This document shows, piece after piece, positions 1-64,000 of a stretch of 64,000 nt of DNA. Origin of the DNA: Raillietiella orientalis (taxonomy: Eukaryota); the NCBI GenBank assembly GCA_036172245.1, contig JAYWIR010000019.1, forward strand, positions 3,162,001-3,226,000. The letters are read 5' to 3'. Below the pieces are notes generated by a model. That model was not told the DNA's origin. It made no database searches and saw nothing but the letters and a program-made list of their open reading frames with translations. How positions within the stretch are numbered: the first letter of the stretch is position 1; every line of letters starts with the position of its first letter. The position numbers and the translations under genes were made by a program.

Positions 1-79
1 TCCCGATAAGCAATGGATCAATACAGTAAAATGCAATAAAACAGAGAGTGGAATTAAAAAGTAGAATCAACGAGATAAA

Positions 80-85
80 TTTATT
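80..85 (-). promoter_or_regulatory. Candidate polyadenylation signal AATAAA for the ESRP mRNA
   Basis: tttatt on the plus strand about 600 nt past the stop codon, followed on the sense strand by U-rich sequence. Confidence 0.4.
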
Positions 86-620
86 TACATGGATGAGCGA
101 AATAAAGGGAGAGCAAAAAAAAAAAAAAAATTTTTTTTTTTTATAAAAAAACACAGCATTTGATTCATAGTATTAAAAAAAAAACTTATAAATACAATAC
201 TTTAATAAAATTGGATGCAGTAAAATGGGAAATGAATCTCGAAACTCAAAAGCAGTACTAAAAAAAACGCTGTGAGAGATCCGGTGGTCCGGAAACGAAA
301 GTGGAAACAGCTTCTGCGAGTCTTTCCGGTGAAAACATTTTTTCCTTCTTTTTCCATCTCGGATTTTCCAAACAAAAAAAAAAAAAAAAAACAAAATCGA
401 TCCGATCCGACTGAATCTTTAGCGAAGAGAAACTATCGAAGCATCTCCGTAGGCCGCGAGAGCTTTCTGCTCTTCCTTGACGACCGTTCCGTTCGAACGC
501 ACCGATTTTCGAGGAAAGTCTTCCAGGGAGTCCCTATGCTACAGAAACGGAGGGTGGGGGAGTCAAAACGGAGTGTTGGCCTGAGAACGAGGCGGCAACC
601 AAAACACGGGAAAAAATTAC

Positions 621-657
<37 letters not shown>

Positions 658-688
658 CTTCGACGTCGTCTCAGAAAGGAATGTTACT

Positions 689-1561
689 TCAAATGTTAGA
701 ATAAAAGGTGTACGGGTTCCAGCTCACAGCGGTGGAAGGGAATGCCGAAGCTAGGGCGGTCGCTCCCAGTGGGGACTGCAGGACTCTTTTGATACTCTCC
801 GTTTGCAAGTAAGTGTTAGAAAACGCCTGGTCGAAAGACCTTTTCAAGCCCACCGAAGAGGTCGTGGGGCTGACAGACGTTGCGACCGGAGCAACCGCCA
901 CGGCGGAGGAACTCGGCAAATACCCCATCTTGGAGATTTGCTGGCCGGCGGCGGCGGGACGAATGTGTTGCGGGACAGACAACCTGGCGGCATTGAGGAG
1001 GAGAAAGTTGGGGTTCACAATGTCGTGAAGGGGCAAGAAGTTGGCTGCGTAGGGGAAGGACGCGAGGGGAATCTGGGTGCGGATCACCCCAGGGGGAGCG
1101 CCGAGACTCTCGTTTAATAGCACTCCTGCGTTTAAATCGATCGGTGCGGCCATCCGAGGGGAAGCGGGGGTGGCTGAAAGCGCCGGTGTTACAAGCGGTG
1201 CCCTAGCCTTCATAGCCGCTACAGCAGCGACCGCTCCTAAAGTTCCACTCAGAGACCCACTCGTAGATAACTGTGGTAGCAGAACTTGAGGAGCGGGTTG
1301 TCCTGCCAGCGTCGCTAAATTGGATTTTCCAACAAGAGACACTGGATCCCAGGCAAACATACCAGGAGACAAAAAGGATCGTTGCGCAGAGGTGGGTATG
1401 CCGGTTAGAACCACGTTCATGTCTTCGCCAGAACACTGAAAGACTTCGATGTAGCGTTGCTTCTTGCCGAAGGTCATGTACTTGTGATGCCTTTGTTGGG
1501 CAGCTAGGAAAGCACTTTGCTCGCTGTCCATTTGTATAAAGGCTTCGCCAGAAGGTTGTCC
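689..1561 (-). CDS. ESRP1/2: ESRP terminal coding exon, end of RRM3 plus Ala/Pro/Ser-rich tail ([11 protein letters not shown]...YTFYSNI*)
   Basis: Acceptor TTTTGGTCTTCAG| after a T-tract, GEAFIQM and [12 protein letters not shown] motifs, TGA at 691-689. May contain a small in-frame intron (see findings). Confidence 0.88.
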
Positions 1562-3979
1562 CTGAAGACCAAAAAAAAAGAAAAGAAAAAAAAAGACATG
1601 AGCGAACATCAGACACGCGATGCACTTCTTCGGGATCCCGGCACTCGTGTTTCGCTCCCTCGCTCTCTTTTTTCCAATATCGCGGAAACCCGACGCGTGC
1701 ACCATGCGGGCGAGAGCGCACCACCGGGTCTTGAAGGAGCCCCCGGGCTTCCCTTGAGCCGGACGCCTTCGCCTTCACGGCAGCGCGCGTTTCCGCCAAG
1801 AGGACGGCTGGACCGCTCCTCGCTCGCAATGATTCCCAGCAAAGGAAGCGCGCGAGGGGCCACTCCCGTCCACCCGACCGCACCCAAGAGGAGCGATTCA
1901 TTCTTCCTTTTTACCTGCGTGTTGAATACCATATGCACTCCTTGAAAGACAATATTTTTAGCGTGGTCTCCGAGAAATTCAAGGATGTGTTCCACTTGGG
2001 CTTCGTACGGTAGACCACGCAATCGAATACAGTCCTTTCTGGTTCCTGTAGTGATCACCTGTAAAGGAAAAGGAGGAACTTGCGCTATGAGTGGCTGTTG
2101 CTGCTCCTGTCTAGGGTCCAGTGACCTGTTGAGAACCTAAAATGACTGATTATAACTGACTGGTTACAACCCAAGATGGCGCTGATTAGCATAAAATGAG
2201 GCGCCGCAGCGTGCGTCCGAATGTGAGCGTGGATTCTTTTTTTTTTTTTTTCCCCCCCCTTACATTCCAGGAGGAAAAATCGATCCAGAAACGACGACAA
2301 CCGTTTCTCAAAAAGCGCAGACAAATAATCTAATCTTGCGCCCGGGTGCCGTTACATGTGTACAAAAGTAGTCGCAAAAAAAAAAAAAAAAAAGACAAGC
2401 AAAGAACCGGAAACAGCGCCTGTTGCGTTCGAGATGCTCGGTGTATTCGCACACAACTCTGAGCCACACCACACCGCCTGCAGGCATCCTCGCAAATAAG
2501 TAAGAGGAGAACAACTTGCGTAACTCGGATAGGAGGCGCATGCTAAACGTTAAGGGCATCGGTCTTCAGGCGAGACTGGTCTTCAGCAGACCATCTCGCT
2601 AAGTACTCGCAAATGCGGTTAATCTTGGCAGACAGAATTTCCGGATGCCCGGCATCTTTGAGATCAATTCGACCGGGCAGTTCGCATCCGCTTTCGGCTC
2701 AAACAGCTCTCTCAATCCGTTTTTTTTGTCGTACCTGTTGCACCTCCGCAGTGGTGCTGCGGAACAGCTCGATGTATCTTGAGCCGATCACTTCCCTGTG
2801 CTTGCTCAGAGCCTTGATCCCATCTTCCTCTGATTGGAACATGACAAAGGCGTCACCTGTAGCACGACCGTCGAATCTTCTGACAAAGAGAACTCCTTCC
2901 ACGCCGTCCACAACATTGCAACTGTTTTTTCCTTGTTCGAAGAACTCGATCTATGCAAACATCTCCCATCAGAGGGTCTTTTTTTTTTTTTTTTAAAATT
3001 TTTTTTCAAATTTTTTTTTTATTTAGCCATTCCGTTCGCTTATGAACATCCTTAAAGCGCTCTGAGAAGTCCCAGGATGGACGCGAAATAATTGACTGGG
3101 AAACGCTTCCGAAACTTCCGCGGTTCACAGATGGATGGCGTGTGATCAAACGACTATGGGCACGCAAGAAGAGAATTCCTGCCGGATCTGGCGAGATTAC
3201 TAGAGAGAGCCAGGGGAAACGTAGATGGAATCGGTGATCTCAGATTACAATGCACTAAACAGATCAGACTTTTACAGTGGCACGGGACCTGCCTGGCTAC
3301 TGTGGCAAGGAGCGAAAATAATGACCACAGTCGATCCCAACGGGCGAAAATAGCATCGCCTTGTTTTTTTCTCTTTTTTGTGTTTTGCTTTTCAAAGCGA
3401 ATGGCCATCAAACGATAACAGGGTGGAGACGGAAGAAACTCAAGATTCGGGCAATGCCATACGAAAATAATACGAACTTGATACGTACCACTTGCGCGGC
3501 CGAGCAATCATATGGAAGACCTCTCATACGTACTATCACTTGACCTGATCGGCTCAAAAAGGCTTGGGCTTCATTGCTGTTTCCTAAGGGGAAAAAACCA
3601 CAACGAGGGATACAGTTTTTCATCCTGGAGCACCACACGTTAGTCAGTAAAAAAATCTCTAGCGGCTCTGCCGTCAACAAAGTTGAAAGGCGTTCCGACC
3701 AGTCACAAAGTTCACACGAATTCGATGAAAGATAAGCATTATCATTGTAAGCACAAATGCGAATTCTGACACGTAAGCGACTGTTTGCAGTAACCGAAGA
3801 ATCGGTGCACAGAAATCTTTACAAGTGGTCGAAAACAGTCGACGGCTATGGAAGCAGAGCGACTTTTCGTAACGCCATTTGTCTTGTGCAAGCCAGCAAA
3901 ACTTCAGGAAATTATCATTTGTGCAGCTCAAACCTCACCGTTAAAACTGGAATGTTCCACATGAAAAGAAAAAAAAAAA

Positions 3980-4018
<39 letters not shown>

Positions 4019-7000
4019 ACACCACATGAAATCAGATCGTGTCCACGATAATGGGAAGGAATTCGTACCTCCGGCCACATTCACGAAATCGTCTCCGTTG
4101 GCTCGATAGACTTCAATATAGCGCGAGCCAATATGGTGCTTGTGTCTTTTTAATGCCATCTCTCTGTGTTCCTGGTCCACGAAGCGAACGAGAGCTTCTC
4201 CATTTCTCCTTCCTTGAGGACTCAGACATAATGCAACTCCTCCTCTGAAAGAAGACACATGTTTGTTTGTTTTTTTCCTCCAACATACTCTCCACAGGCT
4301 CGTGAGATGTTTATAGAATTATTCCGCCTCGTGTACATCGGTTAGAATCGTACACAGCCGTAGCACGCGGATCACAGCGGAGAGTGATGAGAAAGCTGAC
4401 GCGCAGTGCGCGGGGAGACGGACAGATGTAGAGCAGACCAAAGACCCTCAAACCACAAAGTAGTTCTACGTCCAGCGCTCTCCTCATGATGGAAGAAAAG
4501 AAAGCAACGCGATCGAAGTACCGATATTCATTAGGGAACAAGAAAAGTCCCGCAGGGCAGAATTATCCGACACAGCTCGCCATGGAAAAGAAATTCTTTT
4601 TTTTTTGGGGGGGGGGAGGCGTTTTAAGCTTAGCGACGGTAGCTAGAGCGGTAATCTTTCATCTTCATAGGAACATAGGTTAAAGCAGGTTACATTTTTA
4701 GGGCATCACGTTTAAGAGTTTATGCACAAAGTTGGTGATGAACTAAAAATTTTTTCTCAGAGCTGCATCCAGGAATTAAGAACAGTGTGTAATGACGGAA
4801 GTGAATTACGAATATCTGTTGAAGGAGGAGGATGCTCTGGTTTCCGGCACCGATTTGAACTTGCCGATGCAATTGAGGAAAACGATCAGTAAGGCAACGT
4901 GTGCCTGCTCTCAGATCAATTCCTGAAAGGGTGTTTCAAAAAGACCAAATAAGGGTTGTCGTTGATCCCAGATCACCGTAGCTTCTCACAAGGGTTCAAC
5001 ATGGACTATCACGAGAAACTGCTTAAATCACCCTTCCGTATAGTAAATGATCCTCAAGCTGAACAGGAATGCTCCTGCGGAACTTCTTTTGCTACAAAAT
5101 TTCCTTCCGATCAGTAACCATAGAAATAAATAGAATTTTTTGACATTCGGCTTTTTTTCCAACTTTGTACCTGGGATTGTTCGTTGACCTCAGTTCTGGC
5201 TTCCAGCTGTTCATTCATGCTGGCCAAATGATCTGACAGGGTTGCCAGTTGGCTGCTGTAGTTGTCGGTGGTGCTAAGTTCTTCTTGCGATTTTAACAAG
5301 GCTTGCTCTGAATCTTCTCGCAAGCCATCTTTGCTTTGCTGCAGCAATGCACTGTAATGCTTTTGGCATCCTGCATGGAACGCTACCACTCTGCTATATC
5401 CATCAGTTGCCTTTTCTCAGTATTCCCTGGGATCCGCTGATTGAAACAGTTTTCCATTTGTTCATCTCCCCTTATGCGTACACAAATGTGCACTGAGCTC
5501 CCGCGTTTCTGTTTTCAGGAGCATCACTCTCAGGCCTTCAGTTGCTGCTGCGTGTTCGATGGTGCATGGTTTGAGCCTTGGACACGTTCTGAACCGGAAA
5601 TCTTCTGTACGCTGAAACGCGTCGCTCTTGCAATTTCACTCGACTCGGATGCTCAAGCAAAGTCACGTTTTAGAAAGCATTCTTCCTGCGATGCTGTTCC
5701 GTTTCGGACGATCCTATCCAAGGTGCGAAAGAATTCTTTTGCTACACTTTCTCCCCTAAAGAGAACTCTTTGGATCATGAGAGGCAAAAACGCTAAACAA
5801 AGAAGAAGAAGAAAAAAAAACGCCCCAAGTAAAGACTGCAGAACCGAACTGAAGACCGCATCACCCGATTTCAGGCCTTTTCGATATTGCATGTTCCGTG
5901 AAGAACTCAAAGAAAGGAAGGAACGAGATCGCAAAGACAAGGCTCCGGAGATCCTCAGAACGGAGGAGGGGAGAGATTTCCTGGTCCCTCAGGAAACCGT
6001 CACACAGGAACGCCGAATTGTGCGAAGGGAGGCTTCGAACGCAGCAGACCTCTCAAAGTCAAAACTCTGGAGACGTGACGCACACCTGACTTGAATTGCA
6101 TCAACAGCATGCGCTGGTCTTGGAGGTGCACAAAAAGAGTTGTCGATCCTTTCGGAAAAGGGAATGCCGTCTTGAGGGGAAGCGGCGCTGTGATCATCAG
6201 CTGCGACACTGAACACGTGCACGGAGCTTCGGAGACTTTTCCCCATGCAGTCCGATGTTCACCTGCCTCTGGTAAAAACGACCTTCCGCGCGTCCTGAAT
6301 CCCTCACTTCCTTGACTCGAAAAAGTGACTCGAGGGTCTTAAAAAAGCTGTACTCAAGTGGTTTCTCGGAGTCAATTGCGAATTCCGGGTCGCAGGGTGT
6401 TTCTGGAAAACTGTGGAATCATTCGAGTAAATCCGATAGGACCGTCCAACGCGGAATACGCGGTGCCGAGGTACTGCAATCATTCTGGCACTCCGAAAAG
6501 GCTATCGAGCAAAACAAAAAAAAAAATTCCGTGCCTGAGACGGAGGTCCGTTTTTTTGAGACCGGGCGGACGTGGCACTCAAAAAGAGTCGGCAGAGCCG
6601 TGTGGCACAAATGATCGTGCAGGACGCGTGATCCAGAGCGGTTCACGTTTCCCTTTATTTCAATCGGAACAGTTCCGTTCGCGATCTGCCACGGATTCCT
6701 CCCGTAATGCCTTTCTGACGACGGACCTAACGGTCCCTCTTGCGAACGCCGCCGGAGCCGCGTGCTGGGCGGGGAAGTTCCTGAGCCCCGGGAGGCCACT
6801 CGCGCGACCGATGCGGGCAGGACGCAACGTCGCCCCGGTTCGGGAACTTTTGGGTTTCGGATCTTCCCGCCGCCGGCGGAGTCGCCGCACTCTTTGAGCT
6901 CGAACTCCGGCCGCTTGCATCCTTCCTTCCGTCGCCGCCCACCTCCTTCCATCTTGCGAGCAGCCGCGCGAAGAGCTGGACATGCTGGACCCAGGAAACG

Positions 7001-10000
7001 GAAGGCATGTCGCAAGGGGCGTACATGGGTCATCCTGCTTGTCTTTCTCGATGGTCTTGGAGCGCTCCCCGCTTCGGGAGCTGCACTACAGAATCTCCAA
7101 TAGGTTGGATATAATATAGGGGGAGGGAGGGCGCTAGAAATGAAAAAAAAAAAAAAAAAAAAATCCTCGCCAGCTGCTCGCGCGCGTGCATCGTTCGGGT
7201 GTTTCCGGGTGCGGTCGAATGCTGGGAGCTGGGAGGGATTCAGCACCTTTTCGAATTGGTCCGGAAGGACGGCGAAGATCTAAGGAGAAGCAACAAACGG
7301 CTGGACCGTCCCCGACGCTGGTCGCAAGGCAGTCGCACAACAAGCAGTTGCCAGCACGTATGGAGATCGTGCAGATCTCAGTTTCCTGTTTTGCCTTTCG
7401 CCTTCGGAGGGACGGATTTTTCCCAGACGACATCTTTCCCGCGACTGCCAAGACTTCATGTCCACCATAAGACGACCAGAGCGCCTCGGGAAGGCAGGGT
7501 GGCACACTTGCGCTCGTGACGAAAAGATCATCGGAAGAAGCAAAATCTCGCCTCCAGGATGGTTTCCTCTATTTCTCGAATGTTCCCTGAACGTGGAAGG
7601 GGGTGTTGCCGCAGGAACTTCAGGAGAACGGAGCAAGGGCCCTAGGATCACTTTCCGAACACGATACGGAGAGGCTGGATCTCCAAGTCGACCCAACCAG
7701 GCATCCATTCCGGCATGGACAAACAGAAACGAAGCAGCCGCCAGCCAAAAGAGGCAACTCGGAGGAGGCGAAAAAAAGGTGCCAGCATGCAAAACAACCG
7801 AAGGCCTCGAGTTCTCGGGTTCTCATCCGTTCCCAGCTGCCAGAAACCGAAAAGTCCAATCCCAAGGGGGCGGCAACTTCGCGCAGATCACTGTCCCTTG
7901 GAACCAATTAAAAAGGAAGCCAATTAGGAAGAAAACTGAAGAAGAAGAAGGAAAACTGGGCCGATAAATCCACAAGTCAGTCCGTTAACATGCACCCATC
8001 AAGAAATCGAACCAAATGAGCGGAGATGGTTGCACCGGCGAACCTGACCCAGTTCTTCCCGAGTTGGCTGCAAGCGGAACTGCCCCGCAGTTGACAAAAA
8101 GGTTTCGTTCTCCGGATCCGCAACGCGCAGGAAGGATTCGTACAGGGAGAGAGAACACCCGACGGTGCCCCTCTCTCTTGCTGCCTGCTTCTGCGTCGAT
8201 CGTGAGGTAACTGTTTTCAGGAGGAATCATTAATCCAGATGAAATTCCCGAACGTGGTGTTGGGTTTCTGGAAACCCAAACAAACTCTCAGGAGCGATTA
8301 CCAGCGACTGCTTCGAGTTTCTTTCAGTGCGACGTCGGGTACGGGCGAAATGGCATTTCACCCTTGCTGGCCTCACGAGTCACGAAAGCAGCAATTCCGA
8401 AACTGCACCAAGGTGAGAGTTCATCCAACCATCTGGGGAAAGCACCGCAAACGACAGGAGCACAAACTTCCAGTGCACGTGAAAATGGTATCCGTACAAT
8501 ATAATTCATGAAAATTACTACTGTACGATCTCCCGCCGATTTTTATAAGCCGAGATGAAGATCGCGTTCAGCGAGGAGGACGAAACCAGCGAAAGGATGC
8601 GAAGCCACGGGAAGGCTGGAATAAAATCACGAGAGCGTGACAAATTTGTCAGCTTCAGTCCGTCGGCCCACCTTCCGCGACGCAACGAATGACGGCAAGG
8701 ACTGCACACGCGGCTTCGGGAAGCTGCCTGCCTGGACCTGAATTCCGCACGCTCGTGGCCCACTCGGTCACGGCGACATTATGGTGGCGCGAAAAATTCC
8801 AGGCAGCATCCAACGGCTGTTATCCACCGTCCATGCATTCCTTCCCGACGCGGTTCTCAACCTTCGGTCGGAACGATTCCCTCTGGGACCAGCATCATCT
8901 GACTCCACACCACAGGGACGGGATCGCAGACGCCTTTTTCCCCTCTCTGGATAGAGTCCTGCAGCACAGAACGATGGAAATTCCTCTCGAGCATGCGCAA
9001 AAAATCTGCGCCTGTACCACTCTGTGCATCTCGGTAGCGACGTTCTGCCGGCAGGAAGCGAACAGGAAAAGCAAACCACAACACACTCAACAGCCTCGGC
9101 GGAAAACCGCTGTGATGGAGTGTTCACAACCCAATGAGCGCTCACAGCGAACAGACAAATTCATTCGTCAAATCGAAACATCCAGGAAGCGGAAGAACCG
9201 AACGGAATAAAGAAAAAAAAAGGAAAGCGCTCTGATGTTATGGTTTCACTTACATCATCCGGAATCCGCTATCCTTCACAAAAACAAAGGGAAATACATC
9301 AAGGTGCTCCGATACTTTCAACACTGATACAGCAGCGTTCTGGACAGGGGATAAAATGCACAGCCGGGATTGGGACTGCATTGTTCAGATCATATTTACG
9401 ACGTTTCCCAGAGTCGACGAAAAGAGAATAATGATATACAAAAAAAAAAAAAAAAAACCTCACGAAGCACAACTCAGCTCAAGTCTTCCGGGCAGGAGGA
9501 GCGATTCGCTCAGGGTATAGAAACTCGCGGGGTTTCGGGTTATTCAGGACGGTTGGCAAGTGCACGTGAAGCCAGGCCTGAAACAGATCTTGGTTTGGCG
9601 GCCGTCTTAATCGCAAGAGACGTTGGGAAGCTCCCGTAGGCTCTGATTTGCTACATAACCCGAAACCCGACTAAATATCCGGCAGATACCGAGATTTGGG
9701 CGTTCCTGGTTCGAAGAGAGCCTGCGAACTCTCCAGAACGGCACGTGCACACGGACAGTGTGCGTGCGTGCGTGCGTGCGTGTGTGTGTGTGTGTGTGTG
9801 CGACACTGGAAAGGATTTTAAAAGCTGCACACATGCCCGCACATGTTGAGCTGAATTTCATTCGAACATGCTAAAAACGTCTAAATGAACGTCTCATTGC
9901 GCTGGCTGGAGGCAGACGCCCGAATTTCGAAGACCGAAAAATGTACATATCCACCCCATTGGTTCGCAACAGCACTGTGGCCCCCATGTACAAATTTGAC

Positions 10001-13000
10001 AGGGTGTGTCTCGCAGGGTTTTTTTTTTTTTTTTTTCGAAGAAAAATCTCCGGATGCTTTTCCATGAAGCAAAGATCGGCGCGGTGAGCTTGCGAAAAGG
10101 GACCTTTCCCAGCCAGCACAGAGAAACACCGGCAGGAGAGCGCGGATCTTGTGTGGAGCTACGTGAAAGATTTTTGCCGATAGATGTGCAGTTACCAAAA
10201 GAAAAAGAAAGAAGGAAAAAGGAAAACAGTTATAGCAGAACGGTACGCGAACAGTTATAACATACCGGAGGAGCGATTATGAGTTCTCTTCCAGCAGAAA
10301 GAGAGAATTGTGAAATTCGTAAAATGGTGATAATAGGGAACTCCAGTCCGTTCCGTGGAGAGCAGGCGTTCCCGAAGTCGCTCGCAGAACACCGGGCTGC
10401 AGAGCCGCACCGCTCGCGATTCCTCCTGACTGCAGCTTGAAGAAGCCCACCGACAAATTCCTCGCTTCCTCTGTCCCTGATTGCGGATTCTCTCTCTATG
10501 CATTACGAAAAGCTTCGGAATTCGACGCCGGATGAGGTTGTATCTTTTGGATACCTTTCATCTCGTGCTCGTGATAGATGAGCGGCAAACAGTATCATGA
10601 GAAGACACGCTGAGCCACACGATGGGGAGAGAGACCTTCGTTGCCTTGCTACAACTCGGATGCCTGCGGATTTGCAGCGAAGTTCTCTTGACGAGAAAAA
10701 ATGAGAAATGGGAGAAGCGTCGCGCTCCTTCTCTTGTACGATGGAAGCCCTTTCGTTGAGGTAGCTGAAGCCCAAGAGACGGGCGGTACTGCAGCCGTAA
10801 GCTTTACTTGAAAACGGGAGATGACGGAGCCGTGATTCTGCGATCTGCGCCTCTTCGGTGGCTCCCCGTTTTGATTCTGCTGGCCCGACCAGAAGGTACA
10901 AGGGTTTGGGAACATAGCGAGGGAATGCCTCGAAAGCTGATGATTCAGCAGGTAGGGTCCACGCCGAGGGCATTTGCGACCTGAGCTACTTATGCGGGGT
11001 GAAACCCGAGGAGAATATGGTCGGCGCGCCTACAGATCTGCTTTAGCGCGCAGAACTGTTGCCGTGAAAGCAGAACAACTTCGCCTGCTCGCTTCTTTTC
11101 TTCCCTCTCTCGTGGAACGGGCAGCTCGTTGTTACCCTGAGAGGTGACGTGTCGCCCATCCAGATCATTTCAGTGATTCTTTTAGAATGGGTGCACTCGC
11201 TTCAGCTTGCAGGCAGGAAGCTCCTGCTCGTCGCACGTGCCGCTGGACAGAGAGTTTGCAGATTCTTCGGAAGAATTCATGAATTTCCAACTCTTTTCCC
11301 AGGAGGGGGGATACCAGCAAAGATGATCGAAGAGCGAAGCGTTCTGGAGCACCTGACACAACGTAAACGATTGCATCGTGGCTTTCCCGGGTGCAGGCAT
11401 CACAATCATCACAAGGAGTTGAAGAGGAAGATGGTGGTCAAGAAAGACTTCCATTAGGAATCCTTCAAAGTTCACCGACCATTTGTTTTGGGTTTTCAAG
11501 CTTCCAGTTGCCTTCCCTTCTGAGAATCGCCAACTAGAAAACCCGCCTTCGCAAATTTTCTTGCCTTCCTCGTTCCCTTCCGTGCTTCTTCCTGCCACCA
11601 ACACGAGGCTCATGCGGCACTCGTGGCATATCCCCGGCCGCTTACCAACAGGCGTGCAGTTCCAAGCACATCCTCCACCCTCTACCTCGACATCTTCCTC
11701 CGAGTTCTTCTTGCTTTCCAGGCCACGGCTTTCAGTTTCATTCCATGAGAGAAAGGGAGTGCCAGTCCTCTACATAGGAAGACAAAGGCTGGTGGGATTC
11801 CTTTTCCTGATCTTCCGAGAACTGCAAGGAACTACCAACCGGACATCTGAAGAGTCCGAAAGGAGTACTATTCACACACCTGGATGGCTCTTCTGCTTCG
11901 CGCGGCAACCGCCCTCTGGAGGAAGGGAATCCTACAGCGCCTTTTTTTCCCCGCTCCCATCCGCGAAATTTGCTTGGGGGGGCGGGAGGGGGGCAAGGAA
12001 CTCTTTGTCCACCGCGGCCACCATTTCCCTTTCTTACATCGGGCTCGAAGGCACGAACTGGAAACCGGGTGCGCGTGCAATTCCGAGGTGGTTTCAACTC
12101 GCAACGAAAGGGTAGATGGTGGCGTGGTACAATCCCTTAGTACCCGCGAACGTCTGCACGGCTCTAAGGCTTTCCCAAATTGAAAAAAAAAAAAAAAAAA
12201 AAATGATTCGCCCCTATGCGTTCGAGTGCCCTAGTAGTTCTCACCCGCTGAAAACTCTTTTCGGTTTGGAAAACTTGATGCCCCACAGACAGAGCTGCAG
12301 ATGACGTGTGCGCGTGTGCGCGTGCGCGCGCGCTTGGGAACTGCACGCGCTCCAAAGGTCGAGGGGGTCGCGACCGGGAACCTCGACAATTTGCATACAT
12401 TTCCTCCTCCCCTCCCCTCCCCCCCCCACACACACACAAGCGCCGTGCAGGATGCCGTCAGACACCACACTTCCAACAACAAATGCTGCAACGTCAGGAT
12501 GTTGCTGGAGCACCGACTTTTCCTTCCCACATCCTCCAGCCTCGTGAGCCTTTCACGTCAGCAAAAACAACCACACGCTTTCTCTTGCCACGAAATACAC
12601 CAAACGTATATCTTACTTTGCGATGTTCAGTCCTCTGAAGAACCTGGCAATATCTTGATCTGAAGACTGCCAAGGAAGACCACGTGTCCGAACGACGCAG
12701 CTATTATCGACTTCTTCGTACTTAGAACTGCAAAACAGTGACACATGGATCAGTCGTGGATACTCGCAATGAAAAGAACACATGACAAACATCCTCACCA
12801 ACATATATATATATATACATACACACACACACACACACACACTTCTGGCAAGCACAGGAAAGGAATGCTTTCAGCTTTGGTCGTTTCCTATCCCCTATTA
12901 TTACATGTACAGAGCATTCTGTTTTGGCATAATTCTACTTCACGCGGCTCAGTTATACAATTCTTACTTTACTCTCAAGGGCATCGCACAGGAAATTCAA

Positions 13001-16000
13001 GCAAACCGAATAAAAAATTTCCGAAATCAGGCGAATTTCCCACTCACCATATTCCAGGCTCGAATTTCACGCTTATTGTCTGTAAGTTCTGAAAGGCGTG
13101 TCCTGGGGAGAGAGAGAAAAGTCGAGAGGTAATTACAACAAATTAACAGATATGTGAATCATTATCATCATCATCGTCGTCGTCGTCGTGATCATCATCA
13201 TCGTCGTCGTTATCTGTTCCTCTGGGTGCTAATAGCCACAGGAGGCGTCGGACCGCCAGCACTTCGTTATCACCACAGATACGCTCGAGGAAACGGGTTA
13301 ATGCAGGCGAAATTGGTAACCGTGCTCGCTGGATGGCTTTCCTTGAGCCACGCAGTCGGAGCCAAGCCTGCCTCGAACCTTACACTGAACATTCTACGTT
13401 GGAAAAACGACACCCACAGGCACACTTGATTGGCGTCATGAACAATCCGTGCACACTCTCCGGATTCCCCGAGACGTGATTTTCGTTTTACCCCTTACTT
13501 TCTGAACTCTCCCCACGCTATCCTTTTCTTTTCGCTAGAAGAAATGGATGAAACAGTCACTTACTGCGCAGATGGTACAGTAAATCCTTCGTTCTTTTTT
13601 TCTTCTTCTTTTTTTTTTTCTTCAGCTGCTAAGCATTTCCGAAAATGAATGTATTGAAAGGCAGGTATTCTCCAGCATGAGCATCGGCATGCATTCCACT
13701 CATGCTGGGAGAGAGAGAGAGAGAGACCCCCCCCCCCCCCCAAAAAAAAAAAAACGGAACGAAACCCACTGTTTACTATTCGTCAGGTCGGGTTACGGCA
13801 TTGAATAGACAGAAACGCTACGTGGGCGCCTCGGTTCGCCATGGAAACCACGAAGGCAGCAAAACCAGTTCGGCGAAGCCACTGGGGATGCTGCGGGTGC
13901 ATGGGGGGGGTGCACGCGTGATCGCTCCGTGTTGGACCACCCCCGAAAGAAGGGGTGTGCCTGCTGGCCGTGGAAGAACCCCTTGCAAGATGGCTGCGCC
14001 GACAAAATGGTGCCCTACGCCACCGTGTTCAGTTTATCTTGCTGGGATGTGTGAGGATATGGTTTTCGTTACTCGATACGAAAGAAGGTGCACCCACTTT
14101 GCTCGCTTTCCGAGGAGGAGGAGGAGGACGAAAAACTGCTGGTGTGAATGCTTTTCTCATGGAAAAACACAGACCATCGATACGAATTGCGGAAGGCTCC
14201 TGAATGAGAGATTTCACGCTTCGTCCGCGCTTGAGTTTCGTGAGACGGACGGATTTTTCTTTTTTTTTCTTTTTCCCTTTCGTCAACACACGTGACCTTC
14301 TCTTCGCGCGCACGCAAAAAAGACACAGATAAGCGATTCAGCCTCAAGCCCGAACTCTGCAAGCACACGTGTAAAAATAACTGATAACTGACTGTGCTCG
14401 GGAAATAACAACAAGCAATATCTTAGTTCTAATTTAGTTTAGAGAGATGATCTGAATCAGGGAGGCTTTCCTCTCCCGTTGACAGTTCCGGGTGGTTGAG
14501 AGCTTGGAGATGTTTCTTTTGGGAGTGGGTGGGTGGGGGGGGAAAGAACTGACTAATTACACTCTCCTGTAATACCGAACGGAACAAAATCTATAAATAT
14601 CCAATCAATCAAGATTAAATAGTATGGACTCTGCGTACTTTTCCAGTCAAATATTACCTTACTGATAGCACCAAAGCGATAGTGATCGATGCGATCGAAA
14701 GTTATGCAAATGTCTAATTTATATGGCAAGTGCTTTCCGTATGCTACATTTAAAATTAGGTTTGGAGTCGAGCCTCTTTCAAAGTCAGGCAGCCGAGCAA
14801 CAAACTCACTTTAAAGGTTGCTCCCTGAAGGATGATCTTGACAACAACTAGGAGGAGAGGAGAAAATCTTCTCGTCCTTCCGCCACAGCGAACGGCGGTA
14901 CGGAAGCAACAGGTTCTCTTTCCCATCAGGCGCTAGTGCTATTTATTTGCAAAGTTGACAAAGATCCGAAAAAAAAAAAAAAAAAAGAAAGAAGGAAAGA
15001 AAGAGACCTTCGCGTGGCAGCCAACGGCACTCCACGCACGGCTCATTTTGCCGACACTCCTGCTAGCGCGAATGCAAATGTGCACGTTAGGTGCTTCTCT
15101 TGCACCTGCTCCGACACCAGGACATCTACGGAAGCAAAAGAAAACCAAGGCTCCTCCTGGCGGACCTATCTGCCCGTTCGGGATGCTGGGAATCGAGAAG
15201 AGCGGGGTCAGTCCTTCGGAATGAGGCAAGTTCGCTCGCCCTGCTACCACGTGATTCCTTGGTTGCACCGGAGTCTCACCCGGTCTGTAGAAACCGCGTT
15301 CCCTTTCGCCTTTTCGACAAACTTCTCGGCTGAAGGACCCCTCGCTCGATGTTCGCAGAAGCCGCCGCCGCTTCCACGGTGATCCCATTAATTAAAGCAG
15401 AAAGCCTCCCCGGCCTCCCCAGACCATACGATACGACGACCAAACCAGCCTCTGCCGACCGTACGGTACGAAGCGGATAGGCACACGTGAAGCACGTCCC
15501 CCACTTACGCGCAGGTCTTTCACACGTCCCTGGATTTCGCGATTTTGCAGCGGTCTCGTTAAAGCAAACGCAAAAACGGAACAGATCGGTTTCACGAGCA
15601 GAGCACACGACTGCGGCGATGCGAATCGAGGAAGACTTGACTTACCAGAAGACCCTGTTCGCGCGAACGGCAGCGACCGCAGTTACGGACAGTTTTCTGA
15701 AAGAAGAGTCCTTCTTTGTGGGTTACAAGGTTCTCTGTAGAAATCTGGCTCTATAAGGTTGAATTTTCGTAAGCAAGAGCATCCATTGCTTGTGTTTCAG
15801 GCAAGGGCCCCACTGGAAAGTCTTGGGAGGTTCTCAGACGAATTTATTGGATGCTTTCAGAAACCCATAAAAGAAAGGTACAGATCACCTTCCCTGAATA
15901 GGCTAGAAGACCACGTCCAAGGAAAGGGCAGCGTTCTATCTAACTACGCACAGAGCTGAAGCAAGGAGGCACAAAGATTAAACATCCGGAAAGACAGACA

Positions 16001-17038
16001 TCAAAAGTTTCAGATGTTCATCCAAAAGTCTCGAAGAAGAGGGATAAGCAGCTGAAACGTGATGATCAAACCTCGGAAGAAGAGTCTGGGAAAAAACCAA
16101 CACGAAATGGACTGAGAATGGCAAAAGTGGGCCCGGCGAAAGAATAACGGGACTCAGCAAAAAGATTCAGTTTTTACCCATCACAACATGGATCGTGGAT
16201 CCCTTGTCGTTTTTCAGGCTCGGTTTGTTTTTCAGAGGACTTATCGTGCCTCTTGCAGCCATGCCTTTTGAAATTACAGTCCTCATCCTTTCTGAAAAAA
16301 CTCAAAAACCTTTCCGTTTCCAAGAAGTCATTAATTTTTATAAGGCTACTCTGTTATCAGTTAGTTGTGGCAGTGAAAGGCCGCCATACTGGGATCAAAA
16401 CGTGCAACTCGCATAAGGACCTGCCCTACGATTTTCATCCAGAATTCTCATCACTAAGAATATTCTCTACTATCCGCTACCAAAATGTATAAAAAGATGG
16501 GGGAGGGAGGTAGGGGGCGATGTCTATATCGCGTCCCAAAGTGCTCCTCAAAGGAATCTTCCGATGATTCGTGTTTCCCGTTCCATTTCGGGGAAGGCTC
16601 CCTCTAAACCCGGGAAGAATGCGACAAAATTGGGTTCCAGGTTTCGTCACAATACCTCTTCATAATTACAGACCGTTGCGAATGCTCGAGCGCCTTCTCG
16701 GCGGAACACCAAAGGACACCCCTGCTTCGATCAAGGCATGTGTTCTGCAAGCCACTTACGGGCATCGAACTGGTGTGCAGCAAACACGACCACGCTCTTG
16801 CCCCCAGTTCAAACACCACCGAGATTTTCGGAAGGTTGTGCTCTCTCCAAGGAAAACGAGGAAGATATCACAAAGAGCACCTGGAGGTAGGCGCGCAGAA
16901 AAGCAGAGTCGAGCAGTGGGGTACCCTACTCCGCGCTTGAAGACTGGTAGTTCCAGAAACGTAGGCTATTAAACTGATGAAGCTTGGAGATTTATCATTG
17001 CAACGCTTGATACTATATATATATATACATGTGTGTGT

Positions 17039-17070
<32 letters not shown>

Positions 17071-20000
17071 CTGTGTGTGTGTAATTTGTCAGTGTAACAA
17101 TTTAAATTACTCACCTTCTTGAAGAAAGCGTTGCAGCAACAGGGTCATCGCCGCCACCTCTTTCGCCGCTAAATCTGGGACGTCATCGACGTGTACTGAT
17201 AAATCTGAAGTTTAGGCTAAGGCGCACTTTGTCCAATGGCATCGTCATGGAAATTTTACAAACTGATGCTTGTTGATTGGAAACGCATCCCGACCGCGTG
17301 CACTTCGGAGTGAGTCCACTGCGCATTTTCGAACGGTGGTGGACGACGCCTTCACGACGGAGGCCGCAGTGTCGGATGTGCACGTACAAAGCATCTATGT
17401 GTGCACTCGTAGAATTATTAAATCGCGAATACATCCAGCACGTTGTTATTCCGAGTTATGCATACGTATATGCGTACATCATTCGTGCAGACACACACAT
17501 AAACAAAGTGGAAAAAAATGAATACGTAGCCTATACTTATGTAATTACTTTCCCTGTAAATAGCAGAGGTACATAACGAATAGCAAAAGTGCATCCTCCG
17601 TTGCTCACTTAAGATCATGACCGGAGCCTCTTCGCCTAGGGAAGCCCCGAGCTGATTACACAGCGCGTGACATGTCATGGTTGCCAACTTTTAGATGTTG
17701 CTCAGCTAGTTGCCATGAAATGCCACGAAATGTATAAAAGTGCGGATTCATAATGCGGCCACAAGTGGCTTCCGGTGGCTGGCTTGTCGAGGGAAACACA
17801 GTTTCATTTGTTAATTGATGGGTCTGGAATGTTCGAGAGAATTCGTCAAAAAATTAATTAAACGAAGGTTACGAACGCCTCGGACTTGCGCCGCGGCGCG
17901 TAGAAACCGAAACTCGATCCGAATCCAGCAAAGAGAAAGTGAAGAAGGGGATTCCCTTGATCGGAAAATCCAGATTTGACTGCTAACTTGGCTGCACGGG
18001 TTCCTCTCCTGCCTCTCCCGAAATCCGACAGTCCCGGAAGAGGCAGCGCGGGGGTATATAAAACAGCCGATGTCCTCCACGTGCCGCCTGCCCTGCGCTC
18101 TTCCGGAAAGCGCGAAAAAGACGCGCGCAAAGTGCATCGCCACCGGAGCTTTCCGTGCTGCGTTCCTCCTGGAGCTGCAGCCAGGATCAACTGGAACATT
18201 CCGGGCTCTCCCTGCTTTTTTTTTTTTTGCAGTTCTCTCTTTTCCCCCATCCATCCCCCTTCCTTCAAGCGCTCAGTGTCACAGACCTCTCGCAGCGGTA
18301 TAGGCGGAATGCCGCGAGAGGGCGCACCTGCTGACCTGCTGACTTCGAAACCTCCGGTCCCCAGCTATCTGCTGCGCTGCCACTGGACTTTTCGAAAGCT
18401 CCACGCGGACAGGATCCGCGGATCTCTTCGGATTGTGGTCAGTACAACCCCGACCACTGCATGCTGCAGCAGGCAGCCACAGGTAGCGGAGTTCCTTCCC
18501 TACGGTGTCTTCAGTTCTACCGTCCGCGCTCGCCACCCTGGGAAGGTTCAGCCAGCGGTTCCAGGAGCGAGAGAGACGGGTCTTTGTCGGGAGGGGGGGA
18601 GGGATCGAACTGTGAGTTCGTCGAGATCGAGGGAAGAGAGCCTGAAGCAGAAATCCGGGATACGTCCCGCGGAATTCCAGACGCCATCCTCAATTGCTGA
18701 GAGCGAGAGGAAAAAAAAAAAACACCCCTAAGAGACGGAAGACGCAAATGGCTTTCCGCTCTCGGAAACAATCGGCTTCAGCTCACCTGGAACGCGCGCA
18801 CACCCTGCAGCGGCATTCGCTCCCTTCTCGCCCCCTTTTCGCCAGCATCCACTCCCCTACCTTTCGGGGAAGGGGGGGCGGGGAGGCAATTCGTGGAACC
18901 GGAGGCGCTAGCAGATTCGAGTCATTAAAGGCATCGAGGACCAAACACCACCACCACCACCATCGCTGCATGCTAGCGATTTTTCCATAATCACTCGCAT
19001 TCTATGGGAACCACGGCGACCCTGCCGACGGCGCAGGTCCACCACGTGGATGACGCCATCCTGGGTGAAGAGTCCACGCGAGACAACAGCATCGTGGCAC
19101 GCTGTGTTCGCCGACTGCTTTGCGGGGATTGTGCTTCGTGCCTCCCCATCTGAGACGCTTCGCAACGTTCAACGCGTGGGGACTCGGAGCCGCGAGGCAC
19201 GCAGGGAAGGTGCAGAGGCCAGGAAGAGGCTGCGGCAGAGCGGGTCCTCGCTGCTGAGGCCTCTGAGCCGTAGTGAGGAGAGAGGAGGGGGAGAAGAGTG
19301 GAACCGCCCACCAGGAGCATACGAAAGAGGGGGCTGGAAGGAGGAAGACCGCGTTCTTCCTGGCAGAGCGCGAGCGCCGCGGTGGCCTCCGCCAGAAGTT
19401 CCTCGGGATGTCTCGGCTAAGCGAGTCCATTGCCGTTTATCTGCCCAGGGAGGAGGCGAACGGTGGAGACCTCTCTGCCCAGGGAAAAGAACATTTCCAA
19501 GCGCACATCCTTTCTCTCCACTCCCCACGCACGCTCGCGCGCGTGCGTGCGTGGGAAGCATGGCTGCGCAGAGAATGGCTGTGCTGCCCACTCTCAGCAC
19601 AGCCATTCTCTGCTGGAACCCGCGGCTAAAGAAGCCCCCCGAATTCGCAGAAGAGGGTGTTCGTTTTCCGAACACCCTCTTCTGCACCCCTATCGTCCGC
19701 TACGCCCATGAACACTCCAGATGGTGCCTGTGGGCTGCACAGGACCGTGCAGAAGCGGCCGCCGGAGCCATCACTTTCTCCATTTGCCTCCGCGTCCACA
19801 CTTACTCCGACTTCTCCGACCGCTGTCCAAGGAACGACTCCGTCGCCGGGAAGGGCGGAAAGGAGGTGGCAGAAAAAGAAATTTTTAAGCCCAGGATAAA
19901 AACAAAAACGAGAGAGAGAAAAAAATAAACACTTCCAGTATGGAAACGGAAGGAAGGAAGGTGATGGGATCCGTACATCCAGCTCATCCTGAGAAGAGGC

Positions 20001-23000
20001 AAACCACATCCGCGCTAACGAAAGATGATGATGTTGCAATGACCGAATTGAGGTAAGGAAGATAGTCGTAGGTTATCCTCCGATGCTCAATGCACTCAGT
20101 GGCCTCCCAGTTCACAGAGGTCGCTTAAGAACCAGTGGCTCTCTAACTTCGGATCGCAATGGATGTTTCCAAGACAACGCAGCACGAAGGCTGCCCACAC
20201 CACCCAGAAGACTCAAGCAAAAAGACACGTGCAGGCGCGCATAGGATTCCGTCTTTGCGCGCGTTTTCTTCCTTCAGATAGGGAGACGGTGGAAACCACT
20301 GACATACGAACTGGAAAGCACTATGGAAGAGAAGAATGTGCTGCAGATCTCATCTCCTCTTCCAGAGATATCTCTGCTTTGATGAACTTTCAAAGAATAG
20401 TTTGTTTGATAGCCCTTGCATCTTCTTTTTTCCTTCTTTGATCTGCCGATGCTGCCTCCGGTTAGCAAAGGCCGTGCAGCTGTTACTGGGATTTAGGAAT
20501 CCTGGAGCACATGGCCGGAGAGTCATTCACTCCCACTTGGGATTCCTACTGATCTTGGGAATTCTCCTGTACAATGTTTGCGGGTCAAACAGGATACTCT
20601 GCGTGCCAACATTAAACAAAACACCGTCCTGCTGCCTCTGGCAGCAGCATAAAAGAGTTCATCGGCTGGAAGAAAAGATGGAATGGACTCCAACAAACGG
20701 CGGAGGAGAAGAGAGGCAAAAAAAGAAAAATGCATTCACGAATGAGAAATCGTGGTCCAAGTTCCTACGAGAGCTACACACTGAACTGGGATAGACAGCG
20801 GGAGTTTCAACCCTAAAAACCCACAAACATGGGACGTTCTCACAGAGCCGGGAAAAATCGGATTCCAGCAGAAAAACTTCCCCCTGTTTCTCCAGAATCC
20901 AAATCGGTTGCTGAGTGAAAATGCTCGTCGATGATTCGATTCTTCTAAAAACAACCGAACAAACCAGAGGATAAGCGCATCCAAACTAGAGGACACTTTT
21001 GCTGTATTGCATGGGTCAGTCTTGATCAACGCAAAGAAGAAGCAGGAACAGCACACGTGTTTTTCAGACCCTCCTCAGGAGCTCAAGAGCGTTTTCAGGA
21101 CTCAATCCACTCTAGTTTGGTGCCAGAAGCAAAATCATCTTTGGAATCAGCATCGTAGAGAAATTTCAGCTTCTTGTCATCCACGCTCGAAATGATATTA
21201 CGCCTTCTTTCCTAATCACGCCGGAGTACTGCCGAACGACCCCGGAATGGATTGACTAGGACACTCGACAATCCCATAGAGCCAGGGCAGATCATTCAGG
21301 ATCGCCGAGCTAGTTCCTTCGCTAGTTCATCGCAGGATGGCTAAGAACGAATCGAAGGGGGCTGGGAATCACACTTTCATCGTTTGGAGCCGATAAAGTG
21401 TCAAATCTCACTACCGTGAGCATCGCCACGGTAACCAACGAAATCGCCCTACATCAGAAAGGTAGCGACCACCAAGAATCCGTACGATGGAAGGGGGAAG
21501 AGGAAGGGGAAACCTGGCAATACTGTCTGCTACGCTTGGGTTTTCCCCATCCTTTGGCATTTCTACAGTTGGAAAAGATACGATCATCGAACGCACCTGC
21601 ATTCTGAAAGAATTCCATTAGTGAATGGCGAACGGTCTCGTGCTTTAAATCAGATTGCAGAGATCCACTTGTTCACCCACTTTTGGAAATCTTTTGGAGT
21701 CGAAAACTTTCTGGGAACAAAGAAACGTGAAGCAAGCAACAAGTCGACCTCAAAATAAGTGGGGTTTGCGTTCTTGATGCAATTATGATGAGACAGCAGC
21801 TAACTCCAAAGGTAATTTGGATTTCGCTAAAAGCTACAATCAATTTAGGTAATTCCTGCTGTTGCAATTTCATCTGGACGAGTAAATTAGCAATAACTGC
21901 TATCGAGGACTAACGAACGGAAGTTGAGAATTTCGTCCAATTAATTGGGGAAACAAGCAACTCTGCCATCCAGCATGTGTGTACTTCGGATTATACTGCC
22001 GTCAGGGAGTCAACTTCATAGTGGCAGCGAGGTTAACCTTGGAAGATCACTGTCCTCAGCGCATCCAATGAAAGCACAAACACAAAAGCCTAAAGAATGC
22101 CAATTGCGGATCTTGAAAATAAGCGATGCTTCGCCTACAGCTAGGAAACAAACATTTTTTATGTTTCAGGAAATCATGCAGAGTTGAAAATTGCATCCTA
22201 TGCCAGCAGAACTTGGAGGAACTCTGCGTCACTTGGTCTCGGAAGCTCCTCTTCCGTCTCGAGAGGTGCCCACCTCAAACCTCAGCGCGATCGCTGGATG
22301 AAGAACGGCGTCTGCTGCAGATCTCTTCGCACGGAACCACCCAGGACGCCATCAAGCTTTGCTGCTTCCTTTAAAGCTTCCCATTTGCGTACCTTGAACT
22401 GCGCAAATTTCTCATCTGATACCATCAAAAATAGTCATCAACGCTTCACCATGCAGCGTGGTAATTCTTCATCAACCGTGAATTAAATGTACTCATATTA
22501 CACGAAACGGAACCTTTGCATCTTGAGTGTTCAGAATATTGATGAATGTCTAATCTATTATTACTTGGTGAGGAGGAATCGACGGATGGCAAGAACGTAC
22601 GTTTTGCCCAACTTCTTCAAAAATTTATTCACAGCTTTTCGTGTTTGCATTCCTGGATGGCGCGCGCACACCAACAAGTGTGCACCTTAAATATTACGCA
22701 CACTGCAAAGGCGATCGCCGGGTCGATCCGAAATCCGTTGCATCGGCATTGGATTTGTGTGTTTCAAATCGCACCAACGCTTCTAAAGTTTCCGCGAAGA
22801 ATCGCTGCTAAGACACGGCATGTAGCCGTATGTATATTGCGCCTGGCATGGAACCTGTAGAGTAATAACATCCATGGGAGAGAACTGGAGATCACGCCGC
22901 ATCCACAGGGAAAGGCATGCCTCGGAGATTTGCAGCCAATGACAGCACAGCTACTCAGTCTACCTCCGGAGCAACCGTGTTCCGTGCACGCAGGCAGTAG

Positions 23001-26000
23001 TGTGCACACAAACAAACAGATGCGGCTGCACGCTGCGAGTGTTTTCTTCTTATACATCCCGCTCGGCCATTCATGCCGTCGGTAGGTGCTTTTGGGTAAG
23101 AAAACACCAGCAAAGTGCTTCCACATGCGGAGGGAAGAAGTTCCACGGGCAGCAATAACGGAACGAGGCAGATGGAACACGGAATGAAGTCGCAGACTCT
23201 AGGAGGAAGAGGGCCTTGCGGCTCTTCAGCGTGCCGTCGCTTGGCAGTCCGTCATGCCGACAGCCACGAGGAGACGAGGTCGTTTCGCGATGCACTCAGC
23301 CAACGGCGCCGTTCCCGCCGCCGAAATCTCGAGGATCCCCCCTCATTCGCCATCCGCCCCACAACAACTCCCTCCGCTCGACTCTCTCGTCCTTACGGCC
23401 GACAACGGACTTATTCCGTTGCCGTGGTAGCAGTTAGCCTGGGCACGGCCATCGGCGGGCGTTCTTCGATCTCCTTTGGCAAACTCCGAAGTACTTCCGC
23501 TCCGTAGGACTCAGACCAGAGAGGGCCTCGTTCAGCCAACTCCCCGGGTCCTACGGAAGGTAGATTCTTCCTCCCTTCAACCAGGAAGGGGCGGTGGGGC
23601 AATCTTCGGAGCACACGTCCGGGGCAGCCAATGCGCAACTCTCCTTCAAGACAGCTCTTGGAGGCCGTGCTTCCCGCTGCCAGCCCTGCCGGCTTCCCTT
23701 CCCCCGGAAAGGCTGAGAGAGCGCACCGCCCTAATGCAGCAGTCGCGATCGGGACTGACCCGAATCGGACTCCAGGACATGCTAGCAGCTCTGCCCCAGC
23801 GCTGCTAGCATTCTTCGATGGCCTCTTGAGAAAGCTAAAACCTCTGAGCTGCTCCGTGAACAGCGGGTTTTAACGGAGAGAAACGCGGGTTCCTCGAGGG
23901 TGCCACTAGACTCGGAGGAATCGCACCTCTTCGCAATTCGCCGCTCCGTGAAGAAACCGATCAAGAGGATCTTATGCGCCAAAGCAGCGCGACTGGAAGG
24001 CGACAGAGTAGTAGCCTGCTCGGAAAGGATGCGCGCCCAGAAGCTCGGTTCAGCGCCTGGAGGGACAAAGAGTCAGCGCGCGAAGACCAAGCAACGACGA
24101 AGTAGACCTTTCGAAGAGGGGAGGCGGAGGAAGTGACGTGAGCTCACGTCGGATACCTTCTTCCGTCTGCACCGAGACACCAAGAAGCTTCGGAGCTAGA
24201 GTGCGCGCGCGAGGAAGACCGGCGGAAGAATTCCCACTTTGGGGATGCTGGAAGAAGTCGAAGGCGGAACACCTGCCAAGAAACACCGGAGGCTCACTCA
24301 CACCTACCGAGTCCACTGGAGAACCGACAGATATTCACACGTCCACGCGCGCTCGCCAGCTCCACCATTCAATCCGAGGTCCGGAATTCGCGCACATCCA
24401 GGAGTCCAGCTTCCGGGAGTGGACCGGAGGAAACCGACCGCGGAAATTGTCGCGAGGCAAATCTAAGATTTTGCAGGGAGGGTGCGCGCGCGCAGGAGAG
24501 AGAGTGGTGTGTGTGTGTGTGTGGCAAACGGGGGTCCGAATGGACAGCGGGGATGCGACGGCACGGAGGGATCCCTGCGCTCTCGTGCGGCAATGAGGAA
24601 AGCAGGAAAGCGACGCGCAGGGCTGGTGACGCCGGAGGAAGGAGGAGGAGGAGCCGGGAAGAAGCCCCACCAGCTGTGTCACCTCACTCGCGAAAGATGC
24701 GAACCCGCGGAAGTAACGTCGCTGCGGCCTGGTCCACCGGCTTCCGTCGCATTGGGGATCTTCTCATCTCTAATTACTCTGTCCGTGGGGAAAACTTTGG
24801 AGGGAAGGAGAGAGAGAGAGAGAGAGAGAAAAAAATGCGGCATGCCGCCGCGTTCCCGTTTGCCGCTCCCGAACGTGCGTGGATGCACACGGATGCAGGT
24901 GAGGAAGGGTGGGTACAAACTCGCACCCGCTTTGACCTCGCTTTGACCGGGAAAATTTCAACGCGAAAGTCTCAACGCGTTGGACTTTCAATCGCCTCTC
25001 CATCCCTGCTTTTTTTTTTTTCTTTTTTTTTCTCGCCCGAGCGGCAAGGTGCGGATGCTGAAAGACTTGCATGGCAGTGCGAGGAACGGGTGGGAAAGGG
25101 ACGCGCGCCATTAAAAGGCTGCGTCATGACGTCACGGCCGCGCACGCAGCACAAGGTGAGCTCCATCTTTAGCAGGAATTCGGGCGTTCTGCACCGGCCG
25201 AGTTTCCGCTTTACAATCTTTGTGCTAAGAGAGCCAGCGTTGCCATCAGAGTGGTCGTCATGTGCTGAGAGCAACCGTCCCCAGTGCTCTTCCTCGAGGG
25301 CCGCCCTCGTCATCGAGGATGGTAGAAAAGAACGTAACCGTAGATTCATCCACCGAAACCGCATAAGGCCGACAGTACAATCCCGTCGGAAAGCACAAAA
25401 GGCGCGCATTCGAGAAGCGACAAGCACTCTCTACTTTTACCTTGACTCTCCAAGTGGTTGCTAAGTGAACCTCTGAAAGGATACGTTCCGCAATTGCTGA
25501 GACGCTTTGGAGATCTTTGGAAATCTGGTACGCTCTCCGGCATTCTTCCTTAATGTCATAAAAGCTATTATAATAATCGGGAAGATCGATGTTCTTGTTG
25601 CATGCTTCAGGATGGAGACACTGGCGCAGATGCAGCTGACCGTCGGTCACCAAACGGAACTGCTGTTCGTCGTTGACGCACTCTCCCAGAGAGTCTTTCA
25701 GGAATTTATCCAACTGAAACAAAAATGGAAATTCTGTGAAGAAGAAGAGGAATCGACGGCGAAGTGATTCCACCCAGAGTATTCACACATACTGTTGTCT
25801 GAACTGGGAGGTCATCTTCCGTCTGGCACGCAAACAAAAGCAATGAAATGCGTTCCTTGGACAAGAGATTAGTACAGAATAAAAAAAAAAAAAAAATACA
25901 TAGAATCCAAACGTATCACATGAATGAGAAAAGCAATCCAACTTGGATTCGTACTATTTGCAAAAGAGTAGGTGTACACCTAATAGATTTGAGAACAAGT

Positions 26001-29000
26001 GTGCTGACGCACGTGCAAGTTCGCTTTCCAAAGAGAACATGGGCGTCGACATCAGTGACATCTTGCGAGGATGCGAGTAACTGCCGTGTTTACGATTCCT
26101 CTTTGGAAAACGAACCAATCAGCAGCATCCGGAAAAACAAATCTCATGGAATTCACGGAGCACCCATTCATCTACGAGAATTCTCCCAAGCACTGATTTC
26201 AGCTGTGATATCACCGCGTATTTCCATGATTATTGGAACGCCTGAGAGCTGCTCGTTTGATTTCGTTACAGGCAACGCCCGCACACCGGTGTGATAACCT
26301 TTGTGGAAACACTGAAAATGATGAAAAAAGAATCTTCATCTGAGAAATATTCCCCTAGATTGCTGCAAACGGCTCCTCAGTTGTCTTAGAAAACTACAAG
26401 ATCACTGGACATCACAGCAACAATCAGCGTGCAGAGGCTGCGATCTCCTTCTCCAGCCTTCGCAACAAGTTTTGCCCCATCCTACGCATCTCCATCTGTG
26501 AACCAAGACCTTCGTTTCATCTCATGGGAATGTTCAAAGGTGTAGAGCTTCGAATCTCTACTTTGGAAGATTTCCTCCATTCCGCCATTCCGCTTTAGCA
26601 AGCAAATTTCTTTTTTTTTTTTTCTTCTTGTTCTTCCTGATAGATTTGCAGAAGCCAAGAAAACTCCCTTTTTTTCTGGTTTTCCTTCACAGGTGCGTTC
26701 CAATGTACGTTGGGGGCATTCAGAGTTAAGGATGCAGCAGAACTGGAGACAGCTGCTTCCATCATCCGCTACCACGTTCTTCACTGTTGCAAAAGTCTAT
26801 TTACGCCACAGCAATTATGCTTTTTCTTCTAGTCGAAGATTGCAAGTTCCTTTACAAAATCAAGTTCGTTAAGCATCCGTCTGTCCGTTCCACTGCATCG
26901 TCCTTATTTTCCTCTCGCACCTTCGCCGGCGATGTACTTCGATGGATGCGGAGGAGAGGTGTTGGAGGAACGAAACCCACCATCTGTTCCGTCCCAGTCC
27001 TGGATCCAGAACGAGTTCGCCAGGTATTCCCGTGCAGGAGCGGTTTTTCGCGTGCAAGAGCACCTTGCAAGAGGGATCTGGTACGCGCCCGAAAAGAGCG
27101 GGGTTCGGTTCCTCGGCTGCCACGCAAGCTGCCGGCGAGCAACGCGCTGGACGCTTCCTGGAATATGGTGCTTTCCTCAGGCGGGAAAGCGCGAACCTAC
27201 TTGGGAGCTTTCGCTTCGGAAACGAAGGCTTCCCGGCTTTCTAGAGGAACGCCCTTCACGCGACCACACTCCGCTTCCACGAGATGATCCTCCCTCCACG
27301 TCCACTGCTTCTTTTGTTTCTGCACAGTCGCGGGGGGTTTGGCTTTTCTCTTGGCGGAAAGTCCTTCTTCGGCGGTGCTGCCTCGGCCTGGGGAAAATTC
27401 CAGGAGACGAATTTCACGTTCCTCTTGATCGTGGAAGAAAATGAACCCATAGTGACGACAAGAAGGAAATCGAGGAAGGGGAGGGGGGGAGAAGAAGAAG
27501 AAAAAACACATCCATTAATTTTCCGTGTGTGTTTCGTGATTGATGGCGGAAGGCCAACACGAATGTGCACTCTTTTAGAGTGCACCTGTTGATGGGAGTT
27601 GCAACCCGAAACTCTTCTTCAAGGCAAGGAGCATCGACGGCCTAACCCCAGGCCTTGAGCCGGTCTCAGGAGGGAGCCCTGCAGACAATCAAAGAGGCAA
27701 ACAGGAGTCACGGCTGGAACATTTTCCGCCTTCCCAGAATCCCGGCCCGAAAGCATCCTTCAGCAAGCGATGAAGGAATGCCGCTTTCCGGCTCCAAACG
27801 TCAACCGATGAGCGTGAAGCTTCTGGGCACGCGGCCCGTCTGCCCTTCGAGAGCGACCGGTTGACCACGGAAGCTCCTAGGAAGGCTGGCTGCGTTCCTC
27901 CGCAAAAGACGGAACTCCGAAAGGGACCGGGTTTCAGTGGCTCGCGCCGTTCCGGAAACGAGGTGTCTGCAGCGCCAGTGCAACACACCTCTGGATGTAG
28001 GGGAGGGGAAGATTCGAGGATGCGGTCATCCTTCTCTCCCCCTTGGAAGGTTACCCCTTTCCTCATCTCCCCCGGAGAGACCACCAGAGGGTACTAGTCC
28101 TTTGTTTCCTCCCGGAAGGGAACCCGGAAAGGATCCGCTCCTGGAATTTCTTCTCCGGAGGGAACCCTCAAGGGAACCGCTCTCTGTTGGTGCTCCTCTG
28201 AAAAGAGTCTCGGAGGGACGCTCCCTAAGGGAGCAGCGCTCTTCTTCTCACTCTGGAGAGGTGTCAACCAGCTCCATGGTTCTCTCGATACGACTTTATG
28301 TGCGCAACTGGAGAGAAATACCGAAGGGAACCTACTCCTTCATTTTGATTTCTGGAATGACCCTGGAGGGTCAACTTCCAACCCCGGCCACTCATCGAGG
28401 GCATGGGGTTTCCGGCTTCCACCAGTGCCGCACCCGAGTACAGGCCAACCAGCGTCATCTTGCGAGGGGAACTCGAATTTACGACGCACCCAGTCCTCGG
28501 GCGCCTACCCTTCCCCGGGTGAGCTTCGAACACGCGGCGCTCGGTACCATGTGGCGCGGAGACCGCAGCAACTTGACCACTCCAACGCGGACAATTCGTC
28601 GAGGAGTCCATTGCTGAGCCGCTGCACACGGAGGAAGGATTAAAGCGACGGGGCGTCCCACGCGTTCCATCTCAGCCCATTCGTTTTTTTGTTTTTTTCC
28701 TTTTACCTGCTGCATGACTCGCTTCAGCTCTTCCGCTTGCCGGACCTCTTCTTCGGAAATCCTGTAATTAAGGCAGACTTCTTCGGAAAAAACTTCTTCG
28801 TTTACATCTGCAGATCGGGTTTTCACGATGTAAGATTTCAGAAGAGGTTCCTGAAACACAGAAAAGTGGCTGCTCGAAACGTGGCCTCAATTTTCCCGGT
28901 CCCCAGGATACACCTCGCGTTCGCCCCGGATGGGAACACGCACCCAGCTCTCATCCTTTCTCCTCTTCGTGGCACTGCGGATGCGAGTGAGCGCAACGAG

Positions 29001-32000
29001 AACATTCTTTCAGCGGCAGCCGCGGCCGCTGCCGGCCGTCGACCTGCGCACCACCGCGAGGAGCCGAGACCGCGCTCGCGCGCGCCACCTCGTCCCGTCG
29101 GCACAGCCTGATTTCGGCGGATTCCCGCGCGGTCCGGGAGAGAGAAGAGCTGAAGGATTCCCGGGCGGCGGGAAAACACCGGAGTGCAGGGCGGAGGTGG
29201 CAGCAGGTCCGCTTCCGCAGAGCCGCGACCCGCGCTGCTGCGACCCAGCAGACGCCGGCGTTCCACATTCGCCTCAGCAGACGTGCGAAACTCCATGTCC
29301 TCGAAATGATGGCTCTCCGCGGCTTGGTGACGTCGTCTTCGCGTGACGAAGAAGAATGCGGTGGGAATGGATTCTTTCTACCGGACTCTAGGCAACCGCG
29401 AGCGCTTGCGATTGGGCGAAGGAAATGAAAAAAAAAAAAAAAGGAAAGGAGAAAATCACCTGTCGGGCAGCACTGAAAAGTAATTCGTACTTTCCTGGAG
29501 AGAGAGAGAAAAAAAAAACGAGTCGTTGTGGAAGGAGAAAACGGGGGAAAGTGCAAGACAAGGAAGGACGTGCGGTTTTCGAATTCGAGACCTATTCAAC
29601 TGGAAGAAGGTTGCTGAGGTTACGGAGGACAGGTCGGCAAACCCCTACAAGACGAAAACGCACACGGCTCATCGCACTCCGCACCGCGTTCCGATAGCGC
29701 CATAGTACCTCCCCGGGGACCCGCGCCCCGGGGCTTTCAGCGGCACATGCTCGAAGGCCGAACCTTCTTCGCGGCTGCGGAAGCAGGCAGTCCCTCGCCT
29801 TCTCCGTCCGTCCAGACGCAGAGGCGGACTCTGGAAGAGGTCTGCGCGGGCGAAGTGGAGAGAACGGGTTGCCCAGCACCAGAACTCGTCCGTCCTTCTC
29901 GCGCTCCTCTCGACGGCACCCGCCGAGATTCGGGAACCCGATGGCGCTCCCGCACGCCACTGGATGACCTGACGCGGTTCGGCAGCATCGCGGCCCGCGT
30001 GACGAAACGTCCCCAAGAGGACATCCCGTTAAATGCTGCGAGGTGTGTAAACGTGTCCTTTGCGATGCGTCGGGACCGAGGCAGCTCAAACCCCGGCTAG
30101 GGGAGATGGCCTCTTGCTCGATTTCGCTTTGGGAGGTGTCTTCCAGGATGGACCCGACGCGGGGTGGAAGGGGGGAAAACCCAACGTGCTGGACTTTCCC
30201 CTCCAGGCAGTGGAAACCGGAAATTCCCCGAAAGAAAGAAAGAGTTCACTGGTAGCCGTAGGCACGGCAACCAAACGAACAAACCGAGACCAAACCGAAC
30301 AAACGAACCGAGACCACTGAAGACGGAGAACCGAGAAAACGGAACGGTGCCCAGCAGACCGAGCGCGACTCTTTCCAGAACCAGGAAAGGAACCGTTTGG
30401 AACCCGAACAGCGGCATCGGGAGCTGGATCGGTGTTTCTGCGAGGCGACGCAGACCTCGCAAACCAGAGGGGGCAGGTCGACGCGGCTGGTTCCGCAACT
30501 TTCACCTGGAGGGTTTTCTTCTTCCCCCTTTTTTGCCGTGCCAGAGATACCACCAGCCTCTCCTTGCTGACTGTCCCACACCGAACGTACTGCCTCGGGA
30601 TGCAGTCGTCTGCCTGTGGCCCCACGACGAAAAATCGATCGCTCCTCCCTCTTCCAGGGGGTTTCCGGTTTCCACTGCCTGGAGGGAAAATCTGGTTTAC
30701 CCCTCCCCCTCCTCTTCGTCCTACCCCTCATTCCTGGAGCTTCCGCATCAGGTCTTAGGACCCCCCATCCATCCTGGAAGACGCTCACTTCCCGACGCGA
30801 AATAGAGCAGGATGCAGCTCTCCCGAGCCTCACCGGCAGCACGCACTTCCGGGCGCGAGCAGCGCCGCCCCCAACGGTATCGGAACAGAACCCGTTACTC
30901 GCCATTTTCCCGGAGCTCCCCCTGGTCACGAGCGGCCGGCCTGAGCCGTTGAACCTGGTGGAAGCGGAACTTCTCTGCTCTCCCGGGACCGACCGCGAGC
31001 GGATGTGCCTCTCGGCCCGGACCGGGGCGCCTTGCTGGCGGTGGCTGCGCGCGCGTTCGCTTCGCTCCTTTGAGTCCCCACGTCCGGCGGATGCGGGATC
31101 GGCAAACCCTGCATCCGCGGGCTGGATGTTCGGCCAGCCGCTGGAAGCGGACGGACGGCGAGGTCACAGCGTGCGCTGCGAGATTCTCCGGCCACCGCCG
31201 GCAGCTTTCTGGGGGCGCTCCCCCCCTCGCCCGTGCCCTTTCACGGTCAGCGCACGGTTGCTTTCCGAAAGGCCGCTTGCCTGGAACTCCTTCCAGGGCG
31301 ACGCCCGGCAGAGAGCGCGCCGAGACGGCCACTCCGCGACCCCGCAGCCACTGGGGGAACGCTGCCGCTATCGTCGCCTCCTCCACCCGCTCATGGTCCA
31401 TGCGGGGGTGCCACGCTAGTGACGCGTCGCTGCTTCCTATAGAACGTTCGGGAAATTCTTCCACGATTCCCGGACGCGGGAGGCCCAGAATCGCTCCAAA
31501 CGGGTCTGCATCTCCGACTCTTGTTTGACGTTTCGGATCCGAGCTGCATCGGCGGAACCGGGTCATCTTCCCGCCGCTGGGGCGGGAAGGAACCCCCCCC
31601 CCCCTCCTTGTTTTCCAGAAAAGTGGTCCGTCGTCACACGCGTTCGCCTCGTTGAAAATTCGCAGCGGTCTCGTTCTCGGAATGACGTCGCGGCCGAAAT
31701 CCGTTGCCGCTCTTTCGCGAATCGGTTCGATCCAGATTAAAACACGATCAGGAATTAATTATGCCGAGATCGAGTCCCTTGTGCTCGCTGCTCCGATCTC
31801 ACGGGGAAAGCTGGCCTTTCCACAAGAAGCTGCGCGGTCGTCAGCCACGGTCGCGGTCAGAGGCGGGCAGGAGGTTCGTCCGCCCGCTCATCCGCGGGCG
31901 CAGACGTGCGAACGGACCGTTCCTTGGCGCGCGTGCGCTGCAGCTCTGCCGCGCTCATCTGCCCTCCTGCCACGATTCCGCACGCTGGACCAAGTGATAC

Positions 32001-35000
32001 ACGCGTGAGGGCGACGTCGACTCTCCTGCGTGGACCCCGAATTCCCCTGTGCCCTAAAAACACGCCCGAAGGAACGCCCCTTTTGAGCGGGCCGCCATCA
32101 GGAACGGGCGCGCGTTCTTTTCTCTCGGGGAAAGACACTCCCTGATCGTTTGCCAGCAGGCGTGAGGCGGAAGCCCGAATTCCCGAAACGCACGCACGCA
32201 CGGGGCGGCTGCTTCACGTCCCGTGAGCAACAGCCGGCCTGTTGCTTTCGTGGATCCCGGGGGAGAGGATTCCATCAGTGGACATTCGTGGTCCGAGTGC
32301 GGCTGCCGGGCAACCCGCCCGCCGTTCCCTTGGATATTCAGGGCGAAATCATTGGGGAAGGCTCGTTGCTTCCACGGTGCTTTCTCGGTTTGTGAGACAA
32401 ACGGGCAGCGTGCTAGAAGCGAAGAAAAAAAATGAGAAAACGAAACACCACTGCTGTAAGAAACCTGATATGCGCGAAACACGCGTCTCGAGTGCCAGTT
32501 CGAGAGTCTCTGCTGAATGCTATGAACAGAGGGATAAGCAAATAGCAAATGGGAGCCCATTCAAAAACCATAAATCGGTTGCAGACGCCTTGCTCAAGAG
32601 AACGGACTAGCAGATGAAACACATTTGGCTGCGCATTTTTTTTTTTTTCTTTCTTTCTAGGAACCGGAGTACACGGCGCAGGTGTACAGTACGGATGCTT
32701 CCACCGTTCGTCCACCTTAGCGGACAAGGACAGCTTCGCAGTCACCTTGCTCACGCAGCGGGTTCTTTACTTGCGCCTGCGATTCGCCGTTCCCGGCCAC
32801 TCCTGGAGTGCGCGCTCTTTTTATCACTGTGAAGAAGGAAAGAAAGGCATTCCACGTGACGACAAGTTTCACCCACTGCCTGCCTGCTTTGGAACGGCGA
32901 GGAGGAATCACGGAGGCTGGGTTCAGACAATGAGCGTGCACTTTAGAGTGGCATGCACTCTTGACTTCACATGTGAAAGATTCAAAATGGCGGACGCGAT
33001 TAAAATCGTATTTGCTCTGTCGATTGAGGAAAGTTGAAAAGGGGAGAGGCGTTTTATTGTCATCCTGTCTTCGATGATTCTACATATGTATGTATATAAA
33101 AGCACAAGTTGGGATTCCCCTTTTTTCGCTCATCGATTTGAGCCGTTCTCATCGAATCCAGCCTGTTTCCGAAACTCGCCTCCGAGACCGACTTATTCTA
33201 AACTGATTTCTTGGATGCTCTTTCCGAAACTGAACGAAAGCGATCAGATGCGGATCAGTCCGTTAGCTGTTGATGAGAATCATCTCGCTCTCAACTCGGT
33301 CGGCATGCAGCGTTTTCAACACTCCCTACTTCTTGGACTCCGCCATCCAAGAAGTTCTGACCTAAATGAGAATGAGAATTATTATTGTCAACGAAATCAT
33401 TCTCCGAGCAAACCACCAGGACATGAAATTCTCTCTCATTGTCCGAATGCTTATATTTTTCCGCTTGTTTATTTATTTTCCTGTCGGAGGTCCACCTGCA
33501 AATGAACCCGAAACTTGGGGGGGGGGGGGAAGGAAGAAAAAAAAAGCTGTGACAACAGTCCACACGGTGCACCAAAAAGGCTTGAAAAATCGCAGGCGTT
33601 TCCCGAATCTTTATTGCACCCGAGAACACTGGAGGAAGAACCCTGAGGTTTCAAGAGTTCCTGCTGGACGTAAATCACGTGGACGGTACAAGGAGCAATT
33701 TCTAAATTAACGAGATGGTACTTTCTTTAGCACAGCCACCGTTTCGCTCTTCCGATCGGAGAGCAGGTGCAAGCAGCAGCCACTGCGTCCTGAAACAAAG
33801 CCACCGCAGTACTCCAGAGTCTGCCTGCCCTTCTCATCATTTCGAGCCAAAACACAGGGTAATTTGGTGTTTCCCGGCCGTTTCGATGACACGGCGGCGC
33901 TCGCAACCCGCAAGCCAGCAATGAAAGTCATCGATGGGCTGCGAGGACGCATCCCGTGAGCTGGGATGGTCCTCTGCGCGACTCTTTCTGAAACACTGTT
34001 GAAGTTTCGAACGGGTGAGGAACACGATGGTGCTTCGGATGACGCGGAAACACGAGAGTTGCCATTTACCTATCCAGAGGATGATCACCGCACGGCCGAG
34101 ATCGCTACATTTCTGTATCTGCGCGCCAGAGGACTGACAACCAGACCATTCGTCTAAGACGATCAGGGAAGGAACCAAAGGTTCCGCTGGATGCGAGTCG
34201 CGATTCGGCACCATAGGCACCAGCACACCTTTCTCAATGTACTTCCCCAAATGGCGCAAGGGACTGGAGGATGCTCCGGCGAAGCGAACGCTCACCAACC
34301 AAATGGCCGGCAACCAACAGATGGGAAGTCCTTTTGGGTTGGTGTTCTCGGGCGTTACGCGGGAGGAATTTCTTATCCGCAGCCATCATCGATCAGCATG
34401 GGCGAGGCATCATGGTGGAGCAGGTGAATTATTTCCGAGATCAAGGTCATAGTTCACTCTGCCTCCCTTGTTTACAAAGAGGCTTCGCGAAATAAGGAGC
34501 GCGTTCGTTCCAGCAAAAGGTCGGGTTGGGTCCTGCATTTTTTTGGAACGCGAGCGGCAGGTGCGTAGCGCGTCTGCTTTCTTCTCCCCGAGCTGGGCGC
34601 AGCCTCATTCCGTTTGGTCTCCGGATGTAGCCTCAACCTTAATGAGCGCCGCCAAACTGTACCTGCGTCATCGTCAAGCAGCCCGAGCTACCAAAGCGTG
34701 CGTAGCTACCACCGATCTCGTTCGTAAGAGCCTCGTCTAGGTGGTCTGTCGTCATCGTCACCCGATCCTCTCTTCGGGTTTCCGTGCCTTTTTGAAACTT
34801 CCTCCGTCGGATCCGCAAATCGGTTCCGAGATGGGAATTCCAGCCTTCCTCTGCCTGGCAACCCTGTGCCGCAGTGTAAAATCATTCCTTCTGTGGCCAC
34901 TTGACCGCGCTTGCTGCCAAAGGGCTTGGCGATTATGCAGCTTCCGTGAACAGATCCTTCCGAGCTTAGCAATGATCCGAGAAATTCGTGCGTTTCGCCG

Positions 35001-38000
35001 CTGGAACGCTCACAAGGCATCGTCTGGTTCTGGACCATTTTAAGGAAGCAGAGGATGGAACGCTCGAATCTCAAAGGGGCAAAAATTAAGAGGTCTCTCC
35101 CACTCTTCCTCCGAATTGCTTGGGATCTCGGCTCGAGCGAAAACCCATTTCCGAGAACCGTCTTCCCGTGTCCCGTTTGTGGGTACTTTCGGCTGGTGCG
35201 GCGACATCGGCTCTGAACAAGAAACTGTCCCTGAGATTTTTCTGGAAGGAAGGACCTGAGAACACCTCTTCCGTGGCATCCACTGCTCCCTTAGTAGGGA
35301 ACGAAACCCGAAGCATTGTAATTGCACCTTGGGAAAACAATGAATTGGTGATTTATGGTTGGAACGTTGCCGGCTCGGTCTCGCAAGAGGGGTAGGATAA
35401 GAATGGTTTCCGATTCATTTCTCGCTGCTCATCCTCCACGGTCACTGCACGTTCTTTCGGAAAGGCCAAACTTTCGACCACGGCCTTCGAAGTCGGATGC
35501 TGCGCGTATCATCATTTCTCGCTGCCTCGGTTTGGATGCGGAGGGCTGGCTGCTCATCTTTCACGCTTCGTCCAATACCTTGTTTGCCAAAGGATTGCTA
35601 CTTTGTTGCTCGGCGACCGCCAGCGAGCACGAGTAGGATGCTGCGTCCTCTGCGCGGCAACCTCTTCTCTTCTTCTTTGTTCGCAAACGCGCGCTTCCCG
35701 TATAGGATTCCCTGCCGATGGCGTTTCGAGTGTCAGTTCACTGCCCTGAGGCGATTTCACGTTCGATCGAGCAGCTTTTCGAAACAGTCAAGGAGCCAGC
35801 GAATCTCCGTTCTGCTCCTCCCTTCTCAGAAAAAAAAAAAAAAAAACGGATGGGACGTCAGGTCCTGTGTCCAAGGATCTGTCTCTTCCACCACCCTTCC
35901 AGCTCGTGCAGCCCTAGTCCTACGAATTTCACATCCTGGTTAATGCTCGAGCAGCAGTTTCTCCTCTCTCGGTGCAGGACGCGACCCTGAAGACCTCGAC
36001 TGCTCCCCGTGGCTGTCCGAACCACGCCGAAAAGCTCCTCAGATCTTCCCCTTTCTCACGTCGGGCTGCCCGCCACAGCGCGATTTCCAGAAAGATGTTC
36101 TTCCCTCTCTCGAGCTGCGGTTCCGAGAGAGCCGACAGAGCTGAGGTCACTCCGGCAACTTTGGTGTTCCTAAAGAGCTCCTTCATCACGATCCATTCCG
36201 TTTCGTTTTCACCACCGGATGGAAAAACCCGGAGGGCTCCTGGAAGGAACTCGGAGTCGACTTCGAATCCCGGCCGGCCCAAGTTCACAGACCAACCTGC
36301 GTCGTCATGCGTGGGGGTGGGGGAGGGGGCAAAATCGTGACCCGCGACTCACCCACCGTTCCTGGCCGTCGATCCTTACTCCGGTGGGATCCGAACCCGC
36401 AACTGTTGGTACCACGTACGGTCGCCAGCGCGTGGTTCTTTTCCCATGAACCCGAACTCCCTACTCCGTACCGTGACACTTCCTCCATGGAGAATTTCTC
36501 GAAAAATTCATCCTCGGATCGAGCAAGAAAGTGAGAGACGGTGACTGTGAGAGAGACTGAGGAACGGAGGCGTCTCGCATGCCCACTTCCCATCTGGTAG
36601 TCAGGTCCGATCGCTTCAAGCGTGCCTCCGGATCAAAGGGCAGAACTTGACATTCTGGAAGCTCTCTCGTGACGCTCCCATCCGTGGATCGGGAGGCAGC
36701 GACGTATCTTCTGTTTCCCGAGGCCTCCTTGAGCCTTCCTCGAGTGTTGGCTCATCTTCCGGCTTTTATGACTGTGGGAGAGACTGTTCTCTTTTGAGCC
36801 CCGACTCACAAAGTCATGCACACGCTCACCGGTCCCGTCAGAGAGAACCAAGAGAGCATGAGCGTTCTTTCTTGCATGCTTGACGTGCGTCAGTCGTGAA
36901 CAGCTCATGCGTGGAGCTGTTCATTCAGAATAGAGGAAACGTACGAATGCGGGGGTGGACGAAAGCCTGGCAAAACCCTGAGGCTTATTTCAGGAGTCGC
37001 CACGGGCCGGCGTAAGCTTGGGCGAAAGACAGTCTTTGAGAGCTCCTGGAACGACCATTACCGAGGGCATCCCGTCCACACGCGTCTGAGTGCGCGATCA
37101 AAGACGGATGCCCAAGGAGAAGGCCTCTCGTGGTGCGAGCAAGGACTTCGGGATGAAAGCGTCGCGACGCGAATCTGCTGCTGAGTTCGACCTCGGGGGA
37201 AAACCAGCGCCAGTGGTCAGATGAGTGGACGCCGACCTTCATTCGTGGTCCGGCCGCGGAGAAACTGATAATGCGTCTCCTGCGCACCGGAGGCTGGAGA
37301 TGCAGATCCGGCCGCAGCATGCAGAGATCCCTATCGCAACTTCCCTTTCGGAGTGAATGGAGCAAAAATGCCTCCGCCTTTGGGGCCCTTCGCGTGTTCC
37401 CGCTTTTCCTTCGTTCTTTGTGTCGCCCTCTCCCGTACGCCGCGAAAAGGATCCGTGAGACCACTTGAGCTGATGCTTTGTCACAGCTTGCCGGAGATGG
37501 GTGAATGGATGCAGGGATGGCGATTTCGAATATTCCCCACCATTTCCGAAGAAATCACCACCGGAACATACGTGTGTGTACATTCTGGCGGTGATTTCTT
37601 TTATATGTATTCATAACGGTGCTTTCTAGCGTTCTGCCTCGAACACGGAGCGAAGCCCCCTGGATTTCTCGTGCCGGAGAGCCCGAATCGCTCCACCGAT
37701 GCACGCGTGACGACTCCCCAAGAGCAGTTACGTACGCGAACCGCCACAGGACCGATGTCTGAGTTCCCCCCCCCCTTTTCCCCCTCCTCCTCCTCCTCTT
37801 CCTCCCCCTCCTCCTTATTCCCGATGCTGCATAAACAGGTAGATAACATGCTGCGTCCTCCGTGGCCAATCAGCAACGTGAATTTTCGGCACTTCGCGCC
37901 GAAGATTTTCGGAAGCACACGAAGCCAAGCAGCGATTCTTCAATGAGCGGTTCGCTGATCTGCCGAAACGATTCGTTCTCAAAAACCCATCGCACGCGGG

Positions 38001-39719
38001 GGGAAAATGACCAGAAAACTATGAGCGTAAACCCTCCCCCTCCCCCAAAAAAAGACAAAAAAAAAAAAAAGTATTCATGACGAAAGCGAACATCTTCACA
38101 TTTCCGAATCGTAGCACTTATTAAATGAAGAACGGCACACGAAATGCGCGTCAAAGAAAAAAAAAAAAAAAACCACGCGCCAAAAATCAACTAAGAAAAA
38201 GGAGGGAAAAAAAAGAAAAAAAGCCGTGCACGCTTGGAAAAAAAAAAAAAAAGAAAGAAAAGTTCGATTCGTGACAGTTCCTTCTCTTGGATTCGGTTCC
38301 TCAAGCAGCACCACTTGTGTGCAGACACGCGAGAGTGTGACGTGTCAACTGTTATGCACTTGCAGCGGAAACGTGCAGGCGTGCCGCGAAATGGTTGTTC
38401 TGCCGTGAGCGTCAGCTGTGAAAACAACAACAATGACGGCAACAACAACAGCAACAGCGGCGTACGACGCGCGCTGCCACCGAAGAGATGGAAAAAGATT
38501 CGAGAGTTTCTTGAACCTAACTCGATGGACCAAATCCCGCAGCGTAACCTAGATATTTTCTTACAAACTTTCGAATAGACACCGACTGGATGCGGAGAGG
38601 GGGGAAAAGAGTTGCCACACGTTCTCGTGATAGGCGTACCCAGATTTATCACGGAGTCAGCTGATAAAGCTGAGAAAACTAGTGTTGCTGGAACATCGCA
38701 TTAAAGTGCACTCAAGGACACTTGTTACACTACGGCAAGCGATTCGCTCCTCTCTGCTACTTTCTTCCTTTTTTCTTTTTCTCTCTCCGTTCTTTTTATT
38801 TATTTATTTATATTTTTCGAACCTATCCACGTCTTTCTTTCTTTTTTCTTCCTTTCTTTCTATCTTTTTTTTTTTTTTTTTTCGAGGAATTTCACTCAGA
38901 TGAGCTTTCTGTTCTTTTTTTTTTTTTTTCCTTCTTTCTTTCTTTCCTTCTTTCTCTCTCCCTCTCCCTCCCTCTCTCTCTCTCTCTCTCTTTTTTCAGG
39001 AATCATCGAACTGAGGTGGAGCAAACCTTGACTTTACGTTTCAGATACGAAGCCTTACGATTTCGAAAACGCTCTACACACACACACATACCTTTATACG
39101 CCCTTGGGCTGTGACGCTCGCCTCGATTAAATTCGGCTTGCATCCGTCGGAACGAAAACGCTGCCACGGACGGGCTCGTGTGGATTTTGAAAGCAACGAA
39201 AGGAAAAAAAAAAAAAACCGTCGGAACGGCCTGCACCTCCGGGAGACCGCGAACCGCGCCTCGTTCCCGTGGGATATAGCACGAGACCAGTTGCGGTAAG
39301 GAAGGAGCGAGCGAACACTTGGTTTTGTGCAAGGAGGGCGAGTTTCGCGCGAGCAAGGAAAGATCATCATCGCCGGCGGCGGAGGCAACACGGCGATGAC
39401 GATGACGATGACACCGCCGCAGCGGCACGACGCGCGGTCACACGTGGGAGTCCCTTGCGAACGCGCGTGCAATCATTCCGGTGTTTTCTCCGAAATGACT
39501 CCGAAGCAGTCATTAGGGAGAGCTCCCGCAGCTGCGCCACGACACTCTTATCTTTCCTTTTTCTTTCTTACTCACGTTGCACGGCTTGGAGACCTCAACA
39601 ATGGAGCAGCATATCTTTATGATCTCTTCTTCGTCGGAACCCAAAAGAGGACCGTTCTGTCCAGAAGACACGACATGGAAAACCATCAAGTATTTCAGCT
39701 CCGGCATGTTTGTATACAT
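689..39719 (-). CDS. ESRP1/2 (fus, sym-2): Epithelial splicing regulatory protein (ESRP1/2, fusilli, SYM-2 family), spliced: join of 39719-39576, 28850-28707, 25713-25485, 17204-17115, 13102-13048, 12727-12617, 4244-4069, 3583-3489, 2950-2735, 2136-1915, 1561-689; 784 aa
   Basis: Eleven exons with GT-AG boundaries and matching phases sum to 2355 nt in one open frame. ESRP hallmark motifs appear in order: [106 protein letters not shown]. Confidence 0.95.
1915..2136 (-). CDS. ESRP1/2: ESRP coding exon 10, linker and start of RRM3 ([44 protein letters not shown]...VHMVFNTQ)
   Basis: Acceptor CATTTTAG|, donor CAG|GTAAAA, 222 nt, phase 0-0. The conserved VLNR follows AEVQQ. Confidence 0.92.
2735..2950 (-). 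CDS. ESRP1/2: ESRP coding exon 9, RRM2 (IEFFEQG...[12 protein letters not shown]...[15 protein letters not shown])
   Basis: Acceptor TTTGCATAG|, donor CAG|GTACGA, 216 nt, phase 0-0. Confidence 0.93.
3489..3583 (-). CDS. ESRP1/2: ESRP coding exon 8, start of RRM2 ([32 protein letters not shown])
   Basis: Acceptor TTTTCCCCTTAG|, donor GTG|GTACGT, 95 nt, phase 1-0. Confidence 0.93.
3983..4012. repeat. (CA)n microsatellite
   Basis: Directly visible. Confidence 0.95.
4069..4244 (-). CDS. ESRP1/2: ESRP coding exon 7, RRM1 ([21 protein letters not shown]...[18 protein letters not shown])
   Basis: Acceptor TCTTCTTTCAG|, donor GAG|GTACGA, 176 nt, phase 2-1. Confidence 0.95.
4621..5117 (+). pseudogene. 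ISCA2: Unprocessed pseudogene of iron-sulfur cluster assembly protein ISCA2 (HesB/IscA family), antisense within ESRP intron 6
   Basis: Translates to [58 protein letters not shown]..(frameshift)..[34 protein letters not shown]. The GGCSG and CSCG.SF motifs are diagnostic. Has a 41-nt intron at 4889-4929, a probable 51-nt intron at 4651-4701, an in-frame TAG at 4979-4981 and a net +1 frameshift near 4988-5000. Confidence 0.88.
5111..5470 (-). pseudogene. PPP1R21: 3'-terminal fragment of PPP1R21 (KLRAQ1/CCDC128), decayed
   Basis: Translates to [62 protein letters not shown], which resembles the PPP1R21 C-terminal TTKRSYEDQL..SDHL.SMNE.L domain. A 2-nt frameshift lies near 5396, and no upstream part of the gene was seen. 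Confidence 0.8.
9758..9801. repeat. (GTGC)n(GT)n compound microsatellite
   Basis: Directly visible. Confidence 0.9.
12617..12727 (-). CDS. ESRP1/2: ESRP coding exon 6, start of RRM1 ([37 protein letters not shown])
   Basis: Acceptor TTTTGCAG|, donor AA|GTAAGA, 111 nt, phase 2-2. Confidence 0.95.
12803..12842. repeat. (AT)n(AC)n compound microsatellite
   Basis: Directly visible. Confidence 0.9.
13048..13102 (-). CDS. ESRP1/2: ESRP coding exon 5 ([19 protein letters not shown]), not in the ORF track
   Basis: 55 nt, phase 1-2, strong acceptor TTTTCTCTCTCTCCCCAG|, donor ATG|GTGAGT. Resembles the ESRP H.F....V..KFE.G.C motif. Confidence 0.9.
13158..13210. repeat. (ATC)n/(GTC)n compound trinucleotide repeat
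   Basis: Directly visible. Confidence 0.9.
17014..17082. repeat. (TA)n(TG)n compound microsatellite
   Basis: Directly visible, about 30 nt downstream of the exon 4 donor. Confidence 0.95.
17115..17204 (-). CDS. ESRP1/2: ESRP coding exon 4 ([30 protein letters not shown]), not in the ORF track
   Basis: 90 nt, phase 1-1, acceptor CTTCAG|, donor AAG|GTGAGT. Fits the ESRP segment V..M..I...I preceding the GH.F motif. Confidence 0.85.
17205..25484 (-). other. U12-type (minor spliceosome) GT-AG intron, 8280 nt
   Basis: 5' end is GTATCCTTTC, the U12 consensus RTATCCTTT. 3' end is GCGCCTTAGCCTAAACTTCAG, with a CCTTAGC branch-like motif at 17222-17216 and no polypyrimidine tract. It joins exons 3 and 4 in frame. 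Confidence 0.82.
25485..25713 (-). CDS. ESRP1/2: ESRP coding exon 3 (LDKFLKD...[38 protein letters not shown]...SAIAE)
   Basis: Acceptor TTGTTTCAG|, conserved TDGQLH.RQ.LHPEA motif, ends in phase 1 at the U12-type donor GTATCCTTT. Confidence 0.93.
26090..26430 (+). mobile_element. Possible decayed LINE reverse-transcriptase N-terminal fragment
   Basis: [16 protein letters not shown] resembles the I..LK..KSPG.DG.P motif, and ENY lies about 80 codons downstream, where NYRPISL is expected. Confidence 0.28.
28350..28595 (-). mobile_element. Possible tRNA-derived SINE (degenerate Pol III A/B boxes)
   Basis: Minus-strand TGGAGTGGTCAAG (28584-28572) and GTTCGAAGCTC (28531-28521) at long-variable-arm tRNA spacing. 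Related heads occur at 36381-36420 and 27587-27655. No intact cloverleaf. Confidence 0.35.
28707..28850 (-). CDS. ESRP1/2: ESRP coding exon 2 ([48 protein letters not shown])
   Basis: Acceptor TGTTTCAG|, donor CAG|GTAAAA, 144 nt, phase 0-0. Fits the expected DnaQ-like segment. Confidence 0.85.
30131..30793. mobile_element. Foldback/MITE-like element with long imperfect terminal inverted repeats
   Basis: Perfect inverted matches at 30138-30152/30768-30782 (15 bp) and 30199-30223/30662-30686 (25 bp), with internal AAACCG/AACGAA-rich iterations at 30270-30350. No coding capacity and no clear target-site duplication. Confidence 0.55.
38755..38999. repeat. About 245-nt polypyrimidine low-complexity tract
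   Basis: Almost purely C/T on the plus strand. Confidence 0.9.
39576..39719 (-). CDS. ESRP1/2: ESRP coding exon 1 ([48 protein letters not shown])
   Basis: Resembles the ESRP N-terminus (YLVV..G..LGSDE.E). ATG at 39719 (alternative ATG at 39707), in-frame upstream TGA at 39732-39734, donor AAC|GTGAGT, phase 0. Confidence 0.88.
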
Positions 39720-40282
39720 CAATAGTATCTTTCAGCTTTCCGTATTATCACAGATCATTGCATTTTTTTTCTTCTTCTTCTTCTTCTTCTTCTTCTTCTC
39801 TCCGTTCGAAAAAAAAAAAAAAGAAAAACGAAAAACGAAAAACAAAAAGGCCAAAAAAAAAAAAAAAAAAACACTGATTCCTCTACAGGATCATAAATTT
39901 CTCACACATTTTTGGCTGCTTCCACTAAATCATGTGTGTGCATCCACCGATAATAGACCCTACAGTCAATGATAAAAGTTTCCATTGCATCAAGCCCAAG
40001 GAGCACATTACGAGAACCCAGAACAAATACCATGAGGAGGAAACAGCACTTGAAAGGGCCCAGGTACGTTTACGATCCAACACCGGGAGCAACACCTTTG
40101 AAACTGATGAATTCTAGCTTTGCTGGTCACCATCATGGCGTTAGCACACATGTGATATACCCAGCAGTATCACCTCATCCAATGCAGGTGTGAGAACGGA
40201 AAATGAAGTGTGCAAAGAACAGAATGCCAACGATAAAACCACCTGTCGAATTCTTTAAGAAAGTGTTTGAATTTCTATAAAC

Positions 40283-40287
40283 AAAAA

Positions 40288-40334
<47 letters not shown>

Positions 40335-40366
40335 AAAAAGAAAAAGGAAGAAAAAAGGAAAAAAAA
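40283..40366. repeat. Poly-A/(AG)n purine tract
   Basis: Directly visible. Confidence 0.9.
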
Positions 40367-41849
40367 GGCAAGCGTGCACCAAACCTATGCAAAAGTGTCA
40401 GTTTTTATCGTTTAAAATCAGAAGTAGAATCCAGCTATTAAAAAAAATCACGTGACTTGCGAGATAATTCTTTTCCATTAAGCTGTTCTCAATACACTCC
40501 TGAGTGTGGTGCATTTGTGAGTATGATGTTTATGCATTCTGCCTTCCTTCTCTTAGCATGCAGTAAATCTGCGTCTTAAGGGAATAAATCGAACCAGCAT
40601 GCCACGAGAGAGAAAAATATTATATATGTGTATATGTTCCACCTGACTGATAAGGGAGGACACACTTAGAAAAAAAAAGGAAGCGTATATTTAGCACGTG
40701 ATTGAGTTTTCAAAACAAACAAGCAAAATGGGATGAATCGGGAAGAATCGAAGATTAGGAGGAAAGAGGGTGTGCGGTGTTCAGGGAAAATGAATTGAAT
40801 TGCTGCCTCTAATGTAATCTGAGCGTCTACAACTTGTGTCGTTGAAAACGTACCACTTTCAAGGGGGGGGGGGGAAAAAAAAAAAAAGGGCTTTCTCCTC
40901 CTGTACAAGAAAAAAGCATGCTAAAAGTTTGATGGCAAAAATACCTGCACGTGATTGTCCAATCCCATGGGATGATGCTACCCCCAACCGATTGCTTGCA
41001 TCTCCCAAATACACACATCGTGTGGTCATCGGGGAGAAAAAAAATATCCTTTTTTTTTTTTTTTTCAAAGTCGTTGTTGTCTGTAAAAACACATTTTTCT
41101 TCGTACGTATGACAATAAATAAACGATCGTGAAGGATAAACGGAATCTTTCATGATCCCACTTTGGCCCAATGCAAAGTGGGATCTGAGAATCTTTCTGG
41201 CCAATGCTTTGAATGGTGATGGTGTTGTACACCAAGGAGCGAAAAATTAAGTGGCGAATCCGATTCCCCATTCATCCCTCAGTCCAAGAGTAACAAAACT
41301 TCCAGAGCATTTCTTGGTCCAGCAAGGAGCAGTCCACTTGGGAATCGGACACGAGATTGGGAATCGTTGCATCCTCATTCGGGCCCATGACATTGGGTAT
41401 GAGTATTCCCGAAGACAAACTCGCCGCCAGCCACAACGTCCACGCAGTTCAGCAAGATTCCAGATGAGAAAAGGAAGCGATCTCACAGACTGTGTTCGGA
41501 GTTTTGACTGCGGCGCCTTCGTGTAAGCTTCTGAAGAATATCGGAATGCCTAGAAGAAGCAGCTGTAGGGAAAAGAATCACGGAGAATGCAAAAATCCAA
41601 AGTTGAGGAAACGGAACTCTTTTCCATAACAACACTCTTTTCCTTCAGGGCCTATTTGCTCTTGCCTTCCTCGTATTCTTCAATCTCCTACTACGATATG
41701 GGCATCCGGTTTCTCTGGTCATGGTGATGACGCTTGCTGCAATGCCCACTTCTTTTATTTTTGCACGTCTATAACCTCATTAACTACACCTTTCAGAAGA
41801 ACGAGTGCACGAACCTGCAATTGAGGAACAATTTATTAATTAACGTCTA

Positions 41850-43600
41850 GTTATTTGTTTCCAAGTGTGTTTGAAGCAATACTTCGGATGGCCATTTACA
41901 TACGTCTCGCGTAAAGGCGGTCCCTTTTCTTTCCTCCACCTGAAGCTCAGCAGCAGCGTCGAACGTGGAGCATTCCTTGGAAGCAGGAAGAGACAGCAAA
42001 TCTTTGCATTGAGACGTCTCGGCGTGCAAATCTTTGTGGACAGTTACCTTCTGCGCAAGAACTCAGTTTCCGAGTAGCAAAGTGTAGGCAGCCAGGGTCT
42101 CGAAACAGGAAGGCCTGGAGTCCAGGGGCGAAAAGCTGCTCCTGCTTGCCACTTCAGTTCTTTCCATAGCTGCTCGAGCATATGCCTTCCGGTAGGTGCG
42201 AATCTGCGAAGAGTTCACCAGCCTCCGCTGAGTTGCCAGGTAATCATCAGTGCAGCACTTTCGATAGGCAGTCGTGGGTTCTGAACACTTGTTGAAGTGT
42301 CTGAATCAGCAAGTCCAGGAGGCGCGTAACCGCAAGCCTTTAATTATGTTGAACACCACAGGCACGGCAACGATGGACCTTTTGGGGTCCCCCATTGGGG
42401 GTTAAAACTGAACTCTTTCTTGACATTTCGAATGCGAAATTGCATTTCTGGTGCTTCTGTCACCATTTGTCAGTTCCCTTCCTGAAGCGAACCAGAACTC
42501 GGACGTTTTGAAGCACATGGTTACCTCTTCCCTGCTTTTGCTGCTGCTGATGACACTGCTGTACAAGAGCCGTCGTATTTTTCTATCCAGCGGAAAGTTG
42601 GCTCATGAAGCAGCAAGTTGGCTTACCGAAAAGTCGCATTTTCTAAAATGGCCCCTACTGAAAACAACTTTCTCTCCTATCCGAATGCACTTTCTTCCAT
42701 TCTGATTGTAAAATGAGTTGCTCACTTTCTTCCACTTTGATTCAGTGATATGTGAAATTCTGGCTGTCATCAGAGCTGCTGCGGCTAGAAAGCTTTCCCT
42801 ACCTCGGAATGGTGCGGTGGAAACACCGGGGACTCCAAACATCCTACGACCGTTGTGATGTGCGCAGATTTTTGTGGCGATGCGCGCTGGCAGAAAGTAC
42901 CTTCAAGAAAGAAAAAAAAAAAAAGCACCTCGTTTCGTGGCCTCCTTGATCTATAAGGAGGGGTCTTCTTCCTTTGTGGGAATTCTCAAAGCTTTGAATG
43001 CTGGAGCTTCATGAGATAGGAGAATTAATCACTCGTCATGACCTCCTAACTCGCGTCGTTGGTATCGTTTCATCCGATTGATCAACACAACTCATGAAAA
43101 TGGAATGTCTTCGATCGGTTCAAGCTTTGTACTGAAGAAAACTTTCAGCTCTAAACTGCTCGTTCTACTTCTTGTTCTACATCTTTCGAGAAGGTTCAAA
43201 GCTTACCACTGCGGTCTCTTGATTTGTGGATTTTCCGAAGTCGCGAAGAAGTACTTCTCTCCTCCTTATCGCCGTTTCTTTCCTGCACTCAGAACGAAAT
43301 TCCCACTAAATTACCAAGTATTCGGCGTGGCCGATGTGTCATGCTCCGTAGGCAAGCATCTTCCGTTGCTCCGTCTTGCTGTTCTGTTTGGGGTTTACTG
43401 AGGCACTTGCGACTTCTGCAGACTCTTCGATTTGCTTGGTCTAATTTATTGTTTGCTCTGGAATTTTGGAAAACTGAAGCGTCCAAAATAAAGGCACTAT
43501 CTTTATAAAGGCTCCGAATTTTCAAGTAGTCAACAAGATATGAAACGGTGATCAAAGTCTGCTGTACAAGTCGAGATAACAGCTGCATCGCGAGGACATC
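41850..43600 (-). mobile_element. Highly decayed non-LTR retrotransposon (LINE ORF2-like) fragments
   Basis: Minus-strand peptide remnants in LINE ORF2 order: DFDHRFI (endonuclease-end SDH-like), WEFRSECRKETAIRRR (tether WF..EC-like) and LPTLCYSET (P.L.Y..ETW-like). Many stops and frameshifts. Judged by eye only. Confidence 0.35.
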
Positions 43601-46600
43601 GGATACCCAGGCTAGGATGTAAAACGAGACTCCAACTCATGTGATCTCCTTAGAATTATCTCTTCTAGGAACACCACCAGGACACTAGGAAGAGGAACAC
43701 AAGGAAGATCGTGCCATGATCCTTTCTTTCTATCCTCAAGATTCGATTATGTTCAGCTAGTGACCTCTGCAACTTGCAAAACAACGTTCGTGTCCTTAGG
43801 CAGCGTTCGCTTAGATGGAAACCTGGACGTGGATTTCCTTTTCCTTTTTTTTGTGAGTCCAATGTCTGGAACTGGGAATCACGAAGGAAGTCCTCATTGA
43901 CTGAGAACACTGGACCTTGATCTGAATGGGGGGGGGGGGCATTCCGAAAAACGATCGTGAAAGGGAGGCAGCTTCAAAAGACGTATTTGCTCGCATCCTT
44001 CACCAGACCACCTACAACAAAACGATGGATAATGTCCCAGAGTGGGAATTTGCACTAGCCCAGAGTGGTAATCAGGACGGAAACAGGAATTGAGGGCAAG
44101 TTGTGGCTCATCAGTTTTGTGTGCGAGGTGGAAGGTCGGTGATTAAAAGACCGACCTCAAATGAGACTCCTTGATGAGATCTGTTCTCTCCTACGGAAGA
44201 TCTTCTTACAGGGCATTCGAGGCAGTTTTCGAATGTCCTTTGGTGAGATCGACTTTTCTCTATCTGGACTCGCATCAGCATGGTCATCATGATGGCGTTC
44301 AAGGACGAAGTGATTCTGCGATCAGCTGAATTGGCTCCGAATCCTTGGATGGTGGTTCCAGCGGACCCTCCATTCCCGTTTTGTTCGTTTCTTTGCCTGC
44401 TTCCCCCCCCCCCCCCCCCCGCCATCGATTCCTCTATTAAAATTCCGCTTTCATCGCCTTTCAAGAGTCCCCGAGTGCATCTTCGAGACCTCGCCTGCAG
44501 AAATTCTGCCAATCCCGAGGACCGCTGATGGCCAGGAAGCCAAGAGTCCTACGAGGACGTGAACGATCTCGACGAGAAAGAGCCAGCAGTGCAATAGCGA
44601 CGTGCAGAGCAGAAGCAGCTTCGTGTGTGCCAGAGGAAATTTCGTTATTTGTTTTTCCCTCCCGGCCACTTTTGGAAGGCGGATCTAGTCCGACATCAAT
44701 GGACCACCATTTCCCTCATTTTTCGAAAGTTCTGCTGATCCACGCGCACGCGTTCCTGCAAGCATCCCCTGGCTCTTCCCAACTTCGTTCAGGCATCATC
44801 CGACGTTGTGGATGATGCACGCTGAACGCGAAAAGTTGAGCCAATTCCAGTGCTAAGCTGCTGATTCACCATTAATGCTCAACCATGGGGCAAAAATTTC
44901 CACCCCATATAACGCATTGCGAAGGCCTTGACCTTCCCCTCTCCTCCCAGACATGGTGCTGGGCGATTCTCGAAGGCGCAAGGATCCCTCCAGATGCAGG
45001 GGCAGGGACACATCCAGGCATCTCCGGTAAACGATATCCAGAAAGCGCACGTGGGATCACCTTAGCAAACCGTCGGAAAAACTCATCCGGGCGGTTGCTT
45101 GGTTTCTGGCGAACCGGCAGGTGACCGGTTGAGAGGCATCTGAATGTCGAGGTTGCCTTCTGGCCTTGAAACCCCGCACGAGCCGTTTTATGGTGTTCTC
45201 GGGATGTGACCAGTTCTAACGCCAAAGCGGAGCCCGTCGACCTGGCTGTGGATTCATCTCTGAGTCTGAGGCGCGCTCAAGAACCTGTAAGCGAAAGGTC
45301 ACCTCAGCACTTGAATCCGGCGCCTCGCAGGACTCGGCGCTTCCCGCCGGAGGGTGCCAACTGGAAGATCCCTGCTTCACCGCTGCGAGTGATGGCACGC
45401 GTCGAGGCGGGGGCGTCCTTTCCTCGCCCGTGTCGACCGCTGCCGGTTTCCGATTCAAACCTCCTGCCGGGATGCCGCGCATCTCCTCCTCCCTCCTGGA
45501 AAACGAAATCCATCTGCGTCGCTCGCTCCTCCCTTTTATTCGAGTGCAGGAGGGGAGTTTTCGACGACGACCCCCCTGGCTTCCGATGAGCCCCCGACCC
45601 GGTCCGGAACGCGACCGCGCCTCCATTCGCACACCTCTTCGTGAACTGGCTCAAACCCGGAAGATCCCAAGCTTACCAAGGAAGCTGCAGCTGGGAACCA
45701 CACCCCCGCGGGAGACGGGCTAGCGAGCGAGCCCTTGTCTGAGGTTTTTCACACGGTCACGCCCTGGGGGGGGGGGACCTTTGTTTTACGAACCAGTCGG
45801 GAATGCACTGGTTCCCTACTGAGGACAAAAAGTTCAGGCAGAGGATCCACCGATACGCAGGTCGGATATCCGGAAGTCCGGAACGGAGGAGGGAAGAGAC
45901 GGCACATACCACAAAATGAGGAAATCTGGAAGGGGGGGAAGGGGGGGCAGGGATCTTTAGGTTTGCCCGCATACACCGGGATGAATATATAAAAACCGGG
46001 AAAGCTACCGAGCGAAAGGGCGAGGAGAATAAAAAAAAGATTATAAGGATGCTGGGGACAAGGGCCAGGCGGTGTCCGCCGTTCCTTCACTTCAGAACCG
46101 GAACTGGACGCCGGCGATCTCCACCTTGTCTTCTTCTTTCAGGTAAGACCACCCTGCAACCGTCCGCGTGTAGGTGGCTGCTGCCTGGGTGACCTCACTT
46201 CGCTAGGTTGCCGCTGAGAACACATGGAGGGCCGTGGCGAAGACGCGGATGCGACCCACCGCTGCCATCACTTCCGCCTCCCCCCCCCTTCCGTCCTCTC
46301 AGAGAGAAGAACCGTCGCAGCAGGTCGCAGGTAGCGTCCTCCTGCCGATTCCGGTCCCTCCATCCCACGGTTCCTGGCGGGCGTCGCAGCTCGAAAACAG
46401 GTGCGACGGAATAGACTCCGCTGACCCGCACCTGGAACAACGGTTCAGGGATGCAACCCCCTCCTCGGCAACGAGGGCGCCAGAGCTCACACTTGCACTG
46501 GAACCCCCAGCGCAGAAATAGCAGCACAGCCTTCCTTTATTCCCTATTTTCTCCGTGGAGCATCCTCTCAAGACCGGCTCTTTGTTGCGCGAGGCTGCGG

Positions 46601-48071
46601 ATGCAGAGTGGCAACCAACACGCGGAAGGAAGCGTTCGCGACCCCGCGAGCTTGAAGTTCACAGCCAGGAAATGCAAAAGCGTCCAGGCAGTGGGGAGGG
46701 ACCACAACCCCCCCCCCCTGGAGCCAGACCCAGAAGATGACCCCCACCGAAGGAGTCCCGTCGCCAGGGCGCTCATCTTCCAGCCGCTCAGGAGTTTCCT
46801 CTCCTGCGGTGGTGCAGGACAGAAAACTCCCAACTCTCCAGTTGACAGCTGTCATCGCTTGCCCTCAGGGCAGGCGAAGCCCCGACAAGAGGTGTGTGGA
46901 GTCCAGGATCGACCGCTTCGCATAATCCTTGTCGAGGGGGGAGAGGGGGGGGGGTGATACCTGCAAGCGCCTCCCTTTGTGCGCGACCAGCTGGACCGAT
47001 TCCGGGATCGCGCGCTCGGTCTGGCGCTGCCACCTCGCGAGAGTTCGCACTAAGAGACGAGCGGGTGCCCGTGCTTCCGGGAGAGCATCTTCTCCGGGTG
47101 CGCTCGCGGACACACCCGGGGAGCCCACTGCGCCCCGCGGCGAGGTCGGGTGGGTCTGTTCGGCGAAAACCTTTCGCAGAAAAGGCAACGCCGGTGGCCC
47201 GCGAGGTCGCAGCTCGGGGAGCAAACGGGGGGAAGAAGGGGGGGGGTGCTGGTGCTTTCGCTCCGAAGGCTTTGATTCGCGCCGCCCCCGAGACGTTGTC
47301 ACTGAAGCAGTTCCTCAGATTCGGCGCACCACGCCGAGGCTGCACGGTGGCAGCATCCACACTGAAATCTTTTGTTTTTCTTTTTTTCCGGAGGAGTGCT
47401 CGCCCGCCTGAGCCGATCATCAAAGTTATCGTACTTCCGGGGAGCGGGGAGAGACGGAAAAGACAATCCGGAGTTTCCTGTTGCGAAGATGTCGAAACGC
47501 TTCCTGAAGGTCCACGTCGTCCAGGGTGCCGCCCGCCTGCAAGTCGCGAGGCCAGCAGGCAGCTTGGGGTTTCCCCCTCCCCACCCTCTCTCCCTTCTCT
47601 TCCCTTTTTTTTTTCTTTAGCCGACTTCCAGAGGCGAGGTCGCCGTACGCCGCTCGTCCGTCAGCTTACGGAGAAGACGGGAGAGGGGGAGGGAGCACGC
47701 TCGAAACCGCGACTGGAGGCTCTCCAGATGCAGGCAGCATCCGTGGGTAAGCACACCTTCCAAGATGTGCGACAGGATCAAACCCTCATCTTTCCGTTCA
47801 GCGTCTGGAACGCATGGAGAGAGGCACCGGGACGAAAGTCGAGTGGCCAAAGCCGTCCAGTGAGCCGATTCTCTCCCCCTGTGGCCGTGGGGGCAAGACA
47901 AGCTTCACAGGGACTCTCGAGGTCTGGCCGAGTGGGAATGGGGAAGCCCCAGGGAGTTTTTTTTTCTCCTTTTCCCCCGGTTGGATCGCCCTCCGGTAAC
48001 GCAGAGACCAAGCGGAGACTGCTGGCGTCTGCTGTGCGCGCCGCGCTTTCCGGGCACGCGGAAGGCACGAA

Positions 48072-49249
48072 CGGCCGTCGCCAGTGTTGATTGGGCTGTC
48101 CCGTGCGGCACCCGCCGTCGCCACCGGAACCGGGGGGGGAGAGGGGAGCGTGACTTCTGGTTGTGCTACAGTGCGGTGAGTGGACCCTGCATCCACCTGG
48201 CACTCGAGTGAGTCGGGACGTTTCTCCCGAGAGACAGCGCTGGGAAGCGTGCTCGGACGGCTCCTCGAGCGTGGTAGGATGTCGCCTGCGGCGACGAGAG
48301 CAGCTTCGTGCTGCTTCCATGGAGCTGCGGCCAGCAAGGAGCCACGGCGAAGGAGGCCAGCAGACCATGGAGGCGGTCGTGATGCCCCTTGGTTCAGGGT
48401 GGCCATCGGGTGGCCGCACCTCCAGCGGCAGGACGAGAAACTTGCTGGCATCCCGGAAAGGACGATGAGGACGCCAAGGAGGAAACCCTGATCCCTTCTT
48501 CCTCCCTCTCCAATGAAGAAAATTTTTCAATGAAAAATTTTCTTCATCGCGAACCGACAACGCACTGTGGTGTGCGATGTCTTCCACGTGGTGATTTTTT
48601 CGCTCCATTTCGGCTGCCTCTTTGGAGTCTGTCATGTTTTCTTCTTCTTTTTAAATTCGTTGCTTAAACCTAAAGGTCCTTCTTGCAGCGAAAAGGGAGC
48701 TCAGAAATCATGTGGAGCAAAAGATCTTGGAAGCAAGATCCAGAGGACAGCTCCCATCCTCTTGGAAGGAACAAGAAGTGCACCACTACGGAGGTTGCCA
48801 TCGTTTCCTTTCGTGGCGCCGCCCTGCATGACGCCTTGGTCCAGAGTGCCAGCTTGAATTTGCGATGCGGGCACTGGCTGGGCCGAACGGTAGTCTCGCG
48901 GGCGGAAACAATTCGCGCAAGAGTTCAAGCGTCCGCCGTTAGCTGGGTATTCCTGCCCTCTGTCATGCGTCGTTGACCAGAAGAGCTGAAGCCGGATGGG
49001 GTCTCCGAACCGCCCGCTTCACATCAAGAGGTATCACGCTCTTCTTCCTTCCCGCTCGCGCATGCGCTTCCCCTTTTCTCCTCTGCATCTTTGGCACAAC
49101 TCGGGAAAAAGCTGCGATCTCGATGCCGGCTGCATCCCATGTCTTTCGCTTCGCGATGAGGCGCGGATTGCTAAAGACTGCATGCAGAACCGAAGTATTC
49201 AGCCAGGACTCGGTTTTCACCCGGATTCGCTGCGGAGTTTGTTGTCTCT

Positions 49250-49293
<44 letters not shown>

Positions 49294-49803
49294 ACAATAA
49301 GCAGCCAAATGTGAGTAAAAGTATCCCTTCGTAGAGGGATTGCTACGTCGAAGAAAGTCTGGAAAGCATTTCCTCTCTCAAGCGGCTTGCTGGTAGAGCT
49401 TTGCTAAGGGAAAGGGCCAAACATAGGAAAAAAAGTAAAATAAAGGGAACGAACGCAAAAAAATTTTCCTTGAAAAAATAGGTGCGGAAGAAAGGGAACA
49501 GGGATTAACTCCCTAGCATCCTCATCGTCCATACCAGGATGCCGGCAAGTTCCTCCTTCTGCCGCTAGGGACGCGGCCACCCAATGGACCAAGGAGCATC
49601 GTGACCGTACAACGCTGTCGCTCGGGAGCTGGATGGCCTCTGTGAAACGCCCCAGCGCACTCGAATGTCAGGTGCATGCAGGAAGGCTCCCCGTTCGCTG
49701 CACCGTGGCACAGCCAAGAGCCACGTTTCTCCCCCCTACCCCCCGGTTCCAGAGGCGATGGCGGGTGCCACATGGAACAGCCCAATCAACAGTTGCGACG
49801 CCG
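48072..49803. repeat. Long inverted repeat pair (arms about 48072-48545 and 49455-49803)
   Basis: Arms align as reverse complements over about 350 nt, for example 48085-48099 with 49777-49791 (perfect) and the blocks GGCACCCGCC, GGGTGGCCGC and GGACGATGAGGA. The right arm lacks an internal segment. Confidence 0.85.
49252..49289. repeat. (AC)n microsatellite
   Basis: Directly visible. Confidence 0.95.
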
Positions 49804-52800
49804 AGCCCTGCGCATCCTTTGGGGTGGGCTGCGGGGGCGGATGCGCCAGCCAGTTTCGACTCTCGACTCGAACTGCGGAAAGATTCCTTCCCAGGACGAA
49901 GTCGACGTTCTTTTCCTGCTACCCCATGCTGCGATCCAATTCAGCGATGGGAAGCCCATTCGGGTCTGGAACACTTGAGGAAGACGATGCAGCACGTAAG
50001 TCGAGCTTCCGTGCGCTACCTACGAAGAGCGGCGCAAGCGGCACGGCAGTCTGCACACACACTGATCCTTCGAACTCTTTGTAGAGAACGCCTGAAGGCT
50101 TCGACCGGTCGTCTCCAGCAAGAGCCTTGAAACGCCAAGCCAGTTCTGCTGCTCGTTACGTGCCTCTCAGATGCGATGGGAACGCGGAGTCTCGACAAGA
50201 AAGCACTCCATGTTCCGGAGTTTTCTGACGCGAATCTTCCTTGGTATACGAGACGGAGGGACACTTTTGAAGCTGGAGTGTTTTTCGACTTGGCTTCTTA
50301 AGCGGGTCCACTGTTATCACAGAGCAGGTGATAACAGGTACAGAAGAGGTAGGCATGCCTGAGTGGTCTTTGGCTTATCAGAGCGAAGGCTACAATAATT
50401 TTATAGCAAGGACCTTTGCATTGGAAGCCTTGGATGCCCTCAGATTCCTTGACGGCTGGAAGCAAAGACTAGCTGGCGGTGCCAGCCGCTTGATCTTTGA
50501 TTTTCCTCCTCTGAAACTGTACCGAAAATGGAATCGGGGAATTTGCGATTGATCGCGAGAGGGAATGGAGGAATATGGCCACAACAATGCAGCCTCAGTT
50601 ATCAGTTTCAACATCTGAGGAGAGAGAGACAGATGAAGAGCATCTTAAAGAGCACACACTTGGATGTCAGAGTTCCCATTGGTTCAAACTCTCATCGTCA
50701 GGACGGGGGGTGTTGGGCACTGCTCAAGAAAGACCATGCATTTACCCTAGTTCAGAACCGAGCCCTCTGTGGTTTCTGCAGATCTCAGCTGGACTGGAGA
50801 GGTTAAAAGGATGATTTCCCTGCCTGAGGTGCGTCACGAGCCCTGAAGAAAAGCGGCGCTGGCTCTCCAGACCCCCCAATCTGAACGGTGCGTTTTGGAG
50901 AATGACCATTGGAAAACGGCCTTTCTTTGACGCTTGAACAGGAAATGACAAGGTTAGTAGATAATCGGGAAGAATGCTATGATTGCTTTGAGTTGTATGC
51001 CACCGTTTTCACTTAACTGTTCTTCGGGGAAAAAATTCCGTGGCACCTGAGAAAGAGTAATACAAGATTGGTGTTGCAATACGCATTAGTTCCCGGCTAG
51101 TGCTTCCATCCGGAAACTTCTGAAGTTTCCGCCGAGATACCGTTTAGTACTCTCCTTTAGGATTTTTCAGGTACAGTCTTGCAAAACCAAACGCTAAAGA
51201 GATCTAGATATATGGAAGAATAAAGCAGCAGTAGCGAATTGCAACCGATCTGAAGGAGAAAGGAAACGACTGAGACGGAAAAATCAATTCAGAACTGAAA
51301 GTTGATTCGTCAAACGAGATACGGGCTGGAAAAAAGGGAATCTGAAAATGGACCCAACAGTTTACGTGTGCTATTGGAAACCATGCCATCATTGGTGAGG
51401 AACCGCTGCGCTGCCCGGGACACGAAGAAAACACACTTCCACCTTTGTCAGCGCGAACCGATCGAGCAAAAAGAAATGTTATCGGAATTCCGCAGACGAC
51501 TGAAAAGATCTCCATGAGGCAACCGAATGCCCAGCATCCACCGGCACCGAGCAGAAGAAGTGTCGCCACTGCAAGAGAAGCTACACCGGAGACGATGGTG
51601 AAACGACTTGGGAAAGTTTTCGGGCCGAAAAGGATGCCCGAAACCGCACTGATGACAAGACGAAGAAACCACGCACGAGCCGGTCTTGGAATCATTAGAT
51701 GACATCAAAGAGAGTCTCGAAGTCGATCGGCACACAAAACCTGAGTGTCTCCGGAAAGCATGGATGGCAGCTGTGGCCAATAATACAGCGCTAAGGATCT
51801 TGGAGAAAGCATTTGCGTCCGAAAGCGGGTTCCGATTTTCTTCCTAAGAACTTCTTCAAGTCGTTTCATTGCCCCACTGAACAGCTGAAGGACGTATTCT
51901 TGGGTTGCCTGCGTGAAGAAGCGTTGGGTTCCCGCCATCCCATTCCCACTCTGCTTCGAAAATTACGTTCGGGAGTGGATTTCTAAGATCCCCGCAAGTG
52001 TGCTTGCTAGAGGGCGGATTCTGAAGTCCTCCAGCTGAAACATATTCCGTTCCCAGGAAACCGTCTTAATGATGGAGAAGACCTCCTGCGGTATTACAAC
52101 GCAATCGGCATAACAGCATCGAAGGACGAGAAACGAAAACATGGATGAGATGAACTCGACTCTCGGTCTGCTCAAGTAATGGCAAGATTTAGGGAAACGG
52201 TACATGGTGAATCGCTCAGCATCTCACCAAGCACGACAGTGCTGTGACTGCCGGGCATCATCGCGAATGCGCTCCTGCAAAAGTTTATGTGCTTTTCACC
52301 TGCAACTTATCAGACGTCAGCGTAGCTCCTCTTCTGGGAAAAAACGATTGCCGTTCTGGCGTTCACTGCGTTTTACCATTCTCGGTGGTCATCGTCCTTA
52401 CCATAGGAGCCTCCTACCTTCCCCGATGAGCAACCCACGAGGAAAGTATTCTTCACAGCTAGAGGAGAACGGCAGGCTTTTCCTTTCTGGCTCCCCTCCT
52501 GTCGGAGAATTTCCTCTCTCTCTTCCTTCTCTCTCCGTTTCCATTCCAATGGTCTTTCGCATCCCGGACTCTGTGTTTGAGAACCAGAGAATCCTGCCCG
52601 AACAAGGACGAGAAGCAGCCATCCACTTCTGCCGCTTTGTGGCTTCTTCCTCCTCCTCCTTGAGCATCTCGGAAAGAGCTCCCGTCCCTCAGGGCGTTTC
52701 CCTTCTTGTGCATTCGAAACGCCAGCTCTCACGCGGAGCCTCGTCCGCCTGCGACTCCACGTCCCAACGCTGGGCTTTGAACAGCATCCTTCCACTCCAG

Positions 52801-55800
52801 AGATCGATTTAGCACAGCGAAGCAAGCATGCATTGACCTTTACAGTGTGCTGGCATCCAGTCTCTCAGGTGACACCAGGATGCAACTCGAATACGCAGCT
52901 GCATGCAGATTGCTTTATGTCCAGCCCTTTTTTCTTTTTTTTTTTCCAGAGGCGCAAGACAGAACAGTCGCTATCAGGGAGGCACCTGTTTGGCTTTCAC
53001 TCATGCGGAAGTCGATGAGCCAGATCAAACATCAAAACCTGAGGAAGGAATTCTTTTGCTTATGGCATTTACCGTTGCTCTTGGAGCACATGATAGAAAC
53101 TGGAGGGGTGCTGCTGCTGCTGCTCTCTTGTTATATTACCAGAAGCTCTCTGGAAGTTGTTCTTGGTGACCTCGGCGAGCATCCTAGCCATTACTGGCTC
53201 GTGTGCATCTCTTGTACATCGGTTCCTCCCTCCCCCCTTCCTCGTCCCGGGAGACTCTTTGACATGACGGGATGGGCAAAAGCCCATGAAACTTGAAACA
53301 AGACATAGAGGAAAACCGAGACTCTCTCTGCTTGGAAAACTGGCAGCAGGAGTTTACCGACGACAAGCTTCGTTCCGTACTCGAAACCATCAGCATTTCT
53401 TGTCCAGCACCTGCCGAAAACCTCGTCCGTGCTTTCCAGTGGACCCTAAACCAATACCCTCCTTGTTTCCCCCACAGCGTTATTAATCAGCACGCCTACC
53501 ATCATCAACGTTGCCTGACCGATAGTCGTAATGCTTGAGTGCACAGGTAGTCACTAATGACTCTTTAAAGTCACTGGTTGTTCCTTTCCTCGACAGCTTC
53601 TGCATGCTGTAAATCCGCTAACATTCTTTCCTCCTTTTGCGCATGAAACTCGCTCGCCAGTGAACCGCCTTTTCCCAGAAAGGACAGATTCCCTTCCCCC
53701 TCCCCTCTCCCCCCGACTCCGAGTCTTGAATGTGTGTTTAAGAAATGTCTTCTTCGTTCGGTGCACACACCGCGTTCCCGTCACCTCTTGGCTCGCGGAG
53801 GCTGTGAGATCACCTCTTCCGAGCCCAGCAAACCATTAAATAGCCAGCGTTTTCCTGCCGTTTTTTGCGTGTGTCTTGTTGATTCTTTTTCCATTTCACT
53901 CCTTTACCTTTGGTTTGTTTTTATTCTCCACGTGTTGAAAATCGACTTTTTCGCAAGGAAAATCAAAAAGATTGGGAGTTTTTTATTTGTATTTATTTTT
54001 TTATTTATTTATTTATTTTTTCTTCAGAATTCGAACTCGGTGTCAGCGGTTGCCGAAGCGAGAAAAGAAAGGAGTCATTGGTGTTGATGCTGGAAACGCG
54101 TTCCTCCTCGGATAAAGCACTGACGCCGAAGTTGCTTCCTTTTTTTTTTTTTTTTTTTTCCTTCTTCTTCTCCCTGCTACCCACTCCTACGTGCGGAATA
54201 TCTTGCTCGCTGTCCTCACAAAGAATCTGAACACTTACAGAGTGCGGGACTCATGGCCACCTGAGGGGAAAATTCACTTTTTGCGACGCGCGTGCCGATG
54301 CCCACACAGCGGATCAGTCGAGATCCGGAACGATGCCAGCTGCATCCGAGCTCTCAGCGTTCTCGATCCTTCTTCGACAGAGGGCGGAGCACACCGTCGC
54401 GAAAACAGGAAAAGAAAAAAAAATTCGCCGCTTGCGAATTTCCGAGGATGCTCCCGATAAACCTCCCGGCATCTTTTTCCGCAGCCACCGGGAAACCTGG
54501 GATTTCGGATCTCTCTCTCTCTCTTTCTTTCTTTCTTTCCTTCCGTTTTTTCGCTCCGCGAGGCAGATGCCGTTTTGCGCAGCGATCTCGTTTCGCGCGT
54601 CCGGCTGCGCGTAGATCTGGAAAGCCGCAGCTTCCGACACGCGGCCGCGCATCCCAATTCTTGAGGCGCGATCCGGAGGCGCATCCGTTTCTTGCCGCCG
54701 GGAATCTGCCTCCTTCCTCTACGGGCGGTTTCGTTCCACGCTTCTCTCACAGATGCCACCTGCGCCTCTCTTGCGGACAATTTGCACGCTGTAGCGAAAA
54801 TTTTTCCCAAAGGCACAGTGTCGACAGCTACAGGCTGCTTGGCGTCTGGATTGATTGGTATCGGGAGAGGTGCGCACGACCTCAGGCTACAGATAACGCA
54901 GTCCTTGGCTATCCATTTATTTTTTCAGGAGCCGGTCTTCGTGGAACCAGGCAACGGATTCGCAAGGATATACGTTTCCCGCGGACACCGCGCGCGCGAC
55001 GGGCAGGGTAGATGGGTCCACCTTGATACTCCTGGAGTCAGGGAGAGACTTCGTCGGAGAGCCGGTCAGGCAAGGGGACTCCTCGAACGCGCGCTCCCTG
55101 AGAAGATCGGGACCGAGGTCACGAAGAAGCTGGAAGGGCAGGGCCTTTGTAGTCCTGCGACGTGATTCCCGCGCAGAGATGTGGGAGGCGAAGGGTTTCC
55201 AGGTGCTAAAGAAGCTCCGGGCAAGTGTCAGATGCCGGCGCACCCCGTCGCCCTCGCGATTTTCTCCTTCGCTCTCCGGAAGATCTCCGCTCGTCGCGTA
55301 GCAACAGCCTGAAATTGGCGGCGAAGAACCGGCGGAGCATCTCCCTTCTTGGTCAGTTGATTCCAGAGAAACGTGTTACGAGAGATTCTTCCGATTTCGG
55401 ACCTCCGCTTCTCTGCCCAACGCTCTTGAGGCTGCGAGAAGATGTGAGCCAGAACGCTCAGAGAGCGCGGCGCGGACCCCACTGACCTCGGACTCCTCAG
55501 GAAAAAGGGAGTCCCGAATGGCCCTCTAGGTGTTCGGCGGCTGGCCGGAGGGGAGGTAGAAAGAGCGACCCCACGCCCTCGGGAGAGAGAAGGAAGGTGT
55601 TTCTTCAGCACACGTGCTACAACCTGCTGTGTTGTCGCCTTCAGGGTGTGCACGACGCGGTCCGGTGCACACCGTCAACCTGAGAATTGGGTGGAACCAT
55701 CTGATTGGCTGCCGGGAGTGGCGAGCGCGCGCTTCTGGCAGCCTGCCCTTGCGACGGCGGCGGCTCCGAGCTGCGAGCCTCACTGGACCCCTCACGGCTG

Positions 55801-58800
55801 GTGAGCGTTTCCGGGAGCCGTCCAGGACTCGCAGTTTGGTCGACACGCGGGATGGGGGCCAGGAGTATTTTCGTGGTCCATCCTCGTTCGGCAGAGACCG
55901 GAGCCATCAGCGCCACTCCTCAAAGTGGGAAGAGTCTCTTCGTTTCCACGCCAGAGTTCCTCCTTGAAGCGACCCTCGTTTGGTAGCAGAGGCTTCTTCT
56001 ACTGCTGCTGCTTGCATTCCTTGAGCGAGAACGAAGACATCCGAAAGACCCGATTTCGCGGGAGCAATAGAGGAGAAGGCAAGAAGAAGCAGCCGCACCC
56101 CAATTCAACGCTCTCTTGTCTCTGCTGGCAACCTTCCGGGACCGTTCTGGATTCCTCTTACCGCTCTGGCAGACCTCTCTCCGTCGAGTCCGTAGCCGGA
56201 ATAGGGTGCAGACGGGCGTTCCCAGATGGCGCTTTTGCTCGGTGCACATCCTGCAGGAGACAGAGTGCCTGAAGGGCTTCGCCCAGCACCTTCGCGTGCC
56301 TCCAGCAAGCTCGGGAAAGGAAGTGGACATGTGGGGTGGCCCACGGAGACCACCTATGAGTCCAAGAAAACCTCTTCGGTACTCGAGAGATGCCTGCCGA
56401 GGTCTCGAGCGATCAGGCGCTAGTCCAGCACCGTCGTCAAGAGAGCGAGGGGGGGGGGTCTCGGGCGGGAAAACTCCACATGCTCATGCGTTGCCAGTCG
56501 AGAACTGCCGACCCGCGAAACCGACGTGCAGTCCCGCCGTTCCTCAGCCCCGGATACTCACAGTCACTAAGCGCAGCTCCATCGTCAAAAGGATCGGCCG
56601 AAGTCGCCTGCCATTCCAGAGCGCGGTGCCGTCGCAGCAGGAGCCGAGGGTGCTCGTTCCCGTGGGCTAGAAACATCTGAAGTCGGAGACCAGGCAGCAG
56701 TTCAAGGAAAGTCTCGAAGAAAACAGAACAAGGGTGTAGGGGAGCTGGGGACCACTTTCTCCTGTTGGTTCAGATCGTGAGCAATTAGTTCGTTCATACA
56801 AAGCCCAAGGGAACCTTCCCACAAAGGTCACTGCGCCATTCCTATAAGATTCGTTCTTTTTTCTTCTTTCCTATTCTCTCCTCTCCTTTCTTTCTTCGTT
56901 CATCTTCCTCCACTTCTCTTCCTTCTCTCTTTTTCCTCCACTACCCTTTCGTCTCTCTCCTTCCTCCACTGCCCTTCCAGCTCTCTCCTTCGTCCACTGC
57001 TCTTCCTTCTCTCTAGAATCAGGAGAGCAAAGGGGAAACGGGGGTGGGTGGACACCCTCGGCGAGGTCGCGCGCCCTCTCGGCTGTGCGTCCCCGGCGCC
57101 CGAGCGTGCAAAGCACAAAATTCCTGGCTTTCGAGGAGAGCGTGGTTCGTACTCCTCCGGATCTGCATCTGCCAGCAGCCTCCGAGACGTTCCTCCCGCC
57201 TCCCGGTCCTGGCCGCACCTTCGTGGAGGATGGGCGTGTACACCTCTCGGGGCGGCACCGAAGACCGAGCAGCAGCTCCGGCTGCTGCTTAGCAACTACT
57301 CTCCTCTCCTTCCAGCCCGCGCTTCTTCCGTTCCGGAGTAACGTCCGTTCCTCTTCCCTCCCTCGCCGCTCTCACCATGGAAATGCATTAGATACCTTCC
57401 TCTCCCGAGCCTCCGTTTGCTGTAGCGATGGTACCGGGGAGGCGGAGGAGGGTCAGTGGAATTTTCCCTGCCCCTTGGGCGCCCGTCGGCGCGGGTGACT
57501 AAGCGACTACCCTGATGGAGGAGCAGCCTCCTGTGGAAACGTCCCTTCCTCTTTCGGACTGGTGGGATAAGTTTTCCCGGATTCTCCACATGGCGGCTTT
57601 GAGGTCGCCGATAGGAGAGGAGATGGAATGGACGATGGAATGGAGGCGCCGCCTGCCAGGCGGCCCGGGCGTGCTGCGCCCGCGGGGATTCTCCCAGCGC
57701 GTCGCAGAGGGAGAGGGAAGGGAAAGGAAGGGAGGAGGCGCGCAGGAGAAGATCGCACGCGGCGCGCCTGCTGCTGTCTCTCCTCATCCTCCTCTCCCAC
57801 TCGCGCATTTGGCGCCACCCGATTCCCGCGGTATCCGGGAGACGGGCCCTCCGCTGCCGGCTCCTCCTGCTCCCCTCCTCCTACCTTTGGGACGTCACGG
57901 TGCGTGCGCACGCGCACGCGCGCACGCGAGACCGAGTGCTGCCGTTCGAGGCCCGCAGTCACCGGAACGCATGACGCGGATGCGCAGCATCCGTACGCGC
58001 GCAAGGAATGCTTCGCTAGTCGGGATCCGGGCTCAGAGATGAGCAGGGCAGGGCAGGAGGGTGGAGGAGGAGGAGGAGGGGGAGCAAGGGATTTTGCAAC
58101 CCGCCGCTTACCCGGATAAGCGCATTGCGTCACGCCAGATTCGTATCCAGGCACACGAGGAAACTGGAGATAACACGTGGCGTGCCTTCCCGGTTTGCGC
58201 TCTCGTGCACGCGCGCCTCCTATGGCTGCAGGTCGGGGGAGGACGGTAGGATGGCGGCATCACGCGTTTGGGAATTCCACCGCCATCCCTGAACCTGGCG
58301 CGCGGACTGCCCCTCCTCTTAGGGGGGGAGGACGCGGTTTCCCTTCCTTTTCCTTTCATCCGAAGTCGCTGCTGGCGCTGCCTGTCGGTAGGTCGAAGCT
58401 TCCCTCACTTCCCCTCAGATGGCAGATGCTTCCTACGGGGGTCCTCCCTTCCCCCATCCTCTGGGAGAGGGGGAATGGGATTGACGCCCCTATTCTTTCC
58501 CCGCACTTCTCCAGACACTGAATGAGAAAGGCAAGCGTGTCCGCTGCGTACCGATTCTGCACACTTGGCGTTCTGCTTCAACGTCACGACTGTTCCTGAA
58601 GGCGATCCTTCCGTTGCTCTCAGATCTTTCCTCCTCCTCCTCTATTCCCTATCCCCCCTCCCATTGCCTTGTTTGTTTCTCTTCCCTTTCCCAGTTTCTC
58701 CAACGTGAGGGTTTCTAAAGTCTCACGTCTGCGGCAACCAAGTGTCGGCTGCGAAACGTGTCCGCGAGCACGCACTCGTCGGGACCGAGGAAGCTTCGGT

Positions 58801-61800
58801 CGCCTCCCGCCGGATGGCGCGCGTGTCTCTCCTTGTGCTATTGCGCGACACCGCGCCTGCTGTCCTGCCCCCCAAAAAACTCTAGGAGGTGGATGGAGGT
58901 CGTATGTGGAGAAAGCCGCTTCTCCCCCCTGCCTGATGGCTGCCCAGCCTCTCGCCGCGATTCCTTTTTTTTCCGCTTCCCCCAGTTCGGTGTCCCCGTC
59001 GGATTTCCTTCCCGCCGCCACTCCTCGTCGGTCCACCGCAGAGCTGCCGCGCGGCGATGACTCGTGGGCTCTGCCGTATCGAAAATCCATGGGACGGGAG
59101 AGATGCGAGGGCGCGCCACGCAGGCGGTGCTCCGTGCGAGAAGCGGCGGCGGAAGAAACCCAGCGCCTCGCACCAAACGACGAGGGTTCATCACCTGGGA
59201 ACCGCAGCTTCCGAGCAGCACGTGGCAGCATATTAAGGACGTCTGAAGGCAAAACCTCCGATTTGCGTCACCGCGCATTCTTTCCCAACGGGGAACCGTG
59301 CTCCTTTGATTCCCCCTCCCCTTCTATTTTTATTTTTATTTTTGTCTGTTTTTGTTTTTGTTTTTTTTTTCTGCTGCATTCTCCGCCTCACCCCCCCCCC
59401 CCACTTCTTCCTCCTCCCCCTCCTCCTTTTAGCTGACGAACGTTCCAAATGCTCGGCTTCCATCACGAAATACTTGGAAAGGGAAAACATGGGTGCACTC
59501 TTCGGCGGAGCAAGCTCCGAGAAGACCATCCGTTTCTCATCGTCTCCTGTTTTTATTTTATTTTGTTCTCTCTCTCCCTAGAGAGAGATGAGATGCTCCA
59601 CAGCAGCGGAAGTCAGCGAAACCGCACATTCGAGGAACACGTACGATGCAACGCAACGCGATCATCGCAGCGAGCGCATCACAGATCTCTGCAAGAGAAA
59701 ACTTATGGAGGCTTTGGCCATCATCGGCTCCTTGCTCCGCGATCGTAAAAGCCACACACCATAAGCATTTCCATGGAAACTACCGAGTCAAGCGAGAAGG
59801 AAAGGAGGGGGCGGAGGAACACAAAAAAGAGAGAGAAAGAGAGAAAGAAAATAAAAAAGCATTCCGAGTAGCCTGTTCTCCGAGAACGCGCAGGAGCCAT
59901 GGTGATTGGATGCTTAGGCCGTCCCTGCAGCACCGGGAGGTACCTGTTTCGCTTTTGTTTACCGCCTGCATCTCGCTCTTGAAGAGAAGATCTCTCTCGT
60001 GGCAGGGACTGAGGCAATCCAGGCTGGAGGGTGCGCGCGCGTCGCTTCCAAGCTCCGCCCTCGTAATCTTCCCGAGTGGAGCTTGGAGAAACCCAAGGTC
60101 CACCGTCATTGTCATCGAAACTTACCGTCCGCATCCCACTGCCCTGACGGGCTTTCCGTGGACGCTAGCGGGTGGTTCAAGATGGCCGCGGTTTCTTAAC
60201 GGATGCGGATCGCAGAAGAGACCCCGTGCAAGTCGCCAGCAGCGATGGTCTCAGTCGGAAGGCCTCAAACGATTCGCCGGTGCCGAAGACCACGCAAGAA
60301 CGTGACAGCCAAGATAGGAATTCGTGAAATTCCACGAGATCGAAACACGGTCGCCGGACAGACGACGACCTGCCTCCCCCGGACCGGCAGCCGAACGTGC
60401 ATCCGAGACACACGGAGAGAGAGCGAGGGACACGCGCGCTAGGCTCAGTCACGTTACTCCTCGATCGTGAAGACCCAGCCCTCGCGCTCGATGACGTAGG
60501 CGAGCGGAAAGCGTGCGACCGGCGAGGAACAGCAACAGGCCCTAGAAGGAGCTGGAACGAGAAACTTCCGCCCGCACCGCGCTTTGGGGTTTCCAAGCCG
60601 TCGGGTCTCGTGACCGTGCCGCGGAAAGCTCTCCCGACCGCCCCCAGAAGGAAGGCTTGCGGAGTCTGTCCGCCTCTCCTCCCGCTTCCCGATGGCCGGC
60701 AACCGGATGGCCCCGAAGCAGACGGTGGGTTGCGCAGTCGAAGCGATGAGCGTCCGCAAGGGAAGCGCGGAGCCCTAGGGGACCGATGCGACGGTTCCTC
60801 TTCCTTCGGGCAGGCGGAGCCAGTTTCCTTGGTCACTTCCTGCCCTGCCCCCTCCCGCCACTCACACGGAAGTAACGCGCAAACGTCGCGTGTGTCGCCT
60901 GCCAGGGGAAGGTAGGAGGGGGGAGCCCAGTTGTTTTCGTAGTCGCCCGTTCTCTTTGGATCTCCTTCAGCTGCCCGCGACCTCGCTTCGCGTCGTGCTT
61001 AGGTGATGGAAAGACAATCAGCGACCGTCGCCTCGAAAGGGGATTTTCTGGGAACGACTCGCGGAGGACTGTGCCGCTCTCAGAGTCGATCGGAAATCCC
61101 TTCCTTTCCTGTCGGGAATAGGATCTCCGCCGTCGGCCACCCGGTGCTCTCTCCCCATTCAAAAACTGAGATGGAAGCCCACCCACCCCCGCTCCCTTCG
61201 CTTTCGACCAGAGCAGCACCTGTGCCCACTTCGAGAGCAAACTTCGGCTGCTCCCACCGACGGACCGAAGAGAGAAGGTCGCGGTTTCTTCATCACCGCT
61301 GGTCGCACGTTCCAGGGTCCAGGTCGCCGGAATGAAGAGGCCGGCAGCAAGAAGGTCACTTCAGAAGCTCTCGGCTTCCTCGGATGGTGGGAGCAGGAAA
61401 GCTACCTCCAAGGGATTCGGCTGCTGCAATCGCCAGCGGATGTCACCAGAGAATCTTTCGAGAGGACAAACCGTTCAAGAGTGCCGAACAGTCGAACGCG
61501 TGGTGGACCAAACAAGAAGAGATGGGGAATTTCTTCTTCTTCTTCCTTTTTTTTTTTTTTTTTTTTGAAGATTTTCAGGCGTGCGATGGACTGTTGAAAT
61601 CATCCGGAAGTAAAACGACACGGAAGAGATGATCTCTGAAAGTCAAGATTCAAATCTGAGGATAAGGAGGAAGTCGCAGACATGGGCCTAATGGGAAAAG
61701 AGCGATTGTAGGGGAACGGGGATCAGAAGATGAAGGAATCCGGGAAGTAAAGAACACTTTTTGAATTCGGTGCAGCTAGAGGACACGGAATTGCAAAGGA

Positions 61801-63299
61801 CGTTCTTGTACTCACGGCCTCAGCGCCGCCCTTCGGCGGGAACGCGCATCACACACGCTTCCTCCTCCTCTTCCTTCTTCTCTTTCTCCTTTTCCGAGTA
61901 TCCACACCTTCGAGCGGGCGCTCTTCTTCTCCGAAGGAACCACTGCTCCCACCTCCTCGTGTTCCCTCCCTTCCTACGCGCGTCGTTCCCGAGTGCCGTC
62001 ACCGCCGCCACCGCCCCTTGCGACGCAGCCCGGCGCCGTTTCCGAACGCCGAGCGGGTGGCGCTCGCGCCGTATCCAGGTGCTGGGCCGTCTTCTCCGAG
62101 AGCCGCGAGGCGCATGCGCGGGGCGAGTTTCCTCGAGAGCGCGCGAGCCTCGCGGCTCTCCCAGCGCCACCTCTCCTACCGGGATGGCGCGTCACGGACG
62201 GACCACCACCACCACTACCTCGGAAAGCGTCGGCGACTTTTCGAACCACGATCCGGACCACCTTCGAAGCATCAGCTGGACAAGTGGATCTCTGGTCTCT
62301 CCGCGTTAGTTCGGGGCGTACCTCGGGGAAAGGAGGAAGGACAGGATTCCGGAAACTCCTCGCTTTCGAATGCCCGGTCCCCAGGATGCGAGGGTCAGAA
62401 GGTTCCCGGACAGCGAGCCGCGCCGCCGGACCACGGCGACATCCAATGGAGATGCAGTGTGAGCTCAGCCTTCGAATCCCGTCGGTGTCCCCGGCAGAGG
62501 TCTTCCTGAACGCTCCTCGAGGGCGTCGGGGAACCGGATCGGATTGCCGGAAGGGTCCGCAGTGGTCACGCGGCGAGAATTCGAGGAGCTGCCTTCCCGA
62601 TGGCCAAATCCGCCTAGCATGGAGATGGACCGCCGCCGCCTTTCCCAACCGGAACGCTCCCGTGGCACTCGCGGTGGCGGAGCGCCGAACGCGCGCTCGG
62701 GACGTTCGCGCGGAAACCACTCCATCGTCAGGGAACCTGATCCCGGAGCATTCCGGATCAGAAGCATCGTCATTCGTGCTCTGTGCCGGCTGGCAGAACC
62801 TCGATCCCGAGGCGAGCGGCACTTCGTGAGCTGAGGGAAGCTACCCAGAAGCAAAAGGTGGCTCCTGAAGCATTCGGAAATCGCCTGCCCGACTGGCAGT
62901 CGAAGGGAACATCCAAGTCGCTCAGGCTTCCCAGATGAAACGAACGCTGGATTATCCAGCGGCACGGATCTGCAAGCGATCCTTGGAAACCAAACTCGCG
63001 GCGATGCTGTGAGAGGATGGACCCTCTTTGCATGCGGATCGAGAAAAAGAGTGGAAAAAAGAATGGAGAGAGGAATGAGCAATGGAAGAACAAGAAGCAC
63101 GAAGAAGAGAGCTGGAGGAGCAACAGGGCAGGATGAACGAAGGGAAGCGGTGGAGGAAAAAGAAAGAAAGAGAGATGGAAGGGCAACGGAGGAAGATGAA
63201 CGCAAGGAATAGGAATGGCGTCCCCCGCCATTCTCCCTGACCTCTTGGAAATTCATTTTCCTGGTAGCGTCAGTCGAGTGCTTCTTGCACTCAGACCGT

Positions 63300-63720
63300 C
63301 TCCTGATACATAACAAACAGTCCTTCATCCCCCTTCCTTGTGCTCGGTATCCACAAACTACGAATAGATTTCTCTGTGGCAAAGACATGAAGCGAGAATC
63401 CTCATTCATCGGTGTACTGCCCATAAAAATAATGGGCACTTTTCAATTTGCAACAATCGTAACTCTTCCTGACCTCCCTCTAACATCCCCACACCTCTTC
63501 TACTGAAGAACCACTCTTCAATACCGCCCTCCTTTTAAGATCAGACATCTCAGCTATATGAACGAAACGATAAAAAAAAATTTTTTGTTCCCTCACCACA
63601 CTTCCCCTACACTTTACTATTGCCACCGTCCCCCTACTCATCGTAACCCAACAGTATTCTACACCTAAATTATGCATTGCAGATTCTATCTTTGGTTCCA
63701 CATTCTTTGTTGCCACAAGG
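63300..63720 (-). mobile_element. Possible decayed LINE apurinic-endonuclease fragment
   Basis: VEYCWVTM followed, in another frame, by VPIIFMG (P.II.GDFN-like). Lower-GC block within GC-rich flanks. Confidence 0.22.
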
Positions 63721-64000
63721 TTCCGCAGCCTCCATGTAACAGCCGATCTCATTCGCCCCACTCTTTCATCGCTACAAAGTTTTGAGCCGTCTCTTACTAG
63801 AGGTGAAGTGCATCCGAGGGCTCTGGATGTGGCAGCATCGGTGCCAAACCGATCGATCCATCTGAAGGGGATCAGAAAGATGAACCTGTTTCCTCTGCCC
63901 ATTTGCCCGGCAAGCGTCTGGAGGTTCCTTCGATCACGCTCCTACTGTTCTCGAGATTCTGAATTTATTGTTTTCCTCGACGAGCGTGGCTGCGATAAGC

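Follow-up and report, generated by a model that had tools for sequence, protein, structure and literature searches.

The minus strand of the window, the whole 64,000-nt stretch of DNA analysed here, carries an ESRP/fusilli orthologue whose third intron is predicted to be a conserved U12-type intron. Inside this intron, 44 nt 3' of the U12-type donor, lies a candidate U2-type donor, AAG|GTAAAA (25435..25443, minus strand, GT at 25440-25439). The first-pass annotation had read the two sites as competitors, a productive minor donor against a major donor leading to nonsense-mediated decay, and had suggested that the choice between them could tie ESRP levels to the balance of the minor and major spliceosomes. 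Our analysis favours a simpler explanation. With a probability of about three in four, the 25440 donor is an unselected cryptic U2 look-alike within a conserved U12 intron rather than a regulatory switch.

When four ESRP proteins were searched against the window by tblastn, their minus-strand matches were collinear between 39698 and 1346, and identity within the RRM exons was 70-81%. This collinear similarity, extending across the N-terminal domain and the RRMs, places the gene in the ESRP/fusilli family. Searching with the peptide of exon 3 yielded 9 proteins out of 21 candidates; four of them bear the names epithelial splicing regulatory protein 1 or fusilli and belong to two crustaceans, a beetle, and a crinoid (43-68% identity). 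Exons 1, 2, and 3, each submitted singly, matched no Pfam family.

All exons lie on the minus strand. The coding part of exon 1 (39576..39707; ATG at 39707, 44 codons, donor AAC|GTGAGT), exon 2 (28707..28850; donor CAG|GTAAAA at 28706), and exon 10 (1915..2136; donor CAG|GTAAAA at 1914) were located by tblastn. Exon 3 (25485..25713; 229 nt, or 76 codons plus 1 base) is supported by tblastn, by its frame, and by an RNA contig over 25485-25646. Exon 4 (17115..17204) has 90 nt and the donor AAG|GTGAGT. Exon 5 (13048..13102) is a 55-nt micro-exon that tblastn missed and a frame-aware scan recovered; read with its split codons, it gives 19 residues that correspond to DGHRF..PE....LEPGI in the relatives, and it is required for an open frame between exons 4 and 6. 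The first RRM starts in exon 6 (12617..12727; donor AAA|GTAAGA), and an RNA contig passes from 12617 into 4244. The settled model continues with exon 7 (4069..4244), exon 8 (3489..3583), exon 9 (2736..2950), and exon 11, which runs from about 1555 and continues off the window. Once the 55-nt exon at 13102-13048 is included, the earlier exon numbering is correct. Exons 1-8 joined yield 344 codons free of stops. Long microsatellite tracts of (CA)n/(TG)n and (TA)n immediately flank exon 4 on its 3' side (17040-17100, minus strand) and exon 6 on its 5' side (12790-12850, minus strand).

Intron 3 (17205..25484, minus strand) is a GT-AG intron of 8280 nt. U12-type 5' splice sites follow the consensus RTATCCTT(T), and the U12 branch site, TCCTTRAY, lies about 10-20 nt from the 3' splice site. 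The productive donor of intron 3 (25476..25484, minus strand, G at 25484) adjoins the exon end CGGAAC and reads AAC|GTATCCTTT, in which GTATCCTTT is a perfect match to the U12 donor consensus RTATCCTTT. At the other end of the intron, the branch-site-like motif CCTTAGC (17216..17222, minus strand) stands 11 nt before exon 4; it agrees with 6 of the 8 positions of the U12 branch consensus, and 13 nt separate its A at 17218 from the end of the intron, a spacing within the U12 range. The 3' splice site AG (17205..17206, minus strand) was read from the sequence. Across the whole window, RTATCCTT occurs three times, which is about the chance expectation. The other two matches, at 54971 (minus strand) and 41044 (plus strand), were rejected as U12 donors and are most likely chance, with no coding frame around the former and A/T runs at the latter. 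An Rfam search over the whole window gave 0 matches, and no snRNA genes were found within it.

U12-type introns typically have a weak polypyrimidine tract or none. The acceptor of exon 4 has 13 pyrimidines in 20 positions, a longest pyrimidine run of 4, and the fewest T (6) among the acceptors of the gene; the other acceptors have 9-18 pyrimidines in 20. We dropped a polypyrimidine argument against U2 use of this acceptor because 13/20 falls inside the 9-18 range of the gene. Pyrimidine content neither favours nor excludes U2 use here and is not decisive.

The donor of intron 3 was compared with eight read-through ORFs from assemblies (P0001-P0004 and P0010-P0013) and with 54 loci from a scan of metagenome contigs. 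All eight ORFs have C-I-L at the aligned column, corresponding to T|GTATCCT in identical codon and phase; such ORFs display in-frame intron translation only, and out-of-frame GTs are invisible in them. In two of them (P0004 and P0012), an exon-2-like ORF continues straight into exon 3, and intron 2 is seemingly absent. Among the metagenome loci, GTATCCTT was present at the homologous place and phase in 12 and GTATCTT in 16, which gives a U12 donor in 28 of 54. The 3' end of the intron was reached for five of the 28 (L014, L016, L019, L027, and L032), and there TCCTTAAC, TCCTTGAC, CCCTTAAC, or GCCTTAAC lies 16-17 nt upstream of the exon-4 homologue. Because U12 branch motifs precede the exon-4 homologues in these five loci, the donors of the GTATCTT variant are also assigned to the U12 type. 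The form with T at +6, GTATCTTT, is the U12 donor in L014, L016-L019, L024-L032, L037, and L038. In the five of these loci that were read to the 3' end, the branch motif is of the consensus TCCTTAAC type and its spacing to the exon is 16-17 nt, compared with 11 nt in the window.

These results bear out the earlier view that the upstream donor is a genuine, productive U12 donor, and it is deeply conserved (8/8 ORFs, 28/54 loci, branch sites in 5). Sequence signals and conservation together mark intron 3 as an ancient GT-AG intron of the U12 type and a predicted substrate of the minor spliceosome. ESRP1 of mammals counts as a minor-intron gene (PMC6239176, PMC8850803, PMC7312986), and the minor intron of ESRP is now seen as old and widely retained in invertebrate relatives.

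The remaining 26 of the 54 loci were classified by eye. Five (L002, L008, L012, L023, and L033) have no intron, and the frame continues. GTATGT in L013 and GTACGT in L021 occupy exactly the same base as the U12 donor, A|GTAATT occurs at the homologous place in 16 loci (L035 and L039-L053), and L034 and L036 carry GTATCCCTT there. One further locus (L054) was rejected, being unrelated beyond the search motif. We also left out of the U12 count a ATATCCTT that lies 27 nt downstream in L051, which is not at the homologous place. In the same locus, at about 1696, ATATCCTTT stands 27 nt 3' of the U2-type GTAATT donor, the reverse of the order in the window; it is absent from L046, L052, and L053. 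ESRP intron 3 has undergone in-place U12-to-U2 conversion in several lineages (GTATGT, GTACGT, GTAATT) and outright loss in 5 loci, and these loci form a compact series of conversion and intron loss within one gene.

Janice et al. have proposed a 'safe pathway' by which U12 introns turn into U2 introns (PMC3564746), and repeated conversion or loss of intron 3 among relatives would fit a 25440 donor that marks an intermediate stage of such a change. However, the observed conversions took place at the same base, and the 25440 donor cannot replace the U12 donor because the +44 shift breaks the frame. The frame leaves this reading close to refuted already, and we regard it as extremely improbable.

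The details on which the first-pass annotation built its proposal were each confirmed in the sequence: the position of AAG|GTAAAA 44 nt inside intron 3, the 44-nt extension of exon 3, and the TAG at 17171-17169. The stretch between the two donors (25441..25484, minus strand) is intronic in the productive mRNA and would encode 15 residues if retained. Joining the 25440 donor to the exon 4 acceptor at 17204 shifts the frame, and 11 residues are followed by that TAG (17169..17171, minus strand). The computed join ends prematurely at 194 aa, as had been claimed for the shared acceptor. With the exon 5 acceptor, an early stop gives 192 aa, and plain retention of intron 3 leads to a stop at 243 aa. 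This frame-breaking effect is not special to the site, as two of three random offsets would act likewise.

As the first-pass annotation stated, the real donors of exon 2 (28706) and exon 10 (1914) likewise begin their introns with GTAAAA. To score donors we used a crude 7-point match of our own to MAG|GTRAGT and counted sites with at least 5/7. On this scale, the 25440 donor reaches 5/7, as do the donors of exons 2 and 10, while the real U2 donors of the gene range from 4 to 7. The minus strand of the window holds 104 sites with at least 5/7 (1.6/kb), and the chance of finding one within 44 nt is about 7%. Intron 3 contains 11 of these sites including the 25440 donor, and 2 of them score higher. 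The 8-mer AGGTAAAA is rarer, with 3 occurrences on the minus strand of the window (2 real donors and the 25440 site) and 0 on the plus strand. Of AGGTAA, the minus strand has 8 copies (the 25440 site, 2 real donors, and 5 more) and the plus strand has 7; for this strict class, which was chosen after the site had been seen, a chance match within 44 nt has a probability of about 0.4%. Folding of the RNA of 25400-25520 revealed no structure beyond that of shuffled sequences (z = +0.71; 157 of 200 shuffles fold as well), and on this z we dropped the idea that RNA structure masks or exposes the donor.

The rarity of AGGTAAAA, the 0.4% figure for AGGTAA, an exon 4 acceptor that is not clearly poorer in pyrimidines than the gene's others, and the precedents of ESRP1 and CENATAC speak against a cryptic site. 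The rival reading is an evolved U12/U2 twintron, in which minor splicing would produce productive ESRP mRNA, major splicing at 25440 would produce a substrate of nonsense-mediated decay, and dosage would follow the minor/major balance (compare SRSF10 and CENATAC). In its favour, the 25440 donor equals the real U2 donors of the gene, its use yields a premature stop, human ESRP1 is among the 18 twintrons listed in PMC3564746, and the U12 and U2 donors of CENATAC have a common 3' site. In the published cases described in PMC3564746 and PMC8329584, however, both donors are conserved.

To measure conservation of a second donor, the 28 U12-bearing loci and the window were reduced to 23 groups (90% identity over the first 150 intron bases). 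In these 23 non-redundant sequences, the first 100 intron bases contain 4 U2-like sites of at least 5/7 in 2218 nt (1.8/kb), and the sequence further into the intron contains 40 in 20616 nt (1.9/kb). U2-like donors are therefore not enriched beside the U12 donor. The offsets of the 4 near sites all differ, being +17 in L032, +20 in L001, +23 in L031, and +44 in the window, and the site of L001 is absent from its close relatives L003-L010. Across the 22 non-redundant relatives, all of them distant, the U12 donor is kept and the second donor is conserved neither in position nor statistically. Relatives without the U12 type also speak against a twintron, since they changed the donor in place (L013, L021, and the 16 GTAATT loci) or lost the intron (5 loci), and none shows a shifted donor.

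Conservation of the second donor, which the first-pass annotation had proposed to check in related genomes, was thus found in no relative reached, and with neither a conserved second donor nor U2-like enrichment the regulatory switch is unsupported. We consider an evolved twintron unlikely, at roughly one chance in nine. All relatives compared share at most 67% identity over exon 3 in two protein searches, and a young lineage-specific function would therefore escape the comparison. The 25440 donor might in that case be a working, lineage-specific U2 competitor, such that an invertebrate ESRP would have independently evolved a twintron like that of human ESRP1; this, too, we hold to be improbable. 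If it were true, independent ESRP twintrons would suggest recurrent selection coupling ESRP dosage to minor-spliceosome activity. Were use of the 25440 donor regulated, the coupling of an epithelial splicing regulator to the minor spliceosome would extend to invertebrates, and the human ESRP1 twintron would be one instance of a recurrent solution.

A U2-like site could also act without being spliced. The 25440 site offers six contiguous base pairs to U1 (-2 to +4, our own reading from U1 complementarity) and, as an unspliced U1-binding site, might help to define exon 3 or to bring the splicing machinery to the U12 donor of the very long, 8.3-kb intron. Cooperative exon-definition contacts between the two spliceosomes have been reviewed (PMC8329584). 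The same review sees no evidence of a regulatory role for such contacts, and the second donor is not conserved in relatives. We judge such a role very unlikely.

RNA was available from one metatranscriptome run (X1), kept as contigs, which contains 0.13 of 31 sampled words and includes a near-identical relative. Seven X1 contigs were placed in 12500-28900. None of them joins over intron 3, and at their low depth they are silent on either donor; the twintron thus gains no supporting junction from them. The exon 3 bases 25485-25646 are spanned by a contig of 162 nt (6 differences, depth 2.2), which stops at the last base of the exon with no loose end; the gap over 25441-25484 carries no weight at such depth. 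Another contig runs to 12617 and then into sequence matching 4215-4244 with one mismatch, which is the junction of exons 6 and 7. Given this junction and the exon 3 contig, the gene is expressed and spliced in the X1 sample. The start of the junction contig falls no more than one base from the acceptor of exon 6 (12728), and the exon 3 contig ends at the donor. Contig ends at exon borders could stem from a mixture of spliced and unspliced forms, or simply from low depth.

For the cryptic look-alike, which we prefer, the following course of events can be envisaged. AAG|GTAAAA probably arose within this lineage and is not under selection. U1 binding would be expected at 25440, because in quality the site equals the U2 donors that the gene itself uses. 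As long as the U12 donor is recognised, the 25440 donor should be silent or used at noise level. Were it joined to the acceptor of exon 4 or exon 5, the product would presumably be lost to nonsense-mediated decay, because either join ends the frame early, after 194 or 192 aa. Weak minor splicing might raise its use, as it does for cryptic U2 sites in vertebrates, and this would be a by-product and not an evolved circuit. For annotation and RNA-seq pipelines, the site is best handled as a cryptic site that they should heed.

The concept of competition between U12 and U2 splice sites is already published for the ESRP family and for other genes. The first-pass annotation had called such a circuit undescribed for the family. 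In part the claim does not stand, because Janice, Jakalski and Makalowski (2013) include ESRP1 among 18 human U12/U2 twintrons (PMC3564746, Table 1), its U12 variant having 742 aa and its U2 variant 206 aa. No invertebrate case of the arrangement was found in excerpts of the literature on ESRP1/fusilli/RBM35A and minor introns. The family precedent for U12/U2 competition is the listing of human ESRP1 as a twintron with a truncated U2 variant. The human gene resembles the one described here in family, in having a U12 intron with an alternative U2 splice, and in the truncated product (206 aa, against 194 aa predicted here); judging by the similar truncation length, the human twintron intron may be homologous to intron 3. 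The two differ in that annotated transcripts and reported conservation of twintron arrangements in vertebrates (PMC3564746) stand behind the human case, whereas ours is a prediction from sequence without a conserved second donor.

In CENATAC (CCDC84), competing U12 and U2 5' splice sites share one 3' splice site (PMC8329584). As in the arrangement proposed for the window, two nearby donors of differing type use one acceptor, and one outcome carries a premature stop. Unlike in the window, it is the minor pathway of CENATAC that gives the stop, both of its donors are reported to be highly conserved, and the switch has been seen in patient RNA. SRSF10, itself a splicing regulator, can be spliced by the U12 or the U2 route, and this choice links its level to the activity of the minor spliceosome (Meinke et al. 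2020, PMC7244321; PMC8329584); the first-pass annotation's reference to minor/major competition in this gene is backed by PMC7244321. The likeness lies in a splicing-regulator gene with a U12/U2 splice choice, as was proposed here for ESRP. In SRSF10, however, the U2 intron lies within an AT-AC U12 intron, there is an autoregulatory exon, and the acceptors are separate (PMC8329584), whereas the U12 intron of the window is of the GT-AG kind, with one look-alike donor and no known regulatory element.

When minor splicing fails, the usual outcome is intron retention together with activation of nearby cryptic U2 sites (PMC8329584). The 25440 site is a pseudo-site of this kind near a U12 donor, which may become active if minor splicing is compromised. 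Cryptic sites of this class are defined by activation seen in RNA, whereas the one described here is predicted from its letters. With this difference in mind, the 25440 site most likely belongs among the cryptic U2-type sites beside minor introns.
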